From: Betaproteobacteria bacterium RIFCSPLOWO2_12_FULL_62_58 | GTDB lineage: Bacteria > Pseudomonadota > Gammaproteobacteria > Burkholderiales > SG8-41 | Direction: 5' to 3' | Assembly: GCA_001772005.1 (NCBI GenBank) | Contig: MERI01000048.1 | Span: 2,626-66,625, forward strand | Length of the DNA stretch: 64,000 bases | Shown here: positions 1 to 64,000 of the stretch, one piece after another | Layout: every line of letters begins with the position of its first letter | How positions within the stretch are numbered: the first letter of the stretch is position 1 | Made by a program: the position numbers and the translations under genes | The notes under the pieces: model-generated | Told to the model about the DNA's origin: nothing | Databases searched by the model: none | What the model saw: only the letters and a program-made list of their open reading frames with translations

Positions 1-2484
1 CAGCGTCGCGGCGTCAGACAACACAACTTCGAGGCTGGGGTCCGCCAACGCATGCTCATCGGGTCGCGATCTCCAGAAGGTCCGCACCGATTTATCCGAG
101 CGGGTCACTTGCAGCACGAAATCGCCGCTTTCGCAGCCCCTAAGCAATGTGTCAAGGATGGCTTGCCGGTTGAGCATTTTCGGCAACCGCGCAGTCGAAG
201 CGAATGCTCCCACCAAATCCTTCACGTAGCGCGATTTCTCCTGCGCCTGCCACAGGTTGAACGGGCCGCCCGGCAGCAGTGCCTCCGCATTGATCGCCGT
301 GCTTTCGATCCGCGCACGCTTGTCGTTGACGATCTTGATGAACAACGGCTCGTTGTCCACGTTCAATCGGAAAGCCGCAACCTCGTTGGCATCGTTGACT
401 GTGACCACGATGCAATAAGCCATCACGATATGCGAGGCCAGTTCACCGCGCGCGACCCTCAAATTGGTATCGAGCTGCGCAAGCCGTACCGTATCGACAT
501 CCTCGCGGCTCTTCAGCATCTCGCGCACCTGTTCCCACGCCAGCGCGTCGCGCACGCGTTCGCGCGCGAGCTCGATCCCATCCTTCGATGGCACCGCCAG
601 CACCACCGCGTTGCGGTTGTTCGCGCGCGGCCTGTCCGCTGTTGTGGTTTCGTCGATGAAACGACGCGCTTCCGCACTGGGCTTACCGGATTCCGAAGCT
701 GCTTTAGACCCCAGAACGGCGTAGTGAAACTCGCCGTCGTCCTCGATGTCCGCCGGACGTGCCGGCAGCATATGCACCGCCGCGCCCATAGTGCGGGCTC
801 CCTCGGTCAGTTTCTTGGTATTGCCGATCTCCTTTTCCAGGACCTGCTCCACGATAGTGGCCGTAATATAACTGCGGGCATCATGGTGCATCTGCTTGAG
901 GTTGGGCTTGGAACCAAGCCTCCATACCTTGGGCAATCCGCCATCTTTCTCCGTGGTGAAAGTGTCGTCGAGATACCAGGACACGTCCGCCCAGCGTGAC
1001 AACCCCTTTCCCAGCTCGATTCGGTCCGGAGATACCTGCCCCAGCATCACCATCAGTTCACGCGTCTGCGCACGCTGCCCGATAGGCTGCGAGTGCAGGA
1101 AGGTCGCGATGACCGCCTGTTCGATCTCGCGATTGGCAAGCCCCAGCGCGTCCTGCTGGATGTCGCGCGCTTTCTTCAGCTCGCCCTGAAGAATGGCCTG
1201 CCAGTCCTGGCGTTTGCCTTCGTACTGCTCGGACCGCGCAATGCTCGCCAGCTCGCGCGCGGCATCGTTGAGATTTTCGTCGCCGGGCGCAGACAGAAAT
1301 ACGGCTGGCCCAACCAGCGGCGCCGGATCGCCCCACTTCTCCGCGTCGCGCAACGCGGACGCAAAAGTGCGCAACACCCCGCGCGTGCGCTGGAAACCTT
1401 CAAGTTGCGTCCATTTCTCGAACAGCACCGTGGTAATGTCCGGATGAAACGGAAATGCTTCTGTGTAGCGCCCGTCCTCCTGGCCCAGTTGACGCTTGGT
1501 TTGATCGTCGAGTTCAGCAATACCCTTGAGCGCACTGACCACCTGCGCCTTCCATCCCGACCGATCTGTGTAGCTCTCCGGCGTAAACAGGCGCCGGCGC
1601 AGCACCTCCGCCACGTCCTGCGGCTCGACCGGCTGAATCCCGGCCTCGGCGACCCGCTGGAACATGTCGTAGAGCGCTTTCTCGACCTGTTTCCCAAGAT
1701 CGTCGCTCTTGCTCGGGTCCGAAGCGAGCAGCGATGCCACCAGTGCGCAGCCCTTCACACGTCCTACTGCCTGAGTCAGACACTGGAAAAACGTCTCCAG
1801 CTTCTTGATCCAGGCTTTGTCGGTGCTGGCTATCGTATGCGCCCACATCAGCACCTCGTCGAGCAACACCAGCGTCGCCAGTCCGTCCTTGGCAGGCAGC
1901 GCAAGCACGTCTTCCATGACGTTGGTGGCGGGGGGCGTCTCGCGCTCCTTGTCAGCGCTGCCCAGCAGCTTCAGTCCAGCTTCACCGCCGAGTTGCCACG
2001 CCAATGCACTCCAGGGCATCTTGAATCGCCTGATCTTGCCGTCGGGCGCTTTGACATCCATCCCCGTCTCCACATCGAGACGGTCAAATACCAGCGCCGC
2101 AACGCGCGCCTGCACCGGTGTCATTCCGATATGGTTGGTGAACTCCTCGATGGCGGGCAGCTTGGGCAGCTTGGCAGGGTCGGACACCAAGTGCACGAGC
2201 GTGATCAACGCATGCGTCTTGCCGCCGCCGTAAGTCAGCTGCAACTGCCGCACCGCTTTCTCGGATTTTCCGGCAAGGCGCAACACCACGTCGCGCGCGA
2301 GGTCGCGCAGCTTGGTGGTTGGATAGGTGAGCGCGAAGAACTCTTTCGGGTCGTGATAGACCGAGCGGTTCTTGTCCATCATCACGTCGTAGAGGTCCGC
2401 CGCGAACTCCTTCTGCGACAGCTCGCCGCTGCGGATGTCGGACCGCAGCGTGATGACCTGATGCCAGGGTTTCGTCTTAGCCAT
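1..2484 (-). CDS. DUF499-family P-loop ATPase (defence-island ATPase); 3' end cut off by window edge
   Basis: Absent from ORF track because it runs off the window. Minus-strand translation from ATG at 2484 reads MAKTKPWHQVITLRSDIRSGELSQKEFAADLYDV... with Walker A TYGGGKTHAL and Walker B LVLLDEV. The frame stays open to position 1 (828 codons). Confidence 0.85.
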   Translation of the reverse strand, partial: MAKTKPWHQVITLRSDIRSGELSQKEFAADLYDVMMDKNRSVYHDPKEFFALTYPTTKLRDLARDVVLRLAGKSEKAVRQLQLTYGGGKTHALITLVHLVSDPAKLPKLPAIEEFTNHIGMTPVQARVAALVFDRLDVETGMDVKAPDGKIRRFKMPWSALAWQLGGEAGLKLLGSADKERETPPATNVMEDVLALPAKDGLATLVLLDEVLMWAHTIASTDKAWIKKLETFFQCLTQAVGRVKGCALVASLLASDPSKSDDLGKQVEKALYDMFQRVAEAGIQPVEPQDVAEVLRRRLFTPESYTDRSGWKAQVVSALKGIAELDDQTKRQLGQEDGRYTEAFPFHPDITTVLFEKWTQLEGFQRTRGVLRTFASALRDAEKWGDPAPLVGPAVFLSAPGDENLNDAARELASIARSEQYEGKRQDWQAILQGELKKARDIQQDALGLANREIEQAVIATFLHSQPIGQRAQTRELMVMLGQVSPDRIELGKGLSRWADVSWYLDDTFTTEKDGGLPKVWRLGSKPNLKQMHHDARSYITATIVEQVLEKEIGNTKKLTEGARTMGAAVHMLPARPADIEDDGEFHYAVLGSKAASESGKPSAEARRFIDETTTADRPRANNRNAVVLAVPSKDGIELARERVRDALAWEQVREMLKSREDVDTVRLAQLDTNLRVARGELASHIVMAYCIVVTVNDANEVAAFRLNVDNEPLFIKIVNDKRARIESTAINAEALLPGGPFNLWQAQEKSRYVKDLVGAFASTARLPKMLNRQAILDTLLRGCESGDFVLQVTRSDKSVRTFWRSRPDEHALADPSLEVVLSDAATL

Positions 2485-2556
2485 AACTTCTTCCTCGCGT
2501 TATTGCTCGTTCATCGGCGTGATCGGTCCTCCAAGAGCGCCTTACAAAACAATAAT

Positions 2557-2600
2557 CTCCCTCTCCACCGATCACGGGGGAGAGGGTTGGGGTGAGGGGG
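2557..2600. repeat. GC-rich REP-like hairpin (CCCTCTCC / GGAGAGGG stem followed by GGTGAGG tail), family copy 1 of 4
   Basis: ccctctcc(2559-2566) pairs with ggagaggg(2579-2586). Related copies at 20248-20291, 32149-32187 and 34046-34081. Confidence 0.7.
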
Positions 2601-2627
2601 AGCATAAAGATCATTTCGTGAATGGCT

Positions 2628-5600
2628 TTAAGCACCCAGCGTAAGCGCGCCCTGCGCCGTGGCGCCGATCTTCCGCAAATGATTGGAAAGCTTTTCGAGA
2701 ATCGAGCATTCCTCGGCCTGCCCTTCCGCACGACTCTTTTCTATAAGCGATTGCACTAATTGATGAAATATATCGCTACGCCGCAGGCCGCGCTGCTCCA
2801 GATAGTCGTTTACCTTGTTCTCGTCGCCCGCCTTCCACAGCTGCATGAGCTTGTGCACCTGGTCGATCAGCGGCACCGGCTTGCCATTGGCCGGCTCCAC
2901 GCCGAGGTTACGATGTTTGCGCTGATTCCAGGCTTTGAGCTTGAACTGCCCGCCGCTGCCGCTACTCTCGTCCGAAGCGTCTTCATCCGTAACGTCGTCT
3001 GCCTCATCGCCCGACTCTTCATCTGCCGCCGCGCCTTTACCGCGCGAAAGAATCTCATACTGGTCGGCAAGCAACCGCTCGGACAAGCCGCACGAGACGG
3101 CATAGAGAATGCAGGCTCCAGCCGGAGCATCCTTTAGACCAAAGTCGTTGCGATGCAAAAGGTAATAGGTCGTGATGTCGTCGAGCGAAATATCCCGCGT
3201 CTCCGTTGCGCCCTCTCCGCCGGACAACACGCGTCCCACCACGAAGTCCACCACCATTCGGCGCACGTGTCGCAAGAACTCCGATACAGTCATCAGCGCG
3301 CCAGATTCAGTTGCTTTCTTGACTGCCGGATACTGACTATAGGCCTCAAGTGCAGGGCCAGTCGCAGCCCAAACAAAGTCAGGACCGCGAATACCGGCAT
3401 CCCAGAAATCGCGAAGGCGTTGTTTGATGTTTACTTCCATTTCCTTAAGAACATCAGTGTCCCAGCCAGCACGTTTAATTGGATCGCGCTTACGACAAAT
3501 CAGCCAAATGGAGGATGCAAGTGATGCACGACCAAAATTTCTTACACCGCCTCGCATTTCTGTAGCAATAGGCCAGCTCCCATCAACCACGAATCCAGCA
3601 CGAATGATCGCTGACACCAACGTTTCCCATGCATCGGGTTGCTTGTTAGCAAACACAACCACGAGACGGCCAGTGGGGACTAACTCCGCGTGGCACGTCG
3701 TGAAAGAATGAGCCATTCCATCTTCATAGTTCTTTTTTGACGCTATTACGTCGCCGCCAAATCGAGAAGCATCGTCGATTAGCTCTCCATCCTGCGTTTC
3801 ATGGTTCCACTTTGGGGCCAATGGCTTAGCAAACGCCGAATCAAACTCAGAGTTCAGCCCTACGAGTACTCTTCGAAGCCATACGTAGAAAAAATCCATA
3901 AGATCGGAATATGGGATAGCGTCGTAATACGGAGGATCCGTCACGATAATGTCATGTTCTCCAGCCGTCATTACGGCGCTCTGATTTAGGATTTTGGGAG
4001 ATTCCGTATGCCGAAACGCGCTGGTGTCTAATCGTTCAATTACCTGAGCGACGTTCGAAAGTGCCCCGAAGAAGAATCTATCATTGGGAGCTAAGGGATT
4101 GCCCTCGGCAAAATCCCAAGTAATCGGTAGGGCATAACGAAGAAACGTCTGCTTTACCTCGGCGGCTTGCGATTCCCAAATGCATATCGTGCTCAGGTAG
4201 TTTGCGGTTCTATCTAATGCTATCGCAAGCATGGCATGTATCGCCTCGCCCCATTCCTCTGAGAACAGTGTCCTTATGGCGGGCTTAGTTTCCCTGATCG
4301 ATCGAGTAAGGACCCCGAGAAAAAGAAGCTCTCGCAATGTAAACAGCTTCTTCCACTGATCAAAACCGTAAAGATCAACTGAAAACGCGCGGGCCGCACC
4401 CAATCCTGCTTTAGGCGTTGGTTCTTCCGGCAACCCAAACGGTATCTCGATAAATATACGCTCCAGATCCGATTCCGTTATCTCAGCAGATTTGATCTCA
4501 TGTACTGTCGGCAACCTGTATTCCTTATTCTGGAGGAACGCTACAACCACAGCGGTCATGACAGTCTTGAGACGACCCCCGCGACCCTCAAGCCGCAGGT
4601 CAGCCATTGTCATCGTCGTTCCACAACCCGGTATTGCACAGGTCACACCGGAGCGACTCATCGTTCCAGCGCTGATTCGCTTATCGTGCTCGCGCCGCTG
4701 TGCTGGATTGCCGCCTTGGACTTTGACGTCTTGATCGATGCCGAACACCACACCCGTCCTGTCGGCATTCGGCTCCAAGGTCAGCAGCACGCGTTTGTTG
4801 TCCTTCTTAGCCAGCCAGCGAGTCTTGAGCAGCGGCACGATTGCGCGGCACGCCTTGCACTTAACCGTGCGCGCCCAAAGGTAGGCAACCGTCGGTTTGG
4901 CTACCCAGCGTGGATTCGCAGGATTATCGAGATAGGTTTGGTCGTAACCCGCGTTCAACAGCTCGATCTGCGAATCGCCATCATCATTGGTCGGCACGAG
5001 CTTAAGTTGTTCCTCGTCCGCGCGCGCCAACGGCACCCGCGCATAGGGCTTCAAAGTGCAGAACTCGGCGTACGTCGGGTAATACTGCGCCAGTTCCTTG
5101 CGCGCCTGCTTGAGCACCCAATGTCCCCATGCGCGCACATGCCAGGCCAGGTCTGCGTCGAATTGCCCTTGGGAAATGGCGTGTTGCTCGAACATCTCCT
5201 TTTGCTTCTCCCCGCTCTCGGCTTTCCTGGCCAGCATGTCAAGCTGGATGCGGATATCTTTGGGCTTGAGCCCCAGCGCTTTGAAGTAACCCGTCATGAA
5301 GTCCCGATCCCGGAGCGCGAAATCGGGAAGCCGCCGTTTCTGCCCGGCGAGCTTCTGCGGATACTCCAACGTGCACTTGAGGATGAACCAGGCGACCGGA
5401 TTGATATCCACCGCCGTGACTTCGCAGCCGAGGCGCATTGCCTCCAGCGGAATCGCGCCGCCGCCGGCAAACGGATCGAGTACCTTCGGCGCGCGTCCGC
5501 CGTACGCCTTGCGTATCTCCTGCCTGAACCACTCCAGATCGGGACCCGATTCGCGGCCCCAATGCAGGATGCCTCCGACGGTTTCCTTGGTTTCGATTTC

Positions 5601-5876
5601 CTCGATCTTCCCCGAAGGCAGTTTTTTCTTCTTGAGGGATTTTTCCACCGTGCCGGCCAGGCGTTTGAGAATCTCATCCCGTTTCTTCTTGTCGCCCGGA
5701 TCGGGAAGCAGCGTCGCGATCAACACCGCGCGCGACGCCGCCAACGGTCGCCGTGCCGGCCAGATGTGCAACGTGGAGATATGCCCATGCCGCACGTTCT
5801 TCTCGTGCACCGAGTCGAGCGACGTCTGTTCGAGCGGGAAGGCGACTTCGATCAGGCGTTTGCCGTTGTTGCTCAT
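2628..5876 (-). CDS. DUF1156-family DNA methyltransferase (N6-A/N4-C type)
   Basis: 1082 aa. N-terminal signature HIWPARRPLAASRAV, SAM motif I VLDPFAGGGAIPLEAMRLGCEVTAVDINP, catalytic motif IV TDPPYYD, internal Cys4 ribbon CKAC...CAIPGC. Confidence 0.9.
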   Translation of the reverse strand: MSNNGKRLIEVAFPLEQTSLDSVHEKNVRHGHISTLHIWPARRPLAASRAVLIATLLPDPGDKKKRDEILKRLAGTVEKSLKKKKLPSGKIEEIETKETVGGILHWGRESGPDLEWFRQEIRKAYGGRAPKVLDPFAGGGAIPLEAMRLGCEVTAVDINPVAWFILKCTLEYPQKLAGQKRRLPDFALRDRDFMTGYFKALGLKPKDIRIQLDMLARKAESGEKQKEMFEQHAISQGQFDADLAWHVRAWGHWVLKQARKELAQYYPTYAEFCTLKPYARVPLARADEEQLKLVPTNDDGDSQIELLNAGYDQTYLDNPANPRWVAKPTVAYLWARTVKCKACRAIVPLLKTRWLAKKDNKRVLLTLEPNADRTGVVFGIDQDVKVQGGNPAQRREHDKRISAGTMSRSGVTCAIPGCGTTMTMADLRLEGRGGRLKTVMTAVVVAFLQNKEYRLPTVHEIKSAEITESDLERIFIEIPFGLPEEPTPKAGLGAARAFSVDLYGFDQWKKLFTLRELLFLGVLTRSIRETKPAIRTLFSEEWGEAIHAMLAIALDRTANYLSTICIWESQAAEVKQTFLRYALPITWDFAEGNPLAPNDRFFFGALSNVAQVIERLDTSAFRHTESPKILNQSAVMTAGEHDIIVTDPPYYDAIPYSDLMDFFYVWLRRVLVGLNSEFDSAFAKPLAPKWNHETQDGELIDDASRFGGDVIASKKNYEDGMAHSFTTCHAELVPTGRLVVVFANKQPDAWETLVSAIIRAGFVVDGSWPIATEMRGGVRNFGRASLASSIWLICRKRDPIKRAGWDTDVLKEMEVNIKQRLRDFWDAGIRGPDFVWAATGPALEAYSQYPAVKKATESGALMTVSEFLRHVRRMVVDFVVGRVLSGGEGATETRDISLDDITTYYLLHRNDFGLKDAPAGACILYAVSCGLSERLLADQYEILSRGKGAAADEESGDEADDVTDEDASDESSGSGGQFKLKAWNQRKHRNLGVEPANGKPVPLIDQVHKLMQLWKAGDENKVNDYLEQRGLRRSDIFHQLVQSLIEKSRAEGQAEECSILEKLSNHLRKIGATAQGALTLGA

Positions 5877-5892
5877 GGAGTTTTCCTCGTCC

Positions 5893-6513
5893 TTATTTCC
5901 AATATGCCGGCCGCTGCAGCACGAACCCGTCGGCTCTCGTGACCGTGGGCGGCAGCTGTGACTGACGCACTTTGGCTTCGCCGACCGTGAAATACCCGCT
6001 TGCTGCTTTTGTCAACGCGATTGACTGACGCCCCGGAGGCTGTGCGATCACAATGCGCTTGTGGGGAAAACGTGCCAGAACCTGCCGCACCGGCGTGGTG
6101 AGATCGCTGTCCGCGGAGACGAGCAATGCCGTATCGAAGCGGTCCTCGAACGCATCGGCCAATAGCTGTACGGCGATATTGACGTCGGTCATCTTCTCCT
6201 CGTAGTCCATCCAGGTTGCGCCGCACTTGCGGCACTGTCTGGGCTTTTCGAGGTAATGACCAAAGTGCAATGTGAGTTCCGGCAGCGTACCGAGTGCTTC
6301 CAGGTAGGCTCCCTGGCGCCGCATGTCCTGGCTGTTGTGTCCGTTGTCGCGAATGCGGGTTGTAAAATAGTGAGCCCCGCACAGCATCTGATCGGGCTTG
6401 AGCAGTTGTCGCGACAACGTCACGAGATCCAGCCAGTAGTATTTCCTCCAGCCTTTGTGCCTCAGACCGAAGTAAAGGTTGAATCCGTCGATGTAGGCAA
6501 TGACCCGGTTCAT
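5893..6513 (-). CDS. NYN-domain (LabA/PIN-like) putative ribonuclease
   Basis: 206 aa. N-terminal VIAYIDGFNLYFG and SADSDL acidic motifs typical of NYN. Stop lies 16 nt upstream of the methylase ATG. Confidence 0.75.
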   Translation of the reverse strand: MNRVIAYIDGFNLYFGLRHKGWRKYYWLDLVTLSRQLLKPDQMLCGAHYFTTRIRDNGHNSQDMRRQGAYLEALGTLPELTLHFGHYLEKPRQCRKCGATWMDYEEKMTDVNIAVQLLADAFEDRFDTALLVSADSDLTTPVRQVLARFPHKRIVIAQPPGRQSIALTKAASGYFTVGEAKVRQSQLPPTVTRADGFVLQRPAYWK

Positions 6514-6591
6514 CGGAATACTCCCATCTTCGGCTCGAAACCTGGCTTGACACAGACCGCGCTCGCCTCCATACTTACACTCATAAACCCC

Positions 6592-6612
6592 GCCGGAGAT
6601 CGCATCTCCGGC
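6592..6612 (-). terminator. 9-bp-stem hairpin after helicase stop (weak terminator or processing site)
   Basis: gccggagat cgc atctccggc; on the minus strand it is followed by GGGGTTTAT. Confidence 0.3.
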
Positions 6613-6616
6613 CCGA

Positions 6617-6645
6617 CGCCTCCCTCGTGGAGGCGTTTCTTTTTG
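6617..6645 (+). terminator. Canonical intrinsic terminator facing the plus strand (antisense to the operon)
   Basis: cgcctcc ctcgt ggaggcg followed by tttctttttg. No credible plus-strand gene lies upstream. Confidence 0.45.
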
Positions 6646-6658
6646 CTTAGCTGGTCGC

Positions 6659-9600
6659 TCACTGCCGCACCTCAGCGGCTTGGAGAATCGCCGAAGCCGA
6701 GATCACGAAACTACCCTTGGCACGGACCATCAGCGTTCCGAACGGGTCCTGGACTCGCACAAGTCGGGGCGATCCGGTGGCACAATCGAATACGGCGTAT
6801 AGCCAGTACCGGCCCCGGAGATTGATCGCCTTCGCCCACTCGTTCTCGGTCAGTTCGACATCACCCGTTTCGACCCGCCCCTTGACCTCGATCGCTCGCT
6901 CGCCGCCAGCGTGGCGCTTTGATAACACATCGAATCCGGGGTAATCGGTCAAGCCTGCAACCCGCGCCTTCGCCGGGATCGAAACGTCTCTCACATCGGC
7001 ACCCTGGCTGATCTCGTGAGCGATGGTGATTTCCATCGCGATCCGCTCGACTTCCGCATCGCGGGCCTTGATGTCCTCAGCGTCAAATGACGGCTGCACC
7101 AGTGCCGTCGCGATTAACTCAACTTCGCCCGGCTGAATGAGCTCGACCTCGCGGCGCAACTGCCCCACCGCAAGCTCGCGCCGCTCGGACAGGCTGCGCT
7201 GCTGATTCTTGATGCGCTCAAGTTCGGCTGCGGCACCTTTGTCGCCGTCTCGCGCTTTCTCCGTGTACCGCTTCCGCGCGGAAGCAAGTTCCGATTCCTG
7301 GTAATCATAGGCACGGCGCAGATACTCTTCGGCGTGCCGCATACGCCCTTGCTCGGATAACAAATTTATTTCGCTCAACTTTTTTAGAATGACCTCTCTG
7401 ACATGCCGCTCGGTGGCGGCGCGGTAGGTTGTTCCCTGCGCAAGAAACGGCACGGCGGATGAATCGACCTTGCCTCCGGGTTTCAGCAAAAGCAGTTGTT
7501 CGACGGGCGCTTCGTCCAGCCGGTTATCCGCAAATTGCTGCACGCCGACCAATCGCTGTTCAAGCACTTCCTCCTGATGTAGTGAGGGGAATCCCTGGTC
7601 GACGCCGCGGACTACGCTGACGCGGGCGACATGAAACAGATACGGCCGGGTCGCAGAGGGATCGATGAATACCGCACCCTGACGCCCAGCCGATCGACAA
7701 CGCTCGATTGCTAGCGCGGACAGCCGCTCGAACACCGGCTCGCCTGGGTGCAGGAAAACCGCGTCGCGCCGGTCGTCCGGCCGATAGACAGTCAACCGGT
7801 TGCGGGCTGAGTCCGGGTAGCTTTCGAGCAGCGGCATTACGCCGTCGAGCGCGCCGCGCGTGCGTGCGCGCACGAAGAATGTGGCACCCAGATCACCCAC
7901 CAGATCGACGCCGATGACCGGCGCCGCATGTTCAAGATAGCGCCGCACGTAGCCCGGCAGCAGCCGACGCATCTCCTCGATATGCATGGCTTCCTGCAGC
8001 TTGGGCAGGTCCCGCATGACCTCACCGCCTTTGCCGTAAATGCTTTCTTCGCGCGCTGCGATTGCGCGAACCTGCTCCACGGTGAGCTGCCCCGCCAGAT
8101 CCATGGCCGCCCGGTCCGCCGCATCGTCGGAGAGTATGGCCTTCTGTAAGTAATCGGTCATTGATACTCCTTCGAATATCCGGCCGATGACGTCGAACAC
8201 CTTGTCCGAGCCGAGCGCGATGCGAATCTCTTCCAGTTTGTCGAGCAGGATCTTGACGACACGGCCTTCGCGAGTCTTGCCGGCAACGAGGTTGAGAATC
8301 ACAACCCGGTCTTTTTTCTGGCCGTAGCGGTGGATGCGGCCCATGCGCTGCTCGAGCCGCGCTGGATTCCACGGCACGTCGTAGTTGATCAGCACCCAGC
8401 AGAACTGCAGGTTGATACCCTCAGCCGCGGCGTCCGTACCCACAAAGAAGCGGGCTCCGTTCTCCTCGCCTGCGGCCTGCCCGTGGGGCCGGCGGAAACG
8501 TTCGACCTGGGCGTCGCGCTGTTCGAAGTCGAGGCCGCCGTGGATAAAAGCGACCTGGCCCGCGTATCCCATGGCATCGAGGCGGCGCATCAGAAATTCG
8601 AGCGTGTCCTTGTGCTCGGTGTAAATAATGACCTTCTGATTTTCGAACTGGGGATTGCGTAACAGCTCCCGCATCTTCTCGAACTTGGACTCGCGGCCCT
8701 GTTCGTAAACCCGCTCGGCAAGGCGAATGAGTTCGCGGACTTTTTCGCGTTCGGCGATAAGTTCGGCGAGCGACGTGGCGACGAAAGCGCCCAGTGCTTC
8801 CGCTTCGTCCTTCTCGTGCTCTTCCACCCCGTTGTCGGTCGATTCCTCTTCGGAGGATTTCTCGTCAAGCGTATCGTGAACCTGGCGATCGAGTTTTTTC
8901 TGCTGCTCGCGCAACTGCTCTTCCGGAATCCGCCCGGACCGGATGTCGTCGATCAGCGATTCGAGGCGATCAAAACGCCGGCGGAATGAGCACATGAGCG
9001 CCCAGGTGCTGCTCGCGAGCCTGCGCTGGAAAACCGTCATCGCAAAACGGGCTGCAGATCGATTGAGCAATCGCGCCTGGTTGTAGTAATGGCGGATGTA
9101 TTGGGTGGTTTCGTCGTAGAGTGTTTGCTCACTGACGTTGCCTTGGGTGAGATCGTAGCTGTGAGTGTCGCAGGTGCGCAGTGCGTAAAGCGGGCGTCCG
9201 TGCAGGTCAACCATCTCTTCCTTGACGCGGCGGATGAAGTAGCGGCGCCGGGCGTCATTCGGGAAAAGCTTAAACGCCGTCTCGGTACTAAAGAGTTCCG
9301 GCTCCAGCAGGCGCCACAGGCAATAATACGGGTACTCCTTACCCATGTGCGGCGTCGCCGTCAGCAGCAACAGGTGATGCGTGTTCCACGGCAGGCGCCA
9401 TTCGTCCGGGATATCGCGCACGCCTGCCAGCGCCTCGGCGAGACGATAGCGGTCGGTTGGCCTGAAAGTGCCGTCGGAGTCGCGATTAGCAGAGAGTTTG
9501 TGCGCCTCGTCGAATACCACGAGGTCATAAGGCAGGGTAGCGGGATCGCCCAGTGCCTTGAACAGCGTGGCTCCGCGCAGCGAGTCGACGCTGACGATGA

Positions 9601-10231
9601 CCAGATCGCCGTCCGGGCCGGAGAACGGATTACCCTTTCGGGCATCGGCGCTGGAAACGATCCGGAACGTCAACTGGAACAGGTTGCGCATTTCCCGCTC
9701 CCAGTTGCCGATCAGCCCGGCTGGGGAAACAATCAATACGCGGCGTATGGTACGGCGGGTGAGGCTCTCGCGGACATACAGCCCGGTCATGATGGTCTTG
9801 CCCGCACCGGCATCGTCCGCGAGCAGGAACCTCAGGCGCGGCTGCGTCAGCATTCGTTCATAGACCGCAATGCGCTGGTGGGGCAGCGGATCGATCTGGC
9901 TGATTTCCGCCGCAAATGCCGGATTGAACAGATGGCCGTAGCTCAGGCGCTCGCCTTCGACGAGCACCCTCAATTCATTAGCGTCGCCGAGGAAGTCGAG
10001 CTTGGCGTCTGCCACTGCCACGACGGCAGACGGCGTCTGGGGCTGCCCCTTCGTCAAGGCGAAACCTCCACCCCGAAGCCCCTCCAGCTTCTCGAGGGCC
10101 ATCCGGGATGGGCGCACCTGTCCGTTTTCCCAGCGGTTCAGCGTTGCGAAGGAGACGCCGAGCAGCTTGGCCAGTCGCTGTTGCGTCAGACCGAGAGTTT
10201 TTCGAAGGCTCCTAATTTCTTCGGGCGTCAT
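6659..10231 (-). CDS. SNF2/DEAH-family helicase with N-terminal XRE-type HTH and C-terminal DUF3883 (PD-(D/E)xK-like) domain
   Basis: 1190 aa. HTH LGLTQQRLAKLLGVSFATLNRWENG; motif I LADDAGAGKT; motif II VVFDEAHKL; motif VI QRMGRIHRYGQ. C-terminus GFDVLS...RAIEVKGR...LTENEW...YWLYAV. Confidence 0.9.
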   Translation of the reverse strand: MTPEEIRSLRKTLGLTQQRLAKLLGVSFATLNRWENGQVRPSRMALEKLEGLRGGGFALTKGQPQTPSAVVAVADAKLDFLGDANELRVLVEGERLSYGHLFNPAFAAEISQIDPLPHQRIAVYERMLTQPRLRFLLADDAGAGKTIMTGLYVRESLTRRTIRRVLIVSPAGLIGNWEREMRNLFQLTFRIVSSADARKGNPFSGPDGDLVIVSVDSLRGATLFKALGDPATLPYDLVVFDEAHKLSANRDSDGTFRPTDRYRLAEALAGVRDIPDEWRLPWNTHHLLLLTATPHMGKEYPYYCLWRLLEPELFSTETAFKLFPNDARRRYFIRRVKEEMVDLHGRPLYALRTCDTHSYDLTQGNVSEQTLYDETTQYIRHYYNQARLLNRSAARFAMTVFQRRLASSTWALMCSFRRRFDRLESLIDDIRSGRIPEEQLREQQKKLDRQVHDTLDEKSSEEESTDNGVEEHEKDEAEALGAFVATSLAELIAEREKVRELIRLAERVYEQGRESKFEKMRELLRNPQFENQKVIIYTEHKDTLEFLMRRLDAMGYAGQVAFIHGGLDFEQRDAQVERFRRPHGQAAGEENGARFFVGTDAAAEGINLQFCWVLINYDVPWNPARLEQRMGRIHRYGQKKDRVVILNLVAGKTREGRVVKILLDKLEEIRIALGSDKVFDVIGRIFEGVSMTDYLQKAILSDDAADRAAMDLAGQLTVEQVRAIAAREESIYGKGGEVMRDLPKLQEAMHIEEMRRLLPGYVRRYLEHAAPVIGVDLVGDLGATFFVRARTRGALDGVMPLLESYPDSARNRLTVYRPDDRRDAVFLHPGEPVFERLSALAIERCRSAGRQGAVFIDPSATRPYLFHVARVSVVRGVDQGFPSLHQEEVLEQRLVGVQQFADNRLDEAPVEQLLLLKPGGKVDSSAVPFLAQGTTYRAATERHVREVILKKLSEINLLSEQGRMRHAEEYLRRAYDYQESELASARKRYTEKARDGDKGAAAELERIKNQQRSLSERRELAVGQLRREVELIQPGEVELIATALVQPSFDAEDIKARDAEVERIAMEITIAHEISQGADVRDVSIPAKARVAGLTDYPGFDVLSKRHAGGERAIEVKGRVETGDVELTENEWAKAINLRGRYWLYAVFDCATGSPRLVRVQDPFGTLMVRAKGSFVISASAILQAAEVRQ

Positions 10232-10260
10232 TTACTCGTTCGTGTTGAGTAATTAAATGC

Positions 10261-10290
10261 AATATAGCATATGATATAAGATGGTTTCAA
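10261..10290 (-). promoter_or_regulatory. Candidate sigma70 promoter of the helicase operon
   Basis: Minus strand reads TTGAAA-18 nt-TATATT about 30 nt upstream of the helicase ATG. An imperfect palindrome around CATATG lies in the spacer next to the -10. Confidence 0.4.
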
Positions 10291-10547
10291 CGGTAACGTG
10301 AAAAAGTACCTCAAGATATGCCGTCGGTCGGACCAGCAGGCTGATTCAGGCGATCAGTCTATCAGTAGAACATGCTTATTCTTCAATAGGATGCGAGAAT
10401 TACGCCGTCGATAAGATCTAGAAAATTCGCTATCCAACAGGGCCGGCTTCCCAACCCGCTTACTGCGCACAACCCAGCAACCAAACCGGACTTATGCCGT
10501 GTACCCGTGAAAAAGTTGTGGATAGCCCACTGGCGTCGGGATAAAAT

Positions 10548-10578
10548 TTGAGCTTGCCAAAACTTACCAATATGGTAA
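10548..10578 (+). promoter_or_regulatory. Candidate TA promoter with overlapping palindromic operator
   Basis: TTGAGC-17 nt-TATGGT. Palindrome TTACC-AATAT-GGTAA (10564-10578) overlaps the -10; it loosely resembles an MqsA-type operator. Confidence 0.4.
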
Positions 10579-10585
10579 ATTTCTT

Positions 10586-11071
10586 GTGATTGCTGGCCAC
10601 CCGAATCCTTTTGTCAGGCAGAGACCCGAACTGCCGTGGCCACCGCCGACCGAGCACGACGACCGCAGCCGCGTCATACCTGAAAAGATTTGGGAACTTG
10701 CCGATATCAAGGCAATCGCACAGGCGCAAGTGGACCAGGAAGCCGAAACCTTACTGTCGGCAATTACCGACGATTGCATTGAAGACCTTCAGAAACTTGA
10801 ATTTACTGCTCGCGATGTAGCCGAGCGGATACTGCAACTTCAAGCGCACCACTATGACAAGTCGATGTGGTGCATGAGAAGCAAGAGACCTGGGGTCAAG
10901 GTACCTGATGAACAGCTGTGGTTTCCCTGTGATGCCTATGTGCTTCGAGTTAAAGAACGCGTACCCACCACAGGATGGGAAGGGTTTCTTGATTACTACG
11001 TCAAGCTTTGCCTTACACCGAGCAAGAAGGTAATCGTATTGATTTCCTTCCATCCTCCTAAGCTTTTTTGA
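10586..11071 (+). CDS. mqsR: MqsR-family toxin (start codon uncertain)
   Basis: 161-aa ORF. HHYDKSMW matches E. coli MqsR DFYKSM, and the C-terminal VIVLISFHPPK matches VLIVSFKEK. Toxin-first gene order as in mqsRA. About 35-40 extra N-terminal residues relative to E. coli. Confidence 0.7.
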   Translation: MIAGHPNPFVRQRPELPWPPPTEHDDRSRVIPEKIWELADIKAIAQAQVDQEAETLLSAITDDCIEDLQKLEFTARDVAERILQLQAHHYDKSMWCMRSKRPGVKVPDEQLWFPCDAYVLRVKERVPTTGWEGFLDYYVKLCLTPSKKVIVLISFHPPKLF

Positions 11072-11092
11072 ATCATTACTCCCAAGACAAAT

Positions 11093-11704
11093 ATGGAAAA
11101 GAAAACCTCCTGCGTGATGTGCGGAAACGAACACCTTCATCTCCAGGAATCCGAGAAGTTGGTGGAAATTGACGGCGCCGAGGTCAAGATTCCTTTCCGT
11201 AAGCATTGGTGTGAAGAATGCGGGAGCGAAATGGCTCTCAATGAGGATCTCCGCTTCAACGCCCGCGCCATGCGTCATGCAAGAAAGAAGCACCGCGGGA
11301 TGCTCACGGGCGAGGAGATTCGACAGATTCGCAAGCAATTGAGACTCAACCAGGAGCAAGCCGCGAAGCTCTTCGGTGGCGGGCCAGTGGCATTTTCCAA
11401 GTATGAAAACGAGGAAGTCAGTCAGAGTGACGCCATGGACAGGCTGATTTGGATCGTTGGAATGATTCCCGGTTTAGCCCAACTGCTTGCGAAGCGACTA
11501 AAGATTGACTTAGCCATGGAGGCAGAGGTCACGCTGGAAAAAACAGCCACTGAATTCAAAGAAGAATACGTAACTCAAGCTCGGGTGGCCATGGAAGCAA
11601 CTTCGAGCTATTTCAGAGGGTTCAGTGCCTTCTCAACGGCGAGTAATGAGGAAATCTATAAACCCGACGAAAAGGCTGGGGCCGTTGAAGGAGTTGCCGC
11701 TTAG
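11093..11704 (+). CDS. mqsA: MqsA-family antitoxin (Zn-ribbon + XRE HTH) with long C-terminal extension
   Basis: CVMCG...CEECG zinc ribbon. IRKQLRLNQEQAAKLFGGGPVAFSKYE matches MqsA VRKKLSLTQKEAAEIFGGGVNAFSRYE. 203 aa versus about 131 aa in E. coli. Confidence 0.85.
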   Translation: MEKKTSCVMCGNEHLHLQESEKLVEIDGAEVKIPFRKHWCEECGSEMALNEDLRFNARAMRHARKKHRGMLTGEEIRQIRKQLRLNQEQAAKLFGGGPVAFSKYENEEVSQSDAMDRLIWIVGMIPGLAQLLAKRLKIDLAMEAEVTLEKTATEFKEEYVTQARVAMEATSSYFRGFSAFSTASNEEIYKPDEKAGAVEGVAA

Positions 11705-11718
11705 GCCGTGAGGATTTG

Positions 11719-12246
11719 ATGCGTCCAAGCCCTATCCAGTTGCGGCACCTGATTTACAACAAGGTTGCTGTATCACCGAATCCTTCGGAAGAGGAATCTC
11801 CTGGCCGAGCAGTTGGTTTCGATTTCGACGGGGTTAACATCCGAGCAAAGGTAGGAATAGCACGCAAGCCCGGACAAGAGCGCGATCCGCGCGATTTTCT
11901 CGTCAATCTGGAAATTAGAATCGACAGCAAGGAAGGGAAGGCCGCTCCTTACGATATCGACGTGGGGGTAGTAGGTGTATTCGAAGTCTTACCGTCACTC
12001 GCAAGAGAAAAGAGAGAAGATTTGGTGACGGTAAATGGCGCTTCTATCTTGTATGGCGTGATCAGAGAGGCAGTGCTCTCGTTGACATCACGTTTTGTAG
12101 GCGGCGCTCTCACTCTTCCAGGGATGAACTTTGAGGATGATGCGCCATCACTGCGCGCGGCTCGCGCGAAAACGCACTCTTCCCCCGTCGAAGCATCGAG
12201 AACGTCAACGCCTACAAAGAAGCTACGACGAAAGCGTTCGGCCTGA
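11719..12246 (+). CDS. SecB-like chaperone (TAC-system chaperone candidate)
   Basis: N-terminal [17 protein letters not shown] and [21 protein letters not shown]...LPGMNFED resemble SecB signature regions. ATG at 11719 follows GTGAGGA. Third gene after mqsRA. Confidence 0.65.
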
Positions 12247-12289
12247 ACTGCGCTAGTGGCGCCGTAACTCGGAGTTGCGTTACAATGTG

Positions 12290-12362
12290 CGCCCCCGAGG
12301 AGCGTTGCAACGGGCCATACGCGCCCGCCAGGCTCGGGGTGTCAACCGCAACGGCGCTCACG
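12290..12362 (+). promoter_or_regulatory. SAH (S-adenosylhomocysteine) riboswitch
   Basis: CCGAGGAGCGUUGCAAC...GCCAGGCUCGG...GCAACGGCGCUCAC matches the conserved SAH-element cores. It lies directly upstream of ahcY; TACAAT -10 at 12281-12286. Confidence 0.8.
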
Positions 12363-12395
12363 AGCTTTTTTCTTTTTTTTGGAAAGGAGAGCGTG

Positions 12396-13814
12396 ATGAA
12401 CGCCGTAATCAAGTCTTCCTCCAAGCAGGATTACCATGTAGCTGATATCAAGCTCGCCGATTTCGGCCGCAAGGAAATGGCGATCGCCGAAACCGAAATG
12501 CCGGGCCTGATGGCGGTGCGCGAGGAATACACGGGCCAGCAGCCGCTCAAGGGCGCGCGCATCGCGGGGTCGCTGCACATGACGATACAGACCGCGGTGT
12601 TGATCGAGACTCTGGTCAAACTCGGCGCGGAGGTGCGCTGGGCCTCCTGCAACATCTTCTCGACCCAGGATCACGCGGCGGCGGCGATCGCGGCGGCCGG
12701 CATTCCGGTGTTTGCGTTCAAGGGCGAAAGCCTCGAGGAGTACTGGGCGTTCACGCACCGCCTTTTCGAGTGGCATGACGGCGGCGCGCCCAACATGATC
12801 CTCGACGACGGCGGCGACGCCACGTTGCTCGCGACCCTCGGCTCACGCGCCGAACGGGACCCCGCGCTCGTCGCCAAGCCGGCCAACGAAGAAGAGCGGG
12901 TCCTCTACGCGGCGATCAGGAAACGCCTCGAAACGAGGCCCGGCTGGTATTCGAAGATCCTCGCCGGAATCCGCGGCGTGACCGAAGAGACCACCACCGG
13001 CGTGCACCGGCTCTACCAGATGGAAAAGGACGGGCGGCTGCCTTTTCCCGCCATCAACGTCAACGACTCCGTGACCAAGTCGAAGTTCGACAACCTTTAC
13101 GGCTGCCGCGAGTCGCTGGTCGACGGCATCAAGCGCGCGACGGACGTCATGATCGCCGGCAAGATCGCGCTCATTGCCGGCTACGGCGACGTCGGCAAAG
13201 GCTGCGCGCAAAGCTTGCGGGGCCTCGGCGCCATGGTGTGGGTGACCGAGATCGACCCGATCTGCGCGCTGCAGGCGGCGATGGAAGGATACCGCGTGGC
13301 CACCATGGACGAGGCGGCAGACAAGGCCGACATCTTCGTCACCGCCACCGGCAACATCAACGTCATCACCCACGAGCACATGGTCAGGATGAAACACAAC
13401 GTGATCGTGTGCAATATCGGGCATTTCGACTCGGAGATCGACGTCGCGAGCCTGCGGCAATACCGGTGGGAGAACATCAAGCCGCAGGTCGACCATGTGA
13501 TCTTCCCCAGCGGCAAGCGGCTGATCGTGCTCGCTGAAGGGCGGCTCGTCAATCTCGGCTGCGCGACCGGGCACCCGAGTTTCGTCATGTCGAACTCGTT
13601 CACCAATCAGGTGCTGGCGCAGATCGAACTGCATGCCAACACCGGCAAGTACGAGAACAAGGTGTACGTGCTGCCGAAGCAGCTCGACGAGCGGGTGGCG
13701 CGGCTGCACCTGAAGAAACTGGGCGTTCAACTCACCACGCTCACCGAGGCGCAGAGCAGCTATCTCGGCGTCGACATCAACGGACCGTACAAGCCGGAAT
13801 ACTACAGATACTAA
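12396..13814 (+). CDS. ahcY: adenosylhomocysteinase
   Basis: [39 protein letters not shown]... NAD motif [20 protein letters not shown] at 12384. The ORF-track start at 12285 would read through the riboswitch. Confidence 0.95.
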
Positions 13815-13816
13815 CG

Positions 13817-13899
13817 CGGAACGAGGAACGATGAACGCGGAACGGCTGGTGCTTGCGCCGGTATTCTTTGACGTTCATCGTTCATCACTCATCGTTCAT
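13817..13899. repeat. Inverted arrays of 4 + 4 heptamers (NNGAACG / CGTTCAT) around a 27-nt spacer
   Basis: cggaacg aggaacg atgaacg cggaacg (13817-13844); cgttcat cgttcat cactcat cgttcat (13872-13899). Confidence 0.85.
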
Positions 13900-13911
13900 C
13901 ATTGCCACTAA

Positions 13912-14757
13912 ATGCTGTCGCAGAAAAAATTCCCGCGCATCTTCAGCTTCGAGTTCTTCCCGCCCAACACGCCGGAAGGAACGGAAAAGCTGCGCGCCAC
14001 GACCAGGCAACTGGCCCAGCTCAAGCCGGAGTTCTTTTCAGTGACCTTCGGCGCCGGCGGTTCCACGCGCGACCGCACGCTCGGCACGGTGCTCGACATC
14101 CGCGCCCAGGGCTACGCGGCAGCGCCGCACATCTCGTGCGTTGCCTCCACGAAGGAGAGCATCCGCGACATGCTGCAGCGCTACAAGGATAGCGGCATCA
14201 AGCATCTCGTCGCGCTGCGCGGGGATTTGCCGTCGGGGCTCGCCGCGGCGGGCGAGTTTCGCTATGCCAACGAGCTCGTCGAATTCATCCGCAAGGAGTT
14301 CGGCAACCAATTCGTGATCGAAGTTGCGGCGTATCCCGAGTATCACCCGCAGGCGAAGAGCGCCCAGGACGATCTGCTCAACTTCAAGCGCAAGATCGAA
14401 GCCGGCGCGGATTCCGCGATCACTCAGTATTTCTATAACGCCGACAGCTACTACCACTTCGTCGATGAATGCGAGGCGATGGGCGTCGACATCCCGATCG
14501 TGCCCGGCATCATGCCGATCGGCCGCTTCGCGCAGCTCGCGCGCTTCTCCGATGCCTGCGGCGCCGAGATCCCGCGCTGGATCAGGAAAAAGCTCGAGGG
14601 CTACGGCGATGACACCGCGTCAATCCGCGCCTTGGGTCTCGACGTGGTGACCGCGCTGTGCGACAACCTCCTGCGGAACGGCGCGCCCGGCCTGCACTTC
14701 TATACCCTCAACCAGGCCGGCCTCACCACCACGATCTGGCAGCGGCTGGGACTGTAA
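13912..14757 (+). CDS. metF: methylenetetrahydrofolate reductase
   Basis: FSFEFFPPNTPEGTEKL...SVTFGAGGSTRDRT... typical MetF; follows ahcY. Confidence 0.95.
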   Translation: MLSQKKFPRIFSFEFFPPNTPEGTEKLRATTRQLAQLKPEFFSVTFGAGGSTRDRTLGTVLDIRAQGYAAAPHISCVASTKESIRDMLQRYKDSGIKHLVALRGDLPSGLAAAGEFRYANELVEFIRKEFGNQFVIEVAAYPEYHPQAKSAQDDLLNFKRKIEAGADSAITQYFYNADSYYHFVDECEAMGVDIPIVPGIMPIGRFAQLARFSDACGAEIPRWIRKKLEGYGDDTASIRALGLDVVTALCDNLLRNGAPGLHFYTLNQAGLTTTIWQRLGL

Positions 14758-14797
14758 GAGTCGTGATTAAGCCGCCGATTACCGGTTTTTTCTACGA

Positions 14798-15310
14798 TTA
14801 GTTCGCAGGCACGGCGGCGACCACGTCGATCTCGATGAGGAATTCCGGTTCCGCGAGGCGACTGACGATGAGCAGCGTGTTGGCGGGAGGAGCTTTGAGG
14901 TTCCTGAAGCGCGCGATCCGCGCGTCGCGGAAATTCTTGATGTGCGCCGCGTCGGTCAAATATGTGGTCGTCTTGACGACATTGTCCCAGCCGGCACCCG
15001 CAGCCTTGAGCGCAAGCTCAATGTTGTCGTAGACCGCATTGGCCTGCGCTCGAACATCGCTCGATTGCACCTTGTAGTTCGCATCGGCCGCGGTCTGGCC
15101 CGAGAGGAAAATCATCCGCGCGCCCTGAACTTCGACCATCTGCGTGAGGCGCGGCGAACTCCACAGGCCCGCAGGGTTGCTATGCCGCAACATGAACGGC
15201 GGGGTCCCGGAGTCGGCAACCATCTGCGATGTCGCCGCAGCGCTGAATGTAGTCCATCGTCTCAGCAACGAGGACAGAACGTCGGGGATTCCAAGTAACA
15301 GTTGGATCAT
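14798..15310 (-). CDS. RidA/YjgF-family protein with N-terminal extension
   Basis: IFLSGQTA...VVKTTTYLTD...EIDVVA core. Strong AGGAGG RBS before the ATG at 15310. Confidence 0.8.
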   Translation of the reverse strand: MIQLLLGIPDVLSSLLRRWTTFSAAATSQMVADSGTPPFMLRHSNPAGLWSSPRLTQMVEVQGARMIFLSGQTAADANYKVQSSDVRAQANAVYDNIELALKAAGAGWDNVVKTTTYLTDAAHIKNFRDARIARFRNLKAPPANTLLIVSRLAEPEFLIEIDVVAAVPAN

Positions 15311-15623
15311 CAGCTCCTCCTAGGAAGCGATCGGGTATGCCTGTCGGCAGGCGATACTAGCACAGACACCAACACGGCTTGGCGGGCCGTTGCCGTCCCG
15401 CACGGCTATACTGTCGCCTTGACCCGGCACGCCAACTCCGCTCGTGATCGGGAATGCCCTGACAACGCAAGAAAAAGGGAGGCTTTCGTGCAAAACGGAT
15501 CGCCTGCGGCGCCGCAAACCGCGACCGACGTGGTGAGCACGGGATTGCTCTTGGGTCTCGCGATCTTATTGATCCGCTGAGACGGCGCTATCGCGCCGCG
15601 GCCGGGGGGCGGCCCCGGTGCCG

Positions 15624-15657
15624 GTGACTTTCTTTTGCTCACCCAAAAGAAAGTTAC
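15624..15657. repeat. Strong hairpin inside a gene-less region
   Basis: gtgactttctttt gctcaccc aaaagaaagttac: 10 perfect bp plus 2 more after one mismatch. Confidence 0.6.
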
Positions 15658-16114
15658 CAAAGAAAAGGGAGCCCCGGTTCGCTGCCGCTACCTCGTTGCC
15701 TCGTGCGGTATCCCTGCGCTGCTCGCCAAGGCGGGGCGGCTGCGCAACTCGCGATCCATCTTCGCGACTGCACACGTATCAGGCCGGAATCTTTGGGGCG
15801 CACAATGGGCGTATTCGAAGCTCGCACAGTGCTCGCCGACGACCCCCCGTCTTGGCTGCGACTGCTCGGCGGCTCTCAGGGGACCCAAGATCAAAAGCGC
15901 GGTGGAAGACCAGTGGCCGACCGGAACATCTGCCCCGGGTCGCGGACGCGTTGTCGTCCTTTCGGGCGTTCTTGCCGGAATGTCACGGTGAAAGGCCCCA
16001 GTGTGGTAACCGCGCGCAAAATTTGCTAGGGTAGACAGCGCCCATTTACGGCTCGCGGATTCAATGCCGTTGCACAAGCAGCATTGCGTGCCAGCCTAAC
16101 CCAGGAGAAGATGA

Positions 16115-17383
16115 ATGACCCATCCCGACTATGCACGCGCCGTACGCCATGTCACGCCCGAGGCGGTAAGGGATACGCTGATGGAGATGGTCGACATCGC
16201 GAGCCCCACCGGACGCGAAGGGGCGATGGCGGAATACCTGGTGCACCGCCTGCGGAAAGCCGGCTTTTCGGCCCATCAGCAGGAAGTGAGCGCGGGCCGG
16301 CCCAACGCGGTCGGCGTCCGCCCCGGCACGGGCGAAGGCATCAACCTGCTGTTCACCGGCCACATGGATACGTCCTATGACGGCGATGAGGATTACCTCA
16401 AGGGCGAGGGCTTCAAGGCGAAGGGCGTCTACCGCGACGGCTGGATCTGGGGCCTGGGCGCCAACAACATGAAAAGCGGATTGGCGTCCGCGCTCGTGGC
16501 GCTCGAAGCGATCCACAAGGAAGGCATCGAACTCAAGGGCGATCTGCTCTACGGTGGCGTCGTCGGTGAGACCGAGAAGGCGGCGGTCGATGAATTTCGG
16601 GGCGACTCGGTCTCCGGTTATGGCGTCGGCACCCGCCACCTGGTGCTGCACGGCATCACCGCCGACTACGCGATCCTGGCCGAGCCGACCGCGCTCAGAG
16701 TGTGCACCGCCAACATGGGCGCGATCTGGGCCAAGATCAGCGTCGGCGGCACCGTGAGCCACGCGGCGCTGTCGCGCAATCCCAGCGTGATCAACGCCAT
16801 CCACGAAATGCACGCGCTGCAGTCGGCCCTGCAGAAATGGATCAACGAGTACGAGGCGACTCACCTGTACATGGGCGAGCACCCCAACGTCACCATCGCC
16901 GCGATCCGCGGCGGCATGCCGTGGCGCCTTGCGCGCAATCCGTTCGAATGCAGCCTCTATCTCGACATTCGCACCGTCCCGGGCCAGACTGCGGATGGAG
17001 TGAAGCGGTCGCTCAGAAAGGTGCTCAGGGAATTTGCCAAGTCACGCGGCAAGCCTGAGCCCGCCCTTGAGTTCTTCGTCAACGACCCGCCGACCGTGAT
17101 CGACAAGGAACAACTCATCACTCAGGTCGTATGCGAATCCCACCGGCGGGTAACCGGCAAGGATTCCCCGCTCATCATTCGGCGGCCGGGGGCGGATTCC
17201 ACTCACTTGAACCGCTATGATGTCCCGTGCATAACCTATGGCCCGGGCGGCCGCACGCATCCGGAAGCGAAGGGGTTGATGCACGCGGTGGGCGAGCACG
17301 TGCATGTCGATGACCTGGTGACGGCATCCAGGGTCTATCTCGATGCCGCGCTCGAATTATGCAGCCGCAGCGCCCCCGCTTGA
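16115..17383 (+). CDS. M20-family metallopeptidase / ArgE-DapE-type deacylase
   Basis: 422 aa; LLFTGHMDT, GANNMKSG and EPT motifs. Confidence 0.85.
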   Translation: MTHPDYARAVRHVTPEAVRDTLMEMVDIASPTGREGAMAEYLVHRLRKAGFSAHQQEVSAGRPNAVGVRPGTGEGINLLFTGHMDTSYDGDEDYLKGEGFKAKGVYRDGWIWGLGANNMKSGLASALVALEAIHKEGIELKGDLLYGGVVGETEKAAVDEFRGDSVSGYGVGTRHLVLHGITADYAILAEPTALRVCTANMGAIWAKISVGGTVSHAALSRNPSVINAIHEMHALQSALQKWINEYEATHLYMGEHPNVTIAAIRGGMPWRLARNPFECSLYLDIRTVPGQTADGVKRSLRKVLREFAKSRGKPEPALEFFVNDPPTVIDKEQLITQVVCESHRRVTGKDSPLIIRRPGADSTHLNRYDVPCITYGPGGRTHPEAKGLMHAVGEHVHVDDLVTASRVYLDAALELCSRSAPA

Positions 17384-17401
17384 GCCGTCGTCGACCGTCA
17401 A

Positions 17402-18166
17402 ATGATAATCTGCCGCAGCGTCAGCAAGGTCTACGAGACCATCGAAGGCGAGCGGATACACGCTCTGGCGGACATCAATCTCGCCGTCCAGGACCGAGAG
17501 TTCGTCTCGGTGGTGGGGCCCAGTGGCTGCGGCAAGACCACGCTGCTGCGGCTGATTGCCGGCACCCTGCCCAAGTCCGCCGGCGAAATTCTGCTGCGGG
17601 GCTCGCCGGTCACCGGCCCGCGGCGCGACATCGGCATCGTGTTCCAGACCGCGACCCTCCTGCCGTGGCGCAACGTGCTGCAGAATGCCCTGCTGCCGGT
17701 CGATGTGCAGGGGTTGGACAAGAAGACCTATACCGAGCGGGCGCGCGACTTGTTGCAGATGGTGGGCCTTACCGGTTTCGAGCGCAAATATCCCTTCGAG
17801 CTTTCGGGCGGCATGCAACAGCGCGTTTCAATCACCCGCGCGCTGGTCCACAACCCGGCGGTGCTGCTCATGGACGAGCCGTTCGGTGCGCTGGACGCGC
17901 TCACGCGCGAGCAGATGAACCTGGATCTGCAGCGGATTTGGGCAACCGCGGGCAAGACCGTATTCCTGATTACACACAGCATCAGCGAGGCGGTGTTCCT
18001 GGCCGACCGCGTGGTCGTGATGTCCGCGCGGCCGGGGCGTATCCTTGCCGAATTCCAGATCGGTTTCGAGCGCCCGCGTTCGCTCGACGTGATGGGTGCG
18101 CCCGAGTTCGGACGGCTGGTCACGGAAATCCGCCGGCACCTGACGGCACACGGCGCGCTCGGCTGA
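17402..18166 (+). CDS. ABC transporter ATP-binding protein (NitT/TauT family)
   Basis: GPSGCGKTT Walker A, LSGGMQQR signature, LLMDEPF Walker B. Confidence 0.92.
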   Translation: MIICRSVSKVYETIEGERIHALADINLAVQDREFVSVVGPSGCGKTTLLRLIAGTLPKSAGEILLRGSPVTGPRRDIGIVFQTATLLPWRNVLQNALLPVDVQGLDKKTYTERARDLLQMVGLTGFERKYPFELSGGMQQRVSITRALVHNPAVLLMDEPFGALDALTREQMNLDLQRIWATAGKTVFLITHSISEAVFLADRVVVMSARPGRILAEFQIGFERPRSLDVMGAPEFGRLVTEIRRHLTAHGALG

Positions 18167-18200
18167 CAAGTATTTTTCCTCAACGAAGGGGGTTGAAATC

Positions 18201-19277
18201 ATGAAGCTCAAAACATTCTGTATTGCGTTGTTGCTGGTCGGAATGACGTCTGCGGGCGCGGTCTTGGCACAAACGCTCCAAAAAATAACGCTGCTGCATT
18301 CGCAGCCGCAGATTACTTCGGCGTTCGCCTATTCGAGTTCGCTGCCTATTCATCTCGGCTATTTCAAGGAGGAGGGGCTGGAGGTGGAGGTGAATGCCAT
18401 GGCGGGCGCGGCGGCGGCGATGCAGCTGGTGATCGGCGGCCGCGCGGACTTCGCGATCGGCAATCCCTCGGGCGCGATGATCGCGATCCAGAAAGGGGCG
18501 GACGTGCGCTTCTATTACACCTCGATCCGCGGCGACATTTTCGGCGTGGCGCTCCCCGCCGAAAGCGGCATGAAAACGCTCGCGGACCTGAAAGGCAAGA
18601 CCATCGGGGTTTCGAGCTTCGCCAGCGGCGGGACCAACTACGTGAAGGGCCTGATGAAAACCGTCGGCCTCGAGTCGGGCAGGGATTACAACATCGTCGA
18701 AGTGGGCGTCGGCGCGCGCGCCGCCGGCGCCTACCGCTCGAAGCAGATCGACGCCTACTCGCTGTGGGACGAAATCTACGTCACGCTGCAGCAGAGCGGT
18801 ATCCCCTTCTCCAGTATCATCCGCGATCCGCGCGCCGACGGGCACGCCGTGGGATCGATCCTCGCCAAGACCGCCGATTACACCGCGCGCCGCAAGACCC
18901 TGATCGGCGTCGCGCGCGCCATCGCCAAGGCGCAGCTTTTCCAATATACCAATCCCGAAGCGGCGATTCGCATCCACTGGAAGGTTTACCCGCAGACCGC
19001 GCCGCGCGACGGCATCACCGATGCCGCCGTCAAGCGTGAGCTCAACGTGCTGGCGGTGCGCACCGTTCTGATCTCCAAGAACGCCATGAAGACCAACAAG
19101 TGGGGCGACTTGCCGCGCGATGTGATGGAGAAGTTTCAGGGCTACCTGGTCGCGACCGAGGTGCTGCCCAAGGCGATGGACGTCGGCGCCTATTACACCA
19201 ACGATCTGATCGACGAAATCAACAACTTCGACGAGGCCGCCATCGTCAGGCAGGCGCGCGAATTCAAGCTGCCGTGA
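18201..19277 (+). CDS. ABC transporter periplasmic substrate-binding protein (NMT1/THI5-like)
   Basis: Signal peptide MKLKTFCIALLLVGMTSAGAVLAQ; sits between the ATPase and permease genes. Confidence 0.8.
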   Translation: MKLKTFCIALLLVGMTSAGAVLAQTLQKITLLHSQPQITSAFAYSSSLPIHLGYFKEEGLEVEVNAMAGAAAAMQLVIGGRADFAIGNPSGAMIAIQKGADVRFYYTSIRGDIFGVALPAESGMKTLADLKGKTIGVSSFASGGTNYVKGLMKTVGLESGRDYNIVEVGVGARAAGAYRSKQIDAYSLWDEIYVTLQQSGIPFSSIIRDPRADGHAVGSILAKTADYTARRKTLIGVARAIAKAQLFQYTNPEAAIRIHWKVYPQTAPRDGITDAAVKRELNVLAVRTVLISKNAMKTNKWGDLPRDVMEKFQGYLVATEVLPKAMDVGAYYTNDLIDEINNFDEAAIVRQAREFKLP

Positions 19278-19297
19278 CTAATTTCTCCTCACAGAAA

Positions 19298-20149
19298 ATG
19301 ACGGATGGGGCGCAAGCTGAGCCGGGAGGCGCCGCTGCGGCACCCCGCAACACGTTCTCCCGGGGCTTGCTCGCGCGCGTGCGCGCCCAACCGGAATGGG
19401 TCTGCGTGCCGTTCACGCTGGCGCTGCTGCTCGGTGGCTGGGAATGGTACGTGACCCACTTCAAGGTAAGCACCCTGATCCTGCCGCCGCCCTCGCACAT
19501 CGTGAGCGCGCTCTACGGCGGGCTGGCAAGCGGCCTCTACGTAACGGCGCTGCTGGTCACGCTGCAGGCGATCGTGCTGGGTTTTCTGCTGTCGGCGGCG
19601 GTCGCCTTCATTCTCGGCACCCTGATCAGCCAGATTCGCCTGTTCGAGGCGACCATCTACCCCTACGTCATCGCATTGCAGACGTTGCCCAAAATCGCGA
19701 TCGCGCCGCTGATCCTGGTGTGGGTGGGGCTCGGAATCGAGAGCAAGATCATCATCGCCGCGCTGGTATCGTTCTTCCCGATGCTGGTCAACACCATCGT
19801 CGGCCTGAAGGCGACCGCACCGGACAAGCTCGAACTCATGCTCGCGTTGAGCGCTTCACCTGCAAAGACATTTTTCCTGGTGAAGCTTCCTGAAGCGCTG
19901 CCGTACATTTTTGCCGGCCTGCAGATCGGCATCGTGCTCGCGGTGCTGGGCGCGATCGTCGGTGAATTCGTGGGCTCGAAGGCGGGCCTGGGCTATCTCA
20001 TCATCCAGATGAACTACACGATGGATGTCGCCGGCATGTTCGCGGTGCTGGTCATCCTGGGCGTGATGGGCGTTGTGCTCAACGTCTCCATCACCGTGCT
20101 GCGCAAGCGCATCATCTTCTGGCAGCGCACCGATGTCAGCGCGATCTAG
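19298..20149 (+). CDS. ABC transporter permease
   Basis: Start trimmed to the ATG at 19298 (MTDGAQ...). Multiple TM segments. The longer track ORF overlaps the SBP gene. Confidence 0.85.
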   Translation: MTDGAQAEPGGAAAAPRNTFSRGLLARVRAQPEWVCVPFTLALLLGGWEWYVTHFKVSTLILPPPSHIVSALYGGLASGLYVTALLVTLQAIVLGFLLSAAVAFILGTLISQIRLFEATIYPYVIALQTLPKIAIAPLILVWVGLGIESKIIIAALVSFFPMLVNTIVGLKATAPDKLELMLALSASPAKTFFLVKLPEALPYIFAGLQIGIVLAVLGAIVGEFVGSKAGLGYLIIQMNYTMDVAGMFAVLVILGVMGVVLNVSITVLRKRIIFWQRTDVSAI

Positions 20150-20206
20150 GACCAGCGCGACTCAAGACCCCAAATCACCCTAACCGCCGGTGCGCGCTGG
20201 TCATGG

Positions 20207-20246
20207 GTGAAGGAGTGAACGGGTGAACGAGTAAACGGGTGTAAGA
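20207..20246. repeat. Five tandem octamers GTGAAGGA GTGAACGG GTGAACGA GTAAACGG GTGTAAGA
   Basis: Read directly. Their reverse complements recur at 24498-24529. Confidence 0.85.
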
Positions 20247-20247
20247 T

Positions 20248-20291
20248 CCCCTCCCCCTTTGCCAAGGGGGAGGGCTAGGGAGAGGGTGAGG
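20248..20291. repeat. GC-rich REP-like hairpin, family copy 2
   Basis: ccctccccc tttgccaa gggggaggg followed by ctagggagagggtgagg. Confidence 0.7.
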
Positions 20292-20372
20292 ATTCCACGT
20301 ATTCACTCACTCACCGTGCTCTTGCGAGCGTTCATCGATGGTCTCAGTGTGGATAATCTTAGCGAGGCGCCA

Positions 20373-20762
20373 ATGGAAAAGCAGTTTTACTCCGGAACCT
20401 GGCAGCAGCAACGGGCATTCTCGCCGGCGGTCGCGACAACAGGAGGCCGGACCCTATGGGTCGCGGGACATGGCGGGCTGCACGGCGCCGACAAGCCGCT
20501 CGACGGTGATTTCGACGGCCAGGCGCGCCAGGCGTTCAAGAACCTTGCCGCGACACTCGAAGGCGCGGGCGGCAAGCTTACGGACATCGTCACCATGACG
20601 GTATTCATCATCGACGCCCGCTACGGGGAGCGCTTCATCGAGATCAGAAAGGAGTTTTTTCCGTCCGGGGAATATCCGGCGAGCGCGCTCATCACCGCAG
20701 CCGGTTTCGCGCGGCCGAACATGATGGTCGAGATCCAGTGCGTCGCGGTGGTTCCGGAATAA
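20373..20762 (+). CDS. RidA/YjgF-family protein
   Basis: MEKQFYSG...LWVAGHGG...IVTMTVFI...MVEIQCVAV; start trimmed to 20373. Confidence 0.8.
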   Translation: MEKQFYSGTWQQQRAFSPAVATTGGRTLWVAGHGGLHGADKPLDGDFDGQARQAFKNLAATLEGAGGKLTDIVTMTVFIIDARYGERFIEIRKEFFPSGEYPASALITAAGFARPNMMVEIQCVAVVPE

Positions 20763-20985
20763 GACCCCCAGCCAGCGCTGGACTACGCTGACGTTTTGTC
20801 GCGCGCCGGCAATGGTGCGCCTACCCTGAGCGCAGCAAGTCGGTGCGCGGTGCCGCTTGGACTGCTACCCTCCCGCACGTGGGCACGCAGCCGTCGCCGG
20901 TCTGGATGCCCCGGCCCGCGCTTGACAGGGTGCCGGAAAACCATAAAAATGGGTTTCCATATTCATGTTCCGGTGAGGTGCTGCC

Positions 20986-21264
20986 ATGAAAACCACAGTC
21001 GAGCTTTCGGATGAGCTGTTTCGCAAGGTCAAGGCCGAAGCAGCATTGCGCGGCCGCAAGCTCAAGGACCTGGTCGCGGAAGGCCTACGCCTCGTGCTGG
21101 AAGCTCCGGAATCGGCTGCTTCCCCGGCGAAGAAGCGGCAGCCGCCCACGGCCTACGAGCTGATGAAAGACGGTCGCGGCATCGTCGACAGCGGCATCGG
21201 CGATCTTGCTACCAACACGAAGCACATGAAAGGCTTCGGCCGTGCCTCGCGCCGCCATCGTTGA
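20986..21264 (+). CDS. vapB: type II antitoxin (VapB-like, RHH-type)
   Basis: MKTTVELSDELFRKVKAEAALRGRKLKDLV...; overlaps the PIN gene by 23 nt. TTGACA at 20922 is a possible -35. Confidence 0.75.
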   Translation: MKTTVELSDELFRKVKAEAALRGRKLKDLVAEGLRLVLEAPESAASPAKKRQPPTAYELMKDGRGIVDSGIGDLATNTKHMKGFGRASRRHR

Positions 21265-21664
21265 CACCGGGCCGCTGGTCGCGTTGCTGGATGCGAGCGA
21301 CTCGGCCCACGGCTGGACGATCCGTCAATTCCGGCAGATCACCGGGCCGCTGCTCACCTGTGAAGCCGTCGTGGCGGAGGCCCTTTATCTGTTGAGATCT
21401 CTGCGGCCGGCGCAGGAAAAGATACTGGAGTGGATCGAGAGCGGCGTGCTGGTGTGTCCCTTCGTTCTGGCGGAAGATGCCGCGCAGGTCAGAGGACTAT
21501 GGAAAAAGTATGCGGATGTGCCGATGTCGCTCGCCGACGCCTGCCTGGTGCGCATGAGCGAGAAGCACGACCACCACCATGTCTGCACGCTGGATAGAGA
21601 TTTCACCGTCTATCGCAAGCGCGGCCACGAGCCGATACCACTCATCATTCCGCCGGCGGCGTAG
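21242..21664 (+). CDS. vapC: PIN-domain toxin VapC
   Basis: AIVDTGPLVALLD...LSLADACLV...VCTLDRDF acidic PIN residues. Confidence 0.8.
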   Translation: MPRAAIVDTGPLVALLDASDSAHGWTIRQFRQITGPLLTCEAVVAEALYLLRSLRPAQEKILEWIESGVLVCPFVLAEDAAQVRGLWKKYADVPMSLADACLVRMSEKHDHHHVCTLDRDFTVYRKRGHEPIPLIIPPAA

Positions 21665-21733
21665 ATCATGGCCATCACCGATCACGATCGCGACGGCACC
21701 CTGACCGTCTCCCGGGGGAAGAAGGAATGCTTC

Positions 21734-22993
21734 TCAGGCAGCGGCTTTGGCAGCCTCGCGCCGCTTCTTGGCTTGCGCCGCCTTGGCGTGCATCGACGCA
21801 TAGGCGCTGTGAGCCGCGGCTTCGGCATCACCGACGTGCACCGCGTAGCCCATGTCGTCGAGCACCGAGCCGAGCGCCGACAGGCACAGCATGACGTTAT
21901 CGGGGCGGCACGAGTAGCCCATCAGGCCGAAGCGCCAGATCTTGCCGGCGAGCGGGCCCAGCCCGGCGCCGATTTCCAGGCCGAATTCGGTGAGCAGCGT
22001 CTTGCGTACTGCGGCCTCGTTCACGCCCTCGGGGCAGATCACGGCATTCATTTGCGGGATCTGGTGCTGCTCCTTCACCAGGAACTTGAGTCCCATGGCT
22101 TCCAACCCGGCCTTGAGCGCGGTGTGATGGCGCTGGTGGCGCGCCCAGCAGTTGTCGAGGCCTTCCTCGCGAATCAGCAGCAGCGCCTCGTGCAGTGCGA
22201 ACAGCGAGTTGGTCGGCGCGGTATGGTGGTAGGTGCGGTTGGTCGCGCCCCAGTAGCCGAGCAGCAGATTCATGTCCATGAACCAGGAATGAATCTTGTC
22301 CTTGCGCGCTTTCACGTACTCCACCACGCGGTCGCTGAAAGACACGGGCGACAGCCCCGGCGTGCACGACAGGCATTTCTGGCTCGCGGAATAGATCGCG
22401 TCGATTTTCCATGCGTCGACCAGCACCGGCGAGCCGCCGAGCGAGGTCACCGCATCGACGATGGCAAGCGCGTCATACTTATGCGCGATTTCGACCAGCG
22501 TCTTCGCGTCCGACAGCACACCGGTCGAGGTCTCGGCGTGCACGAAGGCGACGAGGCGCGCGTCGCGGTTTTGCATGAGCGCGTCATCGAGCTTCTGCGG
22601 ATCGACCGGTTCGCCCCACTTGTCCTCGACGACGATGGGCACGCCGCCGCAGCGCTCGACGTTTTCGATCATGCGCCCGCCGAATACGCCGTTGCGGCAC
22701 ACGATCACCTTGTCGCCCGGTTTCACCAGATTGACGAAGCAATACTCCATGCCGACCGAACCGGGGCCGGAGATCGGGAAGGTGAGCGCGTTTTTGGTCT
22801 GATACGCATAGCGCAGCAGGGACTTCAATTCCTCCATCATCTCGACGAATATCGGGTCGAGATAGCCGATCGCAGGCTGGCTCATGGTGGTCAGCACGCG
22901 CGGATGAATCTCGGTGGGCCCCGGCCCCATCAGCGTGCGTTGCGGCGGATGGAACGAATTGATGCGTTTTGCCGGTGCAAACTCATTCATCAT
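21734..22993 (-). CDS. class V aminotransferase (alanine-glyoxylate / serine-pyruvate type)
   Basis: Core starts MMNEFAPAKRINSF...LMGPGPTEIHPRVL with AGGGAG RBS. The SQKCL motif carries the PLP lysine. Confidence 0.88.
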   Translation of the reverse strand: MMNEFAPAKRINSFHPPQRTLMGPGPTEIHPRVLTTMSQPAIGYLDPIFVEMMEELKSLLRYAYQTKNALTFPISGPGSVGMEYCFVNLVKPGDKVIVCRNGVFGGRMIENVERCGGVPIVVEDKWGEPVDPQKLDDALMQNRDARLVAFVHAETSTGVLSDAKTLVEIAHKYDALAIVDAVTSLGGSPVLVDAWKIDAIYSASQKCLSCTPGLSPVSFSDRVVEYVKARKDKIHSWFMDMNLLLGYWGATNRTYHHTAPTNSLFALHEALLLIREEGLDNCWARHQRHHTALKAGLEAMGLKFLVKEQHQIPQMNAVICPEGVNEAAVRKTLLTEFGLEIGAGLGPLAGKIWRFGLMGYSCRPDNVMLCLSALGSVLDDMGYAVHVGDAEAAAHSAYASMHAKAAQAKKRREAAKAAA

Positions 22994-23257
22994 GTCACTC
23001 CCTGAAAAAGTCGATCCGAAGAAACTCTCCCCGTCCGGCCGCGATTTGAGCCGGATCGGTTTTCTGGCATTGGCGCCATTGAGCACTTCGACGGCCGTGA
23101 TTTGGCCGCCGGTCGAGTGCTCGACTTCCATCGCCCAGCGCGCCGGCACGTAGCCGGACTTGACCCAGTTGTTGACGACGGCGCGATCGAGACGGAAGCG
23201 GCGGGCGACTTCGGCTTGGCTGCCGAAAATGGCGACGAGGCGTTCAGCGCAGTTCAT
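22994..23257 (-). CDS. Cro/YdaS-like HTH segment, in frame with the aminotransferase and with no intervening stop codon
   Basis: MNCAERLVAIFGSQAEVARRFRLDRAVVNNWVKSGYVPARWAMEVEHSTGGQITAVEVL resembles YdaS/Cro-type HTH. Continuous 507-aa ORF in the track. Confidence 0.55.
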
Positions 23258-23370
23258 GGTTCATCTCTCGCAGAGAGATTAGCATGACAAAATTATTTTG
23301 ACAATCTGACCTCGATATCAAAGACCTGGCTTCACGAGACAGTACACATCATCAAAGTGTATGTGCTCGC

Positions 23371-24261
23371 TCACATGAAATCCTCTTTGATATCAATGGC
23401 TTTATCACCTTCAGCCCAAGGGATACCGGCAGCGGTGACGGCCGGGAAATCGAACAATGCTCGATCCAAAAGATGCGAGGGTCGGACGTTTTGCATGCTG
23501 GTGAGTATGGTCTCGATGCGCCCGGGATGGCGTTTTTCCCACGCCCGCAGGAGCGCTTTGACCTCCTGGCGCTTCAGATTCTCCTGCGAGCCGCACAGAT
23601 TGCAGGGAATGATCGGAAATTGCTTGAGCTCGGCGTAGGCCGCGAGATCCTGCTCTTCGCAGTAGGCGAGCGGGCGGATCACGATATGGTGCCCGTCGTC
23701 GGAAACCAGTTTGGGCGACATCGCCTTCAATGTCCCGCCGTAGAACATATTGAGGAAAAACGTTTCGATGATGTCGTCGCGGTGGTGCCCCAGCGCAATC
23801 CGGGTCGCGCCAAGCTCGCCCGCCACGCGGTAGAGCACGCCGCGCCGCAGCCGCGAGCACAGCGAGCACATGGTCTTGCCCTCCGGAATCACGCGCTTCA
23901 CTACGCTATAGGTATCCTGCTCCGCGATGCGGAACGGCACGCCGCGTTGGGTCAGGTATTCGGGGAGCACGTGCGCGGGAAAGTCGGGCTGCTTCTGGTC
24001 GAGATTGACGGCGACGATGTCGAACCTGACCGGCGCGCGTTCCCTGAAGTGCAGCAGGATGTCAAGCAGCGCATAACTGTCCTTGCCACCGGAAAGACAC
24101 ACCATCACCTTGTCGCCGTCGCGAATCATGTCGAAATCGCCGATCGCCTGGCCGACCAAGCGCCGCAAGCGCTTGGCGAGCTTATTTGACTCGTACGACT
24201 CCTTCCGCTCCTCGGTGCTGCGGGGCTGTACGCGTATTGCCGTGTGTTCCATATCGTTCAC
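23371..24261 (-). CDS. ttcA: tRNA 2-thiocytidine(32) synthetase
   Basis: [12 protein letters not shown]-loop; [10 protein letters not shown] and [10 protein letters not shown] cysteine motifs. Confidence 0.92.
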
Positions 24262-24274
24262 TCGATAACGCGTG

Positions 24275-24476
24275 CCTAGCAGCCTGTCGGACTTAACAGT
24301 CCGTACAGGCTGCTAAAAGCAAAACCGGCTGACAATTCGGAAGAAAACCCACCCGAAGCAGCCGAATATGAAGAAAAGCGGTGATGAATTCGCATATCCG
24401 TCATCCTCTTTTGCAATTTTCCTGACGCCGGTTTTGCATTAGGAGTTTGTCGGGGCTAAGTCCGACAAACTCCTAG
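24275..24476 (-). mobile_element. REPIN/MITE-like ~200-bp element, copy 1 (inverted relative to copies 2 and 3)
   Basis: Ends are palindromic hairpins (agcagcctgtcgg...ccgtacaggctgct and aggagtttgtcgg...ccgacaaactcct) that are inverted homologues of each other. By eye about 85-90% identical to 31011-31211 and 49827-50028. Confidence 0.8.
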
Positions 24477-24497
24477 TGACTGGCGACGGGTTCATGC

Positions 24498-24529
24498 CCG
24501 TTCACTCCTTCACCCGTTCACTCGTTCAC
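24498..24529. repeat. Four tandem octamers CCGTTCAC TCCTTCAC CCGTTCAC TCGTTCAC
   Basis: Reverse complements of the octamer units at 20207-20246. Confidence 0.85.
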
Positions 24530-24533
24530 GTTT

Positions 24534-25286
24534 CTAAAGATTGACGCTTCTGCCGCCGTCTACTGCGATCACTTGTCCCGTGACGTAGGGCGCGGCGGCG
24601 ATCAGGAATTCCACGGCCTTGGCGATATCGTCGGGCTCGCCGATGCGCTTCAATGCCGTTTGGTTGATGATGCGCTGGCGCGCCACTTCGTCCTGCCACG
24701 TGTCATCGTCCGGCCACAGGATGGTGCCCGGCGCGATCCCGTTGACGCGGATTTCCGGCCCCAGTTCGCGGGCGAGCGAGCGCGTGAGCGCGAGCAAGCC
24801 CCCTTTCGCCACATTGTAGACAACGTAATTTTTCATCGGCACCTCGGCGTGAATGTCGAGGATATTCACGATGCAGCCGTGGGCTTTCCTCAACTCGCGC
24901 GCGGCCGCCTGCGACAGGAACAGCGGCGCTTTGAGATTGGTCCCCATGAGATCGTCCCACGCCTTCTCGGTGATCTCACCCACGGCGGTCGGATAGAAGC
25001 TCGAAGCGTTGTTGACCAGAGCGTCGAGGCGGCCGAATGTTCTGACCGTTTCCTTGATCAGACCCGCGAACGACGCGGCCTTCAGCAAGTCGGCTTGCGT
25101 CAGCGCCACGGAATCCGCGCGCTGTGCGGTGAGTTCGGATACGAGCGCGCGCGCTTCCGCGGCCGAGGAGCGATAATGCACCATCAAGGTCGCGCCCGCG
25201 GCGTGCAGCCGCCGGCAAATCGCCGCGCCGACACGCTTGGCGCCGCCGGTGACGAGGACCACCTTGTCCTGCAGCGGTTGTGCCAT
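24534..25286 (-). CDS. pteridine reductase / SDR-family oxidoreductase (FolM-like)
   Basis: VLVTGGAKRVGAAI cofactor motif; YNVAKGG catalytic YxxxK. Confidence 0.75.
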   Translation of the reverse strand: MAQPLQDKVVLVTGGAKRVGAAICRRLHAAGATLMVHYRSSAAEARALVSELTAQRADSVALTQADLLKAASFAGLIKETVRTFGRLDALVNNASSFYPTAVGEITEKAWDDLMGTNLKAPLFLSQAAARELRKAHGCIVNILDIHAEVPMKNYVVYNVAKGGLLALTRSLARELGPEIRVNGIAPGTILWPDDDTWQDEVARQRIINQTALKRIGEPDDIAKAVEFLIAAAPYVTGQVIAVDGGRSVNL

Positions 25287-25361
25287 GCGTATGAGTGCCT
25301 TCTCGTCCTCGAATGTGAGCCAAGTTTGCGGATTTTACCGGATTAACCCACCATTACGCTG

Positions 25362-26510
25362 ATGAACCTGCCTGAGCCTTCCGCGGACGCACGGGCGCAC
25401 AGCGCGCGCGTGGCCGCTCATATCCGAGCCGAGATTGAAGCCAGCGGAGGCTGGATCAGCTTCGCGCGCTACATGGAGCTAGCGCTCTACGCGCCGGGGC
25501 TGGGCTACTACATGGCGGGCGCCCGCAAGCTCGGGCAGGACGGCGACTTCGTGACCGCACCGGAGATTTCCGATTTGTTCGGACAGACGTTGGCGCAGCA
25601 GGTAAAGCACGTACTCGCCCCGGGTTGCGACGAAGTCCTGGAAGTGGGTGCCGGGTCGGGCGTGCTCGCCGCGTCGCTGATCGGGGAGCTCGAACGGCTC
25701 GGCGCGCTGCCCTCCCGTTATCTGATCCTCGAACTGTCGCCCGATTTGAGAAGCCGCAGCCGCGATACCCTGGCCGCGCGCGTGCCTCATCTCATGGAGC
25801 GCGTGGCCTGGCTCAACCAGTTGCCGCCGGCGTTCCGCGGATGCGTCATCGGCAACGAAGTGCTGGACGCGATGCCGGTCAACGTGGTCTGTCGCGACCG
25901 CGCTTCCCTGAGCGAGCAGGGTGTTGTGGTCGATGGCGACGGCTTCGGCTGGGCCGCCCGCCCGCTGCCGGAAGCGCTGCGCACGCAAATTAACGATTCG
26001 TACTTGCCGGCGCCCGGTTACTGCACTGAAATCCAGTTCGCCGCGCGCGGCTTCGTGCGCAGCCTGGCGCGGGTGCTCGAGCGCGGTGTCGCGCTGTTTG
26101 TCGATTACGGTTTTCCGCGGCGCGAGTACTACCATCCGCAGCGCGCGCGCGGCACGCTGATGTGCCATTACCGCCATCGCGCGCATGACGATCCGTTCTT
26201 CCTGCCCGGGCTGCAGGACATCACGAGTCATATCGACTTCACCGCAATCGCCGAAGCCGCCTGTTCATCCGGCCTGGAACTGCTCGGCTACACCAACCAG
26301 GCGCAGTTTCTCATCAACTGCGGCATCACCGATGTGCTCGCGCGCACGCCGGCGGAGGACGCTCGGGCCTATCTGCCGCTCGCCGCGCAGGTGCAAAAGC
26401 TCACCAGCCCGGCCGAGATGGGCGAGCTGTTTAAGGTCATCGCGCTGGGCCGGAACGCACCGCAACCGCTGCCCGGATTCAGGAGCGGCGACAAACGGCA
26501 CACGTTATAG
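25362..26510 (+). CDS. SAM-dependent methyltransferase, DUF185/NDUFAF7-like
   Basis: ISFARYMELALYAPGLGYY...GDFVTAPEIS...LEVGAGSG. Confidence 0.8.
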   Translation: MNLPEPSADARAHSARVAAHIRAEIEASGGWISFARYMELALYAPGLGYYMAGARKLGQDGDFVTAPEISDLFGQTLAQQVKHVLAPGCDEVLEVGAGSGVLAASLIGELERLGALPSRYLILELSPDLRSRSRDTLAARVPHLMERVAWLNQLPPAFRGCVIGNEVLDAMPVNVVCRDRASLSEQGVVVDGDGFGWAARPLPEALRTQINDSYLPAPGYCTEIQFAARGFVRSLARVLERGVALFVDYGFPRREYYHPQRARGTLMCHYRHRAHDDPFFLPGLQDITSHIDFTAIAEAACSSGLELLGYTNQAQFLINCGITDVLARTPAEDARAYLPLAAQVQKLTSPAEMGELFKVIALGRNAPQPLPGFRSGDKRHTL

Positions 26511-26520
26511 GTGCGCACTG

Positions 26521-27234
26521 ATGGACTCATGGCTGGTATCGTCCTGGCCGTTCCGATGGTGGATAACCGTGATGGCGGCAACCGCGTTCGCCGGACCGGT
26601 AGCAGCCGCGGACGCCACCGCACCCGACACACCGGAAATCGCCAAGGCGAAATATCTGTGGTCGCAAAGCCCGCACGGCAAGCTGCTGGAGCGCATCCTG
26701 CCGCCCGCGATCGAGCCGCGCGAGCTGCCGGAGCCGCGGGCGGAAGGCGCGCGGCTCACCGCGCGCTACTGCGTGCAATGCCATTATCTTCCCAACCCGC
26801 AGATGCACACCGCCGCGAAATGGAAGCCGATCGTCGAGCGCATGGTCTGGCGCATGCAGGGCAAGGGCAACCTGGGTGAACTGATGAAAGAAATGATGGC
26901 GGATATCCGGGCGCCATCGGAACCGGAGATCGCGGTTCTCACCCGCTACCTGCAGAAGCACGGCCAGAAGGAAATCGATCCCGGGCACCCGGCGCTCACT
27001 TCGACCGCGGGGCAGATGTTCAGCATCGCCTGTTCTCAATGCCACGCACTGCCGGACCCCCGGCGCCACAGCGCGCGCGAATGGCCGGCGGTGGTCGAGC
27101 GGATGAAGCGCCACATGACGTGGGCTAATGTCGTCGTCGGCGTGAGCGAACTGCGCACCCTGCCCGAACTCAAGACCGAAGAGATCGTCCGCTTCCTGCA
27201 GCGTTACGCCCGCGCGGGGCCCAAAATCAAGTGA
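26521..27234 (+). CDS. dihaem c-type cytochrome, exported
   Basis: Two CXXCH motifs (CVQCH, CSQCH). Hydrophobic N-terminus. Start trimmed from the track ORF, which overlaps the previous gene. Confidence 0.7.
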   Translation: MDSWLVSSWPFRWWITVMAATAFAGPVAAADATAPDTPEIAKAKYLWSQSPHGKLLERILPPAIEPRELPEPRAEGARLTARYCVQCHYLPNPQMHTAAKWKPIVERMVWRMQGKGNLGELMKEMMADIRAPSEPEIAVLTRYLQKHGQKEIDPGHPALTSTAGQMFSIACSQCHALPDPRRHSAREWPAVVERMKRHMTWANVVVGVSELRTLPELKTEEIVRFLQRYARAGPKIK

Positions 27235-27338
27235 CAAGTGACGGGGTATGGGTGACGAGATGCGAGTGACGAGATACAGGTGACGTACAACCTATCAATG
27301 CACTTCATCACCCTTAATCGTCACCATTATTTCGTCAC
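27231..27338. repeat. GTGACNN heptamer array (8 units) plus inverted partner array with 14-nt period
   Basis: gtgacaa gtgacgg ggtatgg gtgacga gatgcga gtgacga gatacag gtgacgt; right arm tcatcac..tcgtcac cattatt tcgtcac. Starts on the stop codon of the cytochrome gene. Confidence 0.8.
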
Positions 27339-27354
27339 CGGTATTCGGCTCTAG

Positions 27355-28338
27355 ATGAAAGCAATGCAGCTCATCGCGCCGCGCACGGCGCTCAAGGTCG
27401 TGAATCTGCCCATCCCGCAGCCCGGAGCCGGGCAGCTATTGATCAAGGTTCGCGCCTGCGGCGTTTGCCGCACTGATCTGCACGTCATCGACGGCGATTT
27501 GACCGGCGGCAAAATGCCGATCATTCCCGGCCATGAGATCGTCGGCGAGGTGGTCGAGCGCGGCGCGGCTGTCGAACGCTTCAATATCGGCGACCGCGTG
27601 GGTGTACCGTGGCTGGGCGCCACTTGCGGATCCTGTCACTACTGCTCGAGCGGCCGCGAGAACCTGTGCGACGGCGCGCGCTTCACCGGCTACCACCTCG
27701 ACGGCGGCTACGCCGAATACACGCTCGCGGACCAACACTACTGCTTTGCGATTCCGACCGAATACGATGACGTCGCTGCGGCGCCGTTGCTATGCGCCGG
27801 GCTGATCGGTTACAGATCTCTGGTGGCAGCAGGCGATGCGAAAAGGCTCGGCATTTATGGCTTTGGAGCCGCCGCGCACATCGTTGCCCAGGTTGCACGC
27901 CACCAGGGGCGTGAGCTCTACGCGTTCACGCGCCCAGGCGATGCCGAGGGTCGGAAGTTCGCACGCGAACTCGGCGCGTTGTGGACGGGCGATTCGACTG
28001 CCGCGCCGCCCGAGCCGCTTGACGCCGCCATCATTTTCGCGCCGGTCGGCCCGCTCGTCGTCGCAGCGCTGAGGGCAACCGCCAAGGGCGGCACCGTCGT
28101 GTGCGCCGGCATCCACATGAGCGAAATTCCGGCTTTCCCCTATCACCTCCTCTGGGGCGAACGCGCCATCCGTTCGGTCGCGAACCTGACCCGCCGCGAC
28201 GGGGAAGAATTTCTCGCGCTCGCGCCGCGCATCCCGGTGCGGACTTCAACCGAATCCTTCGCGCTCACGCAGGCCAACGAAGCCCTCGCCCGCCTGCGTG
28301 AGGGACGCATTACCGGCGCCGCGGTGCTTATTCCGTAA
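27355..28338 (+). CDS. zinc-dependent alcohol dehydrogenase family protein
   Basis: CGVCRTDLH, GHEIVGEV, GIYGFGAAAH Rossmann motif. Confidence 0.9.
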   Translation: MKAMQLIAPRTALKVVNLPIPQPGAGQLLIKVRACGVCRTDLHVIDGDLTGGKMPIIPGHEIVGEVVERGAAVERFNIGDRVGVPWLGATCGSCHYCSSGRENLCDGARFTGYHLDGGYAEYTLADQHYCFAIPTEYDDVAAAPLLCAGLIGYRSLVAAGDAKRLGIYGFGAAAHIVAQVARHQGRELYAFTRPGDAEGRKFARELGALWTGDSTAAPPEPLDAAIIFAPVGPLVVAALRATAKGGTVVCAGIHMSEIPAFPYHLLWGERAIRSVANLTRRDGEEFLALAPRIPVRTSTESFALTQANEALARLREGRITGAAVLIP

Positions 28339-28401
28339 ACGGTGACGAAGCGACGCCGTGCCAGGGGTCGGAGCACGCGAACGGGTATTTTCAACGGCCC
28401 C

Positions 28402-30074
<1,673 letters not shown>

Positions 30075-30093
30075 TCACATGAGGAGAGGAAAT

Positions 30094-31014
30094 ATGCGTG
30101 TCGGCTTCATCGGTTTGGGCACCATGGGCAGCAGCATGGCGTTGAATGCGCGCAAGGGCGGGCACGATCTCGTCGTTCACGACCTGCGGCGCGACGCGGC
30201 ATCGCCCCATCTCGCTGCCGGCTGCACCTGGGCGGACTCGCCCGCGGCGGTGGCCAAGGACGCGGACATCGTGCTGACTTCGCTGCCGGGGCCGCGCGAC
30301 GTCGAAGCCGTCGCGGAAGGGCTGATCCAGACCATGCGGCCGGGCACGCCGTGGTTCGACCTCTCGACCAATTCACCGACCGTGATGCGCCGCCTGCACG
30401 AGCGCTTTGCCGCGAAAGGGCTGCCGGTGCTCGATGCCCCGGTCAGCGGGGGACCGAAAGGCGCGAAGAGCGGGAAGCTCGCGCTCTGGGTGGGCGGCGA
30501 CAAGGCCGTCTTCGACAAGTATCGCAAGGTGCTCGACGCCATCGGCGACCAGGTGCGGTATATCGGCCCGATCGGGGCCGGCTCGATCGCGAAACTGGTG
30601 CACAACGCCGCAGGTTACGCGATTCATTGCGCGGTAGCCGAAGTGTTTACCATGGGCGTGAAGGCTGGCGTCGAGCCGCTGGCGCTCTGGTCCGCGATCC
30701 GCCAGGGGGCGCTGGGGCGCAAGCGCACCTTCGAGCGCATGGCCGACCAGTTCCTCCAGGGCAAGTTCGAGCCGCCGGACTTCGCGCTCAATCTCGCCTT
30801 TAAGGACGTAACGCTCGCCACGGAGCTCGCGCGCGAAATCGGCGTGCCGATGCGCATGGCATCGCTCGCCCACGCGGAAATGGCCGAGGCGATCAACCGC
30901 GGCTGGGGCGCCAAGGACTCGCGGGTATTCCTGCTGCTGCAGGAAGAGCGCGCGAAGGTGGAGATCAAGGTGCCGGCGGCGGATATCCAGTCGGTGATCG
31001 AGCGCGAGGGCTAA
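30094..31014 (+). CDS. NAD(P)-dependent 3-hydroxyisobutyrate-dehydrogenase-family oxidoreductase
   Basis: MRVGFIGLGTMGSSMA; RBS GAGGAGAGG at 30081. The stop codon lies inside the REPIN-like element. Confidence 0.88.
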   Translation: MRVGFIGLGTMGSSMALNARKGGHDLVVHDLRRDAASPHLAAGCTWADSPAAVAKDADIVLTSLPGPRDVEAVAEGLIQTMRPGTPWFDLSTNSPTVMRRLHERFAAKGLPVLDAPVSGGPKGAKSGKLALWVGGDKAVFDKYRKVLDAIGDQVRYIGPIGAGSIAKLVHNAAGYAIHCAVAEVFTMGVKAGVEPLALWSAIRQGALGRKRTFERMADQFLQGKFEPPDFALNLAFKDVTLATELAREIGVPMRMASLAHAEMAEAINRGWGAKDSRVFLLLQEERAKVEIKVPAADIQSVIEREG

Positions 31015-31211
31015 GAGTTTGTCGGACTTAGCCCCGACAAACTCCTAATGCAAAACCGGCGCCAGGAACATTGCAAAAGAGGATGATGGATATGCGAATT
31101 CACCCCTGTTTTTCTTCATATTCGGCCGCTTCGGGCGGGGTTTCTTCCGAATGGTCAGCCGGTTTTGCTTTTAGCAGCCTGTCGGACTGTTAAGTCCGAC
31201 AGGCTGCCAGG
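31011..31211 (+). mobile_element. REPIN/MITE-like element, copy 2
   Basis: agagtttgtcggacttagccccgacaaactcct ... gcaaaaccggcg ... cagccggttttgc ... agcagcctgtcggactgttaagtccgacaggctgc. Confidence 0.8.
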
Positions 31212-31217
31212 ACGAGC

Positions 31218-32015
31218 ATGCAACTTCCGAACTACGAGGTTTACGCGATCAAGTATGCGCGGCGCGATGCGCGGCGCCCTGAGCACTTCATCGGCGGCGA
31301 TCCCCACGACGCGCCGATGCCGATGGATTATTTCGTGTGGCTGGTCCGCAGCGGGGAGCGGACGATCGTGGTGGACACCGGCTTCACCGCGGAGGTGGCA
31401 GCGAAACGCAAGCGCGAATACATCCGCACGCCGAAAGCAGGGCTGGCCTTGCTCGGCGTCCAGGCCGAAGCGGTGCGCGAGGTCATCATCACGCACATGC
31501 ACTACGACCACGTCGGGACGTTCTTCGACTTCCCGAAGGCTGTTTTCCATCTGCAGGACGAAGAGATGCGCTTCGTTACCGGCCGCCACATGCGCCACGC
31601 GCGCTTCGCCCACTCGTTCGAGGTCGAGGACGTGGTCGGCATGGTGCGGATGCTGTTCAAGGGCCGTGTCCTGTTCCACAAGGAAGTGGAGGAACTGGCC
31701 CCCGGCGTCAGTCTGCATCACATCGGCGGGCACACGCCGGGACTGCAGTCGGTACGGGTCCACACGCAGCGCGGCTGGGTGGTGCTCGCATCGGATGCGG
31801 CCCACTATTACGAGCACATGGAGACCGGGCGCTGCTTCACCTCCATGTTCAATCTGGGAGACGCGCTGGAGGGCTACGACACGCTGCGCCGGCTGGCGGA
31901 CTCGCCCCGGCACATTGTCCCGGGCCACGATCCTCTCGTGATGGCGCGCTACCCGGCGGTTACGAAGGAACTCGAGGGCATTGCGGTCAGGCTTGACGTC
32001 ATGCCGCGGGAATAG
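31218..32015 (+). CDS. MBL-fold metallo-hydrolase (N-acyl-homoserine-lactonase-like)
   Basis: ITHMHYDHVG metal motif; 265 aa. Confidence 0.85.
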   Translation: MQLPNYEVYAIKYARRDARRPEHFIGGDPHDAPMPMDYFVWLVRSGERTIVVDTGFTAEVAAKRKREYIRTPKAGLALLGVQAEAVREVIITHMHYDHVGTFFDFPKAVFHLQDEEMRFVTGRHMRHARFAHSFEVEDVVGMVRMLFKGRVLFHKEVEELAPGVSLHHIGGHTPGLQSVRVHTQRGWVVLASDAAHYYEHMETGRCFTSMFNLGDALEGYDTLRRLADSPRHIVPGHDPLVMARYPAVTKELEGIAVRLDVMPRE

Positions 32016-32033
32016 ACGGCGCGCAGGCAAGCG

Positions 32034-32068
32034 ACGTCACTCGTCACGCATCACTCCTCACCAGTCAC
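32034..32068. repeat. Five tandem heptamers NNNTCAC
   Basis: acgtcac tcgtcac gcatcac tcctcac cagtcac. Confidence 0.8.
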
Positions 32069-32148
32069 GCTTCTCAGGCCTTGGCGAGCGTGATATCCGG
32101 ACCCGCGGCAAGGAATCTTCTACGCGTAAACATCAGCAGCCTCCAGCG

Positions 32149-32187
32149 CTCACCCCCTAACCTTCCCCCCGCCTTGCGGGGGGAAGG
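32149..32187. repeat. GC-rich REP-like hairpin, family copy 3
   Basis: ctcaccccctaa ccttcccccc gccttgc ggggggaagg. Confidence 0.7.
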
Positions 32188-32200
32188 AAATATTTTCCCT

Positions 32201-32242
32201 TTCGCCTCAATCCTTACGCCTTACGCCTCTCGCCTGTCGCCT
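32201..32242. repeat. Six tandem heptamers NNCGCCT
   Basis: ttcgcct caatcct tacgcct tacgcct ctcgcct gtcgcct; ends 4 nt from the GST stop codon. Confidence 0.8.
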
Positions 32243-32245
32243 CTC

Positions 32246-32863
32246 TTACGAAGGCACCTTCATACCGCGCTGCACCGCGGGGCGCGCCGAGGTCGCGTCG
32301 AACCAGCGTTTGACGTGGGGAAAATTGTTGAGATCGGTCTTGTGCCATTCGTAACGCGCCACCCACGGATAAGTCGCGATGTCGGCAATCGAGTACTCGT
32401 CGGCGAGATACTCGTGCTGCTGCAGACGGCTGTTCAGAACACCGTAAAGCCGCCGGGTTTCTTTCACGTAGCGCTCGATCGCGTACGGCACAGCCTCCTT
32501 CGCCGCGCGCAGGAAGTGGTGCACCTGCCCGAAAATCGGCCCCACGCCGCCCATCTGGAACATCAACCACTCCAGCGCGAGGTATCGCCCGCGCACCGAC
32601 TGCGGCAGCAGCTCACCGGTCTTGCCGGCGAGGTAGACGAGGATCGCGCCCGACTCCATCATCGTCACCGGCTCGCCGCCGGGGCCGCCGGGATCGACGA
32701 TCGACGGGATCTTGCTGTTCGGGTTGATCGCGACGTACTCGCGTTTGAACTGATCGCCCTTGCCGATGTTGATTGGATGCACCCTGTACGGCAGCGCGAG
32801 TTCCTCCAGCATGATGGAAATCTTGCGACCGTTGGGAGTGCTCCAGGTATACAGATCTATCAT
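32246..32863 (-). CDS. yfcG: glutathione S-transferase, YfcG-like
   Basis: MIDLYTWSTPNGRKISIMLEEL... closely parallels E. coli YfcG MIDLYFAPTPNGHKITLFLEE. AAGGAG RBS before the ATG at 32863. Confidence 0.88.
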   Translation of the reverse strand: MIDLYTWSTPNGRKISIMLEELALPYRVHPINIGKGDQFKREYVAINPNSKIPSIVDPGGPGGEPVTMMESGAILVYLAGKTGELLPQSVRGRYLALEWLMFQMGGVGPIFGQVHHFLRAAKEAVPYAIERYVKETRRLYGVLNSRLQQHEYLADEYSIADIATYPWVARYEWHKTDLNNFPHVKRWFDATSARPAVQRGMKVPS

Positions 32864-32903
32864 TACGCTCCTTCGTGGCTCATGGATCATCAGTCACGCA
32901 TTG

Positions 32904-34013
32904 TCAGTGACGCCTTAATACCTGTTGTATCGCGTCGAGCCGCGCTCCGCGTATCCGGCTGCGTATCTCACCCGGACTCTGCGCCGCTTTGGCGATTGCG
33001 CCGGCGTCGATCGCTGCCGCTGCTTGCCGTGCCCGCTCGAGCACATCCCGTACCACGTCGGTTTCCGGTTCGCCGGCAAGCGCGGCGGTAATCAGCTCGG
33101 CGAAGCGCTCGGGTTTGCGCCAGGCGTCGGCCGCGTCGAGCAATTCGAGCAGCGCCGCGGCGTCCAACTCGGCAGCGTCGACGATGGTATTGGCGTGACG
33201 CGCCGCGAACAGCGCAAGGTCGCGGCAAGCGGCAGGCGCTTTGAGCCGGCCGGCGAGCGCCTCGACCGCGAGCGGGTCGAGCGGGCGGGCGAGGGCCGCA
33301 AAGCGCGCTTCGAGCGATCCGCCCTCGCGCGCCACGGCATCGAGCGCGGCGAGTGAAACGGCGGCCGCTTCGCCACCGTCGAACAGGGCGTCGAGTTCGG
33401 GTGCAACCCGCGCGAGCGCCCCGCACTCGCGCAGCACGTCGAACATGCGCGACGGCTTTCCTTCCATCAGCCCGCGCGCGAATTCCTGCCATACGCGTTC
33501 GGCCACCAGCGCGTCGGCCTCGCCGTCCATCACCATGCGCCGCATCAGCGCGAGCGTCTCCGCCGCGATCGCGAAGCCGTAGCGCGCCGCAAAGCGCGCC
33601 ACCCGCAGGATGCGCACCGGGTCCTCGGCAAATGCGGGGCTGACGTGACGCAACACACCCGTTCTGAGATCGACGGCGCCGTTGAACGGATCGATGATGG
33701 CGCCGTCCCGATCCCTGGCAATGGCGTTGATGGTGAGATCGCGGCGCTGCAGATCCTCTTCGAGCGTGATGTCCGGCGCGGCGCGAAACTCGAAGCCGTG
33801 ATAACCACGCGCGATCTTGCGCTCGGTGCGCGCCAAGGCATATTCCTCGTGCGTCTCGGGATGCAGAAAAACCGGGAAATCCCTGCCGACCGGCTTGAAC
33901 CCGAGCTTGACCATCTCCTCGGGGGTGGCGCCGACCACGACGTAGTCGCGGTCCGTTACCGGCAGCCCCAGCAGTTCATCGCGCACCGCGCCGCCGACGG
34001 AGTAGATTTTCAC
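32904..34013 (-). CDS. cca: CCA-adding tRNA nucleotidyltransferase
   Basis: (V)KIYSVGGAVRDELLGLPVTDRDYVVVGATPEEM matches E. coli Cca [28 protein letters not shown]. GTG start at 34013; no SD visible. Confidence 0.9.
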   Translation of the reverse strand: MKIYSVGGAVRDELLGLPVTDRDYVVVGATPEEMVKLGFKPVGRDFPVFLHPETHEEYALARTERKIARGYHGFEFRAAPDITLEEDLQRRDLTINAIARDRDGAIIDPFNGAVDLRTGVLRHVSPAFAEDPVRILRVARFAARYGFAIAAETLALMRRMVMDGEADALVAERVWQEFARGLMEGKPSRMFDVLRECGALARVAPELDALFDGGEAAAVSLAALDAVAREGGSLEARFAALARPLDPLAVEALAGRLKAPAACRDLALFAARHANTIVDAAELDAAALLELLDAADAWRKPERFAELITAALAGEPETDVVRDVLERARQAAAAIDAGAIAKAAQSPGEIRSRIRGARLDAIQQVLRRH

Positions 34014-34016
34014 GAC

Positions 34017-34118
34017 AAAGTGAAAAGTGAAAAGTGAAAAGTGATCCCCCACCCCCACCCTCCCCCCGTGACGGGGGAGGGAATCAACCACGTTTCACGT
34101 TTCACGTTTCACCTTTCA
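34017..34118. repeat. Composite palindromic element: (AAAGTGA)x4 - REP hairpin - (CGTTTCA)x3 CCTTTCA
   Basis: Four perfect AAAGTGA units at 34017-34044; central ccctcccccc gtgac gggggaggg (34046-34081); right arm at 34091-34118. Confidence 0.9.
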
Positions 34119-34412
34119 CGCTTGCGTACGGCTCGTCGGCGGCGACGAAGGCGGTTTCCTGGCGCGCGGCTGCCATCCATTCCTGCACTGCCGCCAGCCC
34201 GCGCACGGCATCGGCGTAGGCCTGTGCCACCGGCGGCATTTCGACAGCGTAGGTCGCAAAGCGCATCGCTCGATGCCTTGCGGGTGCCCGTCTTCGTCGA
34301 ACCACAGCTGGATTTCCTCGAACGCGATGCCCGCCTGGCGCAGCAGCACCCAGGGCCGCATCGACCACGAGGAATAGTTCTTGTTACCGATGACCAGTTG
34401 TAGCCTGGCCAT
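34102..34412 (-). pseudogene. glutathione S-transferase remnant (internal deletion plus frameshift)
   Basis: N-terminal MARLQLVIGNKNYSSWSMRPWVLLRQAGIAFEEI in one frame; C-terminal ...YAVEMPPVAQAYADAVRGLAAVQEWM... in another. About 100 codons in total versus about 220 expected. Confidence 0.7.
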
Positions 34413-34413
34413 G

Positions 34414-35352
34414 TCACCTGCCGGCGCGATTGCGGAAACGCTGATAGCGCATGCGCGGCGTCTGGAGCGCGAGCCAGGCCGGCGCCACCGCTTCCAGCGC
34501 GGCCGGCGGGATGCCGAATGGAAATTCGCAGTGGCAGACGCTGTCGACCTTCATCGAGTAATAATTGTCGCGCGTCAGCAGTTTGACCGGCAGCCACTCC
34601 ATGGCGAAGGCCTGCCAGTAGGAGAGAGTATCGTTGAGTCCGATCACCGGCCGCGCGTGTCCCGTCATCCTGCCGACGTACTCGACGAGTTCCCGCAGCG
34701 TGTAGGCCTTCGGGCCGCACAGGTCGTAGCTCTTTCCGAAGCTCGTGAGGTCTTCCAGGCTTTTCACAAACGCCGCGGCGACATCCTCGACAAACACCGG
34801 CTGGAAGCGCGCATCGGGGCTCGCCAGAAACACGACCGGCAGAAATCTGAGCAGGCTCGCGAACAAATTGAGAAAGCTGTCTTCGCGGCCGAAGACTACC
34901 GACGGGCGGAACACGGTGACGTCGAGCCCGGAAGCGCGTACAATCGCTGCCGCTTCACCTTTGCTGCGCAGATAGGCGCTGGGCCCGTTGGCGTCGGCGT
35001 TGAGCGCGCTCATGTGAATATACCGCCGCACGCCTTCCCGCCGGCACGCCGCAGCCACCTTGCGCGCGAGTTCCACGTGTGCCTGGGCAAAGCTGTGCCT
35101 GCCACGTCCGTCGTGCAACACACCGGCCAGGTTGATTACAGCCTCGACACCGCGGATGGCGCGCGTGAGATCGTCCGGGTCGTGGACATCCGCCGCGGTC
35201 AGCTCCACGGTCGGCAGCAGGATCAGTTGCTTGACGCGCTCGGGGTCGCGCGTCGGCACGCGCACGCGATAGCCCTGTGCGGCGAGCCGGTGACAGATAT
35301 GCCGGCCGACAAATCCGCTGCCGCCAATCACACAGACTGTTGTTATATCCAT
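34414..35352 (-). CDS. NAD-dependent epimerase/dehydratase, NDUFA9-like
   Basis: VCVIGGSGFVGRHICHRL Rossmann motif; 312 aa. Confidence 0.85.
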   Translation of the reverse strand: MDITTVCVIGGSGFVGRHICHRLAAQGYRVRVPTRDPERVKQLILLPTVELTAADVHDPDDLTRAIRGVEAVINLAGVLHDGRGRHSFAQAHVELARKVAAACRREGVRRYIHMSALNADANGPSAYLRSKGEAAAIVRASGLDVTVFRPSVVFGREDSFLNLFASLLRFLPVVFLASPDARFQPVFVEDVAAAFVKSLEDLTSFGKSYDLCGPKAYTLRELVEYVGRMTGHARPVIGLNDTLSYWQAFAMEWLPVKLLTRDNYYSMKVDSVCHCEFPFGIPPAALEAVAPAWLALQTPRMRYQRFRNRAGR

Positions 35353-35374
35353 GCCCGGGTTCTACTCCTCACGC

Positions 35375-35414
35375 CTTAGGAGTTTGTCGGGGCTAAGTCC
35401 GACAAACTCCTAGG
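35375..35414. repeat. Solo REP hairpin (type A end of the REPIN-like element)
   Basis: cttaggagtttgtcgg ggctaagt ccgacaaactcctagg; contains the stop codon of slt (35410-35412). Confidence 0.85.
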
Positions 35415-37347
35415 GGGTATCGCCCAGCGCCGGCTCGCGGTCACGCAGCCGCGGTCCGATCACGCCGAGGCGCTGTTTCAACGACTGCACCTGCTCGCCT
35501 AAGGTCTGGGCATAGTAGGTCGCGTTGCTCATCACCTTCTTCACATAGTCGCGGGTTTCGTTGAACGGGATGGTCTCGGCATACACCGCGCCCTCGATCG
35601 CTGCGCCCGGGCGCCAGCTCCTGGCGCGCCCCGGCCCCGCGTTGTAGGCGGCCGACGCCATCACCGGGTGGCCGTCGAGCGTGTCAAGCACGTGGCGCAG
35701 ATAATAGGTCCCCAGACTCACGTTGGTGTCGATCTCGGTGACCTGCGACCAACGCCAGTCCTTCAAGCCCAACTTCTTCGCCACCCAGCTCGCAGTGGCC
35801 GGCATGAGCTGCATCAGTCCGCTCGCTCCGGCGCGCGACTTGGCGTCGGCGATGAAGCGGCTTTCCTGCCGGATCAGACCGTAGACCCAGGCTTCGTCGA
35901 GACCCAGTTCGCCCACCCGAACCTTCAGCACGTCGCGGTATGGCGCGAGATACCGCAGGCTGAAATCGTGCATTGCAACCGTTCTGTCGGCGGTGTTGAT
36001 GGCGCGGTCGTAGATTTCATGGCGTCGCGCAACTTCCGCCGCGGTGAGCAGTTGTTTGTCATCAAAACCGCGGATCGTCCACAGCCATTCGCGTATGCCG
36101 TCGAGGCGCAGATTGAAACGGTAGAGTTCGAGCGCGCGGCGAATGCCGGGAAGCTGGCTGACCGCGCGCAGGTCCTCGGCGCTCGGCTTGAACAGGGTCG
36201 CGGGGCTGGTGATTTTGCCGCCGAGTTCCTCGGTCGCAAGCTGGCCGTAGAAATTGAATTCCGCGGCGAGCGGTTTGAGGATGGCCTCCGCCTCCTCCGA
36301 CTTGCCGAGTGCTTTCAGCGCGCGCGCTTTCCAGTAGCGCCAGCTTGCGTCTTCGCTCTCTTTCTGGGTCATGCCAGCGATGGCGTCGAGCACTTCTTCC
36401 CAGTTCCCGGCGCGCAACGCGGCGCGCGCTTTCCATGCGAGCTGCAAATCGGAGAGATCGGCCGCCCGCGCAAACCAGGCAAGCGCATTCGCGTCGTGGC
36501 GCATCGCGCCGTAATAAGCGATCAGCCCCCACACATAGCCGCGTTCCTCGGCGTTGAAGCGCTCTTCGAGCCGCGCCCAATGGGCCGCGGCCTGCTGCGG
36601 CGAAGTGCGCGCCAGGCGATGCACCGCAAACATCGCGGTCTCGCGCCCGGCGCGGCTCTTGAAATCGGGTTTCTTCTTCTCCAGGTAGCCGCCCGGATTG
36701 GAGGCAATGAAGTTCAACGCCTTGGCGTCGGGCATCTGCCCTTGCGGCAGATACTCCGCGACGCGTCCGGCAAGTCCCGCCTGGCCGGCTTCAAGCACGA
36801 GCCGGATGCGCGTCCACACGTCGTCGCTCGACAGCTGCTGCGACGCCGCCAGGGCGTTGAATAGAGGCGTGCAGCTCTCGGGCAGGTCGCGGCCCACGAA
36901 CCACAGCGGCCGCGCCTCGCGCAGGGCCAGGGTATCGATTCTCACCCTCGACTGCAACGAATAACAGGTGATTTCGAGGTCGTCGTTGAGAAGCTGCGGC
37001 AGTTCGGCTTCGAACAACTCCCACTGCTGGTTCTTGCCGAGCAGCTTCAGCCAGTCATTGCGCAGCCGTTCGGAAAGAGGGCTGTCGCGGTTGGAATTGA
37101 TAAAGCCCCGGACATCCTCCGGGTTAGCCGCATCGAGCCGCGTGCGCAGCCGCCAATACGCGACGTACGATTCGAGCAAGTGGCCCTTGAGGCGCTGCGC
37201 ATAGAGTTCGAGTTTTTTGCTGTCGCCGACGCGGAACGCCTCGCGTGCGGCGAGAAAGTCGTCGTCCCGGCTGGCAGCCGATGCCGAGGCGCTCAACAGG
37301 GCCAGCAACACCCACACCAGCAGTCGTGTCATCATCCTCAAGTCCAC
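35410..37347 (-). CDS. slt: soluble lytic murein transglycosylase
   Basis: Signal peptide; superhelical repeat region; catalytic ESRFIADAKSRAGASGLMQLMP. Confidence 0.92.
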   Translation of the reverse strand: MDLRMMTRLLVWVLLALLSASASAASRDDDFLAAREAFRVGDSKKLELYAQRLKGHLLESYVAYWRLRTRLDAANPEDVRGFINSNRDSPLSERLRNDWLKLLGKNQQWELFEAELPQLLNDDLEITCYSLQSRVRIDTLALREARPLWFVGRDLPESCTPLFNALAASQQLSSDDVWTRIRLVLEAGQAGLAGRVAEYLPQGQMPDAKALNFIASNPGGYLEKKKPDFKSRAGRETAMFAVHRLARTSPQQAAAHWARLEERFNAEERGYVWGLIAYYGAMRHDANALAWFARAADLSDLQLAWKARAALRAGNWEEVLDAIAGMTQKESEDASWRYWKARALKALGKSEEAEAILKPLAAEFNFYGQLATEELGGKITSPATLFKPSAEDLRAVSQLPGIRRALELYRFNLRLDGIREWLWTIRGFDDKQLLTAAEVARRHEIYDRAINTADRTVAMHDFSLRYLAPYRDVLKVRVGELGLDEAWVYGLIRQESRFIADAKSRAGASGLMQLMPATASWVAKKLGLKDWRWSQVTEIDTNVSLGTYYLRHVLDTLDGHPVMASAAYNAGPGRARSWRPGAAIEGAVYAETIPFNETRDYVKKVMSNATYYAQTLGEQVQSLKQRLGVIGPRLRDREPALGDTP

Positions 37348-37364
37348 GTCTTATCTGCTTAATT

Positions 37365-38879
37365 CTAGCCGAGGAACATGCGGTACGCCGCGTTCCTGCT
37401 TTCGTCGCAGTAGGGATAGCCAACCTTCGCGAGAAAGGCGCGGAATTTCTTCTTGTCCTGCGGCGGGACCTGCATGCCGACCAGCACGCGCCCGTAATCG
37501 GCGCCGTGGTTGCGGTAGTGAAACAGGCTGATGTTCCAGCCGCGGCTCATCGCGTTCAGGAACTTCATGAGCGCGCCCGGCCGCTCCGGAAACTCGAAGC
37601 GATAGAGGATCTCGTTGGCGACCGCCGGCGCGTGCCCCCCGACGAGGTGCCGGACATGGAGCTTGGCGAGTTCATTGTCGCTGAAGTCGAGCGTCCTGAG
37701 CCCATGCCTTCGGAGCGAACGCACGAGCCGCGCGGTTTCCTCGCGGTCATGCACCTGCACACCGACAAACACATGCGCTTCCTTCGAATCAGCGTAGCGG
37801 TAGTTGAACTCGGTGATATTGCGCGGCCCGAGCAGCGCGCAGAAGGTCTTGAAGCTGCCAGGCCGCTCCGGGATGGTGACGGCCAGGATCGCCTCGCGCT
37901 GCTCGCCCAACTCGGCTTCCTCGGCGACAAAACGCAGGCGGTCGAAATTCATGTTCGCGCCACAGGCGATCGCGACCAGCGTCTTGCCGCGGATCTTGGT
38001 GCGCTCCACGTAGGCCTTGGCGCCGGCGATCGCGAGTGCGCCCGCCGGCTCGAGGATGGCGCGCGTGTCCTCGAACACGTCCTTGATCGCAGCGCACATC
38101 GCGTCGGTGTCGACCCGGATCATGTCGTCGACGAGTTCCCGGCACAGACGGAAGGTCTCGGCGCCCACCTGCTTCACCGCCACCCCGTCGGCAAACAGCC
38201 CCACCTGATCGAGCTTGACGCGGCGGCCGCTCTTGAGCGACCGATACATCGCGTCGGCATCCTCGGGCTCGACGCCGATCACCTTGATCTCCGGACGCAG
38301 ACGCTTGACGTAGGCGGCGACGCCGGCGATCAGCCCGCCGCCGCCGACCGCGGCGAAAATGGCATGGATCGGTTTCGTGTACTGGCGCAGGATTTCCATG
38401 CCTATCGTGCCCTGGCCGGCGATGACGTCGGGGTCATCGTAGGGATGGACGAAGGTGAGCCGGCGCCTGCGCTCGAGTTCGCGCGCGTGGAGGCTGGCCT
38501 CGTCGTAGGAGTCGCCGTGGAGCACCACATTGGCGCCCCGCGCGCGCACTGCGTCGACCTTGATCTGAGGCGTGGTCACCGGCATCACGATCGTCGCCTC
38601 GCAGCCCAGCTTCTGCGCCGCCAGCGCGACCCCCTGCGCATGGTTGCCGGCGGAGGCCGTGATGACACCGCGCTTCAATGCCGCCGCCGGGAGCTTCACC
38701 ATCTTGTTGTAGGCGCCGCGCAGCTTGAACGAAAACACCGGCTGCATGTCCTCGCGCTTGAGCAACAGGCGGTTGTGCATGCGCCGCGAAAGACTGGGCG
38801 CGACTTCCAGCGGACTCTCGATCGCGACATCGTAGACCCGCGCGTTGAGGATGCGCTCCAGGTAGTCGATTTTCTTCAT
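37365..38879 (-). CDS. ilvA: biosynthetic threonine ammonia-lyase
   Basis: MKKIDYLERILNARVYDV...FSFKLRGAYN...; two C-terminal ACT-like regulatory domains. Collinear with E. coli IlvA. Start trimmed to 38879. Confidence 0.93.
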   Translation of the reverse strand: MKKIDYLERILNARVYDVAIESPLEVAPSLSRRMHNRLLLKREDMQPVFSFKLRGAYNKMVKLPAAALKRGVITASAGNHAQGVALAAQKLGCEATIVMPVTTPQIKVDAVRARGANVVLHGDSYDEASLHARELERRRRLTFVHPYDDPDVIAGQGTIGMEILRQYTKPIHAIFAAVGGGGLIAGVAAYVKRLRPEIKVIGVEPEDADAMYRSLKSGRRVKLDQVGLFADGVAVKQVGAETFRLCRELVDDMIRVDTDAMCAAIKDVFEDTRAILEPAGALAIAGAKAYVERTKIRGKTLVAIACGANMNFDRLRFVAEEAELGEQREAILAVTIPERPGSFKTFCALLGPRNITEFNYRYADSKEAHVFVGVQVHDREETARLVRSLRRHGLRTLDFSDNELAKLHVRHLVGGHAPAVANEILYRFEFPERPGALMKFLNAMSRGWNISLFHYRNHGADYGRVLVGMQVPPQDKKKFRAFLAKVGYPYCDESRNAAYRMFLG

Positions 38880-38931
38880 ATCAGGCACGGAGAAAGCAGG
38901 ACGCCAAGGGTAGCAGGAATGGGGAGTTAGG

Positions 38932-39019
38932 GTAAGCGGTAAGCAGTAAGCGGAACCACAGCGAAAGCGGGCCTTGCTGCTCACCGCTCACTGTTTACCG
39001 TTTACCGTTTCCCGTTTAC
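38932..39019. repeat. Inverted heptamer arrays (GTAAGCG x3 / NGNTNAC x6) in the divergent ilvA-rpiA spacer
   Basis: gtaagcg gtaagca gtaagcg (38932-38952); tgctcac cgctcac tgtttac cgtttac cgtttcc cgtttac (38978-39019). Confidence 0.85.
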
Positions 39020-39030
39020 CATCCTCGATA

Positions 39031-39693
39031 ATGACCCAGGACGAAATGAAACAAGCGGCCGCCAAAGCCGCACTCGCCCACGTTGCCGCCGACGGCGTGG
39101 TCGGCGTGGGCACGGGATCGACCGCCAATTTCTTTATCGCCGAGCTCGGCCGGATCAAGCACAAGCTCGATGGCGCGGTCGCGAGCTCGGAAGCCTCGGC
39201 GCAGCGCCTGAAGCAGCTTGGCATCCCGGTGCTGGAGTTGAACAGCGTCAAGGACCTGCCGGTCTATGTTGACGGCGCTGACGAAATCACCCGTCACCTT
39301 GCCATGATCAAAGGGGGCGGCGGCGCCCTCACCCGCGAAAAAATCGTGGCGGCGGTCGCGCGCAAGTTCGTGTGCATTGCCGATGAAACCAAGCTCGTCG
39401 AGGTGCTCGGCAAGTTTCCGCTCCCGGTCGAGGTGATCCCCATGGCGCGCTCTTACGTCGCGCGCGAACTCGTGAAGCTGGGCGGCCAGCCGGAGTGGCG
39501 CCGGGGTTTTACAACCGACAACGGCAACGTCATCCTCGATGTGCATAATCTCGAGATTCTCAAGCCCGTCGAGCTGGAGACCACGATCAATCAGATCGCC
39601 GGGGTCGTAACCAACGGGCTTTTCGCGCGCCGCGGCGCCGACGTGCTGTTGCTCGGTACCGCAGGCGGCGTGCAGACGTTCACGCGAAAATGA
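39031..39693 (+). CDS. rpiA: ribose-5-phosphate isomerase A
   Basis: [15 protein letters not shown]...GVGTGSTA...DGADE...[13 protein letters not shown]; collinear with E. coli RpiA. Confidence 0.95.
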
Positions 39694-39870
39694 ATGGACA
39701 TCAAACCGTCACTATTGGCTGCTAGCGTCGCAAGTCCTCTTTTTTGACGAAGAGGGATAGCGCCTCGCCTCGGGATTATTTATACTTCACGCATCTCGAT
39801 CACGCACCAAGAGCGCACAGCAACGATGACCGTCCAGCACACGTCCGGGCCAGATCGCAGTGCACAAGCG

Positions 39871-39910
39871 TAGCAGCCTGTCGAAGCGCCAAGTCCGACA
39901 GGCTGCTAGC
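39871..39910. repeat. Solo REP hairpin (type B end of the REPIN-like element)
   Basis: tagcagcctgtcg aagcgccaagt ccgacaggctgctagc. Confidence 0.8.
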
Positions 39911-40004
39911 GCCTTCGTCGCCCCCAGCGTCAACTTCCCGCGCTTTGCGCGCGGGCCCGTGCCCCAGCCGCTCTTCTCCTTCGACACTGCAACAGCCTGC
40001 TGCC

Positions 40005-41522
40005 ATGGCTGAATACTCCTCGCTCGCAGCCGTCGACCTGGGCTCAAATAGTTTCCACTGCCAGATCGCCCGCGTGGTCGGCGATCAGATCTACCCGCTC
40101 GATGCGCTGCGCGAGCCGGTGCGCGTCGGCGCCGGGCTCACCGAGGACAAGACGCTGGACGAGGAGTCCCAGGAACGCGCACTTGCTTGCCTGCAGCGCT
40201 TTGGTGAGCGGTTGCGCGGATTCGACCGGCACACGGTGCGCGCGCTCGGCACCAACACGCTGCGGGTGGCCAAGAACGCTGCCGCGTTCCTGAAGAAGGC
40301 CGAGGCCGCGCTCGGCTTTCCAATCGAGGTCGTGGCCGGGCGCGAAGAGGCGCGGCTGATTTACCTGGGCGTGGCGCACAGCCTGCCGGTGTCCAAGGAA
40401 AGGCGCCTGGTCGTGGACATCGGCGGCGGCTCGACCGAAATCATCATCGGCGCCAATCACCGGCCGCAGAAGCTGGACAGCCTGTTCATGGGCTGCGTCT
40501 CCTACAGCCTGCGCTTTTTTCCAGACGGCAAGGTCAGCAAGGCCGCGATGAAACAGGCTGAGCTTGCGGCGCGCACCGAATTGCAGCCGATCGTCGCCGG
40601 CTTCTCGCGTCGCAACTGGCAGCAGGCGGTGGGCTCGTCGGGGACGGTGCGCGCGCTTGCCGATATCCTGCAGCTGAACGGCTTCGGCGACGGGCATATC
40701 ACACCTGACGGCATCGACCGCCTGCGTAGTTGCCTCATCAAAGCCGGTGACATGGCCAGGACCGAACTCGCGGGTCTGCGCCCCGACCGGGTGCCGGTGC
40801 TGCCGGGCGGGCTCGCCATCCTGAACGCCTTGCTGTCCGAACTCGATATCGACACCATGGTGGCAGCGACCGGCGCCATGCGCCAGGGCATGCTCTACGA
40901 CATGCTCGGCCGTTTCCACCACAAAGACATGCGCGATGTGACGGTGAGTCAGTTCATGCAGCGCTATCACGTTGATGCGCTGCAGGCGCGGCGCGTCGGC
41001 GCGCTTGCCAACGCGCTCTACAACAAGCTCACCGCCGACGCCGGGAAGGCGAACGAAGCCGCACCGAACTACATTGCGTGGGCCGCCAAGCTGCACGAGA
41101 TCGGCATCTCGGTCGCCTACAGCGGCTACCACAAGCACTCGGCCTACATCATCAACAACGCCGATATGCCGGGTTTTTCGCGCGACGAGCAAACGCGACT
41201 GTCCCTGCTGGTGCTGTCGCACCGCCGCTCGCTAAAAAGGGTCTCCGAGAAAGCCGATGTGGACGTCGACTGGAACCTGGTGCTGGCGCTGCGGCTCGCC
41301 GCGCTGCTCTGCCGCCGTCGCTGCGACGTCACGCTGCCGCCGATCCAGGCCAGGGCGCAGGGGCGCAAGTTCCGCCTCACCCTCGAGCTCGACTGGCTGC
41401 TGAGGAACCCACTCACAGTCACCGCGCTGCGCGACGAAGCAAGAGAGTGGGACAGGATCGGGTTCGAACTCAACATCAAACCGCTGCAGGAACTGGAAGC
41501 CACCGATCTGATCGCCGCCTGA
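40005..41522 (+). CDS. ppx: exopolyphosphatase (Ppx/GppA family)
   Basis: MAEYSSLAAVDLGSNSFHCQIARV...DIGGGSTE; start trimmed from 39744. Confidence 0.92.
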   Translation: MAEYSSLAAVDLGSNSFHCQIARVVGDQIYPLDALREPVRVGAGLTEDKTLDEESQERALACLQRFGERLRGFDRHTVRALGTNTLRVAKNAAAFLKKAEAALGFPIEVVAGREEARLIYLGVAHSLPVSKERRLVVDIGGGSTEIIIGANHRPQKLDSLFMGCVSYSLRFFPDGKVSKAAMKQAELAARTELQPIVAGFSRRNWQQAVGSSGTVRALADILQLNGFGDGHITPDGIDRLRSCLIKAGDMARTELAGLRPDRVPVLPGGLAILNALLSELDIDTMVAATGAMRQGMLYDMLGRFHHKDMRDVTVSQFMQRYHVDALQARRVGALANALYNKLTADAGKANEAAPNYIAWAAKLHEIGISVAYSGYHKHSAYIINNADMPGFSRDEQTRLSLLVLSHRRSLKRVSEKADVDVDWNLVLALRLAALLCRRRCDVTLPPIQARAQGRKFRLTLELDWLLRNPLTVTALRDEAREWDRIGFELNIKPLQELEATDLIAA

Positions 41523-41592
41523 GGCTGTCGCCTTCAGGCGCCGGTTGTCCAACGCGGCGGCATGACTGTCCATTCACCATTTACGATCGACC

Positions 41593-43557
41593 GTGTTGCG
41601 AAATAAATCCGCCTTGACACGCATGCGCGGGACAACGGTGCCGCAGACCATGCGCGCCGCGGGCCGTATCGCCGACCTGCGCTGGCCAGGCAGCAATGCC
41701 GACACACGCGGGTTGCTGGAGCGTATGCAGACGTTGCGCACTGCGGTGCGTGCGGTAGGGCGCACGCTCGCCAAAAACTGGCGTCCGCACTTGCGCAAAC
41801 GCGAATTCCTGTCGAGCGCGGCAAACCTCGCCACCTACATCGGCCTGCGCCGCCACGACCTGCGTCCGATCCAGGATCATCTCACCACGCTCGGCCTGTC
41901 GTCCCTTGGCCGCTGCGAGGGCCATGTGATGGCGACTCTCGATGCGGTGATTCACGCGCTACAGCAAATGACCGGTGCGCGTGTGCCGCGCGGACGCGTT
42001 GCCAGCGTGGCGCGCGCGATGACGCGCGATCAGGTGCTCCTGCGCCGCCACACCAACCGGCTGTTCGGCGCGCCGTCCGCGAACCGCTGGACGCGCTTCA
42101 TGGTGACCCTGCCGACCGAAGCCGCGACCGATTACGGCTTTGTGCGTGACCTGCTGAAACACGGCATGGATTGCGCGCGCATCAACTGCGCGCACGACGG
42201 GCCTCCGGCATGGCGGGCGATGGTCCGCAACATCCGCCGCGCCGAACGCGAGACCGGCCGGCCATGCCGCATCCTGATGGAGCTGGGCGGGCCGAAGCTG
42301 CGCACCGGGCCGGTAAGAACCGGGAAACCGCTGCTGCGAATCAAGGTCCGGCGCGATGCGGAAGGACGGCCGCAACAGCCGACGCAGGTGATTCTCGACG
42401 CCTCGGCACAGGCCGGCCATGCGGCGCCGACCGGCAAGGCTGGCGGCAGCGCGCCGGCGCGCATTGCAGTCGAGCGCGCCTGGCTCGACCACCTCCGGGC
42501 GGGCGATGCCGTCGAATTGGTCGACCTCAGGGGGCGCGAGCGCCGCTTAGCCGTAGGCAAGCGATTGTCAGATACCGCGCGCCTGGCGCGCGCAAGCCGC
42601 GGCGCCTGGATCGATGAAACCACGGTGCTCACGCACGCACCCAGACGCGGCATGGGCCGGGGCGGCGGGACGACCACGGTCGGCGCTATCGCCGCGCCGC
42701 CACTCGAGATCCGGCTCGAAAACGACGATCTGCTGCTGCTCACGCGCGAGGTGGTGCCGGGCGAACCCAAGCGTGTGAGCAAGCGTGGCGAGACGCTCGC
42801 GCCGGCCCGCATCTCGTGCAGCGAGCCGCAGATCTTTTCCACGCTCAAGGTCGGCCACCATGTCTGGATAGACGACGGCAAGATTGGAGCCCTCGTCGAA
42901 GCGCTCAACGAGCGCGGCGCGTGGCTGCGTGTCACGCATGCGCGTCCCGGCGGGGAACGCATCGGTCCCGGCAAGGGCCTCAATTTCCCCGACACCGAGA
43001 TTCCGCTGCCGGCACTCTCTGCATCCGATCTCGCCGATCTCGACCTTGCCGCGCGGCACGCCGACATTATCGGCTTTTCGTTCGTGCGCAGCGCCGCCGA
43101 CATGGACGAGCTGGTGCGGGCGCTGGCCAAGCGCGGGCGTCCCAGCCTCGGCCTCATCGCCAAGATCGAGACGCGCGCCGCGGTCAACAACCTGCCCGAG
43201 ATCATCATTCACGGCGCCGGCAGCCATGCGTTCGGCGTGATGATCGCGCGCGGCGATCTTGCGGTGGAAATCGGCTATGAGCGGCTGGCGGAGATCCAGG
43301 AGGAAATCCTGTGGCTGTGCGAGGCCGCGCATGTTCCCGTGGTCTGGGCCACCCAGGTCCTCGAAGGGCTGGTCAAGCGCGGCCGGCCGTCGCGCGCCGA
43401 AATCTCGGACGCCGCGATGTCGGAACGCGCCGAGTGCGTAATGCTGAACAAGGGGCCATACCTGTTCCAGGCGCTATCGGTGCTCGACAACGTCGTCGCC
43501 CGCATGCAGTTTCACCAGCGTAAGAAGACCGCGCGATTTCGGGCGCTGCACTGGTAG
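41593..43557 (+). CDS. atypical pyruvate-kinase-family protein with long N-terminal extension and no C-terminal allosteric domain; start uncertain
   Basis: FMVTLPTEA...GMDCARINCAHD...ILMELGGPKLRTG...AKIETRAAV...MIARGDLAVEIG...WATQVLE...SRAEISDAA parallels PK barrel motifs. Confidence 0.7.
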   Translation: MLRNKSALTRMRGTTVPQTMRAAGRIADLRWPGSNADTRGLLERMQTLRTAVRAVGRTLAKNWRPHLRKREFLSSAANLATYIGLRRHDLRPIQDHLTTLGLSSLGRCEGHVMATLDAVIHALQQMTGARVPRGRVASVARAMTRDQVLLRRHTNRLFGAPSANRWTRFMVTLPTEAATDYGFVRDLLKHGMDCARINCAHDGPPAWRAMVRNIRRAERETGRPCRILMELGGPKLRTGPVRTGKPLLRIKVRRDAEGRPQQPTQVILDASAQAGHAAPTGKAGGSAPARIAVERAWLDHLRAGDAVELVDLRGRERRLAVGKRLSDTARLARASRGAWIDETTVLTHAPRRGMGRGGGTTTVGAIAAPPLEIRLENDDLLLLTREVVPGEPKRVSKRGETLAPARISCSEPQIFSTLKVGHHVWIDDGKIGALVEALNERGAWLRVTHARPGGERIGPGKGLNFPDTEIPLPALSASDLADLDLAARHADIIGFSFVRSAADMDELVRALAKRGRPSLGLIAKIETRAAVNNLPEIIIHGAGSHAFGVMIARGDLAVEIGYERLAEIQEEILWLCEAAHVPVVWATQVLEGLVKRGRPSRAEISDAAMSERAECVMLNKGPYLFQALSVLDNVVARMQFHQRKKTARFRALHW

Positions 43558-43565
43558 CAAGAAGA

Positions 43566-43723
43566 GCAGTGAATGGTGAACGATCAACGTTGAGCGGTGA
43601 GCGGTGAGCGGTGAACGGCAAACAATGAAGCGGGATCTTGCCGCTATTGGCGGCCCGCTGTATACCTCCAGTTTCCGTCCGGTCAGCGCTTACCGCTCGC
43701 GGCTTACCGCTTACCGCTTACCG
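43566..43723. repeat. Inverted heptamer arrays (NNGGTGA x8 / CTTACCG x6) around a 60-nt centre
   Basis: gcggtga x3 perfect at 43594-43614; cttaccg x3 perfect at 43703-43723. The right arm contains the pap stop codon. Confidence 0.9.
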
Positions 43724-45219
43724 CCTGCCTTCTTGACGCGCGCGAGCGCCGCCTCGATTGCCTGGCACAGGGTTTTCAATACCTTGATCCGCGCGTGATA
43801 CTTGTTGTTCGCCTCGACCAGCGTCCACGGCGCGAGCGAGGTTGAGGTGCGGTCCACCATGTCGCATACCGCCAATTCGTAATCGTCCCATTTCTTGCGG
43901 TTGCGCCAGTCCTCGGCCGTGATCTTGAAACGCTTGAAGGAAATCGTTTCGCGCGCCTTGAAGCGCTTGTGCTGTTCGTCCTTGCCGATCGCGAGCCAGA
44001 ACTTGACGACCACGATGTTTTGCCGTGCGAGCTCCTGCTCGAAATCGTTGATCTCGGTATAGGCGCGCATCCAATCGGCCTCGGAACAAAACCCCTCGAC
44101 GCGCTCGACCAGCACGCGGCCGTACCACGAGCGGTCGAAGATCACGAAGCGGCCGCGCCGCGGGACGTGACGCCAGAACCGCCACAGATAGGGCTGCGCG
44201 CGTTCCTCTTCGGTCGGTGCGGCGACCGAAATATTCTGGTAACGCCGCGCATCAAGCGCGCCCGTTACGCGCCGGATCGCGCCGCCCTTGCCGGCGGCAT
44301 CGTTGCCTTCGAACACCGCAACTACCGCGATGTCCCTGTAACGCGGATCGCGCGATACTATATTGAGCCGGCCCTGCCATTTTTCGAGCTGCTTCTCGTA
44401 CTCCTGCTTCGACACGTCCTGATCGAGCTGGAGCGCCCGCAGCACGTTGAGCTTATCGATCGACGGCAGCAGCGGCGGGTTCTTGTCCGGGAGCCGCTTA
44501 ACCGGCTTCTCGTCGAGCCGCTCGCGCAGCGCCGCGAGCAGCGTCTTGCCCACCGTGAGGCTGCGGTGGGGAGGGTTGGCGCCCGGCACCACGAGCCACG
44601 GCGCCTCGCCGGTGCTGGTCTTGCGCAGGAACGGCTCGCACACCTTGTTGAAGCGATCGTAGAGCTTGTATAGCGCCCAGTCATTCTTGGTCACGCGCCA
44701 GCTGGTCTTGGGATCCTTCTCCAATGCCTTGAGCCGCTTCTTCTGCTGCTCCTTCGAAAGATGGAACCAGAACTTGAGCAGCAGCACGCCCTCGTCGGTG
44801 AGCATTTTCTCAAAGCGCAGGATCTCGGCGATGTGCTGGTCGAACCTGCCGGCGCCGATGCGCCCCATCACGCGGTCAACGACCGGCTGGGTGTGCCAGG
44901 CGCCGAAGAAGACGCCGATCTTGCCCTTGGGCGGCAGCGCGCGCCAGTAACGCCACATGCGCGGGCGCTCGTTTTCCTCGTCGGAAGGATCGGCAAAGCC
45001 GCTCGCCTCGATGTGGCGCGGATCCATCCACTCGTTGAGCAGGTTGACCGTCTCGCCCTTGCCGGCGCCCTCGACGCCCGCGACCAGGATCAGCACCGGA
45101 AAACGGCCGTTCTGCTTGAGATCGTACTGCGCGTTGAGCAGCGCCTCCCGCAGTTTGGGCTCCTGTCGGCGATAGGCAGTCTTGTCCACCTTGTGATAGA
45201 GATTCGCGGATTCGAACAT
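43711..45219 (-). CDS. pap: two-domain PPK2 (polyphosphate:AMP phosphotransferase type)
   Basis: MFESANLYHKVDK...; two PPK2 P-loops (VAGVEGAGKGE and FEGNDAAGKGG). AAGGAG RBS before 45219; the track ORF is over-extended. Confidence 0.88.
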   Translation of the reverse strand: MFESANLYHKVDKTAYRRQEPKLREALLNAQYDLKQNGRFPVLILVAGVEGAGKGETVNLLNEWMDPRHIEASGFADPSDEENERPRMWRYWRALPPKGKIGVFFGAWHTQPVVDRVMGRIGAGRFDQHIAEILRFEKMLTDEGVLLLKFWFHLSKEQQKKRLKALEKDPKTSWRVTKNDWALYKLYDRFNKVCEPFLRKTSTGEAPWLVVPGANPPHRSLTVGKTLLAALRERLDEKPVKRLPDKNPPLLPSIDKLNVLRALQLDQDVSKQEYEKQLEKWQGRLNIVSRDPRYRDIAVVAVFEGNDAAGKGGAIRRVTGALDARRYQNISVAAPTEEERAQPYLWRFWRHVPRRGRFVIFDRSWYGRVLVERVEGFCSEADWMRAYTEINDFEQELARQNIVVVKFWLAIGKDEQHKRFKARETISFKRFKITAEDWRNRKKWDDYELAVCDMVDRTSTSLAPWTLVEANNKYHARIKVLKTLCQAIEAALARVKKAGGKR

Positions 45220-45233
45220 GGGTTTTCTCCTTT

Positions 45234-45674
45234 CTATAGAAGATCGGGTGCGATTACCGCGCGCAGGATGGTGTCGCGGCCGCGGCGCGCGAGCCACCAA
45301 ATCGCGCCCTTCTTGATGCTCCACTCCTGCGGCTTGCCGGTGAGCAGTAGCGCGGCCGTTTGTCCCAGCGTGGGCTGGTGTCCGACTACCACCACCGTGC
45401 TCTCGCCGTGCGGCCAGGCGGCAACCTTCAGAACCGCCTGCGAGTTGGCTCCGGTGCCGACCTCTTCGGTCACTTCGAATTTCCTGGTCAACGCCTGGGC
45501 AGTCTCGCGTGCGCGCCGTGCGGGACTCGCGAGGATTACCGCGTCTTTCGGCAGCCGCTCCTTGAGCCATGCCGCCATGCGCTCCGCCTGTTTAATGCCT
45601 TTCGCCGTAAGTCGGCGTTCGTCGTCAGGCATGCCGCTTTCCGCATCAGCATGCCGCCACAGAATGAGGTCCAT
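45234..45674 (-). CDS. sixA: phosphohistidine phosphatase SixA
   Basis: MDLILWRHADAE...LTAKG...VVVGHQP histidine-phosphatase motifs. Confidence 0.88.
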   Translation of the reverse strand: MDLILWRHADAESGMPDDERRLTAKGIKQAERMAAWLKERLPKDAVILASPARRARETAQALTRKFEVTEEVGTGANSQAVLKVAAWPHGESTVVVVGHQPTLGQTAALLLTGKPQEWSIKKGAIWWLARRGRDTILRAVIAPDLL

Positions 45675-45753
45675 AATGAGTGACTCGTGACTGGTACCCC
45701 TCAAGGGGGTATTGAAAAGAATGATTCGTGATCAGTGATTTGAAGCAAACGTC

Positions 45754-47289
45754 CTACCAGAACTTCTCGCTGGCGCGAAATGCTTTCCACGCGCCGCGCA
45801 ACTCGCGCCTGAGCGTCAACGCACGGCCGTGGCTCCAGCCGAGCACGAGGCCGCGTGCTTCAGACATCGCCTTGCCCGCCCGCGCCCCGAATGCATCGTG
45901 CACGAGGCGCTCGACCGTGGCCGCATCGTTCATGGCGCCTAGTATATTCTGCAACCGAGCCAAATGGGACACCATGTCGCGCGCGCGTTTCGCCGCGAAC
46001 AGGGTCACGAGGAAATCCATCGCGTAGCGCAGCTTCTTGACCGCGATGCGCAGCCGGTGCAGTTCGGCGGCGGATAATTGCCGCAACTTGCGTCCGCGTT
46101 TCCTGACCCGGGCATAGCGCCGCTCGAGCACGGCGGCGGCGAATTCCCCGGCGGGACTCCCCGGCGTCGCTGGTGATGGCTCGCCTGTTTCGCTGACCCA
46201 TCTTTCCGCGGCCAGCCAGGCGGCGAAACCCAGCACCAGGCGCTGATAACGCGCGGAAGCCACCGCGCGCCGTGCTTTGCGATCGGCGGCGCGCCGCAGC
46301 CGCACGCACTCACGCGCAAACTGCGCCAGCGCCGCATGATCCGCAAATGCTTCGCGGATCGGCGGCAGTGTCTCGGACACAAAGACATCCCAGTCACGCG
46401 CCGGGCCGAGGGCGCCGGCGAGCCATCTGAACTCGGCCAGCAGCGGTTCAGTCGTCGTTTCCGGCAACACCGCTGCAAACCCCCTGAAGGCGGACCTCAA
46501 CCGCCGCAGCGCGACGCGCATCTGGTGGAGATACTCGGGATCGCGCCCTTCCAGCATGCCGTGCTCGTTGGCCTGAAGATGATTAAGCGTCGTCCATGCA
46601 ATGGTCTTGAATGCATCGCTTACGGTCATGTCTGCGGCAAGCTCTGCAGTAACCGTTTTGGCGGGCGTCGGCCGCTCGCCGCGGAATAGTGCGTAGCCGC
46701 GTTCGGCCTTGGAGCGGTTCTCGATACGCAGTGGGGCCACCTCGAGCAGCTTCAGCGCGAACTCGTAGACCTGCCAGGCCGGTCCCGATTTCAGCTCAAG
46801 CTCGAGCTCGCACACCGGTTCGGCAGTATCGCCGCTCTTGATCTCGCCCCGGTCCACGCTCACCTCTACGTTTACCCCGGGACTGAGCTCGATCAAGCGG
46901 CTGCTGCGGCTGAACTCGGTGACGAACACCGGTTTCAACTGCGCGCGCAGCTCTCGCGAAGCGAAGATTTCGGTCAGCGTGCTATCGGCGATCCTGGCGC
47001 AGTCCGGATACGGTCCGGCGACCTCGGTCTCGATCTCGACCCTCTGGTGCAGCCCGGCTTGCACCGTGCCACCGCCCTTTACGGTTTGCAGCCAGCGTCC
47101 GCCGCTGCGCCGCACCCGCAGCGCGACGCCGTGTTGCCACAGATCAAGTTCGGGCGTATCGAAGTAAAGGCTATAAAGTTTCCTCACCACCGGGCGCAAG
47201 TGGCCCTTGAGCAGCGGGTGCGCCCTCACTCGGCGCGCAGCCTCGGGAGAGACCCGCAGCTTGAGTTCGGTTTCGGTGACGGGGTTCAC
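45754..47289 (-). CDS. ygiF: CYTH + CHAD domain protein (YgiF-like triphosphatase)
   Basis: ETELKL...YFDTP...ALRVR...CELELELKSG are CYTH tunnel motifs; helical Arg/His-rich CHAD C-terminal half. Confidence 0.8.
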   Translation of the reverse strand: MNPVTETELKLRVSPEAARRVRAHPLLKGHLRPVVRKLYSLYFDTPELDLWQHGVALRVRRSGGRWLQTVKGGGTVQAGLHQRVEIETEVAGPYPDCARIADSTLTEIFASRELRAQLKPVFVTEFSRSSRLIELSPGVNVEVSVDRGEIKSGDTAEPVCELELELKSGPAWQVYEFALKLLEVAPLRIENRSKAERGYALFRGERPTPAKTVTAELAADMTVSDAFKTIAWTTLNHLQANEHGMLEGRDPEYLHQMRVALRRLRSAFRGFAAVLPETTTEPLLAEFRWLAGALGPARDWDVFVSETLPPIREAFADHAALAQFARECVRLRRAADRKARRAVASARYQRLVLGFAAWLAAERWVSETGEPSPATPGSPAGEFAAAVLERRYARVRKRGRKLRQLSAAELHRLRIAVKKLRYAMDFLVTLFAAKRARDMVSHLARLQNILGAMNDAATVERLVHDAFGARAGKAMSEARGLVLGWSHGRALTLRRELRGAWKAFRASEKFW

Positions 47290-47366
47290 GATCAGACGTG
47301 ATCGGGCTTGAACGGTCTCATCTTAGCCGAATCCGCGCCTGCCAGAAAACCAGAAACGGCTTCCGG

Positions 47367-49445
47367 TCACGCCGGGCGTCTGAGCGCGAGCATGTCGAGC
47401 AAGATGTCCTGCGCGGCGAGCGGCTTGCCACGGCGTCCCGTTTTCAGCTGATAACGGCCATCCTGGTCCATTTCCCACGCCTGGGAATTGTCTTCGAGGT
47501 AGGGTTTCAGGCCCTCGTTGATGACCCGTTTCTTGAGCCCGGGATCGAGTACCGGAAAGCAGATCTCGATGCGGCGGAAGAAATTGCGGTCCATCCAATC
47601 CGCGCTCGAAAGGTACACATCTTCGGCGCCGTTGTTGTGGAAATAGAACACGCGGGAGTGTTCGAGAAAACGGCCGACGATCGAACGCACGCGGATGTTG
47701 TCCGAAACGCCGACAAGGCCCGGCCGCAGCGCACATACGCCGCGCACGATAAGATCGATCGCAACCCCGGCCTTGGACGCGTCGTAAAGCGCCGCGATCA
47801 CTTCGGGTTCGAGCAGTGCGTTCATCTTGGCGATGATCTGCGCCTTGTGGCCGGCCGCGGCGTGCTGCGCTTCGGTCTGGATCGCGCGCAGCACCTGTTT
47901 GTGCAGCGTGAAAGGCGATTGCCATAGGTGTTTCAGCCGGACCGCGCGCCCCAGCCCGGTCAGCTCGATGAACATGTCGTTGACATCGACGCCGATTTCC
48001 TCGTTGGAGGTAAAAAGGCCGAAGTCGGTGTAAAGCGTCGCCGTCCGCGGATGGTAGTTACCGGTCGCCAGGTGCACATAGCGCCGCAACCGCTCGTCCT
48101 CGCGCCTGACCACCATCGCCATCTTGGCGTGGGTCTTGTGGCCGACCACGCCGTAGACGACGTGCGCGCCGACCTCCTCCAGGCGCTGCGCCCAGTTGAT
48201 ATTGGCCTCCTCGTCAAAGCGCGCCAGCAGTTCCACCACCACGGTGATTTCCTTGCCGCTCTTCGCCGCCCCGATCAGGATTTCCATCAGCTCCGACTCC
48301 GCGCCGGTGCGGTAGACGGTCTGCTTGATCGCCACCACGTTGGGATCGCGCGCCGCCTGCTCGAGGAACGCAATCACCGGCCGGAACGACTGGAATGGAT
48401 GATAGAGCAGGATTTCGCCGTTACGCATGGCGCTGAACATGTCGCTCGACGGTTCAAGCTCCTTCGGCAATCCCGGTATGAAGCGCGGAAATTTGAGATC
48501 GGGCCGCTCGACCCAGTCCGGCACGTTCATGAGCCGCACCAGGTTGACAGGCCCGTTGACGCGGTAAAGATCATCCGGGCCGAGGTTGAATTGCGCCAGC
48601 AGAAAATCCGAGATCTGCTGCGGGCAGTTCGCCGCGACCTCCAGCCTGACCTCGTCGCCGAACTGGCGGTGCGGAAGCTCGCCGCGCAGCGCGGTGCGCA
48701 GGTCCGTGATTTCCTCCTCGTCGACGAAAAGCTCGCTGTTGCGCGTCACGCGAAACTGGTGGCAATCGACTACCTTCATGCCGGCGAAAAGCTCCCTGAC
48801 GTGCTCGTGCAGGATGGAAGACAGAAATACGAAATCGTAGTCGGCGGCGGCGATCTCGCGCGGCAGCCGGATCACCCGCGGCAGCACGCGCGGCGCCTGC
48901 ACGATGGCGAGCCCGGAGCTGCGTCCGAAGGCATCCTTGCCCTCAAGCTCAACGGCGAAATTGAGGCTCTTGTTGAGCACGCGCGGAAAAGGATGCGCCG
49001 GATCGAGCCCGATCGGCGTCAGCACCGGCATGACCTCGCGGAAGAAGTAGGCCTTGACCCACTCGGCCTGCGCCGGCGTAAAGTCGGAACGGCGCAGGAA
49101 GCGCACGCGTTCGCTGGCGAGACCGGGCAGGATTTCCTGGTCAAGGAGCTGATATTGGGCGGTGACGAGGTCGTGCGCCTCCTGCGCGACTCGCTTGAAC
49201 ACCTGGTCGGCGCGCATGCGGTCCGGGCCGATCGGCGGCGATCCGGCCTCGATCTCGGCCTTGAGGCCCGCGACCCGGATCTCGAAGAACTCGTCGAGGT
49301 TGCTGCTGACGATGCAGAGAAACTTGAGCCGCTCGAACAGCGGGTGGCCGCGGTTCTCCGCCTGCGCCAGCACCCGCCGGTTGAAGGCGAGCTGACCCCA
49401 CTCGCGGTTGAGGTACAGTTCCGGGGCAAGACGCGTCTTGCTCAT
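47367..49445 (-). CDS. ppk1: polyphosphate kinase 1
   Basis: 692 aa; YLNREWGQLAFNRRVL..., HAKMAMV autophosphorylation His region, two PLD-like C domains. Confidence 0.95.
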   Translation of the reverse strand: MSKTRLAPELYLNREWGQLAFNRRVLAQAENRGHPLFERLKFLCIVSSNLDEFFEIRVAGLKAEIEAGSPPIGPDRMRADQVFKRVAQEAHDLVTAQYQLLDQEILPGLASERVRFLRRSDFTPAQAEWVKAYFFREVMPVLTPIGLDPAHPFPRVLNKSLNFAVELEGKDAFGRSSGLAIVQAPRVLPRVIRLPREIAAADYDFVFLSSILHEHVRELFAGMKVVDCHQFRVTRNSELFVDEEEITDLRTALRGELPHRQFGDEVRLEVAANCPQQISDFLLAQFNLGPDDLYRVNGPVNLVRLMNVPDWVERPDLKFPRFIPGLPKELEPSSDMFSAMRNGEILLYHPFQSFRPVIAFLEQAARDPNVVAIKQTVYRTGAESELMEILIGAAKSGKEITVVVELLARFDEEANINWAQRLEEVGAHVVYGVVGHKTHAKMAMVVRREDERLRRYVHLATGNYHPRTATLYTDFGLFTSNEEIGVDVNDMFIELTGLGRAVRLKHLWQSPFTLHKQVLRAIQTEAQHAAAGHKAQIIAKMNALLEPEVIAALYDASKAGVAIDLIVRGVCALRPGLVGVSDNIRVRSIVGRFLEHSRVFYFHNNGAEDVYLSSADWMDRNFFRRIEICFPVLDPGLKKRVINEGLKPYLEDNSQAWEMDQDGRYQLKTGRRGKPLAAQDILLDMLALRRPA

Positions 49446-49493
49446 GGTCGGCCTGTTTCCGCCGGACCGCTTGCCGAGTACCGGGCCGGGCGC

Positions 49494-49769
49494 TTACCTG
49501 GATGAGGGCGGCACGTAGCCGGCCGCAACATCGGCGCCATCGCCGAAGAAGTACTTATCCATCTGCTGCGCGAGGTAGTCGCGCGCCTTCTTGTCGGCGA
49601 GGTTGAGCCGGTTTTCGTTGACCAGCATTTTCTGGTGCTCAAGCCACTGTTTCCACGCTTCTTTCGACACGTTCTCGAAAATGCGTTTGCCGAGTTCCCC
49701 GGGGTAGGGCGGAAAATCCAGGCCCTCGGCGTCGCGCCCGAGCTTCACGCAGGTCACCATTCTTGCCAT
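49494..49769 (-). CDS. yggX: oxidative-damage protection protein (Fe2+-trafficking, YggX family)
   Basis: [52 protein letters not shown]. Confidence 0.93.
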
Positions 49770-49826
49770 GTCCAGTGCTCCAGATTAACGGTCGAGTGTT
49801 ACAGGATTGTTTCAAGCTACCATCGG

Positions 49827-50028
49827 CCTAGGAGTTTGTCGGACTTAGCCCCGACAAACTCCTAATGCAAAACCGGCGCTGGGAGACTTGCAGAAGAGGA
49901 TAACAGATATGCGAATTCACCCGCGCTTTGCCTCAAATTCGACCGCTTCGGCTGGGTTTATTATGAATTGTCAGCCGGTTTTGCTTTTAGCAGCCTGTAC
50001 GGATTGTTAAGTCCGACAGGCTGCTGGG
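49827..50028 (+). mobile_element. REPIN/MITE-like element, copy 3
   Basis: Same end hairpins and internal gcaaaaccggcg...cagccggttttgc stem as copy 2. Sits between yggX and the stop of the GGDEF-EAL gene. Confidence 0.8.
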
Positions 50029-50034
50029 TCACCA

Positions 50035-52896
50035 TCAAGTGGAGCGGAATTCCAGGCTGGCGCACACCCTTGTGGCTGTCGCCAGCAGCGGGTGATCGAT
50101 GCGCGGCTTCTCGAAGAAATAGCCCTGGACGCAGTCCACGCCGAATTCCCTGAGCATGTCCAGCGTCTCCTCGTCCTCGACGCACTCGGCGATGGTCGTC
50201 TTGTGCAGCCCGCGCGCCACCGACAGGATCGCCTTCACGAACAACTGGTTGTCGTAGTCATTCGGCAGGTTACGGATGAACAGCCCGTCGATCTTCACCG
50301 AATCGACCTGCAGGTACTTGAGATAGGCGAAGGAAGAAAAACCGGTGCCAAAGTCATCGAGCGAAACGCCGCAACCGGTCTGGCGCAGCGCCTCGATGAA
50401 GCGCTGCGCGTCATGCAGGTCCGATACCGCCGAGGTTTCAGTGAGTTCCACCAGCAGTCGCCGCGGCAGCACGTCGTAGTGCCTGAGCTGCTCCGCGATA
50501 TATTGCGGCAGCCGCGGTTCGCCGAACGAGCGTCCCGAGATATTGACCGCGAGCGCCGGGATCGACTTGACCTCGGAGAGCATCTGGATGGCCTCACGCA
50601 GCACCCAGCGGTCGATGTCGAGGATCTTGCCCGACTTTTCGGCCTGCGGAATAAACTGCCCGGGCATCAGAAATGTGCCCGGATCGTCCTTGTCGCGCAT
50701 GCGCACCAGCACCTCGAAATGCGACAGCGACCGGTCGGCGGTCGAATAAATGCCCTGGAACTGCAGGTCCATCAGGTCGTTTTCGAGCGCGTGCAGGATG
50801 CGGTCGTTCCACGACATCCGCCTGACCATCTGCTGTGAGGTGTCGAGGTCGCTGCGGTAAATACGCCAGGCGTTCTTGCCCGATTCCTTCGCCTGGTACA
50901 TCGCGGTGTCGGCGCGCGAGATCAAATCCTCGACGTTGTCGGCATGATCCGGAAATGCCGCGATGCCGAGGCTCGTAGTGAGCCGCAGGCCCTGCCCCTC
51001 GAACTGGAAGCGCACCAGGGCGATCGAGCGCGTGACGCGCTCCGCGAGCACGCGCAGCATCTCGTCGGAAATGTCCGGCACCAGGATCGCGAATTCGTCG
51101 CCGCCCAGCCGGGCGAAGATTTCGTTGCGCCGCACCTGGCCCCCGACCTCGCCCGCCACCCGGATCAGCATCGCGTCGCCGGCACGGTGCCCGAAGGTAT
51201 CGTTGATGTACTTGAAGTCGTCGAGATCGAAAAAGAACAGCGCCACGCGTGTGCCGTGCCGTTCGGCATCCGCGATCATCCGCCCCAGTTCCTCGTTGAA
51301 GCGGTGGCGGTTGTAAAGCCCGGTCAGCGCGTCGCGCTCGGCGAGGTAGATGAGCTGGGCCGCGGTCTGGCGCTCGAGCGTGACGTCCTCGAACAGCCAC
51401 AAGTGGCCCACCGGCCGGCCGTAAACGTCCTCGACCGCATGCGCCTGTTGCGTGATGAGCCGCCCGTCGGACAGTTGAATCTCGAACACGCCGAAAATCT
51501 CGCCCGGACCGGGGAGCTGCAGGATGTAGCGCGACTGCTCGTCCGGGCGCGCCAGCGCGCAGGTCGAGGTCGCCAGCATTTCCTGCGGTGTCTTGTCGAT
51601 CAGCCGCGTGCCCGGCGCGATCATCCAGACGCGCGTGAAAGCCGGATTGGCGTACACCACTCTGTTGTCGGAGCTCACGAACAGGATGCCGATGTCCATC
51701 GCAGCGAGCAAGGCGACCAGCCGCGCGTGCTCGTTATGTGCGCGTGTCAGGTACTCCTGCTGCACTGCCTGCGCCTCGCGCAATTCGGCCACCGTCGCCT
51801 CCAGCCGCTGCTCGGCCTGCTTGCGCTGGGTGATGTCGCGGATACTGAAGCGGATGCCGAGGTAGCCGCCGCGCGTGTCATAGATCGGCCGCCAGTCGGC
51901 CGCCGCCCAGAATTCGGAGCCGTCCTTGCGCCGCGCGCGGAATTCGTAGTCCTGGCCGCTGTTGCCCCGCAACGCGCGCGGGATCTGGCGCACGGTGCGC
52001 GCGACGTCGGTCTCGCTGATGAACGGCGCGGGGAAGTTCCCGATGGCCAGACACTCCTCGGGCGTATAGCCGAACATGTCGAGCACGCGCGGGTTGATCC
52101 AGATCAGCTTTCCCTCCGGGTTAAGCCACAGTTCGCAGTCGTAGCTGTAATCGGCGATGGCGCTGAACTTGGCTTCGCTCTCGACCAGCGCCTTCAGGCG
52201 CCCCTGCAGCGCCGCCGCCATCGTGTTGAATGCGTGCGTGAGCCTGCCGACCTCGTCCCCACCCGCGACCGGCAGGCGCACGTTGAGATCGCCGCCCGCG
52301 AGGCTGGCGCTGGCGTGGGTGAGCTGAGTGAGGCTGCGCGTGAGCCAGTAACTCAGACCGATCATGGAGACGATCGACAGAATCAGGGCGATGCCGCCGA
52401 TCAGCAGGTTGTCGCGGATCAGTTCCGCGCGCGCCGTCCGCATGAAGTCGGTCGACAGCCCGAAGCGCAGCCTGCCGTATTCCCGGTCCCCGCTCCCTAC
52501 TTCGAGCTCGGTGTCGAAGCGGCCCTTGCCCAAGCTGCCCGCGTCGCGCAGCGAACGGTCGAGCGGCGGCAGCGATGCTGTGCGCTCCCAGCCGCTGGCA
52601 GCGACGATCTTGCCGTCGCGGTCGAACAACACCAGATACGTGATGCCGTTGTCGCGGCGAACGCGCTCGAACACCTCTTGCAGCATCGCATGGTTTCGCT
52701 GCGCGAGCGGCGTCGCGAGCGCGGCGTTCAGCAACTGCTTCTGTTCTTCAAGATAGACGCGCGTGCGCTCGGTCAGCTGCTCGTTCATCACGCTGATGCC
52801 GTTCACGATCAGCAGCGCGAGCATCACGATCTGCACCAGCACGCTCGCCAGCAGCAGCCGCGTGCGCAACGACAGTGACAACGACGCGGTCTTCAT
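50035..52896 (-). CDS. membrane sensor diguanylate cyclase/phosphodiesterase (HAMP-PAS-PAS-GGDEF-EAL)
   Basis: RLGGDEFAIL (GGDEF); EVLVRM...ELTE...DDFGTG (EAL). Two TM segments flank a periplasmic domain. Confidence 0.92.
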   Translation of the reverse strand: MKTASLSLSLRTRLLLASVLVQIVMLALLIVNGISVMNEQLTERTRVYLEEQKQLLNAALATPLAQRNHAMLQEVFERVRRDNGITYLVLFDRDGKIVAASGWERTASLPPLDRSLRDAGSLGKGRFDTELEVGSGDREYGRLRFGLSTDFMRTARAELIRDNLLIGGIALILSIVSMIGLSYWLTRSLTQLTHASASLAGGDLNVRLPVAGGDEVGRLTHAFNTMAAALQGRLKALVESEAKFSAIADYSYDCELWLNPEGKLIWINPRVLDMFGYTPEECLAIGNFPAPFISETDVARTVRQIPRALRGNSGQDYEFRARRKDGSEFWAAADWRPIYDTRGGYLGIRFSIRDITQRKQAEQRLEATVAELREAQAVQQEYLTRAHNEHARLVALLAAMDIGILFVSSDNRVVYANPAFTRVWMIAPGTRLIDKTPQEMLATSTCALARPDEQSRYILQLPGPGEIFGVFEIQLSDGRLITQQAHAVEDVYGRPVGHLWLFEDVTLERQTAAQLIYLAERDALTGLYNRHRFNEELGRMIADAERHGTRVALFFFDLDDFKYINDTFGHRAGDAMLIRVAGEVGGQVRRNEIFARLGGDEFAILVPDISDEMLRVLAERVTRSIALVRFQFEGQGLRLTTSLGIAAFPDHADNVEDLISRADTAMYQAKESGKNAWRIYRSDLDTSQQMVRRMSWNDRILHALENDLMDLQFQGIYSTADRSLSHFEVLVRMRDKDDPGTFLMPGQFIPQAEKSGKILDIDRWVLREAIQMLSEVKSIPALAVNISGRSFGEPRLPQYIAEQLRHYDVLPRRLLVELTETSAVSDLHDAQRFIEALRQTGCGVSLDDFGTGFSSFAYLKYLQVDSVKIDGLFIRNLPNDYDNQLFVKAILSVARGLHKTTIAECVEDEETLDMLREFGVDCVQGYFFEKPRIDHPLLATATRVCASLEFRST

Positions 52897-52943
52897 GCGG
52901 GCTGGAAATTTTTGGGCGGCAAGGAGCGCGCGCGGAGGATGGA

Positions 52944-54263
52944 TTACAGGCGCTTGGTCAACACCACCGAGCGGCGCCGATAATTATACAGCGCCCGCTT
53001 TTGCCGCGGCAGCACGCCGACATTTTCCTCGGTGAAACCGCGCTCGACAAACCAGTGCTCGGCGCGCGTGGTGAGCACGAACAACTTCTTGAACTTCAAC
53101 CGGCGCGCCCGCGCTTCGATCTCTCGCAACAGCCGCTCGCCCGCGCCCTGGTTGCGGAAGTCGGGATGCACCGCGAGGCAAGCGAGTTCGCCCGCCCGTT
53201 CGTCGGGAAAAGGATAAAGCGCCGCACAGGCGATCACGATGCCGTCATGGTCGAGGACGACAAAGCGATTCATTTCGCGCTCGAGCAGGCCGCGGTCGCG
53301 CTTGACCAGCGTGCCGTCTGCTTCGAGCGGCTCGATCAGCCGCAGGATGCCGCCGATATCGTCGGGCCGCGCCGGGCGCAGGGTTTCGAGCGGGTCCGGC
53401 GTAAGCAGCGTGCCCACGCCCCGGTGGGTGAACAATTCCAGCAACAGCGCGTCGTCGAGGTGTCCCGAGATGAGGTGCGCGCGCTTGACTCCCTGCTGGC
53501 AGGCGCGCACCGCCCACGGGAGATAAAACGGCACATCACTGTCGGAAGAATCTCTGCGCGAGAGCAGCGCCTGTGCCTGCTTCACGGTGAGCTCGCGCAG
53601 CAGCTCGCCGCGCCGGCCGATAACCCCCGCGGTATCCATCAGAAAGATCAGTTTGTCGGCCTTGAGCGCGATGGCGGTCGACGCCGCGACATCCTCCAAT
53701 GTCAGATTGAACACCTCCCCGCTCGGCGAATACCCCAATGGCGAGAGCAGCACCAGATCACCGTCCTGCAGCCGCCTCTGGATCGCCACCGTGTCGACCT
53801 TGCGCACTTCGCCGGTGTGCATGTAATCGACACCGTCCAGCACGCCGATTGGCTTGGCGGTGATGAAATTGCCGCTTGCGACGCGAATGTCGGCGCCGGC
53901 CATCGGTGAATTGGGCAGCCCCATCGACAGCAGCGCTTCAATCTCCACGCGCAGCCTGCCGCTCGCCTCCATCGCGCAAGCGAGCGCGACGTCATCGGTG
54001 ATGCGCAGTCCATGGTGAAAACGGCTGCGACGGCGTTGCGCCTTGAGCTTGGCCTCGATCTGGGGGCGGGCCCCGTGCACCAGGACCAGCCGCACTCCCA
54101 GCGACGCCAGCAAATTGAGATCGACTGTGAGATCGACAAAGCGGCCGTCGGTCACCAGATCGCCACCGAACGCGATGACGAAGGTCCTGCCGCGGAACGC
54201 ATGAATATATGGCGCCACCGACTGGAACCAGTCGATGAAACGGTCCTGGGCCGACAGCCGCAT
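52944..54263 (-). CDS. argA: amino-acid N-acetyltransferase
   Basis: FIDWFQSVAPYIHAFRGRTFVIAFGG parallels E. coli ArgA FRHSVPYINTHRGKTFVIMLGG. C-terminal GNAT domain. Start could alternatively be 54380. Confidence 0.9.
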   Translation of the reverse strand: MRLSAQDRFIDWFQSVAPYIHAFRGRTFVIAFGGDLVTDGRFVDLTVDLNLLASLGVRLVLVHGARPQIEAKLKAQRRRSRFHHGLRITDDVALACAMEASGRLRVEIEALLSMGLPNSPMAGADIRVASGNFITAKPIGVLDGVDYMHTGEVRKVDTVAIQRRLQDGDLVLLSPLGYSPSGEVFNLTLEDVAASTAIALKADKLIFLMDTAGVIGRRGELLRELTVKQAQALLSRRDSSDSDVPFYLPWAVRACQQGVKRAHLISGHLDDALLLELFTHRGVGTLLTPDPLETLRPARPDDIGGILRLIEPLEADGTLVKRDRGLLEREMNRFVVLDHDGIVIACAALYPFPDERAGELACLAVHPDFRNQGAGERLLREIEARARRLKFKKLFVLTTRAEHWFVERGFTEENVGVLPRQKRALYNYRRRSVVLTKRL

Positions 54264-54400
54264 GCGGCGCACGGGCGCCTGCCCCGCCTTACCGCTATCC
54301 GGCGCCACGCCATTGAGGTCTTTGCTTGAGGAAATCGCTCTTCTCCCTGCGCGCGATCCGATCGCGACAGTGGCATACATTCCGCCGCGATTTCCAGCAC

Positions 54401-54756
54401 ATGTTATGCGAGAACCCGCTCAAGGGAAAGATCGTCGTGGCTTTCGTGTCTTTAACCACACTCTCTGCGGCGCTACCGGCGAATAGCGCGGAGCAGTTGG
54501 GGCCGGATCCGGAGCGTCCCCCAAGGGAGCAGAACCGTCGCAGGCAATCGAACAGGGCCGCCGCATCGGCGCCAAGACACAGCGCGAGCACGAATACGTT
54601 GGCGAGGCCTACCTCATGGTGGGCGATCTCGCGAGCGCGCAGAAGCACCTCGAAGAGCTGCGCAAGATCTGCCTGCTGCCATGCGAGGAATTCGGCGATC
54701 TGGAACGTGAGATCGCGGAATACCGCATGAAGTCGGGCGCGCGTGGTTTTCGTTGA
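54401..54756 (+). pseudogene. small exported protein, frame-disrupted
   Basis: Signal-like N-terminus (IVVAFVSLTTLSAALPANSAEQ) in one frame. The conserved-looking C-terminus (EYVGEAYLMVGDLASAQKHLEELRKICLLPCEEFGDLEREIAEY) is in another frame, with no start of its own after the stop at 54484. Confidence 0.45.
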
Positions 54757-54816
54757 ACCGCCTTCGATGATCGGTGCATCCAATTGATCGCCGCAGGCCG
54801 CGCCGGCGGTTTGGTT

Positions 54817-54849
54817 GATCCAAATCAAACTTGTCGATCCAGATCAAAC
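54817..54849 (+). promoter_or_regulatory. Direct repeat GATCCARATCAAAC x2 (19-bp period) upstream of the metal-efflux cluster
   Basis: gatccaaatcaaac (54817-54830) and gatccagatcaaac (54836-54849). Possible -35/-10 TTTGCG-18 nt-TATCAT downstream. Confidence 0.35.
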
Positions 54850-54902
54850 CACCCGCTCGGGGCATTTGCGCCACCCTGTCATCGGGCGTATCATGCCGTC
54901 CC

Positions 54903-55268
54903 GTGAAACAGTACAAATTCATCAAGACGACATCCCGCTTGGCGCTCGCTGCGGTCCTGTTTGCGCAGGTGGCGCTGGTCGCGAACGCATGCCTGAGGCT
55001 TGACACGGGGCCGCAGGCCGCATTTGCCGCGAGCCAGATGGCGGATTGCGACATGTGCACCACCGCCAATCCCAACCTGTGCCTGTTTCAATATCTCGAC
55101 CAGAGCGACCAGACCCAACCGTCGGTCGCCCCAGCGCCGGTGAACGTTGCGGTGCTGGCGGCGCCAGTGGCGCCGGCTCAAGCCAGCGCTACTGCCTTCA
55201 CACACGCCCGCTTCAATTCCCTCACCGGTCCTCCCATCATCATCCGGAACTGTTGTCTCCGGATTTAA
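54903..55268 (+). CDS. small exported Cys-rich protein preceding cusCBA (function unknown; start uncertain)
   Basis: GTG start gives (M)KQYKFIKTTSRLALAAVLFAQVALVANA signal-like N-terminus. CDMC and C-terminal NCCLRI cysteines. Confidence 0.5.
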   Translation: MKQYKFIKTTSRLALAAVLFAQVALVANACLRLDTGPQAAFAASQMADCDMCTTANPNLCLFQYLDQSDQTQPSVAPAPVNVAVLAAPVAPAQASATAFTHARFNSLTGPPIIIRNCCLRI

Positions 55269-55269
55269 T

Positions 55270-55342
55270 CCTCCAGACTGTTTGGCATTCCTGTTGCGCG
55301 CGCAGCGCGCACAGCAGTACTTCTCGCTCTGCCGTCTGGAGG
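55270..55342 (+). promoter_or_regulatory. Long-range stem sequestering the cusC Shine-Dalgarno sequence, with a nested GC hairpin
   Basis: cctccagac (55270-55278) is the exact complement of gtctggagg (55334-55342), which contains the GGAGG 5 nt before the cusC ATG. Inner hairpin at 55291-55314. Confidence 0.5.
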
Positions 55343-55346
55343 TTTC

Positions 55347-56693
55347 ATGCGATTCAAGACCGATACTCCCGCCACCGGGAGCACCCCGTATCAGTTCGCG
55401 GTACGCTGGATAACGCTTGCCTCTTTGAGTAGCGCCCTCGCGCTGGGCGTGCTTGCGCATGCGGCGGAAGCGCCGCCCACCGTGGCCAAAGCGCAGAGCA
55501 CCACACCGCTCCGGGATCTCGTCAAGGAAGCGCTGCAAAACAGTCCCGAGATTCGGGCAGCCCGCAAGGAGCAGGAGGCGGCCTCTCAGCGTATCGCGCC
55601 GGCGGGCGCGCTGGACGATCCCATGCTGGAGGCGGGCATCATTAATCTCCCGACCAGCTCATTCCGCTTCGACCGTGAAGACATGACGATGAAAATGATC
55701 GGGCTGTCGCAGCGTTTTCCCTACCCCGGCAAGCGCGGCTTGCGCCAGGATGTCGCCGCCCGGGAGGCGGAATCGTCCGGTTACGGCTACCAGGAAACCC
55801 TGAATCGCGTCGTGCGGGAAATCAGGACTGCTTGCTACGACCTCTATCTCGTCATCGAATCGGCCCGGCTGGTGGAAAAAAACAAGTTCATCTTGGAGCA
55901 ATTTCTCCGCATCGCGGAAACGCGTTACTCGGTCGGACAGAGCAGCCAGGCCGATGTGCTGAAGGCCCAGACGCAGTTATCGAAAATGTTGGAGGAGTTG
56001 ATCAAGCTCGCACGCGAGCGCCCGATGTTCGAAGCCGAACTCAATCGCGCGCTCGGCCGCGATGCGAGCGCTCCCCCTCCGCTGCCGGAGGCGCCCCAAC
56101 TCCGGCCGGTTGCGTTGCCTCTCCAGTCCTTGCTCGAAGCCGCCGTCCGCCAGCGCCCGCAGCTGCTCGCTTTGCAAAGCACGATTGCTCGCAACGAGAA
56201 AATGCTCGATCTCGCACGCAAGGATTACTATCCCGACTTCGATGTGCGGTTCTCGTACGGCCAGCGCGACAACATGCCGGACGGCGCGCGGCGCTCGGAC
56301 ATGATCAATTTCACCGTCGCGATCAACCTGCCCGTATGGCGCGATAACAAGCTCGCGCCGCGCGTCACCGAGGCGCAGGCGATGCGCGAGCAGGCGAGCA
56401 ACATGTACCGCGCAATGCGCAACGAGCTCGCCATGAAGCTGCGCCAGCAGGTTGCCGCCGCCGAGCAAAGCCAGCGCGCGGCGCACTTGTATCAAACCGA
56501 GATCCTGCCGCAGGCACGGCTCACCGTAGAGGCCGCGCTCGCCGCGTACCGGGTCAACCGCGTCGACTTCATGACGCTGCTCGACAGCCAGATGACGGTT
56601 TTGAACGCCGAAATCAGCCATGCGGGGACAATCGTCAATTTCAACAAAGCGCTGGCGGAAATCGACCTGCTCACCGGCGCAATGGTGCAATAA
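55347..56693 (+). CDS. cusC: outer-membrane efflux protein (TolC family, CusC-like)
   Basis: 448 aa; signal peptide; two-repeat OEP architecture; first gene of the CBA operon. Confidence 0.85.
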   Translation: MRFKTDTPATGSTPYQFAVRWITLASLSSALALGVLAHAAEAPPTVAKAQSTTPLRDLVKEALQNSPEIRAARKEQEAASQRIAPAGALDDPMLEAGIINLPTSSFRFDREDMTMKMIGLSQRFPYPGKRGLRQDVAAREAESSGYGYQETLNRVVREIRTACYDLYLVIESARLVEKNKFILEQFLRIAETRYSVGQSSQADVLKAQTQLSKMLEELIKLARERPMFEAELNRALGRDASAPPPLPEAPQLRPVALPLQSLLEAAVRQRPQLLALQSTIARNEKMLDLARKDYYPDFDVRFSYGQRDNMPDGARRSDMINFTVAINLPVWRDNKLAPRVTEAQAMREQASNMYRAMRNELAMKLRQQVAAAEQSQRAAHLYQTEILPQARLTVEAALAAYRVNRVDFMTLLDSQMTVLNAEISHAGTIVNFNKALAEIDLLTGAMVQ

Positions 56694-56725
56694 GCGGCGC
56701 GATTTCCTCTTGCTGGAGAACTGAT

Positions 56726-58096
56726 ATGAGACGGATGGCTACTGTATCGCTCGTTCTGGTGCTGGTCGCAGCAGCGCTTGCGGCCGGCTACTGGCTGGGA
56801 AGCCGGAAGGATGAAGGCGGAACGCTGAGGACGGAAACGGTCGCTCCGGGCCGCGCGGATTCCGGAAAGAAACCCGAACGCAGGATTCTTTACTACCGCA
56901 ATCCCATGGGCCTGCCCGACAATTCTCCGGTGCCCAAAAAGGACCAGATGGGCATGGCCTATATACCAGTCTACGAGGGCGAGGAGCCGGAGCCGACCGG
57001 CCCGGCGATGAAGATCAGCCTCGATAAGGTGCAAAAACTGGGCGTGAAGACCGAGCCCGTCGCGCTGCGCTCTCTGACCCGCACGCTGCGCGCGGTCGGC
57101 ACCGTGGAGCTCGACGAGCGCCAGGTTTATACGGTGGCGCCGAAATTCGAGGGTTGGATCGAGCGGCTGCACGTCAACACGACCGGACAATATGTGCGCC
57201 GCGGCCAGGTGCTGATGGAAGTGTACAGCCCGGACCTCGTGATCGCGCAGCAGGAGTACATCATCGCCTGGAAGGGCATGGAGTCGGTGAAAGATGCAAG
57301 CCCGGACGCTCGGGCCAACATGGGGCACCTCGTCAAGAGCGCGCTCGAGCGCCTGCGCAACTGGGACATCTCGGAGGACGAGATGGCGCGGCTGCAGAAA
57401 GAAGGCGTTTCGAGGCGGACCCTCACGCTGCGCTCGCCGGTGAGCGGCGTAGTGCTCGACAAGCCGGCACTGAAAGGCATGCGCTTCATGCCCGGTGAAG
57501 TGCTGTACAAGATCTCCGACATGTCGTCGGTGTGGCTGCTTGCCAACATCTTCGAGCAGGACCTTGGGCTTGTGCAGCCCGGTCAGGCGGCGCGAATCTC
57601 CGTCAACGCATATCCGGGCAAGGTCTTTTCCGGGAAAGTCGCGTTCGTCTATCCCACCGTCACGCCCGAGACCCGCACGGCGAAGGTGCGCATCGAGCTT
57701 TCGAATCCAGGCGGGCAGCTCAAACCGGCGATGTACGCGAACGTGGAGCTCATTGCCCGGCGCCCGAAGGACCAGGTGCTCACTGTGCCCGACTCTGCCG
57801 TGATCGACAGCGGCACGCGGCAGATCGTACTGGTGCAGCGCGGCGAGGGGCTGTTCGAGCCGCGCCCTGTGAAGCTCGGCACCTACGCGGACGGTTATGT
57901 CGAAGTGCTGGAAGGCCTCCAAGCGGGCGAAAACGTGGTCGTCACCGCAAACTTCCTGATCGATTCAGAGAGCAATCTGAAAGCCGCGCTTGGCACGTTC
58001 GGCAGCGGCGCCGGCGCCACTGAAACAAAGCCGGCCGCCGCGCCCCAGGAAGCACAGCGCGCACCCGCGAGCGCCGAGGGCCAGAAGGGACACTGA
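56726..58096 (+). CDS. cusB: efflux RND periplasmic adaptor (CusB-like)
   Basis: YYRNPMGLPDNSPVPKKDQMGMAYIPVY metal-binding N-terminal region; HlyD-type barrel-sandwich. Confidence 0.88.
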   Translation: MRRMATVSLVLVLVAAALAAGYWLGSRKDEGGTLRTETVAPGRADSGKKPERRILYYRNPMGLPDNSPVPKKDQMGMAYIPVYEGEEPEPTGPAMKISLDKVQKLGVKTEPVALRSLTRTLRAVGTVELDERQVYTVAPKFEGWIERLHVNTTGQYVRRGQVLMEVYSPDLVIAQQEYIIAWKGMESVKDASPDARANMGHLVKSALERLRNWDISEDEMARLQKEGVSRRTLTLRSPVSGVVLDKPALKGMRFMPGEVLYKISDMSSVWLLANIFEQDLGLVQPGQAARISVNAYPGKVFSGKVAFVYPTVTPETRTAKVRIELSNPGGQLKPAMYANVELIARRPKDQVLTVPDSAVIDSGTRQIVLVQRGEGLFEPRPVKLGTYADGYVEVLEGLQAGENVVVTANFLIDSESNLKAALGTFGSGAGATETKPAAAPQEAQRAPASAEGQKGH

Positions 58097-58097
58097 C

Positions 58098-61000
58098 ATG
58101 CTGAACCGCATCATAGAGTGGTCCGTACGAAACGCCTTTTTGGTGCTGCTAGGGACGGCATTCATCGTCGCCGCCGGCTTGTATGCAGTGTACAAGACGC
58201 CGCTCGATGCCATCCCCGACCTCTCCGACGTGCAAGTCATCATCTACACGGAATATCCCGGTCAGGCGCCGCAGGTGGTGGAGGACCAGGTCACCTATCC
58301 CCTCACGACGGCGATGCTCAGCGTGCCGCGCTCGAAGGTCGTGCGCGGGTTTTCGTTTTTCGGCGCTTCCTTCGTCTACGTCATTTTCGAGGACGGCACG
58401 GACATCTACTGGGCGCGCTCGCGGGTGCTCGAATATCTCAACTTCGCGGCCGGGCGGATGCCGCGCGGCGTGGCCCCGTCGCTGGGCCCCGATGCCACCG
58501 GGGTGGGCTGGGTTTACCAATATGCAGTCATGGGCGCGAAGCGCTCGCTCGCCGAATTGCGCACGCTTCAGGACTGGTTCATCCGCTATCAGCTTACCAA
58601 GGCGCAAGGCGTAGCCGAAGTCGCGAGCGTCGGCGGCTTCGTCCAGCAATACCAGGTGACCGTCAACCCGCGCAAGCTGCAAGCCTACGGTATTCCGCTG
58701 TCGAAAATTGCTCAGGTGATCCGCATGAGCAATACCGACGTCGGCGGGCGCGTAGTCGAGATGGCGGAAACCGAATACATGGTGCGGGGACGCGGCTACC
58801 TGCGCGGGGCTTCCGATCTCGAGCAACTGGTCCTCAAGGCCGAAGGCGGCATCCCGGTGCTGCTGAAGGACGTGGCGCGCGTGGAGCTCGGCCCCGACGA
58901 GCGCCGCGGCATCACGGAGCTCAACGGCGAGGGCGAGGTCGTCGCCGGCATCGCGATGGCGCGCTACGGTCAGAACGCCCTCGACGTGATCGACAACATC
59001 AAGGCGAAGATCGCGGAGATCGCCACCGGCCTGCCCGAAGGCGTCGCCATCGAACCGGTCTACGACCGGTCCGACCTCATCCATCGCGCGATCGACAACC
59101 TCAAAGTGACCCTGATCGAGGAAAGCGTGATCGTGGCGCTGGTGTGCATGTTGTTCCTGCTGCACGTGCGCAGCGCCCTGGTCGCGATCATCATGCTGCC
59201 GATCGGGGTGCTGATCGCCTTCATCGCCATGCGCTTTCTCGGCCTCAATTCGAACATCATGAGCCTGGGTGGGATAGCGATTGCCATCGGGGCCATGGTC
59301 GACGCCGCGATCGTGATGATCGAAAACGCGCACAAGCATCTCGAGCGCCTGGAGCCCGGCGCGTCGCGGCTGGAAGCCATCATAACCGCGTGCCGCGAAG
59401 TCGGGCCCGCCCTCTTCTTCAGCCTGCTGATCATCACGGTTTCGTTTCTGCCCGTATTCACACTCGAGGCGCAGGAAGGCCGGATGTTCTCGCCGCTCGC
59501 CTACACCAAGACTTTCGCCATGGCGGGCGCCGCTTTCCTGTCGATCACGCTCGTGCCGGTGCTGATGCTGCTGTTTATCCGCGGAAGGATTCGCAGTGAA
59601 TCCGCGAATCCTTTGAGCAGAATCATGATCGCGGCTTATCGTCCGCTCCTCGCAACAGCACTGCGCCATCGGGCATGGGTGCTGGTGATCGCGGGCATAG
59701 TTTTGTCGCTAACGCTCTACCCAGCGACAAAACTCGGGACGGAGTTCATGCCGACCCTGAACGAAGGGACGCTGCTCTACATGCCGTCCGGCCTGCCGGG
59801 CATGTCGGTGACCAAGGCGGCGGAGATCATGCAGATCCAGAACCGGATCATCAAGAGCCTCCCGGAGGTGGCGTCCGTATTCGGCAAGGCGGGACGCGCC
59901 AACAGTGCGACGGATCCGGCGCCGGTGGAAATGTTCGAGACCGTGGTCAATCTCAAGCCGGAAGCCGAGTGGCGGCCGGGGATGACGCTAGACAAGCTCA
60001 TCGCCGAGCTGGACCAGGCGGTGTCGATGCCCGGCATCAGCAACGCCTGGACCATGCCGATCAAGGCGCGGATCGATATGCTCTCGACCGGCATCCGCAC
60101 GCCCATCGGCATCAAAGTCTTCGGCAAGGATCTTGCCGAGATGGAGCGGCTGGCCAAGACAATCGAAGCGGTGGTGAAAACGGTGCCCGGCACCACGAGC
60201 GCCTATGCCGAGCGCATCACCGGCGGCTATTTTCTCAACATCGAGCCGGACCGCATGGCGCTCGCCCGCTATGGGCTCGCGACCGGAGACCTCCAGGAAG
60301 TCGTCATGACCGCCCTCGGCGGTGAAATGGTCACCACCACCGTGGAAGGCCGCGAGCGCTTCGGAGTCATCGTGCGCTACCCGCGGGAGCTGCGCAGCGA
60401 CCCGCAATCGATCGCTGCCCAGGTGCTGGTCCCCACCATGATGAGCGGCGCCATGATTCCGCTGGGCCAGGTAGCAAAAGTGACCCTGACGCAAGGCCCT
60501 CCCGGCATACGCACCGAGAACGCGCTGCTGTCGGCGTACATCTTCGTGGACATCCGCGGTCGCGACATCGGCGGGTATGTGGCCGACGCGCAAAAAGCGG
60601 TGCGCGAACAGGTAAAGTTCCCGCCCGGCTACTACGCCACGTGGAGCGGCCAATTCGAATATATGGAGCGCGCCAAAGAGCGAATGAAGGTCGTGATGCC
60701 GGTGACGCTGCTCCTCATCTTCATTCTGCTGTATCTCAACTTCCGGCGCCTCACCGAGACGGTAATCGTGATGCTTTCCGTGCCGTTCTCGCTGGTGGGC
60801 GGTATCTGGCTGATGTATCTGCTCGGCTACAACATGAGCGTCGCGGTTGCGGTCGGATTCATCGCGCTCGCGGGGGTCGCCGCGGAGATCGGCGTAGTCA
60901 TGCTGATCTATCTCGACCAGGCGCTTGCCGCAGTGACTGAGCGGCGGCGGGCGGAAGGCAAGCCGGTTACAGTGGCCGATCTCTACGATGCGGTCATGCA

Positions 61001-61253
61001 AGGGGCGGCCATGCGCGTGCGCCCGATCATGATGACCGTCTTCGCCATCATCGCCGGTCTGCTGCCGATCATGTGGGGTAGCGGCACCGGTTCCGAAGTC
61101 ATGCGCCGCATCGCCGCGCCGATGGTCGGGGGAATGATCTCCGCCACCATCCTCACCCTGATCGTGATCCCGGCGATCTACGCGCTGGTGAAGGAAGTCG
61201 CGATCAGCCGCGCCGCCGCGGCAGCGGGTTTGCAAACGAAGGCCGCAACCTGA
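58098..61253 (+). CDS. cusA: heavy-metal efflux RND pump, CusA family
   Basis: MLNRIIEWSVRNAFLVLL...; GGIAIAIGAMVDAAIVMIENAHKHLE is near-identical to the E. coli CusA motif. Start trimmed to 58098. Confidence 0.93.
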   Translation: MLNRIIEWSVRNAFLVLLGTAFIVAAGLYAVYKTPLDAIPDLSDVQVIIYTEYPGQAPQVVEDQVTYPLTTAMLSVPRSKVVRGFSFFGASFVYVIFEDGTDIYWARSRVLEYLNFAAGRMPRGVAPSLGPDATGVGWVYQYAVMGAKRSLAELRTLQDWFIRYQLTKAQGVAEVASVGGFVQQYQVTVNPRKLQAYGIPLSKIAQVIRMSNTDVGGRVVEMAETEYMVRGRGYLRGASDLEQLVLKAEGGIPVLLKDVARVELGPDERRGITELNGEGEVVAGIAMARYGQNALDVIDNIKAKIAEIATGLPEGVAIEPVYDRSDLIHRAIDNLKVTLIEESVIVALVCMLFLLHVRSALVAIIMLPIGVLIAFIAMRFLGLNSNIMSLGGIAIAIGAMVDAAIVMIENAHKHLERLEPGASRLEAIITACREVGPALFFSLLIITVSFLPVFTLEAQEGRMFSPLAYTKTFAMAGAAFLSITLVPVLMLLFIRGRIRSESANPLSRIMIAAYRPLLATALRHRAWVLVIAGIVLSLTLYPATKLGTEFMPTLNEGTLLYMPSGLPGMSVTKAAEIMQIQNRIIKSLPEVASVFGKAGRANSATDPAPVEMFETVVNLKPEAEWRPGMTLDKLIAELDQAVSMPGISNAWTMPIKARIDMLSTGIRTPIGIKVFGKDLAEMERLAKTIEAVVKTVPGTTSAYAERITGGYFLNIEPDRMALARYGLATGDLQEVVMTALGGEMVTTTVEGRERFGVIVRYPRELRSDPQSIAAQVLVPTMMSGAMIPLGQVAKVTLTQGPPGIRTENALLSAYIFVDIRGRDIGGYVADAQKAVREQVKFPPGYYATWSGQFEYMERAKERMKVVMPVTLLLIFILLYLNFRRLTETVIVMLSVPFSLVGGIWLMYLLGYNMSVAVAVGFIALAGVAAEIGVVMLIYLDQALAAVTERRRAEGKPVTVADLYDAVMQGAAMRVRPIMMTVFAIIAGLLPIMWGSGTGSEVMRRIAAPMVGGMISATILTLIVIPAIYALVKEVAISRAAAAAGLQTKAAT

Positions 61254-61272
61254 CTTGAAAAAGGAGATGATC

Positions 61273-61683
61273 ATGAAACCAATTACTTCAACCGTTGCTT
61301 CCCTGGCGTTGCTGGCTCTAATAACGCTGCCGGCGCACGCGGAGATGAAAGACATGCCCGGAATGAAGCAAACGCCGGGCGTGAAAACGGACGCGGCCAA
61401 GACCGCCGAGAACCAGGCTCACAAAGGGCAAGGTACGGTCAACGGCGTGGACGTGAGGGCAGGCAAAGTCAACCTCACCCATGGCCCGATCGCGACCCTC
61501 AAATGGCCCGGGATGACGATGGAGTTTCAGGTCAAGAGCAAGGCGTTGCTGAAAGGCGTCACGCCCGGGCAGAACGTCGAATTCGACATCGCGCAGCAGG
61601 GCCCGGGCCAGTTTGTCATCACCCGAATCGCGCCCGCCGCCAAGAAAAATAACGGGAAAGCTGCTGAGGGTGCCGGCAAGTAA
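61273..61683 (+). CDS. cusF: periplasmic copper/silver-binding protein CusF-like
   Basis: Signal peptide, then GTVNGVDVRAGKVNLTHGPIATLKWPGMTMEF, the CusF H/M/W metal-site pattern. AAGGAG RBS at 61261. Confidence 0.85.
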   Translation: MKPITSTVASLALLALITLPAHAEMKDMPGMKQTPGVKTDAAKTAENQAHKGQGTVNGVDVRAGKVNLTHGPIATLKWPGMTMEFQVKSKALLKGVTPGQNVEFDIAQQGPGQFVITRIAPAAKKNNGKAAEGAGK

Positions 61684-61791
61684 GCAAGAATCAGGCGCCT
61701 TGTCTGTATGCAACCAGAGGCGAGGTACTGCTCCGCACCCAGAGCTTGTCCAGGTCGCCAATGTAAGATCCGTCAATAATGGAGTAGATAT

Positions 61792-62262
61792 ATGATCTTC
61801 AAACTTTCTTGGAAATTATGGTGGGCTGGCGCCGCGGTGCTATTTTTGATGTTGGCGGCTCCGGCGCTGCCTCAGCAGGCTCCGCGTGGCTCCGATGTCA
61901 TCGTGTATGAAAGCCCTACCTGAGGGTGCTGTTCCAAGTGGGTAGGTTACCTGCGAGAGAATGGTTTCAAGGTCGAGAAAAAGGACGTGTCGGAATCTCA
62001 ATTGGACGCGATAAAACTGAAGCATGGCGTGCCGCCTCGACTCAGGGAATGTCACACAGCGCTCGTGGGGGGTTATGTAATCGAAGGGCATGTCCCCGTG
62101 GACGCGATTACACGGTTGTTGACAGAAAAGCCGCCAGTCATCGGGTTGGCTGTGCGGGGAATGCCGATCGGATCCCCTGGAATGGAAGGCCCCCATCCTC
62201 AGCGGTACGATGTGCTCTCTTTCGATCGGCTGGGCCGTGTGTCGGTATACGCCCGAAAATAA
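61792..62262 (+). CDS. copG: DUF411/CopG-family copper-binding protein interrupted by one in-frame TGA at codon 44 (Sec candidate or pseudogene)
   Basis: ATG at 61792 with GGAG RBS and a signal peptide, then VIVYESPT-TGA-GCCSKWVGYL...CHTALVGGYVIEGHVP...GMPIGSPGME. The TGA (61921-61923) sits where the family has the first Cys of CGCC. Confidence 0.6.
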
Positions 62263-62357
62263 TCGGTGGCAGCTTCTGACTGAATCGCAGGCCGGTCTGG
62301 TGCAATTTCCAGGCTTGTGCGACCTAAGTCCGACAAACTCCTAGGCGGCGCTCAAGT

Positions 62358-63104
62358 TCATAAGTCTCCCCACAGAGTCTGCATCGCCGCCAGCGCGGCG
62401 ACGGCGGCGGTTTCGGTGCGCAGCACGCGCGGGCCGAGCCTGACGGGAGTGAAGCCAGCGGTCTCAGCGTCGCGCTGTTCTTCCAGCGAAAATCCGCCCT
62501 CAGGGCCGGCGAGCAGCGTTACCATTGCCGACGGCCGCGGCAGGTCGCGCAGGTTGACCTGCGCATGCGGCGACAGCATTACGCGCACGCCATCGTGCTC
62601 GGTCCCGCGCCCGAGCCAGGCGGAGAAGGACAGCACCGGCAGCACTTGGGGTACGCGGTTGCGCCCACATTGCTCGCACGCGGCGATCGCGATTGCCCGC
62701 CAGTGCGCGACGCGCTTTTCCGCGCGCGAGCTATCCAGCCGCACCGCGCTGCGCCCGCTGCCGAGCGGCTGAATGCGGGCAACGCCCAACTCGACGGCCT
62801 TCTGCACCGTGTAATCCATGCGCTCGCCGCTGGAGATCGCCTGCGCCAGCACGACTTGAAGCGGCGACTCGCGGTCAACTGCGCGCCGTTCTCCGACATT
62901 GAGCGTAACGCCGGGTTTGGCGATGCTCACGATGACGGCTGAATACTCCGCGCCCTCCCCATCGAACAAGGTCACCGCCTCGCCCACTGCGAGACGCAGC
63001 ACGCGCGCCACGTGGTGCGCCTGGTCGGGCGGCAGCATGCACTCGCCGCGGACCGGAATTTCTCCTGGAAAATATATGCGGGTCAAAGACTTGGCATCTG
63101 GCAT
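62358..63104 (-). CDS. rsmE: 16S rRNA (uracil1498-N3)-methyltransferase
   Basis: TRIYFPGEIP...QAHHVARVLRL..GEAVTLFDGEG...LLAGPEGGFS; start trimmed to the ATG at 63104. Confidence 0.9.
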   Translation of the reverse strand: MPDAKSLTRIYFPGEIPVRGECMLPPDQAHHVARVLRLAVGEAVTLFDGEGAEYSAVIVSIAKPGVTLNVGERRAVDRESPLQVVLAQAISSGERMDYTVQKAVELGVARIQPLGSGRSAVRLDSSRAEKRVAHWRAIAIAACEQCGRNRVPQVLPVLSFSAWLGRGTEHDGVRVMLSPHAQVNLRDLPRPSAMVTLLAGPEGGFSLEEQRDAETAGFTPVRLGPRVLRTETAAVAALAAMQTLWGDL

Positions 63105-63164
63105 CGTGGTAAAATTATGCCACATGAAGCGGAATAGAATCGCGATTTTCTCCAGGAGCCCCCT

Positions 63165-64000
63165 TTGAAGATCGTCATCCTCGGCGCCGGCCAGGTCGGC
63201 TCTTCGGTCGCGGAGAACCTGGTCTCCGAGGCGAACGACATCACGGTCGTCGACACCAATGCCGAGCGACTCAGGAAGCTGCAGGACCGGTTCGATCTGC
63301 GCACCGTCACGGGCAACGCCGCGCATCCGGCGATCCTGGCCCAGGCCGGCGCGGCGGATGCCGACATGCTGCTCGCGGTCACCCAGAGCGATGAAACCAA
63401 CATGGTGGCATGCAAGCTCGCCGCGACCATGTTCAATATTCCGACCAAGATCGCGCGCATCCGTTCCGCCGACTATCTGTCACACCAGGAAATCTTCGCG
63501 CCGCAGAATTTCGCGGTGGACCTGTCGATCTGTCCGGAGCAGGTGCTCACCGACTATATCGTCAAGCTGCTCGAGTTTCCGGAGGCCCTGCAGGTGCTCG
63601 AATTTGCCGGCGGCAAAGTAAGCCTGGTCGCCATGCGCGCGTTCCACGGCGGTCCGCTGGTCGGGCATGAGTTGCAATACCTGCGCCAGCATATGCCGCA
63701 GATCGACACGCGCGTGGCGGCGATTTTCCGCCACGACAGCCCGATCATTCCGGAAGGCAAGACGGTGATCGAAGCCGACGACGAGGTGTTCTTCATCGCC
63801 GCGACCGGGAACATCCGTGGCGTGATGCGGGAACTGAGACGCATGGACAAGCCGGTCAAGCGCGTGATGATCGGCGGCGGCGGCAATATCGGCCGCCGGC
63901 TCGCCAAGGCGATCGAGAACAAGTACGAGGTCAAGATCATCGAGTTCAACAAGGCTGGCGCCGAACGCCTCGCGGCGGAGCTCGACAAGACGCTGGTGCT
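63165..64000 (+). CDS. trkA: Trk potassium-uptake protein TrkA (5' part; runs off window)
   Basis: Not in the ORF track. TTG start after AGGAG. (L)[31 protein letters not shown]... is collinear with E. coli TrkA [32 protein letters not shown]. Confidence 0.92.
   Translation, partial: [278 protein letters not shown]

Follow-up and report, generated by a model that had tools for sequence, protein, structure and literature searches.

Anti-phage islands of the Hma kind, consisting of HmaA, HmaB and HmaC, were named in 2021 (PADLOC; Payne et al. 2021, PMC8565338) and were reclassified in 2025 as a "Type-1 DUF499-centred BREX-related system" (Type-1 BR; bioRxiv 10.1101/2025.10.09.681413), for which PIN-type RNases are described as uncommon back-up effectors (same source). 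In Halomonas meridiana the nuclease activity of Hma was assigned experimentally to the NOV_C nickase of HmaA, HmaA by itself confers defence by means of its helicase and this nickase, and HmaB failed to act as a protective methylase toward T4 (Liu et al. 2024, PMC11232893). Embedded genes are present in 62.7% of Hma loci and belong to 434 protein families; one of these is Hma-embedded candidate 09 (HEC-09), a member of the NYN family, which gave no protection against any phage tried when it was tested alone (Payne et al. 2024, bioRxiv 10.1101/2024.01.29.577857). The host of that screen was E. coli and its phages represented roughly a dozen coliphage groups; its negative outcome is weak evidence of absence.

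The gene cluster at the left end of the window, by which we mean the whole 64,000-nt stretch of DNA analysed here, is such an Hma island and carries the already catalogued passenger RNase gene HEC-09. The locus is ordinary apart from a small RNA (sRNA) gene, which accompanies this passenger almost everywhere. We read positions 1–10290 as a horizontally acquired Hma island of the Type-1 BR class with an embedded, self-contained NYN-sRNA cassette of about 780 bp, and put the probability of this reading at roughly 0.7. Its features are as follows.

1–2484, minus strand: hmaC, DUF499 AAA+ ATPase (PADLOC, Pfam), 1091 aa, of which the N-terminal 828 lie in the window
2485–2627, minus strand: hmaB-hmaC spacer, 143 nt, with a hairpin (CCCTCTCC/GGAGAGGG) and without an insert
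2628–5876, minus strand: hmaB, DUF1156-type N6-adenine DNA methyltransferase, 1082 aa (PADLOC, Pfam)
5893–6513, minus strand: NYN/LabA-like RNase gene (HEC-09), 206 aa (PADLOC, Pfam)
6547–6575, plus strand: predicted sRNA promoter, TTGACA, 17 nt, CATACT (10/12 consensus match), directed away from the NYN gene
6583–6644, plus strand: predicted NYN-associated sRNA, about 62 nt, two hairpins (covariation model), within the 145-nt hmaA-NYN gap
6659–10231, minus strand: hmaA, HTH, SNF2/RapA-like helicase and NOV_C, 1190 aa (PADLOC, Pfam)
10261–10290, minus strand: candidate promoter of the hmaA operon, TTGAAA, 18 nt, TG-TATATT (consensus match only), its end 30 nt ahead of the ATG of hmaA

Open reading frames and profile searches give four co-directional minus-strand genes, hmaA, NYN, hmaB and hmaC, with gaps of 145, 16 and 143 nt in this order, just as a preliminary description drawn from the letters of the window had reported. 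PADLOC profiles match all four products (HmaA 1e-160; HEC-09 6e-95; HmaB 2.3e-113; HmaC 6.5e-81), and the domains which that description proposed were all found by Pfam (Helicase_C 1e-21; SNF2-rel_dom 7e-10; NOV_C, the former DUF3883, 3e-14; NYN 3e-8; DUF1156 1e-17; DUF499 3.6e-18). Its statement that the triad of DUF499, DUF1156 and helicase is known as Hma agrees with PADLOC and the literature, and every motif it quoted is present in the protein concerned. In HmaA these are DDAGAGKT (aa 139, 9794–9817), VVFDEAHKL (aa 238, 9494–9520) and QRMGRIHRYGQ (aa 628, 8318–8350); in HmaB the DUF1156 signature HIWPARRPLAASRAV (aa 37, 5724–5768), SAM motif I VLDPFAGGGAIPLEA (aa 132, 5439–5483) and the catalytic motif IV DPPYYD (DPPY; aa 647, 3921–3938); in HmaC Walker A GGGKTH (aa 86, 2212–2229) and Walker B LLDEV (aa 207, 1852–1866). 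As had also been recognised, hmaC was absent from the list of open reading frames since its frame meets no stop codon between 2484 and position 1 (828 aa) and runs off the edge. The missing 3' end could be recovered from a contig that is 100% identical to window positions 1–16000 and on which the complete hmaC encodes 1091 aa. There the next gene is metK; neither PglZ nor BrxL, which had been named as possible signs of an already characterised system such as BREX, was found on this contig beyond the left edge. On the opposite side the island is neighboured by SAH-riboswitch/ahcY/metF genes. Its G+C content is 0.52–0.57, compared to about 0.63 in the flanks. A separate toxin-antitoxin (TA) module of the MqsRA/SecB type adjoins the locus.

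The island shares with described Hma the three protein families, their order and orientation, the SNF2 core and NOV_C domain of HmaA with its D...ExK...E residues, and the hmaA-hmaB junction as an insertion hotspot. The best solved relative of HmaA is RapA (4e-20); its NOV_C domain, a PD-(D/E)xK nuclease, occupies the C-terminal aa 1061–1157 (6761–7051), and D1101, E1115, K1117 and E1129 are intact. Different from described Hma is an N-terminal XRE-type HTH in HmaA (aa 6–50, 10082–10216; HTH_3, 3e-12), which the preliminary description had overlooked and which lies ahead of residue 71, where the alignment to the PADLOC profile begins. The cargo differs as well, Septu in Halomonas and NYN plus sRNA here. 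With Type-1 BR in general the locus has in common the DUF499 ATPase, the DUF1156 N6-methyltransferase, the helicase-REase fusion, the lack of PglZ and the possible presence of auxiliary nucleases. However, the ATPase is fused to HEPN in 1370 of 2446 Type-1 BR taxa (~56%), and Pfam found no N-terminal HEPN fusion on the HmaC of the window; furthermore, the Type-1 BR paper names neither NYN nor an RNA partner, and the cassette has both. BREX type 3 and DISARM resemble the locus in a homologous helicase (weaker BrxHII and DrmD matches), an N6-methyltransferase, an ORC-like ATPase and an RM-like logic, but BrxA/B/F, DrmB (DUF1998) and DrmC, like PglZ, were not found in the locus or 4 kb past its left end, and the top profile for each protein is that of Hma. 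From family knowledge, HmaB would mark host DNA, the ORC/STAND-like ATPase HmaC would recognise or scan DNA, and the SNF2 motor of HmaA would translocate along unmarked DNA, which its NOV_C nuclease, by analogy to the Halomonas homologue, would nick or cut. The HTH probably serves operon autoregulation or protein tethering. Since HmaB of Halomonas did not act as a protective methylase toward T4, even this RM-like view of the core is unproven.

The NYN protein covers the HEC-09 profile in full (positions 1–203 of 203), its AF2 model has a pLDDT of 84, and Foldseek matches it to 2qip (E 2.8e-9). It agrees with HEC-09 in a full-length match, the NYN/PIN-like fold, conserved aspartates and the embedding between hma genes. 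Invariant alignment columns are D9, D110, D135 and D137, together with H83, H86, C94 and C97, which may be zinc ligands. The stop codon lies 16 nt ahead of the hmaB start, which suggests co-translation with hmaB. Payne et al. presented HEC-09 as a candidate made up of one protein; in the present analysis a conserved sRNA gene is its consistent partner.

This sRNA gene in the hmaA-NYN gap is new and had been overlooked in the preliminary description. The predicted RNA begins with a 5' tail (AUAAACCCC), followed by a 9-bp hairpin with the conserved apex GAU(A/C)GCAUC, a CCCGA linker and a terminator hairpin (6615–6637) with a U-run. In an initial alignment of 13 sequences 96.8% of the structure was paired, with 7 covarying pairs; with a covariance model and 91 instances, 96.3% of cells are paired and compensatory changes occur in 16 of 17 pairs. 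The observed values were reached in 0 of 500 shuffles, and slid controls pair at 37–47%. The plus strand is identified as the sRNA strand because there are 68 G-U cells versus 10 A-C cells. Its minimum free energy is -31.2 kcal/mol (z -5.3), and a search of Rfam gave no match at E<=10. In 13 loci the -35 and -10 boxes are kept at fixed spacing while the spacer sequence varies; the boxes are of the sigma-70 type in most phyla and of the TAnnTTTG type in Bacteroidota. From consensus matches and covariation, the sRNA gene is predicted to have its own promoter and an intrinsic terminator.

Among 80 loci with NYN homologs, 73 hold the sRNA, across many phyla, and in 78 of 90 instances its 5' end lies on the opposite strand, upstream of NYN and at a median distance of 67 nt from the ATG. 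It was not found in 0.5 Mb of Hma loci lacking this NYN clade, nor in viral contigs with NYN proteins less than ~42% identical. Several loci have 2–4 sRNA copies per NYN gene, the reverse was never seen, and tandem duplications occur. NYN and sRNA travel together as one unit, which is found in many phyla both inside and outside Hma islands.

The preliminary description had seen in the locus a four-component version of Hma that might reveal the effector arm. NYN would then be an integral component, a dedicated RNase acting together with helicase, methylase and ATPase and comparable to the HEPN domain fused N-terminally to many DUF499 ATPases. For this one can put forward that HmaC here is free of HEPN, that hmaB is so close, that HEC-09 alone was not protective, and that 10 of 13 sampled loci from the close clade of NYN (66% identity or more) are embedded in Hma, always co-directionally at the hmaA-hmaB junction. 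This constant placement would allow for a degree of functional coupling with Hma. However, only 11 of the 80 loci are Hma-flanked, Hma is missing in 47 of the 57 that are well flanked (4 kb or more to either side), most copies are solitary, and solitary ones occur even at 73–74% identity; their non-Hma neighbours are heterogeneous, with any one family in at most 3 of 101. Conversely, Hma relatives 53–59% identical to that of the window have an empty hmaA-hmaB junction (three loci) or fill it with Gabija-, Septu/HEC-01-, CBASS- or PDC-S02-like genes or with NYN proteins of 33–36% identity. The similarities are therefore incongruent in both directions, since in other loci NYN is 66–71% identical while HmaA/B/C are at 25–32%. 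One locus, on plasmid pTHEOS01 of Thermus oshimai JL-2, carries the cassette together with a HEPN-HmaC, so that NYN is no simple replacement of HEPN. Considering also that HmaA suffices for defence in Halomonas, with the corresponding nuclease residues intact here, and that NYN is accompanied by an RNA gene and a promoter of its own in Hma and non-Hma surroundings alike, an integral fourth component appears improbable. NYN rather behaves, as judged from these comparisons, as a separable cassette; a looser idea, already proposed in the literature, that it is a back-up RNase layer which benefits from embedding, is possible.

Separability would also suit a selfish addiction module, an RNA-antitoxin TA pair without a role in defence that gathers at permissive hotspots such as the hmaA-hmaB junction. 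The published screen without a defence phenotype, the mostly solitary copies in mixed neighbourhoods, plasmid-borne copies, the compact ~780 bp outside of which conservation ends and the adjoining TA module are in line with this, but the low power of the coliphage screen, the enrichment of the close clade within Hma and a minority of solitary copies beside Type IIG and Type III RM, Cas9, Cas3, Dnd or DruA genes make it rather unlikely. Very improbable, in our view, is that the element upstream of NYN acts at the level of DNA or of the sense strand, as a terminator plus NYN promoter or leader, or as a recombination site mobilising the cassette. It does coincide precisely with the upstream border of the mobile unit, it undergoes tandem duplication, and the opposite strand folds nearly as well (-31.1 kcal/mol). 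Against this stand the G-U excess, the U-run conserved on the plus strand only, the correctly spaced plus-strand promoter boxes, including those of the Bacteroidota type, and locus L025, in which each of four sRNA copies has its own promoter. Moreover, in L062 and L042 the orientation relative to NYN is flipped with the element intact, which makes a leader or attenuator impossible.

Within the preferred reading of an embedded cassette, the sRNA is probably an antitoxin-like regulator that would hold NYN inactive. The amplification of the RNA, the order promoter-RNA-terminator-NYN in two loci, as in type III TA systems, and the silence of cloned HEC-09 in phage assays count for such an inhibitor-like role, yet an sRNA that activates NYN, serves as its cofactor or guide, or mimics its substrate is equally conceivable. 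It might bind the NYN protein, as in the type III systems ToxIN, CptIN and TenpIN, with which the cassette shares an endoribonuclease-type toxin beside a small structured RNA, the amplification of this RNA in some loci and, plausibly, an abortive-infection logic. There, however, the toxin is ToxN/AbiQ-like instead of NYN, and the RNA is a co-directional array of 34–36-nt repeats, whereas the cassette RNA is mostly single, with its own terminator and on the opposite strand. Alternatively, the sRNA might base-pair with the leader of NYN; where the two genes diverge, as they usually do, this leader is probably transcribed across the sRNA gene. Such pairing would resemble the type I pair SymE/SymR, in which a nuclease-like toxin gene has a short antisense-oriented RNA encoded at its 5' end, but the cassette sRNA is conserved across phyla beyond the need of a cis-antisense RNA, and in several loci it is co-directional or downstream, where an antisense action on NYN is impossible. 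In either case, an infection that stops host transcription or degrades the sRNA would free NYN to cleave RNA, adding abortive defence as a second line after Hma. From its embedded position NYN would gain co-transfer and read-through from hmaA, without becoming a physical fourth subunit. The hmaA-hmaB junction is not the only site of cargo: in relatives the hmaB-hmaC junction is a second insertion site, with gaps of 44–2175 nt, several of which contain genes.

The preliminary description had seen four co-directional genes on the minus strand at the left end of the window, and the coordinates of the reading frames confirm this arrangement as well as the gap lengths (145 nt between hmaA and the NYN gene, 16 nt between NYN and hmaB, 143 nt between hmaB and hmaC):

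6659–10231, minus strand: hmaA, 1190 aa
5893–6513, minus strand: NYN, an embedded RNase-like gene, 206 aa
2628–5876, minus strand: hmaB, 1082 aa
2484 to the window edge, minus strand: hmaC frame, 828 aa, without a stop

Every motif quoted there was located at a definite position in the encoded proteins, and the profile searches proposed at that stage, run against Pfam and PADLOC, match all four of them. HmaA matches the PADLOC profile PDLC00659 over protein residues 71–1148 (E-value 1e-160) with 535 bits, compared to approximately 320 bits for the second-best profiles, DrmD and BrxH. HmaB matches PDLC00661 (2.3e-113) and Pfam DUF1156 (1.3e-17) and has both motif I and the DPPY motif; HmaC matches PDLC00662 (6.5e-81 for the 828-aa partial protein) and Pfam DUF499. 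In the helicase HmaA, Pfam recognizes HTH_3, SNF2-rel_dom/ResIII, Helicase_C and, at aa 1061–1157, NOV_C (formerly DUF3883; 3.3e-14), in which the pattern D1101...E1115-x-K1117...E1129 is kept. A sequence search against the PDB gave no match for NYN, HmaB or HmaC, and for HmaA the matches were restricted to RapA/SNF2 cores.

All three profiles of the PADLOC definition of Hma are thus matched, and hmaA, NYN, hmaB and hmaC lie on one strand with a single embedded protein gene. The identity as Hma, given in the preliminary description, therefore holds. The name Hma dates from 2021, when it was given to a candidate helicase/methylase/ATPase system (PMC8565338). Anti-phage activity is on record only for a Halomonas HmaA, which, expressed alone in E. 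coli, defends against T4 through its helicase and its NOV_C domain. In that study NOV_C is a Mn2+-dependent nickase (residues D1084/E1104/K1106/E1121), HmaB did not act like a protective methylase with T4, and the hmaA–hmaB junction is an insertion hotspot (PMC11232893). A preprint of 2025 reclassified Hma as Type-1 DUF499-centred BREX-related (BR) systems, with the helicase-REase as primary effector and varied back-up nucleases, including PIN-type RNases, inside or beside the loci (bioRxiv 10.1101/2025.10.09.681413). Here, too, a PD-(D/E)xK REase (NOV_C) is fused to the C-terminus of the helicase, and neither PglZ nor a helicase-linked HKD nuclease was found by Pfam, also among the genes beyond hmaC. 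BREX itself can be rejected: PglZ, BrxA, BrxB and BrxL are absent from the island and its flanks, and the Hma profiles score best. In particular, the 4.1 kb recovered beyond the left edge, where such genes might have revealed a known system, holds neither pglZ nor brxL. DISARM was rejected as well; HmaA gives only weaker matches to the helicase cores of DrmD/DrmA, and no DUF1998 (DrmB) or PLD (DrmC) gene is found in the island or the recovered flanks.

The NYN protein matches the PADLOC family HEC-09 (Hma-embedded candidate 09) over profile positions 1–203 of 203 (6.2e-95) and Pfam NYN (PF01936) with 3.1e-8. Among the acidic residues D9, D110 and D135 are invariant in the homologue columns and D137 nearly so. 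An AF2 model (pLDDT 84.4) folds like NYN/LabA proteins and has their acidic metal-binding pocket conserved; among PDB structures it comes closest to 2qip (E 2.8e-9, TM 0.69 on the target), which is VPA0982, a LabA-like NYN protein. The protein P0015 from Candidatus Accumulibacter adjunctus (L123/L124), 80% identical to this NYN, has been named '6-hydroxy-3-succinoylpyridine 3-monooxygenase HspA' by NCBI, probably a misannotation that has spread among NYN-domain proteins. According to a 2024 survey by the group that had named Hma, 62.7% of 1,485 Hma loci hold embedded genes, which fall into 434 families with nine named candidates; HEC-09 is described there as a NYN protein with three aspartates common to MARF1, and it conferred no protection against any tested phage (bioRxiv 10.1101/2024.01.29.577857). 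The finding is real, yet it is an instance of catalogued systems, Hma/BR Type-1 plus HEC-09. As originally stated it adds little, since Hma, HEC-09 and the nuclease role of NOV_C are already on record, and the locus is one more Hma instance, in an uncultured G+C-rich bacterium. What is new is an RNA motif, absent from Rfam, that accompanies the HEC-09 family; and the comparative evidence (presence and absence, incongruence, an RNA gene of its own) sharpens the reading of genes embedded in defence operons.

The identical NYN protein is found on several metagenome contigs. One of these contigs, L001, is 100% identical to positions 1–16000 of the window and reaches 4.1 kb further. From it the missing 3' end of the ATPase gene was recovered: the full HmaC has 1091 aa and a DUF499 match. 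Beyond hmaC, L001 carries a convergent metK, two lipid A acyltransferase genes and a glycosyltransferase. On the other side of the operon the following elements were found:

10261–10290: promoter-like site before hmaA, consensus-like
10586–12246, plus strand: three-gene module divergent from hmaA, recognized by Pfam, without PADLOC match
12291–12366, plus strand: SAH riboswitch (Rfam RF01057, 67 bits), in front of ahcY, followed by metF

The divergent module encodes a 161-aa protein with a weak match to the MqsR toxin (6e-3), a 203-aa MqsA-like antitoxin (1e-17) and a 176-aa SecB-like chaperone (6e-5, under the Pfam cut-off), a layout that resembles toxin-antitoxin-chaperone (TAC) systems. The N-terminal HTH of HmaA (aa 1–42; 10106–10231) shares 43% identity with the HTH of this MqsA-like antitoxin (11303–11428; tblastn 7e-5) and also gives a weak Pfam MqsA_antitoxin match; judged by this similarity, the two may have a common origin or recognize the same operator. 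The SAH riboswitch is the sole Rfam family reaching the gathering score in the whole window. Because it precedes ahcY, the mechanically called 509-aa ORF (12285–13814) begins too early, and the 472-aa gene call as on L001 is more likely. The island, from hmaC to the SecB-like gene (window 1–12290 plus L001 16514–18500), thus lies among SAM-cycle genes, with metK on one side and SAH riboswitch, ahcY and metF on the other. Its G+C content is 0.52–0.57 vs about 0.63 outside, as expected of acquired DNA.

Is NYN a fourth subunit of Hma? We scanned one genome per species and obtained 80 loci with homologues 43–75% identical to the NYN protein of the window. Only 11 of these are flanked by Hma genes, and of the 57 whose flanks each extend 4 kb or more, 47 have no Hma gene. 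The immediate neighbours of the non-Hma copies are mixed, each Pfam/PADLOC family being present in at most 3 of 101, and a few are other defence genes. The association is tighter in the close NYN clade (identity of 66% or more), where NYN is embedded in Hma in 10 of 13 sampled loci; even so, some copies at 73–74% identity stand alone, one of them adjoining a Type ISP enzyme. In five genomes NYN is 66–71% identical to that of the window and HmaA/B/C only 25–32%. These incongruent similarities mean that the histories of NYN and Hma differ.

The hmaA–hmaB junction was further compared in metagenome loci whose HmaA/B/C are 53–59% identical to those of the window. It is empty in three of them (L103, L104, L106), with 8–38 nt between hmaA and hmaB. 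Others hold Gabija-, Septu/HEC-01-, CBASS-, PDC-S02- or Schlafen-like genes, and a third group holds a NYN protein of a second lineage. Remnants of hma genes lie between successive cassettes where cargo is stacked:

L094 4710–5336; L099 4538–5161; L114 6350–6973; L118 3589–4212; L096 3870–4493: second NYN lineage directly upstream of hmaB, only 33–36% identical to the NYN of the window
L092 7067–7336; L118 4236–4568; L114 6997–7149; L107 5312–5524; L096 3598–3672; L097 9001–9075: leftover hma fragments

The leftovers derive from the 5' end of hmaB (aa 7–50/73) and in L092 and L118 also include the 3' end of hmaA (aa ~1103–1187), which suggests that the loci acquire cargo through recombination in the conserved ends of these two genes. 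No such hmaA or hmaB remnants were found in the spacers of the window itself. It looks as if the two NYN lineages had been recruited independently to the same slot. On the strength of the sequence comparison we regard NYN as a cassette that can be separated from Hma, not as a lineage-specific subunit; it may nevertheless benefit functionally from embedding in Hma. The earlier idea of a four-component variant with NYN as effector arm is consequently not upheld, given the 47 of 57 well-flanked loci without Hma and the related junctions that are empty or filled with other cargo; moreover, published work already places the nuclease of Hma in NOV_C of HmaA (PMC11232893). In three related loci some 710 nt are inserted (L111 4668–5380, L115 10116–10840, L117 10098–10810), which breaks the HmaB alignment past aa ~370; the insertion may represent an additional domain or some intervening element.

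Upstream of NYN a block of some 100 nt is kept in all aligned loci, Hma and non-Hma. In the window this block resolves into a predicted small RNA gene in the gap between hmaA and NYN:

6547–6647, plus strand (opposite to NYN): sRNA gene with promoter and terminator, two hairpins
6547–6575, plus strand: promoter TTGACA-17 nt-CATACT, consensus boxes
6583–6644, plus strand: transcript, predicted to be ~62 nt from covariation, promoter and terminator

The 5' tail, AUAAACCCC, is followed by a first hairpin of 9 bp with the conserved apex GAUAGCAUC and by a CCCGA linker. The second hairpin (6615–6637) is G+C-rich and followed by UUUCUUUUU. Hairpin 1 was also considered as a mimic of a tRNA anticodon loop, an idea dropped because its apical triplet lacks the conservation expected of an anticodon.

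The covariance model R1, for which 13 sequences served as seeds, was run over 1.26 Mb of NYN loci and recovered 91 instances (E-values from 1e-24 to 1e-6). The sRNA is present in 73 of the 80 genome NYN loci (about 90%); its carriers (from L009–L088, L123–L128, L132 and L191, besides the window) span Proteobacteria, Bacteroidota, Chloroflexota, Planctomycetota, Actinomycetota and Deinococcota. Nothing comparable was found in 0.5 Mb of Hma loci without this NYN clade, the motif is absent from the five loci of the second NYN lineage, and on 0.4 Mb of viral contigs with more distant NYN genes the closest homologue alone was matched. In the 91 instances, 96.3% of the cells are paired and compensatory changes occur in 16 of the 17 pairs. 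There are 267 double-change cells vs 66 in shuffles, none of 500 shuffles reaches the observed value, and pairing falls to 37–47% when the partners are slid. This alignment was fitted to R1; an independent MAFFT alignment of the 13 seeds agrees with it. As for the strand, 68 G-U vs 10 A-C cells are counted, the U-run is confined to the sRNA strand, and the promoter boxes are correctly placed, becoming the TAnnTTTG type in Bacteroidota loci. With a cut-off of E ≤ 10, window 6300–6900, which covers the gap between hmaA and NYN, matches nothing in Rfam 15, and we found no paper in which NYN or HEC-09 is connected with a small RNA, an antitoxin RNA or any RNA motif. The NYN-associated sRNA appears not to have been described before.

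In 78 of 90 instances sRNA and NYN are on opposite strands, with the 5' end of the sRNA 28–193 nt (median 67) upstream of the NYN start codon. In this divergent layout the sRNA 5' end and the ATG are only about 35–70 nt apart, and since the sRNA promoter fills that space, the NYN leader must run across the sRNA gene; a separate NYN promoter between sRNA start and ATG was rejected from the Bacteroidota loci, where the space is too short. Two loci (L062 and L042) have promoter, RNA, terminator and NYN on one strand as a co-directional single unit, and in at least three loci the sRNA is placed where antisense overlap with NYN is impossible. Several loci have two or three sRNA units in tandem, and the two largest arrangements are:

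L012 7747–7928: three contiguous sRNA units with one common promoter
L025 8657–9034: four units of ~105 nt downstream of NYN, all convergent with it and all carrying a promoter of their own

Two units each occur in L011, L013, L128, L032 and L052. Where the sRNA is multiplied, the NYN gene is never duplicated. There is no conservation past the sRNA terminator or past the NYN stop, and no recombination-site or cassette-end sequence downstream; as far as the aligned loci tell, the mobile unit is exactly sRNA plus NYN, ~780 bp.

These observations can be combined into a tentative reading, to which we assign a probability of about 0.4: HEC-09 would be a two-part module and not a single-protein one, in which a NYN RNase is restrained by a dedicated ~62-nt sRNA conserved in sequence and structure. 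The pair would represent a new RNA-antitoxin family (type III-like or hybrid type I/III), travelling through ten or more phyla on a ~780-bp cassette and lodging preferentially in the hmaA–hmaB junction as a second-line abortive effector, and the sRNA would explain why the clone was silent. The mechanism proposed for the locus as a whole is that HmaB would mark self DNA, HmaC would sense and HmaA restrict, while the sRNA would keep NYN inactive by binding the protein or by pairing with the NYN leader. Loss of the sRNA upon infection would then free the NYN RNase as an abortive back-up.

Alternatively, the sRNA might be an activator, a cofactor or a decoy of NYN. An inhibitor role is favoured because extra copies are seen of the RNA alone, because a few loci show a type III-like layout, and because cloned HEC-09 was silent in phage screens. 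The likeness to known toxin-antitoxin systems is partial. In type III systems the antitoxin is a co-directional direct-repeat RNA array upstream of the toxin, with a terminator before it, whereas the window has one sRNA unit on the opposite strand; a comparable layout is confined to L062 and L042 (single unit), and multi-copy arrays to L012 and L025. The toxin differs as well, having a NYN fold and not belonging to the ToxN/AbiQ, CptN or TenpN families; PADLOC and Pfam give no match to ToxN/AbiQ. In the divergent layout the NYN leader, which crosses the sRNA gene, could pair with the sRNA as a toxin mRNA does with its antisense RNA in type I systems; in at least three loci, however, no such overlap is possible. 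If the sRNA does act on NYN as its antitoxin or regulator, HEC-09 turns into a tractable module of an RNase under RNA control, its negative published phenotype is explained, and the few RNA-antitoxin systems with an enzymatic toxin gain a new family.

Should the two-part reading be true, it would give a direct experimental handle on the trigger of the module. The cassette DNA is unmatched in E. coli genomes and, therefore, an E. coli model is not available. A cultured carrier is Thermus oshimai JL-2, whose plasmid pTHEOS01 (L191; NC_019387.1 198933–213547) holds HmaA, the sRNA (E 9e-16), HEC-09 (6e-98), an IS4 transposase in the stretch where hmaB is expected, and an HmaC fused to an N-terminal Swt1-type HEPN domain. 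On this plasmid hmaA, the sRNA and NYN lie at about 202.3–206.6 kb. HEPN and NYN can thus share one locus, and this strain is a possible experimental model.

What the first reader, a model, noticed from the sequence alone, without database searches (positions are those of the whole stretch)
61792..62262. DUF411/CopG gene with TGA exactly at the first Cys of the CxCC copper site plus a downstream GGU-loop hairpin: selenocysteine candidate
**Seen (reading frame):**
- An ATG at 61792 has a GGAG RBS and a signal peptide. The frame reads ...VIVYESPT-TGA-GCCSKWVGYLRENGF...ECHTALVGGYVIEGHVP...GMPIGSPGMEG..., ending at 62262.
- It is otherwise uninterrupted. The ORF track shows only the distal 91 aa.

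**Seen (hairpin):**
- Fourteen nt after the TGA (61921-61923), a 7-bp stem forms between GTGGGTA (61938-61944) and TACCTGC (61948-61954). It includes two G-U pairs.
- The stem is closed by a GGU loop (61945-61947), which puts the loop about 22-25 nt from the UGA.

**Established:**
- DUF411/CopG proteins carry a conserved C-x-C-C motif that ligates a multinuclear copper cluster.
- Bacterial Sec insertion needs a stem-loop shortly 3' of the UGA with G/U in the apical loop.
- Most Sec residues replace a catalytic or redox Cys.

**Inference:** this is either a previously unnoticed selenoprotein form of CopG next to cusCBAF, or a one-base TGC/TGT-to-TGA nonsense mutation. I do not recall DUF411 among the listed bacterial selenoprotein families.
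Basis: partly seen in the sequence, partly recalled or inferred. Interest (0 to 1): 0.8.

Follow-up and report, generated by a model that had tools for sequence, protein, structure and literature searches.

The report
Selenocysteine form of copper protein CopG
The "stop" codon inside this periplasmic copper-resistance gene (CopG/DUF411) is almost certainly read as selenocysteine, and the same recoded gene recurs in well over 80 environmental bacteria, so it looks like a widespread selenoprotein family absent from the catalogues I could check.

Summary
An ATG at 61792 opens a 156-codon frame that ends at 62262. Its only interruption is a TGA at 61921-61923, on the first Cys of the CxCC copper motif of DUF411/CopG. 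A 7-bp hairpin with a GGU loop lies at 61938-61954.

The selenocysteine reading is strongly supported, and a nonsense mutation or sequencing error is excluded:
- Three other assemblies carry the same TGA.
- All the closest database homologues are truncated gene calls whose contigs have TGA at the same codon.
- A metagenome pattern scan hit its 120-match limit. All 80 loci fetched encode complete DUF411 proteins with U-G-C-C.
- Four MAGs (Deltaproteobacteria, Myxococcota, Acidobacteriota) carry Sec forms.
- Codons just after the UGA are under purifying selection (pN/pS 0.21).
- TGA is also the commonest true stop, in the window and in these same genes.
- A hairpin centred about 25 nt after the UGA is perfect in 48/80 Sec forms against 5/72 Cys forms.
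- A synonymous His-codon position covaries with its stem partner in Sec forms only.

The sel machinery could not be checked. DUF411 is absent from a 2026 table of 119 prokaryotic selenoprotein families and has no NCBIfam model. I rate it a new member of a known kind.

The parts
61781..61784 (+). GGAG ribosome-binding site, 7 nt upstream of the ATG
   Evidence: Read directly from the sequence.
61792..62262 (+). Complete Sec-containing CopG/DUF411 gene: 156 codons, Sec at codon 44, TAA stop
   Evidence: Translation. Pfam DUF411 E = 6e-24. PDB CopG 6WIS E = 1.8e-26. Orthologues have the same architecture.
61792..61872 (+). Predicted Sec-pathway signal peptide (about residues 1-27: K-rich N region, AGAAVLFLMLAA core, APALP). 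The cleavage site is inferred, not computed.
   Evidence: The sequence itself. The upstream frame is conserved with an ATG 43 codons before the UGA in all six window-clade orthologues. CopG is periplasmic (PMC7558416).
61921..61923 (+). In-frame UGA read as selenocysteine (residue 44)
   Evidence: Aligns with the invariant first Cys of CxCC. Conserved as TGA in more than 85 loci. Identical in 3 other assemblies.
61921..61932 (+). U-G-C-C motif, the CxCC copper-cluster and UxxC redox motif of the thioredoxin-like fold
   Evidence: In the AlphaFold model of the Cys sister P0001, residue 44 lies in the loop between strand 35-40 and helix 46-56.
61938..61954 (+). Upper SECIS-like hairpin: 7-bp stem with a GGU apical loop (61945-61947), 21 nt after the UGA
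   Evidence: Perfect stem in 48/80 Sec forms against 5/72 Cys forms. Compensatory GUA/UAC, GUG/CAC and AUG/CAU variants. Synonymous divergence suppressed (pS 0.09 against 0.30 and 0.67 in the flanks).
61925..61968 (+). Extended SECIS-like stem-loop: a lower G-U-rich helix plus the upper hairpin
   Evidence: RNAfold minimum-free-energy structure. Partly recovered by RNAalifold on the window clade. The lower helix is weakly supported.
62050..62055 (+). Conserved Cys87-His88 (CHT motif)
   Evidence: Invariant columns C87 and H88 in alignment A2. Conserved against 6WIS.
62089..62091 (+). Conserved His100 (EGHVP motif)
   Evidence: Invariant in A2. Present in 75/75 complete Sec forms.
62161..62184 (+). 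GMPIGSPGM motif carrying the two conserved Met residues (Met124, Met131) that ligate copper in CopG
   Evidence: Invariant in A2. Present in 75/75 Sec forms. The Met ligands are described in PMC7558416 and PMC8456105.
55347..56693 (+). cusC-like outer-membrane factor (OEP)
   Evidence: Pfam OEP E = 4e-50.
56726..58096 (+). cusB-like membrane-fusion protein
   Evidence: Pfam HlyD_D23 E = 1e-80 and CusB_dom_1.
57990..61253 (+). cusA-like RND pump. The mechanical ORF starts at 57990; the true start is probably near 58100.
   Evidence: Pfam ACR_tran E = 1e-234, starting at residue 42 of the ORF.
61255..61683 (+). cusF-like periplasmic copper chaperone, immediately upstream of the Sec-CopG gene
   Evidence: Pfam CusF_Ec E = 4e-27. 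Same order on L081 and L208.

Best explanation
The gene at 61792-62262 encodes a secreted (periplasmic) CopG/DUF411 copper-resistance protein in which selenocysteine replaces the first cysteine of the CxCC motif.

**Proposed mechanism (inferred from established bacterial Sec decoding)**
- During translation the UGA at 61921 is not read as stop.
- The stem-loop that starts 14 nt downstream (upper helix 61938-61954, GGU loop, inside a longer imperfect helix 61925-68) acts as a bacterial SECIS.
- The SECIS recruits SelB-GTP-Sec-tRNA(Sec), which inserts Sec.

**Proposed role of the product (inferred from CopG work)**
- The mature protein is a thioredoxin-fold protein with a U-G-C-C site.
[quoted passage not shown] That protein is proposed to interconvert Cu(I) and Cu(II) and to help copper resistance under anaerobic conditions.
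- Here a selenolate would take the place of one thiolate, at the position of the nucleophilic N-terminal residue of a thioredoxin-type CxxC (U44-x-x-C47).
- I infer that this gives a more reactive and more oxidation-tolerant copper-binding or redox site. It would serve the adjacent CusCBA-CusF efflux system.

**Shown here**
- Conservation of the UGA across many lineages.
- Coding constraint on both sides of the UGA.
- RNA-level selection on the hairpin.
- Homology to CopG and fold of the Cys sister form.
- Operon context.

**Not shown**
- SelB dependence and actual Se insertion.
- The chemistry at the copper site.
For: **1. The base call is real.**
- L208 and L210 are identical over 454-471 nt. 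L209 has 9 mismatches. All three come from other samples and all carry TGA.

**2. The UGA is conserved.**
- The closest protein-database relatives (P0004, P0005, P0010, P0090; 84-93% identity) are all N-truncated gene calls.
- Their contigs (L081-L087) read ...PT-TGA-GCC..., with an intact signal-peptide frame upstream.
- A 42-bit DNA pattern requiring TGA at this codon reached the 120-match limit in JGI metagenomes. 80/80 fetched loci translate to DUF411 proteins with U-G-C-C (75 complete, the rest cut by a contig end); the 79 near-complete Sec forms compared, MAGs included, average 55% pairwise identity, down to 38%.
- 4 of 78 DUF411 genes in species-representative genomes are Sec forms.

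**3. Translation continues through the UGA.**
- pN/pS is 0.21 for the 21 codons between the UGA and the first possible restart codon, against 0.23 for the rest of the domain.
- The ligand motifs EGHVP and GMPxGSPGM are present in 75/75 complete Sec forms.

**4. There is no genome-wide reassignment of UGA.**
- 11/23 Pfam-validated window genes end in TGA.
- 41/75 complete Sec-form genes themselves end in TGA.

**5. The hairpin behaves like a SECIS.**
- Perfect 7-bp stem in 48/80 Sec forms against 5/72 Cys forms, Fisher p = 1e-12.
- Local folding energy is lower in Sec forms at equal GC (Mann-Whitney p = 2e-5 on energy, 2e-9 on z-scores).
- The third position of the His codon covaries with its stem partner in Sec forms (p = 3e-5) and not in Cys forms (p = 1.0).
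- 64.7% of cells are paired, against 31-48% when the partners are slid. No shuffle of 500 reached the observed covariation score.
- The loop triplets are mostly GGU, GUU or GAU in Sec forms and most often GAG in Cys forms.
- Within the window clade, synonymous divergence is 0.09 in the hairpin codons against 0.30 and 0.67 in the flanks.
- Other clades have different sequences but a hairpin centred at the same distance from the UGA.

**6. Protein identity.**
- Pfam DUF411 and PDB CopG.
- AlphaFold model of the Cys sister: pLDDT 88.5, with residue 44 just before helix 1.
- Foldseek top hits are 6WIS/6WJE (TM 0.87-0.89), followed by thioredoxins.

**7. Context.**
- cusC-cusB-cusA-cusF lie immediately upstream. 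The same order occurs on L081.
- CusF-like, CusA-like and multicopper-oxidase genes neighbour other Sec forms.
Against: - No selA, selB, selD or tRNA-Sec was found in the 64-kb window or in the flanks of 31 related loci. The rest of the genome could not be searched, so Sec-decoding capacity in this organism is assumed, not shown.
- On the window sequence alone the hairpin is not better than shuffles (z = -0.75). It has two G-U pairs and only a 3-nt loop.
- RNAalifold finds no single consensus over all 84 Sec forms, because clades use different registers.
- One clade of 11 Sec forms shows no shared hairpin at all.
- Part of the stem is forced by conserved amino acids (W-V-x-H-L). Cys forms still pair at a mean of 4.8 of 7 positions, and the Cys sister forms keep a partial hairpin.
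- The covariation statistics do not correct for phylogenetic relatedness.
- There is no experimental evidence of Se incorporation.
Confidence: 0.9

Rival explanations
1. Nonsense mutation or pseudogene. A TGC or TGT became TGA and the gene is dead, or it makes only a 43-residue peptide.
For: - TGA is one step from TGC or TGT.
- Gene callers split the gene.
- No sel genes are visible in the window.
Against: - The same TGA occurs in more than 85 divergent orthologues from independent samples and MAGs.
- There are no further stops or frameshifts.
- pN/pS is 0.21-0.23 downstream of the TGA.
- All ligand motifs are retained.
- Independent pseudogenisation at one codon in dozens of lineages is not credible.
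Confidence: 0.01
2. Sequencing or assembly error at 61921-61923.
For: None specific. It is a generic possibility for a single-base feature.
Against: - L208 (Logan SRR3989307) and L210 (ERZ27254873) match the window gene with 0 mismatches.
- L209 (ERZ27254792) is a 9-mismatch variant.
- All three have TGA at this codon.
Confidence: 0.01
3. The UGA is read through by a route other than SelB and Sec. Possibilities are near-cognate decoding as Trp or Cys, or lineage-wide reassignment of UGA. The product would then be an ordinary CopG, or a low-level, regulated one.
For: - Sec machinery is unverified for this genome.
- One Sec-form clade lacks a recognisable hairpin.
- Leaky UGA decoding exists in bacteria (general knowledge).
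Against: - UGA is the commonest genuine stop in the window (11/23) and in the same genes (41/75), so there is no reassignment.
- The UGA always sits on a metal- or redox-active Cys column, the hallmark of Sec/Cys pairs.
- A hairpin at the SECIS distance is selected only in UGA forms.
- The carriers with named taxonomy belong to Deltaproteobacteria/Myxococcota, Acidobacteriota and Betaproteobacteria. From my own knowledge, Sec use is common in these groups.
Confidence: 0.06
4. The hairpin is a by-product of the conserved peptide W-V-G-Y-L, not a SECIS. The real recoding signal lies elsewhere.
For: - Cys forms also pair at about 4.8 of 7 stem positions.
- Several stem columns never vary.
- Single-sequence z is -0.75.
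- Clade A lacks the hairpin.
Against: - Synonymous positions (Val third base GTG against GTC, His third base) are biased toward pairing only in Sec forms.
- Loop residues differ between Sec and Cys forms.
- Synonymous divergence drops specifically in the hairpin codons.
- Clades with other peptides keep a hairpin at the same distance through different sequences.
Confidence: 0.1

Closest known systems
CopG / CutG (Pfam DUF411, PF04214; P. aeruginosa CopG, PDB 6WIS and 6WJE)
   Same: - Same family: Pfam E = 6e-24 and PDB E = 1.8e-26.
- Same thioredoxin-like fold in the Cys sister model (TM 0.87-0.89).
- Same conserved CH, EGHVP and GMPxGSPGM motifs.
- Signal peptide present.
- Linked to cusCBA-cusF, as described for CopG-like genes (PMC7558416, PMC8456105).
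   Different: - The first Cys of CxCC is encoded by UGA (Sec) instead of TGC or TGT.
- The mRNA carries a selected hairpin after that codon.
- All characterised CopG/CutG proteins are Cys forms.
Bacterial Sec/Cys selenoprotein families with a UxxC motif in a thioredoxin fold (Sec-thioredoxin, Sec-glutaredoxin, DsbA-like, Prx-like, etc.; Table 1 of PMC13188914)
   Same: - In-frame UGA at the position of the N-terminal redox Cys, just before helix 1.
- Cys-containing homologues are in the majority.
- A SECIS-like hairpin lies immediately downstream within the coding region.
- Patchy phylogenetic distribution, with many Sec/Cys switches.
   Different: - The site is a metal-cluster ligand set (CxCC plus Met), not a simple dithiol/disulfide.
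- DUF411 is not among the 119 families and subfamilies listed.
- No NCBIfam selenoprotein model matches it.
E. coli fdhF-type bacterial SECIS (SelB-binding stem-loop). Compared from my own knowledge of Huttenhofer et al. 1996, Liu et al. 1998 and the bSECISearch model of Zhang and Gladyshev 2005.
   Same: - The stem-loop lies inside the ORF directly 3' of the UGA.
- The apical loop contains G then U (GGU), at positions 25-27 counted from the U of UGA. In fdhF the equivalent G23/U24 lie at nearly the same distance.
- The loop falls inside the 16-37 nt window used by bSECISearch.
- Lower and upper helices are separated by an internal loop.
   Different: - A 3-nt loop rather than the 4-nt GGUC.
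- No obvious bulged U in the upper stem.
- The lower helix is G-U rich and poorly conserved.
- There is no covariance model for bacterial SECIS in Rfam to score it against (one search found nothing).
Other predicted selenoproteins of metal handling: SO_0444 Cu/Zn efflux transporter (UxC), heavy-metal P-type ATPase (UxxC), CopZ-family 2Fe-2S protein, YHS-domain protein, MerT/HgcA/SaoB (PMC13188914)
   Same: Sec is placed at a predicted metal-ligand Cys in a metal-resistance context. The protein is encoded next to efflux machinery.
   Different: A different fold and family. Here the Cys homologue has a solved tetranuclear copper cluster, so the predicted Se-metal site is structurally defined.

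Membership tests
DUF411 / CopG | Match to PF04214 above the gathering score | tested here: met
   84 bits against a cut-off of 27, E = 6e-24.
DUF411 / CopG | C-x-C-C motif after strand 1 of a thioredoxin-like fold | tested here: met
   U-G-C-C at residues 44-47. The column is Cys in 116/116 full-length homologues and aligns with N-C-G-C-C of 6WIS. The first position is Sec rather than Cys, so the motif is met as a Sec/Cys variant.
DUF411 / CopG | Conserved Met pair (GMPxGSPGM) and His residues that complete the copper site | tested here: met
   C87, H88, H100, M124 and M131 are present. They are invariant columns in A2 and present in 75/75 Sec forms.
DUF411 / CopG | CopG three-dimensional fold | tested here: met
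   AlphaFold model of the 69%-identical Cys sister P0001: pLDDT 88.5. Foldseek gives 6WIS/6WJE at TM 0.87-0.89 and rmsd 1.7-1.9 A. The window protein itself was not modelled.
DUF411 / CopG | Binds a tetranuclear copper cluster and contributes to copper resistance | not testable with these tools
   Known only for P. aeruginosa CopG (Hausrath et al. 2020, as summarised in PMC7558416 and PMC8456105).
Bacterial selenoprotein gene | In-frame UGA aligned with Cys in homologues | tested here: met
Bacterial selenoprotein gene | UGA conserved in orthologues, with coding conservation on both sides | tested here: met
   More than 85 loci. pN/pS is 0.21 just after the UGA and 0.41-0.49 before it.
Bacterial selenoprotein gene | SECIS stem-loop immediately 3' of the UGA, with a G/U-containing apical loop about 16-37 nt away | tested here: met
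   Hairpin at 61938-54 with the loop GGU 21 nt after the UGA. Enriched and covarying in Sec forms against Cys forms. Not met for one distant clade of 11 Sec forms.
Bacterial selenoprotein gene | Genome encodes selA, selB, selC (tRNA-Sec) and selD | not testable with these tools
   None in the window (no tRNA; large ORFs) or in the flanks of 31 related loci.
Bacterial selenoprotein gene | UGA is otherwise a stop codon in the same organism | tested here: met
   11/23 validated window genes end in TGA. 41/75 Sec-form genes end in TGA.
Bacterial selenoprotein gene | Selenium demonstrated in the protein | not testable with these tools
   Needs 75Se labelling or mass spectrometry.
Catalogued selenoprotein families (NCBIfam selenoprotein models; Table 1 of PMC13188914) | Match to an existing selenoprotein family model or listing | tested here: not met
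   NCBIfam gives only sub-threshold hits: glutaredoxin-like at 19 bits and Spx/ArsC-like at 17 bits. PF04214, DUF411 and CopG are absent from the 119-family table. The Brachyspira PF13192 'UxC' family is unrelated.

The most novel reading that the evidence does not exclude
Sec-containing CopG (U-G-C-C DUF411) is a widespread bacterial selenoprotein family that has not been catalogued.

- In it a selenolate replaces a bridging or ligating thiolate of a tetranuclear copper cluster, at a UxxC redox site.
- This would link selenium availability directly to periplasmic copper detoxification.
- Sec and Cys forms have interconverted many times across Proteobacteria, Myxococcota and Acidobacteriota.
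- At least one clade uses a recoding signal that does not look like the canonical proximal hairpin.
Probability: 0.6. Interest if true: 0.72.

Novelty: new member of a known kind. Interest (0 to 1): 0.66.

Why it matters
- **Annotation.** Every gene caller behind the databases I searched truncates these genes to a 43-aa stub plus an 86-101-aa fragment with no signal peptide. A whole class of copper-resistance proteins is therefore mis-annotated in MAGs and metagenomes. A TGA-aware DUF411 model would fix this.
- **Biology.** CopG is one of the few copper-homeostasis proteins with a solved multinuclear copper-thiolate cluster and a proposed Cu(I)/Cu(II) oxidoreductase role. A natural Sec variant at a cluster/redox Cys gives a ready-made probe of that mechanism: Se against S in ligand strength, pKa, redox potential and resistance to over-oxidation. 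It predicts selenium-dependent copper tolerance in soil and groundwater bacteria.
- **Selenoproteomics.** It adds an abundant family to the roughly 119 listed. It also supplies more than 80 Sec/Cys-paired sequences on which bacterial SECIS predictors can be tested, including one clade where they would fail.

Tried and rejected
- **Single-sequence fold significance.** Not significant (z = -0.75), so I did not rely on it.
- **RNAalifold on all 84 Sec forms.** It gave no consensus because clades use different registers. Clade-wise folding and explicit pair counting were used instead.
- **Rfam scan of 61700-62350.** Nothing relevant.
- **tRNA-Sec search.** None in the window or in 31 related loci.
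- **Pfam scan of 30 window ORFs for SelA, SelB or SelD.** None found.
- **Scan of the window for other in-frame-TGA genes by GC3 on both sides.** Four weak candidates, none convincing.
- **Neighbour-gene clustering around Sec forms.** Noisy, because high GC produces spurious ORFs. Only CusF-like (9 loci), CusA (5) and multicopper oxidase (5) were interpretable.
- **Search for a shared hairpin in clade A.** None found.
- **The Hausrath 2020 CopG paper.** Not held. Its content is taken second-hand from PMC7558416 and PMC8456105.
- **First dN/dS run.** It included a sequence with an indel (L099) and was discarded. It was redone.
- **Brachyspira 'UxC' thioredoxin-like selenoprotein as a possible identity.** Rejected, because it is a different Pfam family and a different protein.
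Full report

Yes, at every coordinate given.
- GGAG (61781-61784) precedes an ATG at 61792.
- The frame runs 156 codons to TAA at 62260-62262. Its single interruption is the TGA at 61921-61923, in the context VIVYESPT-TGA-GCCSKW.
- The mechanical ORF list shows only a 43-aa piece and a 91-aa piece.
- The hairpin is present and is recovered by RNAfold inside a longer imperfect helix spanning 61925-61968. It consists of GTGGGTA (61938-44), GGT (61945-47) and TACCTGC (61948-54).
- Taken alone its stability is unremarkable (z = -0.75 against dinucleotide shuffles). The single-sequence hairpin is therefore not evidence by itself.

**2. What is the protein?**

- With the TGA read as Cys, the product matches Pfam DUF411 (E = 6e-24, 84 bits against a cut-off of 27), with a weak glutaredoxin-like N-terminus.
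- It matches the solved P. aeruginosa copper-resistance protein CopG (6WIS/6WJE, E = 1.8e-26). The TGA falls on the first Cys of N-C-G-C-C.
- In the 116 full-length homologues among the 120 listed, that column is Cys in 116/116, and the motif is CGCC in 115.
- An AlphaFold model of the 69%-identical Cys sister P0001 has pLDDT 88.5. It places residue 44 in the loop between strand 35-40 and helix 46-56. This is the classical position of the nucleophilic Cys of a thioredoxin-type CxxC, here U44-x-x-C47.
- Foldseek returns CopG (TM 0.87-0.89), then thioredoxins and glutaredoxins.
- The other conserved residues are all present: C87-H88, H100, and M124 and M131 in GMPIGSPGM.
- The N-terminus has the look of a Sec-pathway signal peptide.
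- The gene is the last member of a cusC (55347-56693), cusB (56726-58096), cusA (to 61253), cusF (61255-61683) cluster. This matches the published linkage of CopG-like genes with cusCBA (PMC7558416).

**3. Mutation, error or recoding?**

- *Sequencing error is excluded.* The exact 91-aa C-terminal ORF occurs on three contigs from other samples. Two are identical to the window over 454-471 nt, one differs at 9 positions, and all carry the TGA.
- *A private nonsense mutation is excluded.*
  - The four closest protein-database relatives (84-93% identity) are all N-truncated calls.
  - Their contigs (L081-L087, several independent metagenomes) read ...PT-TGA-GCC..., with an ATG and a signal peptide 43 codons upstream.
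  - L081 has the same cusCBA...cusF-DUF411-rsmE order as the window.
- *The feature is widespread.*
  - I scanned JGI metagenomes with a DNA pattern for V-[YF]-x-x-P-T-TGA-G-C-C-x-x-W, about 42 bits, so fewer than one chance match is expected (my own rough estimate, not a tool result).
  - The scan stopped at its 120-match limit.
  - All 80 loci returned translate to DUF411 proteins with U at this position and an upstream signal-peptide-like frame. 75 of the 85 Sec loci examined have complete downstream ORFs, and all 75 carry the EGHVP and GMPxGSPGM motifs.
  - The Sec forms are as diverse as the Cys forms: mean pairwise identity is 55%, with a minimum of 38%.
  - Among 78 DUF411 genes recovered from species-representative genomes, four are Sec forms. 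They come from two Deltaproteobacteria MAGs, a Myxococcota MAG and an Acidobacteriota MAG.
- *Translation passes the UGA.* In six window-clade orthologues the 21 codons between the UGA and the first possible restart codon have pN/pS = 0.21. The rest of the domain has 0.23 and the upstream frame 0.41-0.49.
- *UGA is not reassigned.* It is the commonest genuine stop among Pfam-validated window genes (11/23). It also terminates 41 of 75 complete Sec-form genes.

**4. Is the hairpin a SECIS?**

The comparison between Sec forms and Cys forms is the informative test, because both encode nearly the same peptide (W-V/I-x-H-L).

| Test | Sec forms | Cys forms | Statistic |
|---|---|---|---|
| Perfect 7-bp stem at the window's register | 48/80 | 5/72 | Fisher p = 1e-12 |
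| Mean local folding energy, +10..+48, at equal GC | -11.8 kcal/mol | -8.5 kcal/mol | p = 2e-5 (p = 2e-9 on z-scores) |
| His-codon third base (CAC/CAU) against its stem partner (G/A) | odds ratio 19 | odds ratio 0.85 | p = 3e-5 against p = 1.0 |
| Preferred Val codon at the stem top | GUG (pairs with CAC) | GUC | none computed |
| Commonest loop codons | GGU, GUU, GAU | GAG | none computed |

- The window clade uses GUA/UAC where others use GUG/CAC or AUG/CAU. These are compensatory changes.
- On the 84-sequence ungapped alignment, 64.7% of cells pair, against 31-48% when partners are slid. No shuffle of 500 reaches the observed covariation score.
- Within the window clade, synonymous divergence falls to 0.09 in the five hairpin codons, against 0.30 and 0.67 in the flanks.
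- Other clades have stronger and longer stems in a shifted register, always centred about 25-27 nt from the U of UGA.
- From established knowledge, this is where the G23/U24 SelB-contact loop of E. coli fdhF sits. It is also inside the 16-37 nt window of the bSECISearch model.

Caveats:
- The statistics are not corrected for phylogeny.
- RNAalifold finds no single consensus across all clades.
- One clade of 11 Sec forms has no shared hairpin.
- The Cys sisters P0001 and P0002 retain a partial hairpin.

**5. What could not be shown?**

- The window holds no tRNA, and no SelA, SelB or SelD was found among its large ORFs.
- The flanks of 31 related loci hold no tRNA-Sec.
- An S-adenosylhomocysteine hydrolase in the window is 85-91% identical to proteins of uncultured Betaproteobacteria/Burkholderiales MAGs, which suggests the host lineage. 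Its Sec trait is assumed, not tested.
- Se incorporation and the chemistry at the copper site are inferences.

**6. Mechanism proposed**

- *Decoding (inferred, standard bacterial Sec decoding).* SelB-GTP-Sec-tRNA(Sec) binds the 61938-61954 stem-loop as the ribosome reaches the UGA at 61921 and inserts Sec44.
- *Export (inferred).* The pre-protein is exported and its signal peptide is removed.
- *Known chemistry of the homologue.*
  - It is proposed to act as a Cu(I)/Cu(II) oxidoreductase and copper-transfer protein.
  - It aids copper resistance under anaerobic conditions (PMC7558416, PMC8456105, both citing Hausrath et al. 2020).
- *Consequence here (inferred).* The mature thioredoxin-fold protein would present a selenolate in place of the first thiolate. 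Se has a lower pKa, higher nucleophilicity and softness, and oxidises reversibly. I therefore expect tighter or faster Cu(I) capture, or a more robust redox cycle, working with CusF/CusCBA.

**7. Evolution**

- A neighbour-joining tree of 79 Sec and 187 Cys forms gives 19 pure-Sec clades and at least 13 Sec/Cys changes by parsimony.
- Resolution is weak for a protein of about 120 residues, and the sampling is biased.
- Even so, the pattern is the patchy Sec/Cys interconversion typical of bacterial selenoprotein families.

**8. Novelty**

- No paper in the held library combines DUF411 with selenoprotein or selenocysteine. None combines copper resistance, selenoprotein and in-frame TGA.
- A May 2026 review tabulates 119 prokaryotic selenoprotein families and subfamilies with their Pfam or NCBIfam identifiers. 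PF04214, DUF411 and CopG are not among them.
- The family is also absent from the GOS selenoproteome paper and from the supplements of Peng et al. 2016.
- NCBIfam release 20 has no model matching this protein above noise.
- The Brachyspira 'UxC' thioredoxin-like selenoprotein is a different family.
- The principle is thoroughly known: a Sec/Cys pair at a UxxC site in a thioredoxin fold, with a proximal bacterial SECIS. Sec has also been predicted before in other metal-handling proteins.
- I therefore classify this as a new member of a known kind. It is likely unreported (about 0.6-0.7, given my limited view of the literature), abundant, and systematically mis-annotated.

**9. Verdict**

- The Sec interpretation is supported, at confidence about 0.9 that the UGA is decoded as Sec.
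- Interest is 0.66. This is a solid, testable addition to the selenoproteome and to copper biology, not a new kind of mechanism.

Noticed in passing
L123, L124, L125, L129, L133, L135, L141, L142, L156, L159, L161 (region UGA to +63): A clade of 11 Sec-DUF411 genes (motif UGCCGDW..EY, lipoprotein-like signal peptides) conserves the in-frame UGA. No shared hairpin is detectable downstream, so it may use a non-canonical or more distal SECIS.
   Followed up: partly
L098, L103, L147, L165, L119, L093, L112 and L101, L102, L114, L151, L126 (+43 to +60 after the UGA): A second, near-perfect hairpin (GGCUUCC-NGGU-GGAAGCC) follows the first in these clades. It is encoded by G-F-Q/R-V-E/K-A/P. Its role, if any, is unknown.
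   Followed up: no
L211 1272-1334 and L212 280-342 (genes of the Cys sister proteins P0001 and P0002): The nearest Cys forms (67-69% identity, TGC at the Sec codon) still fold into a partial hairpin at the same place. This is compatible with a recent Sec-to-Cys switch and a decaying SECIS.
   Followed up: partly
window 61792-62262 compared with 55347-62262: The Sec-CopG gene has 55.8% GC, against 62.3% for the cus operon and 62.4% for the rest of the window. Its GC3 is about 0.62, against at least 0.72 in typical coding frames here.
   Followed up: no
L081 6690-7046: The closest orthologous contig carries a P-II (PF00543) gene between cusA and cusF. The window lacks it: there cusF starts 2 nt after cusA ends.
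   Followed up: no
window 39744-49445: A dense polyphosphate-metabolism cluster: Ppx/GppA, a protein with a pyruvate-kinase barrel, PPK2 (two domains), CYTH-CHAD and PPK1.
   Followed up: no
window 2628-10231 (minus strand): A DUF1156 protein (1081 aa) lies next to an HTH-SNF2-helicase-NOV_C protein (1189 aa). The pair resembles a defence or restriction-like island.
   Followed up: no
window 61792-61923 and 61987-62262; L081-L087; L208-L210: Public gene calls split every Sec form into a 43-aa ORF plus an 86-101-aa DUF411 fragment with no signal peptide. This is a systematic annotation error across ENA, JGI and Logan assemblies.
   Followed up: yes
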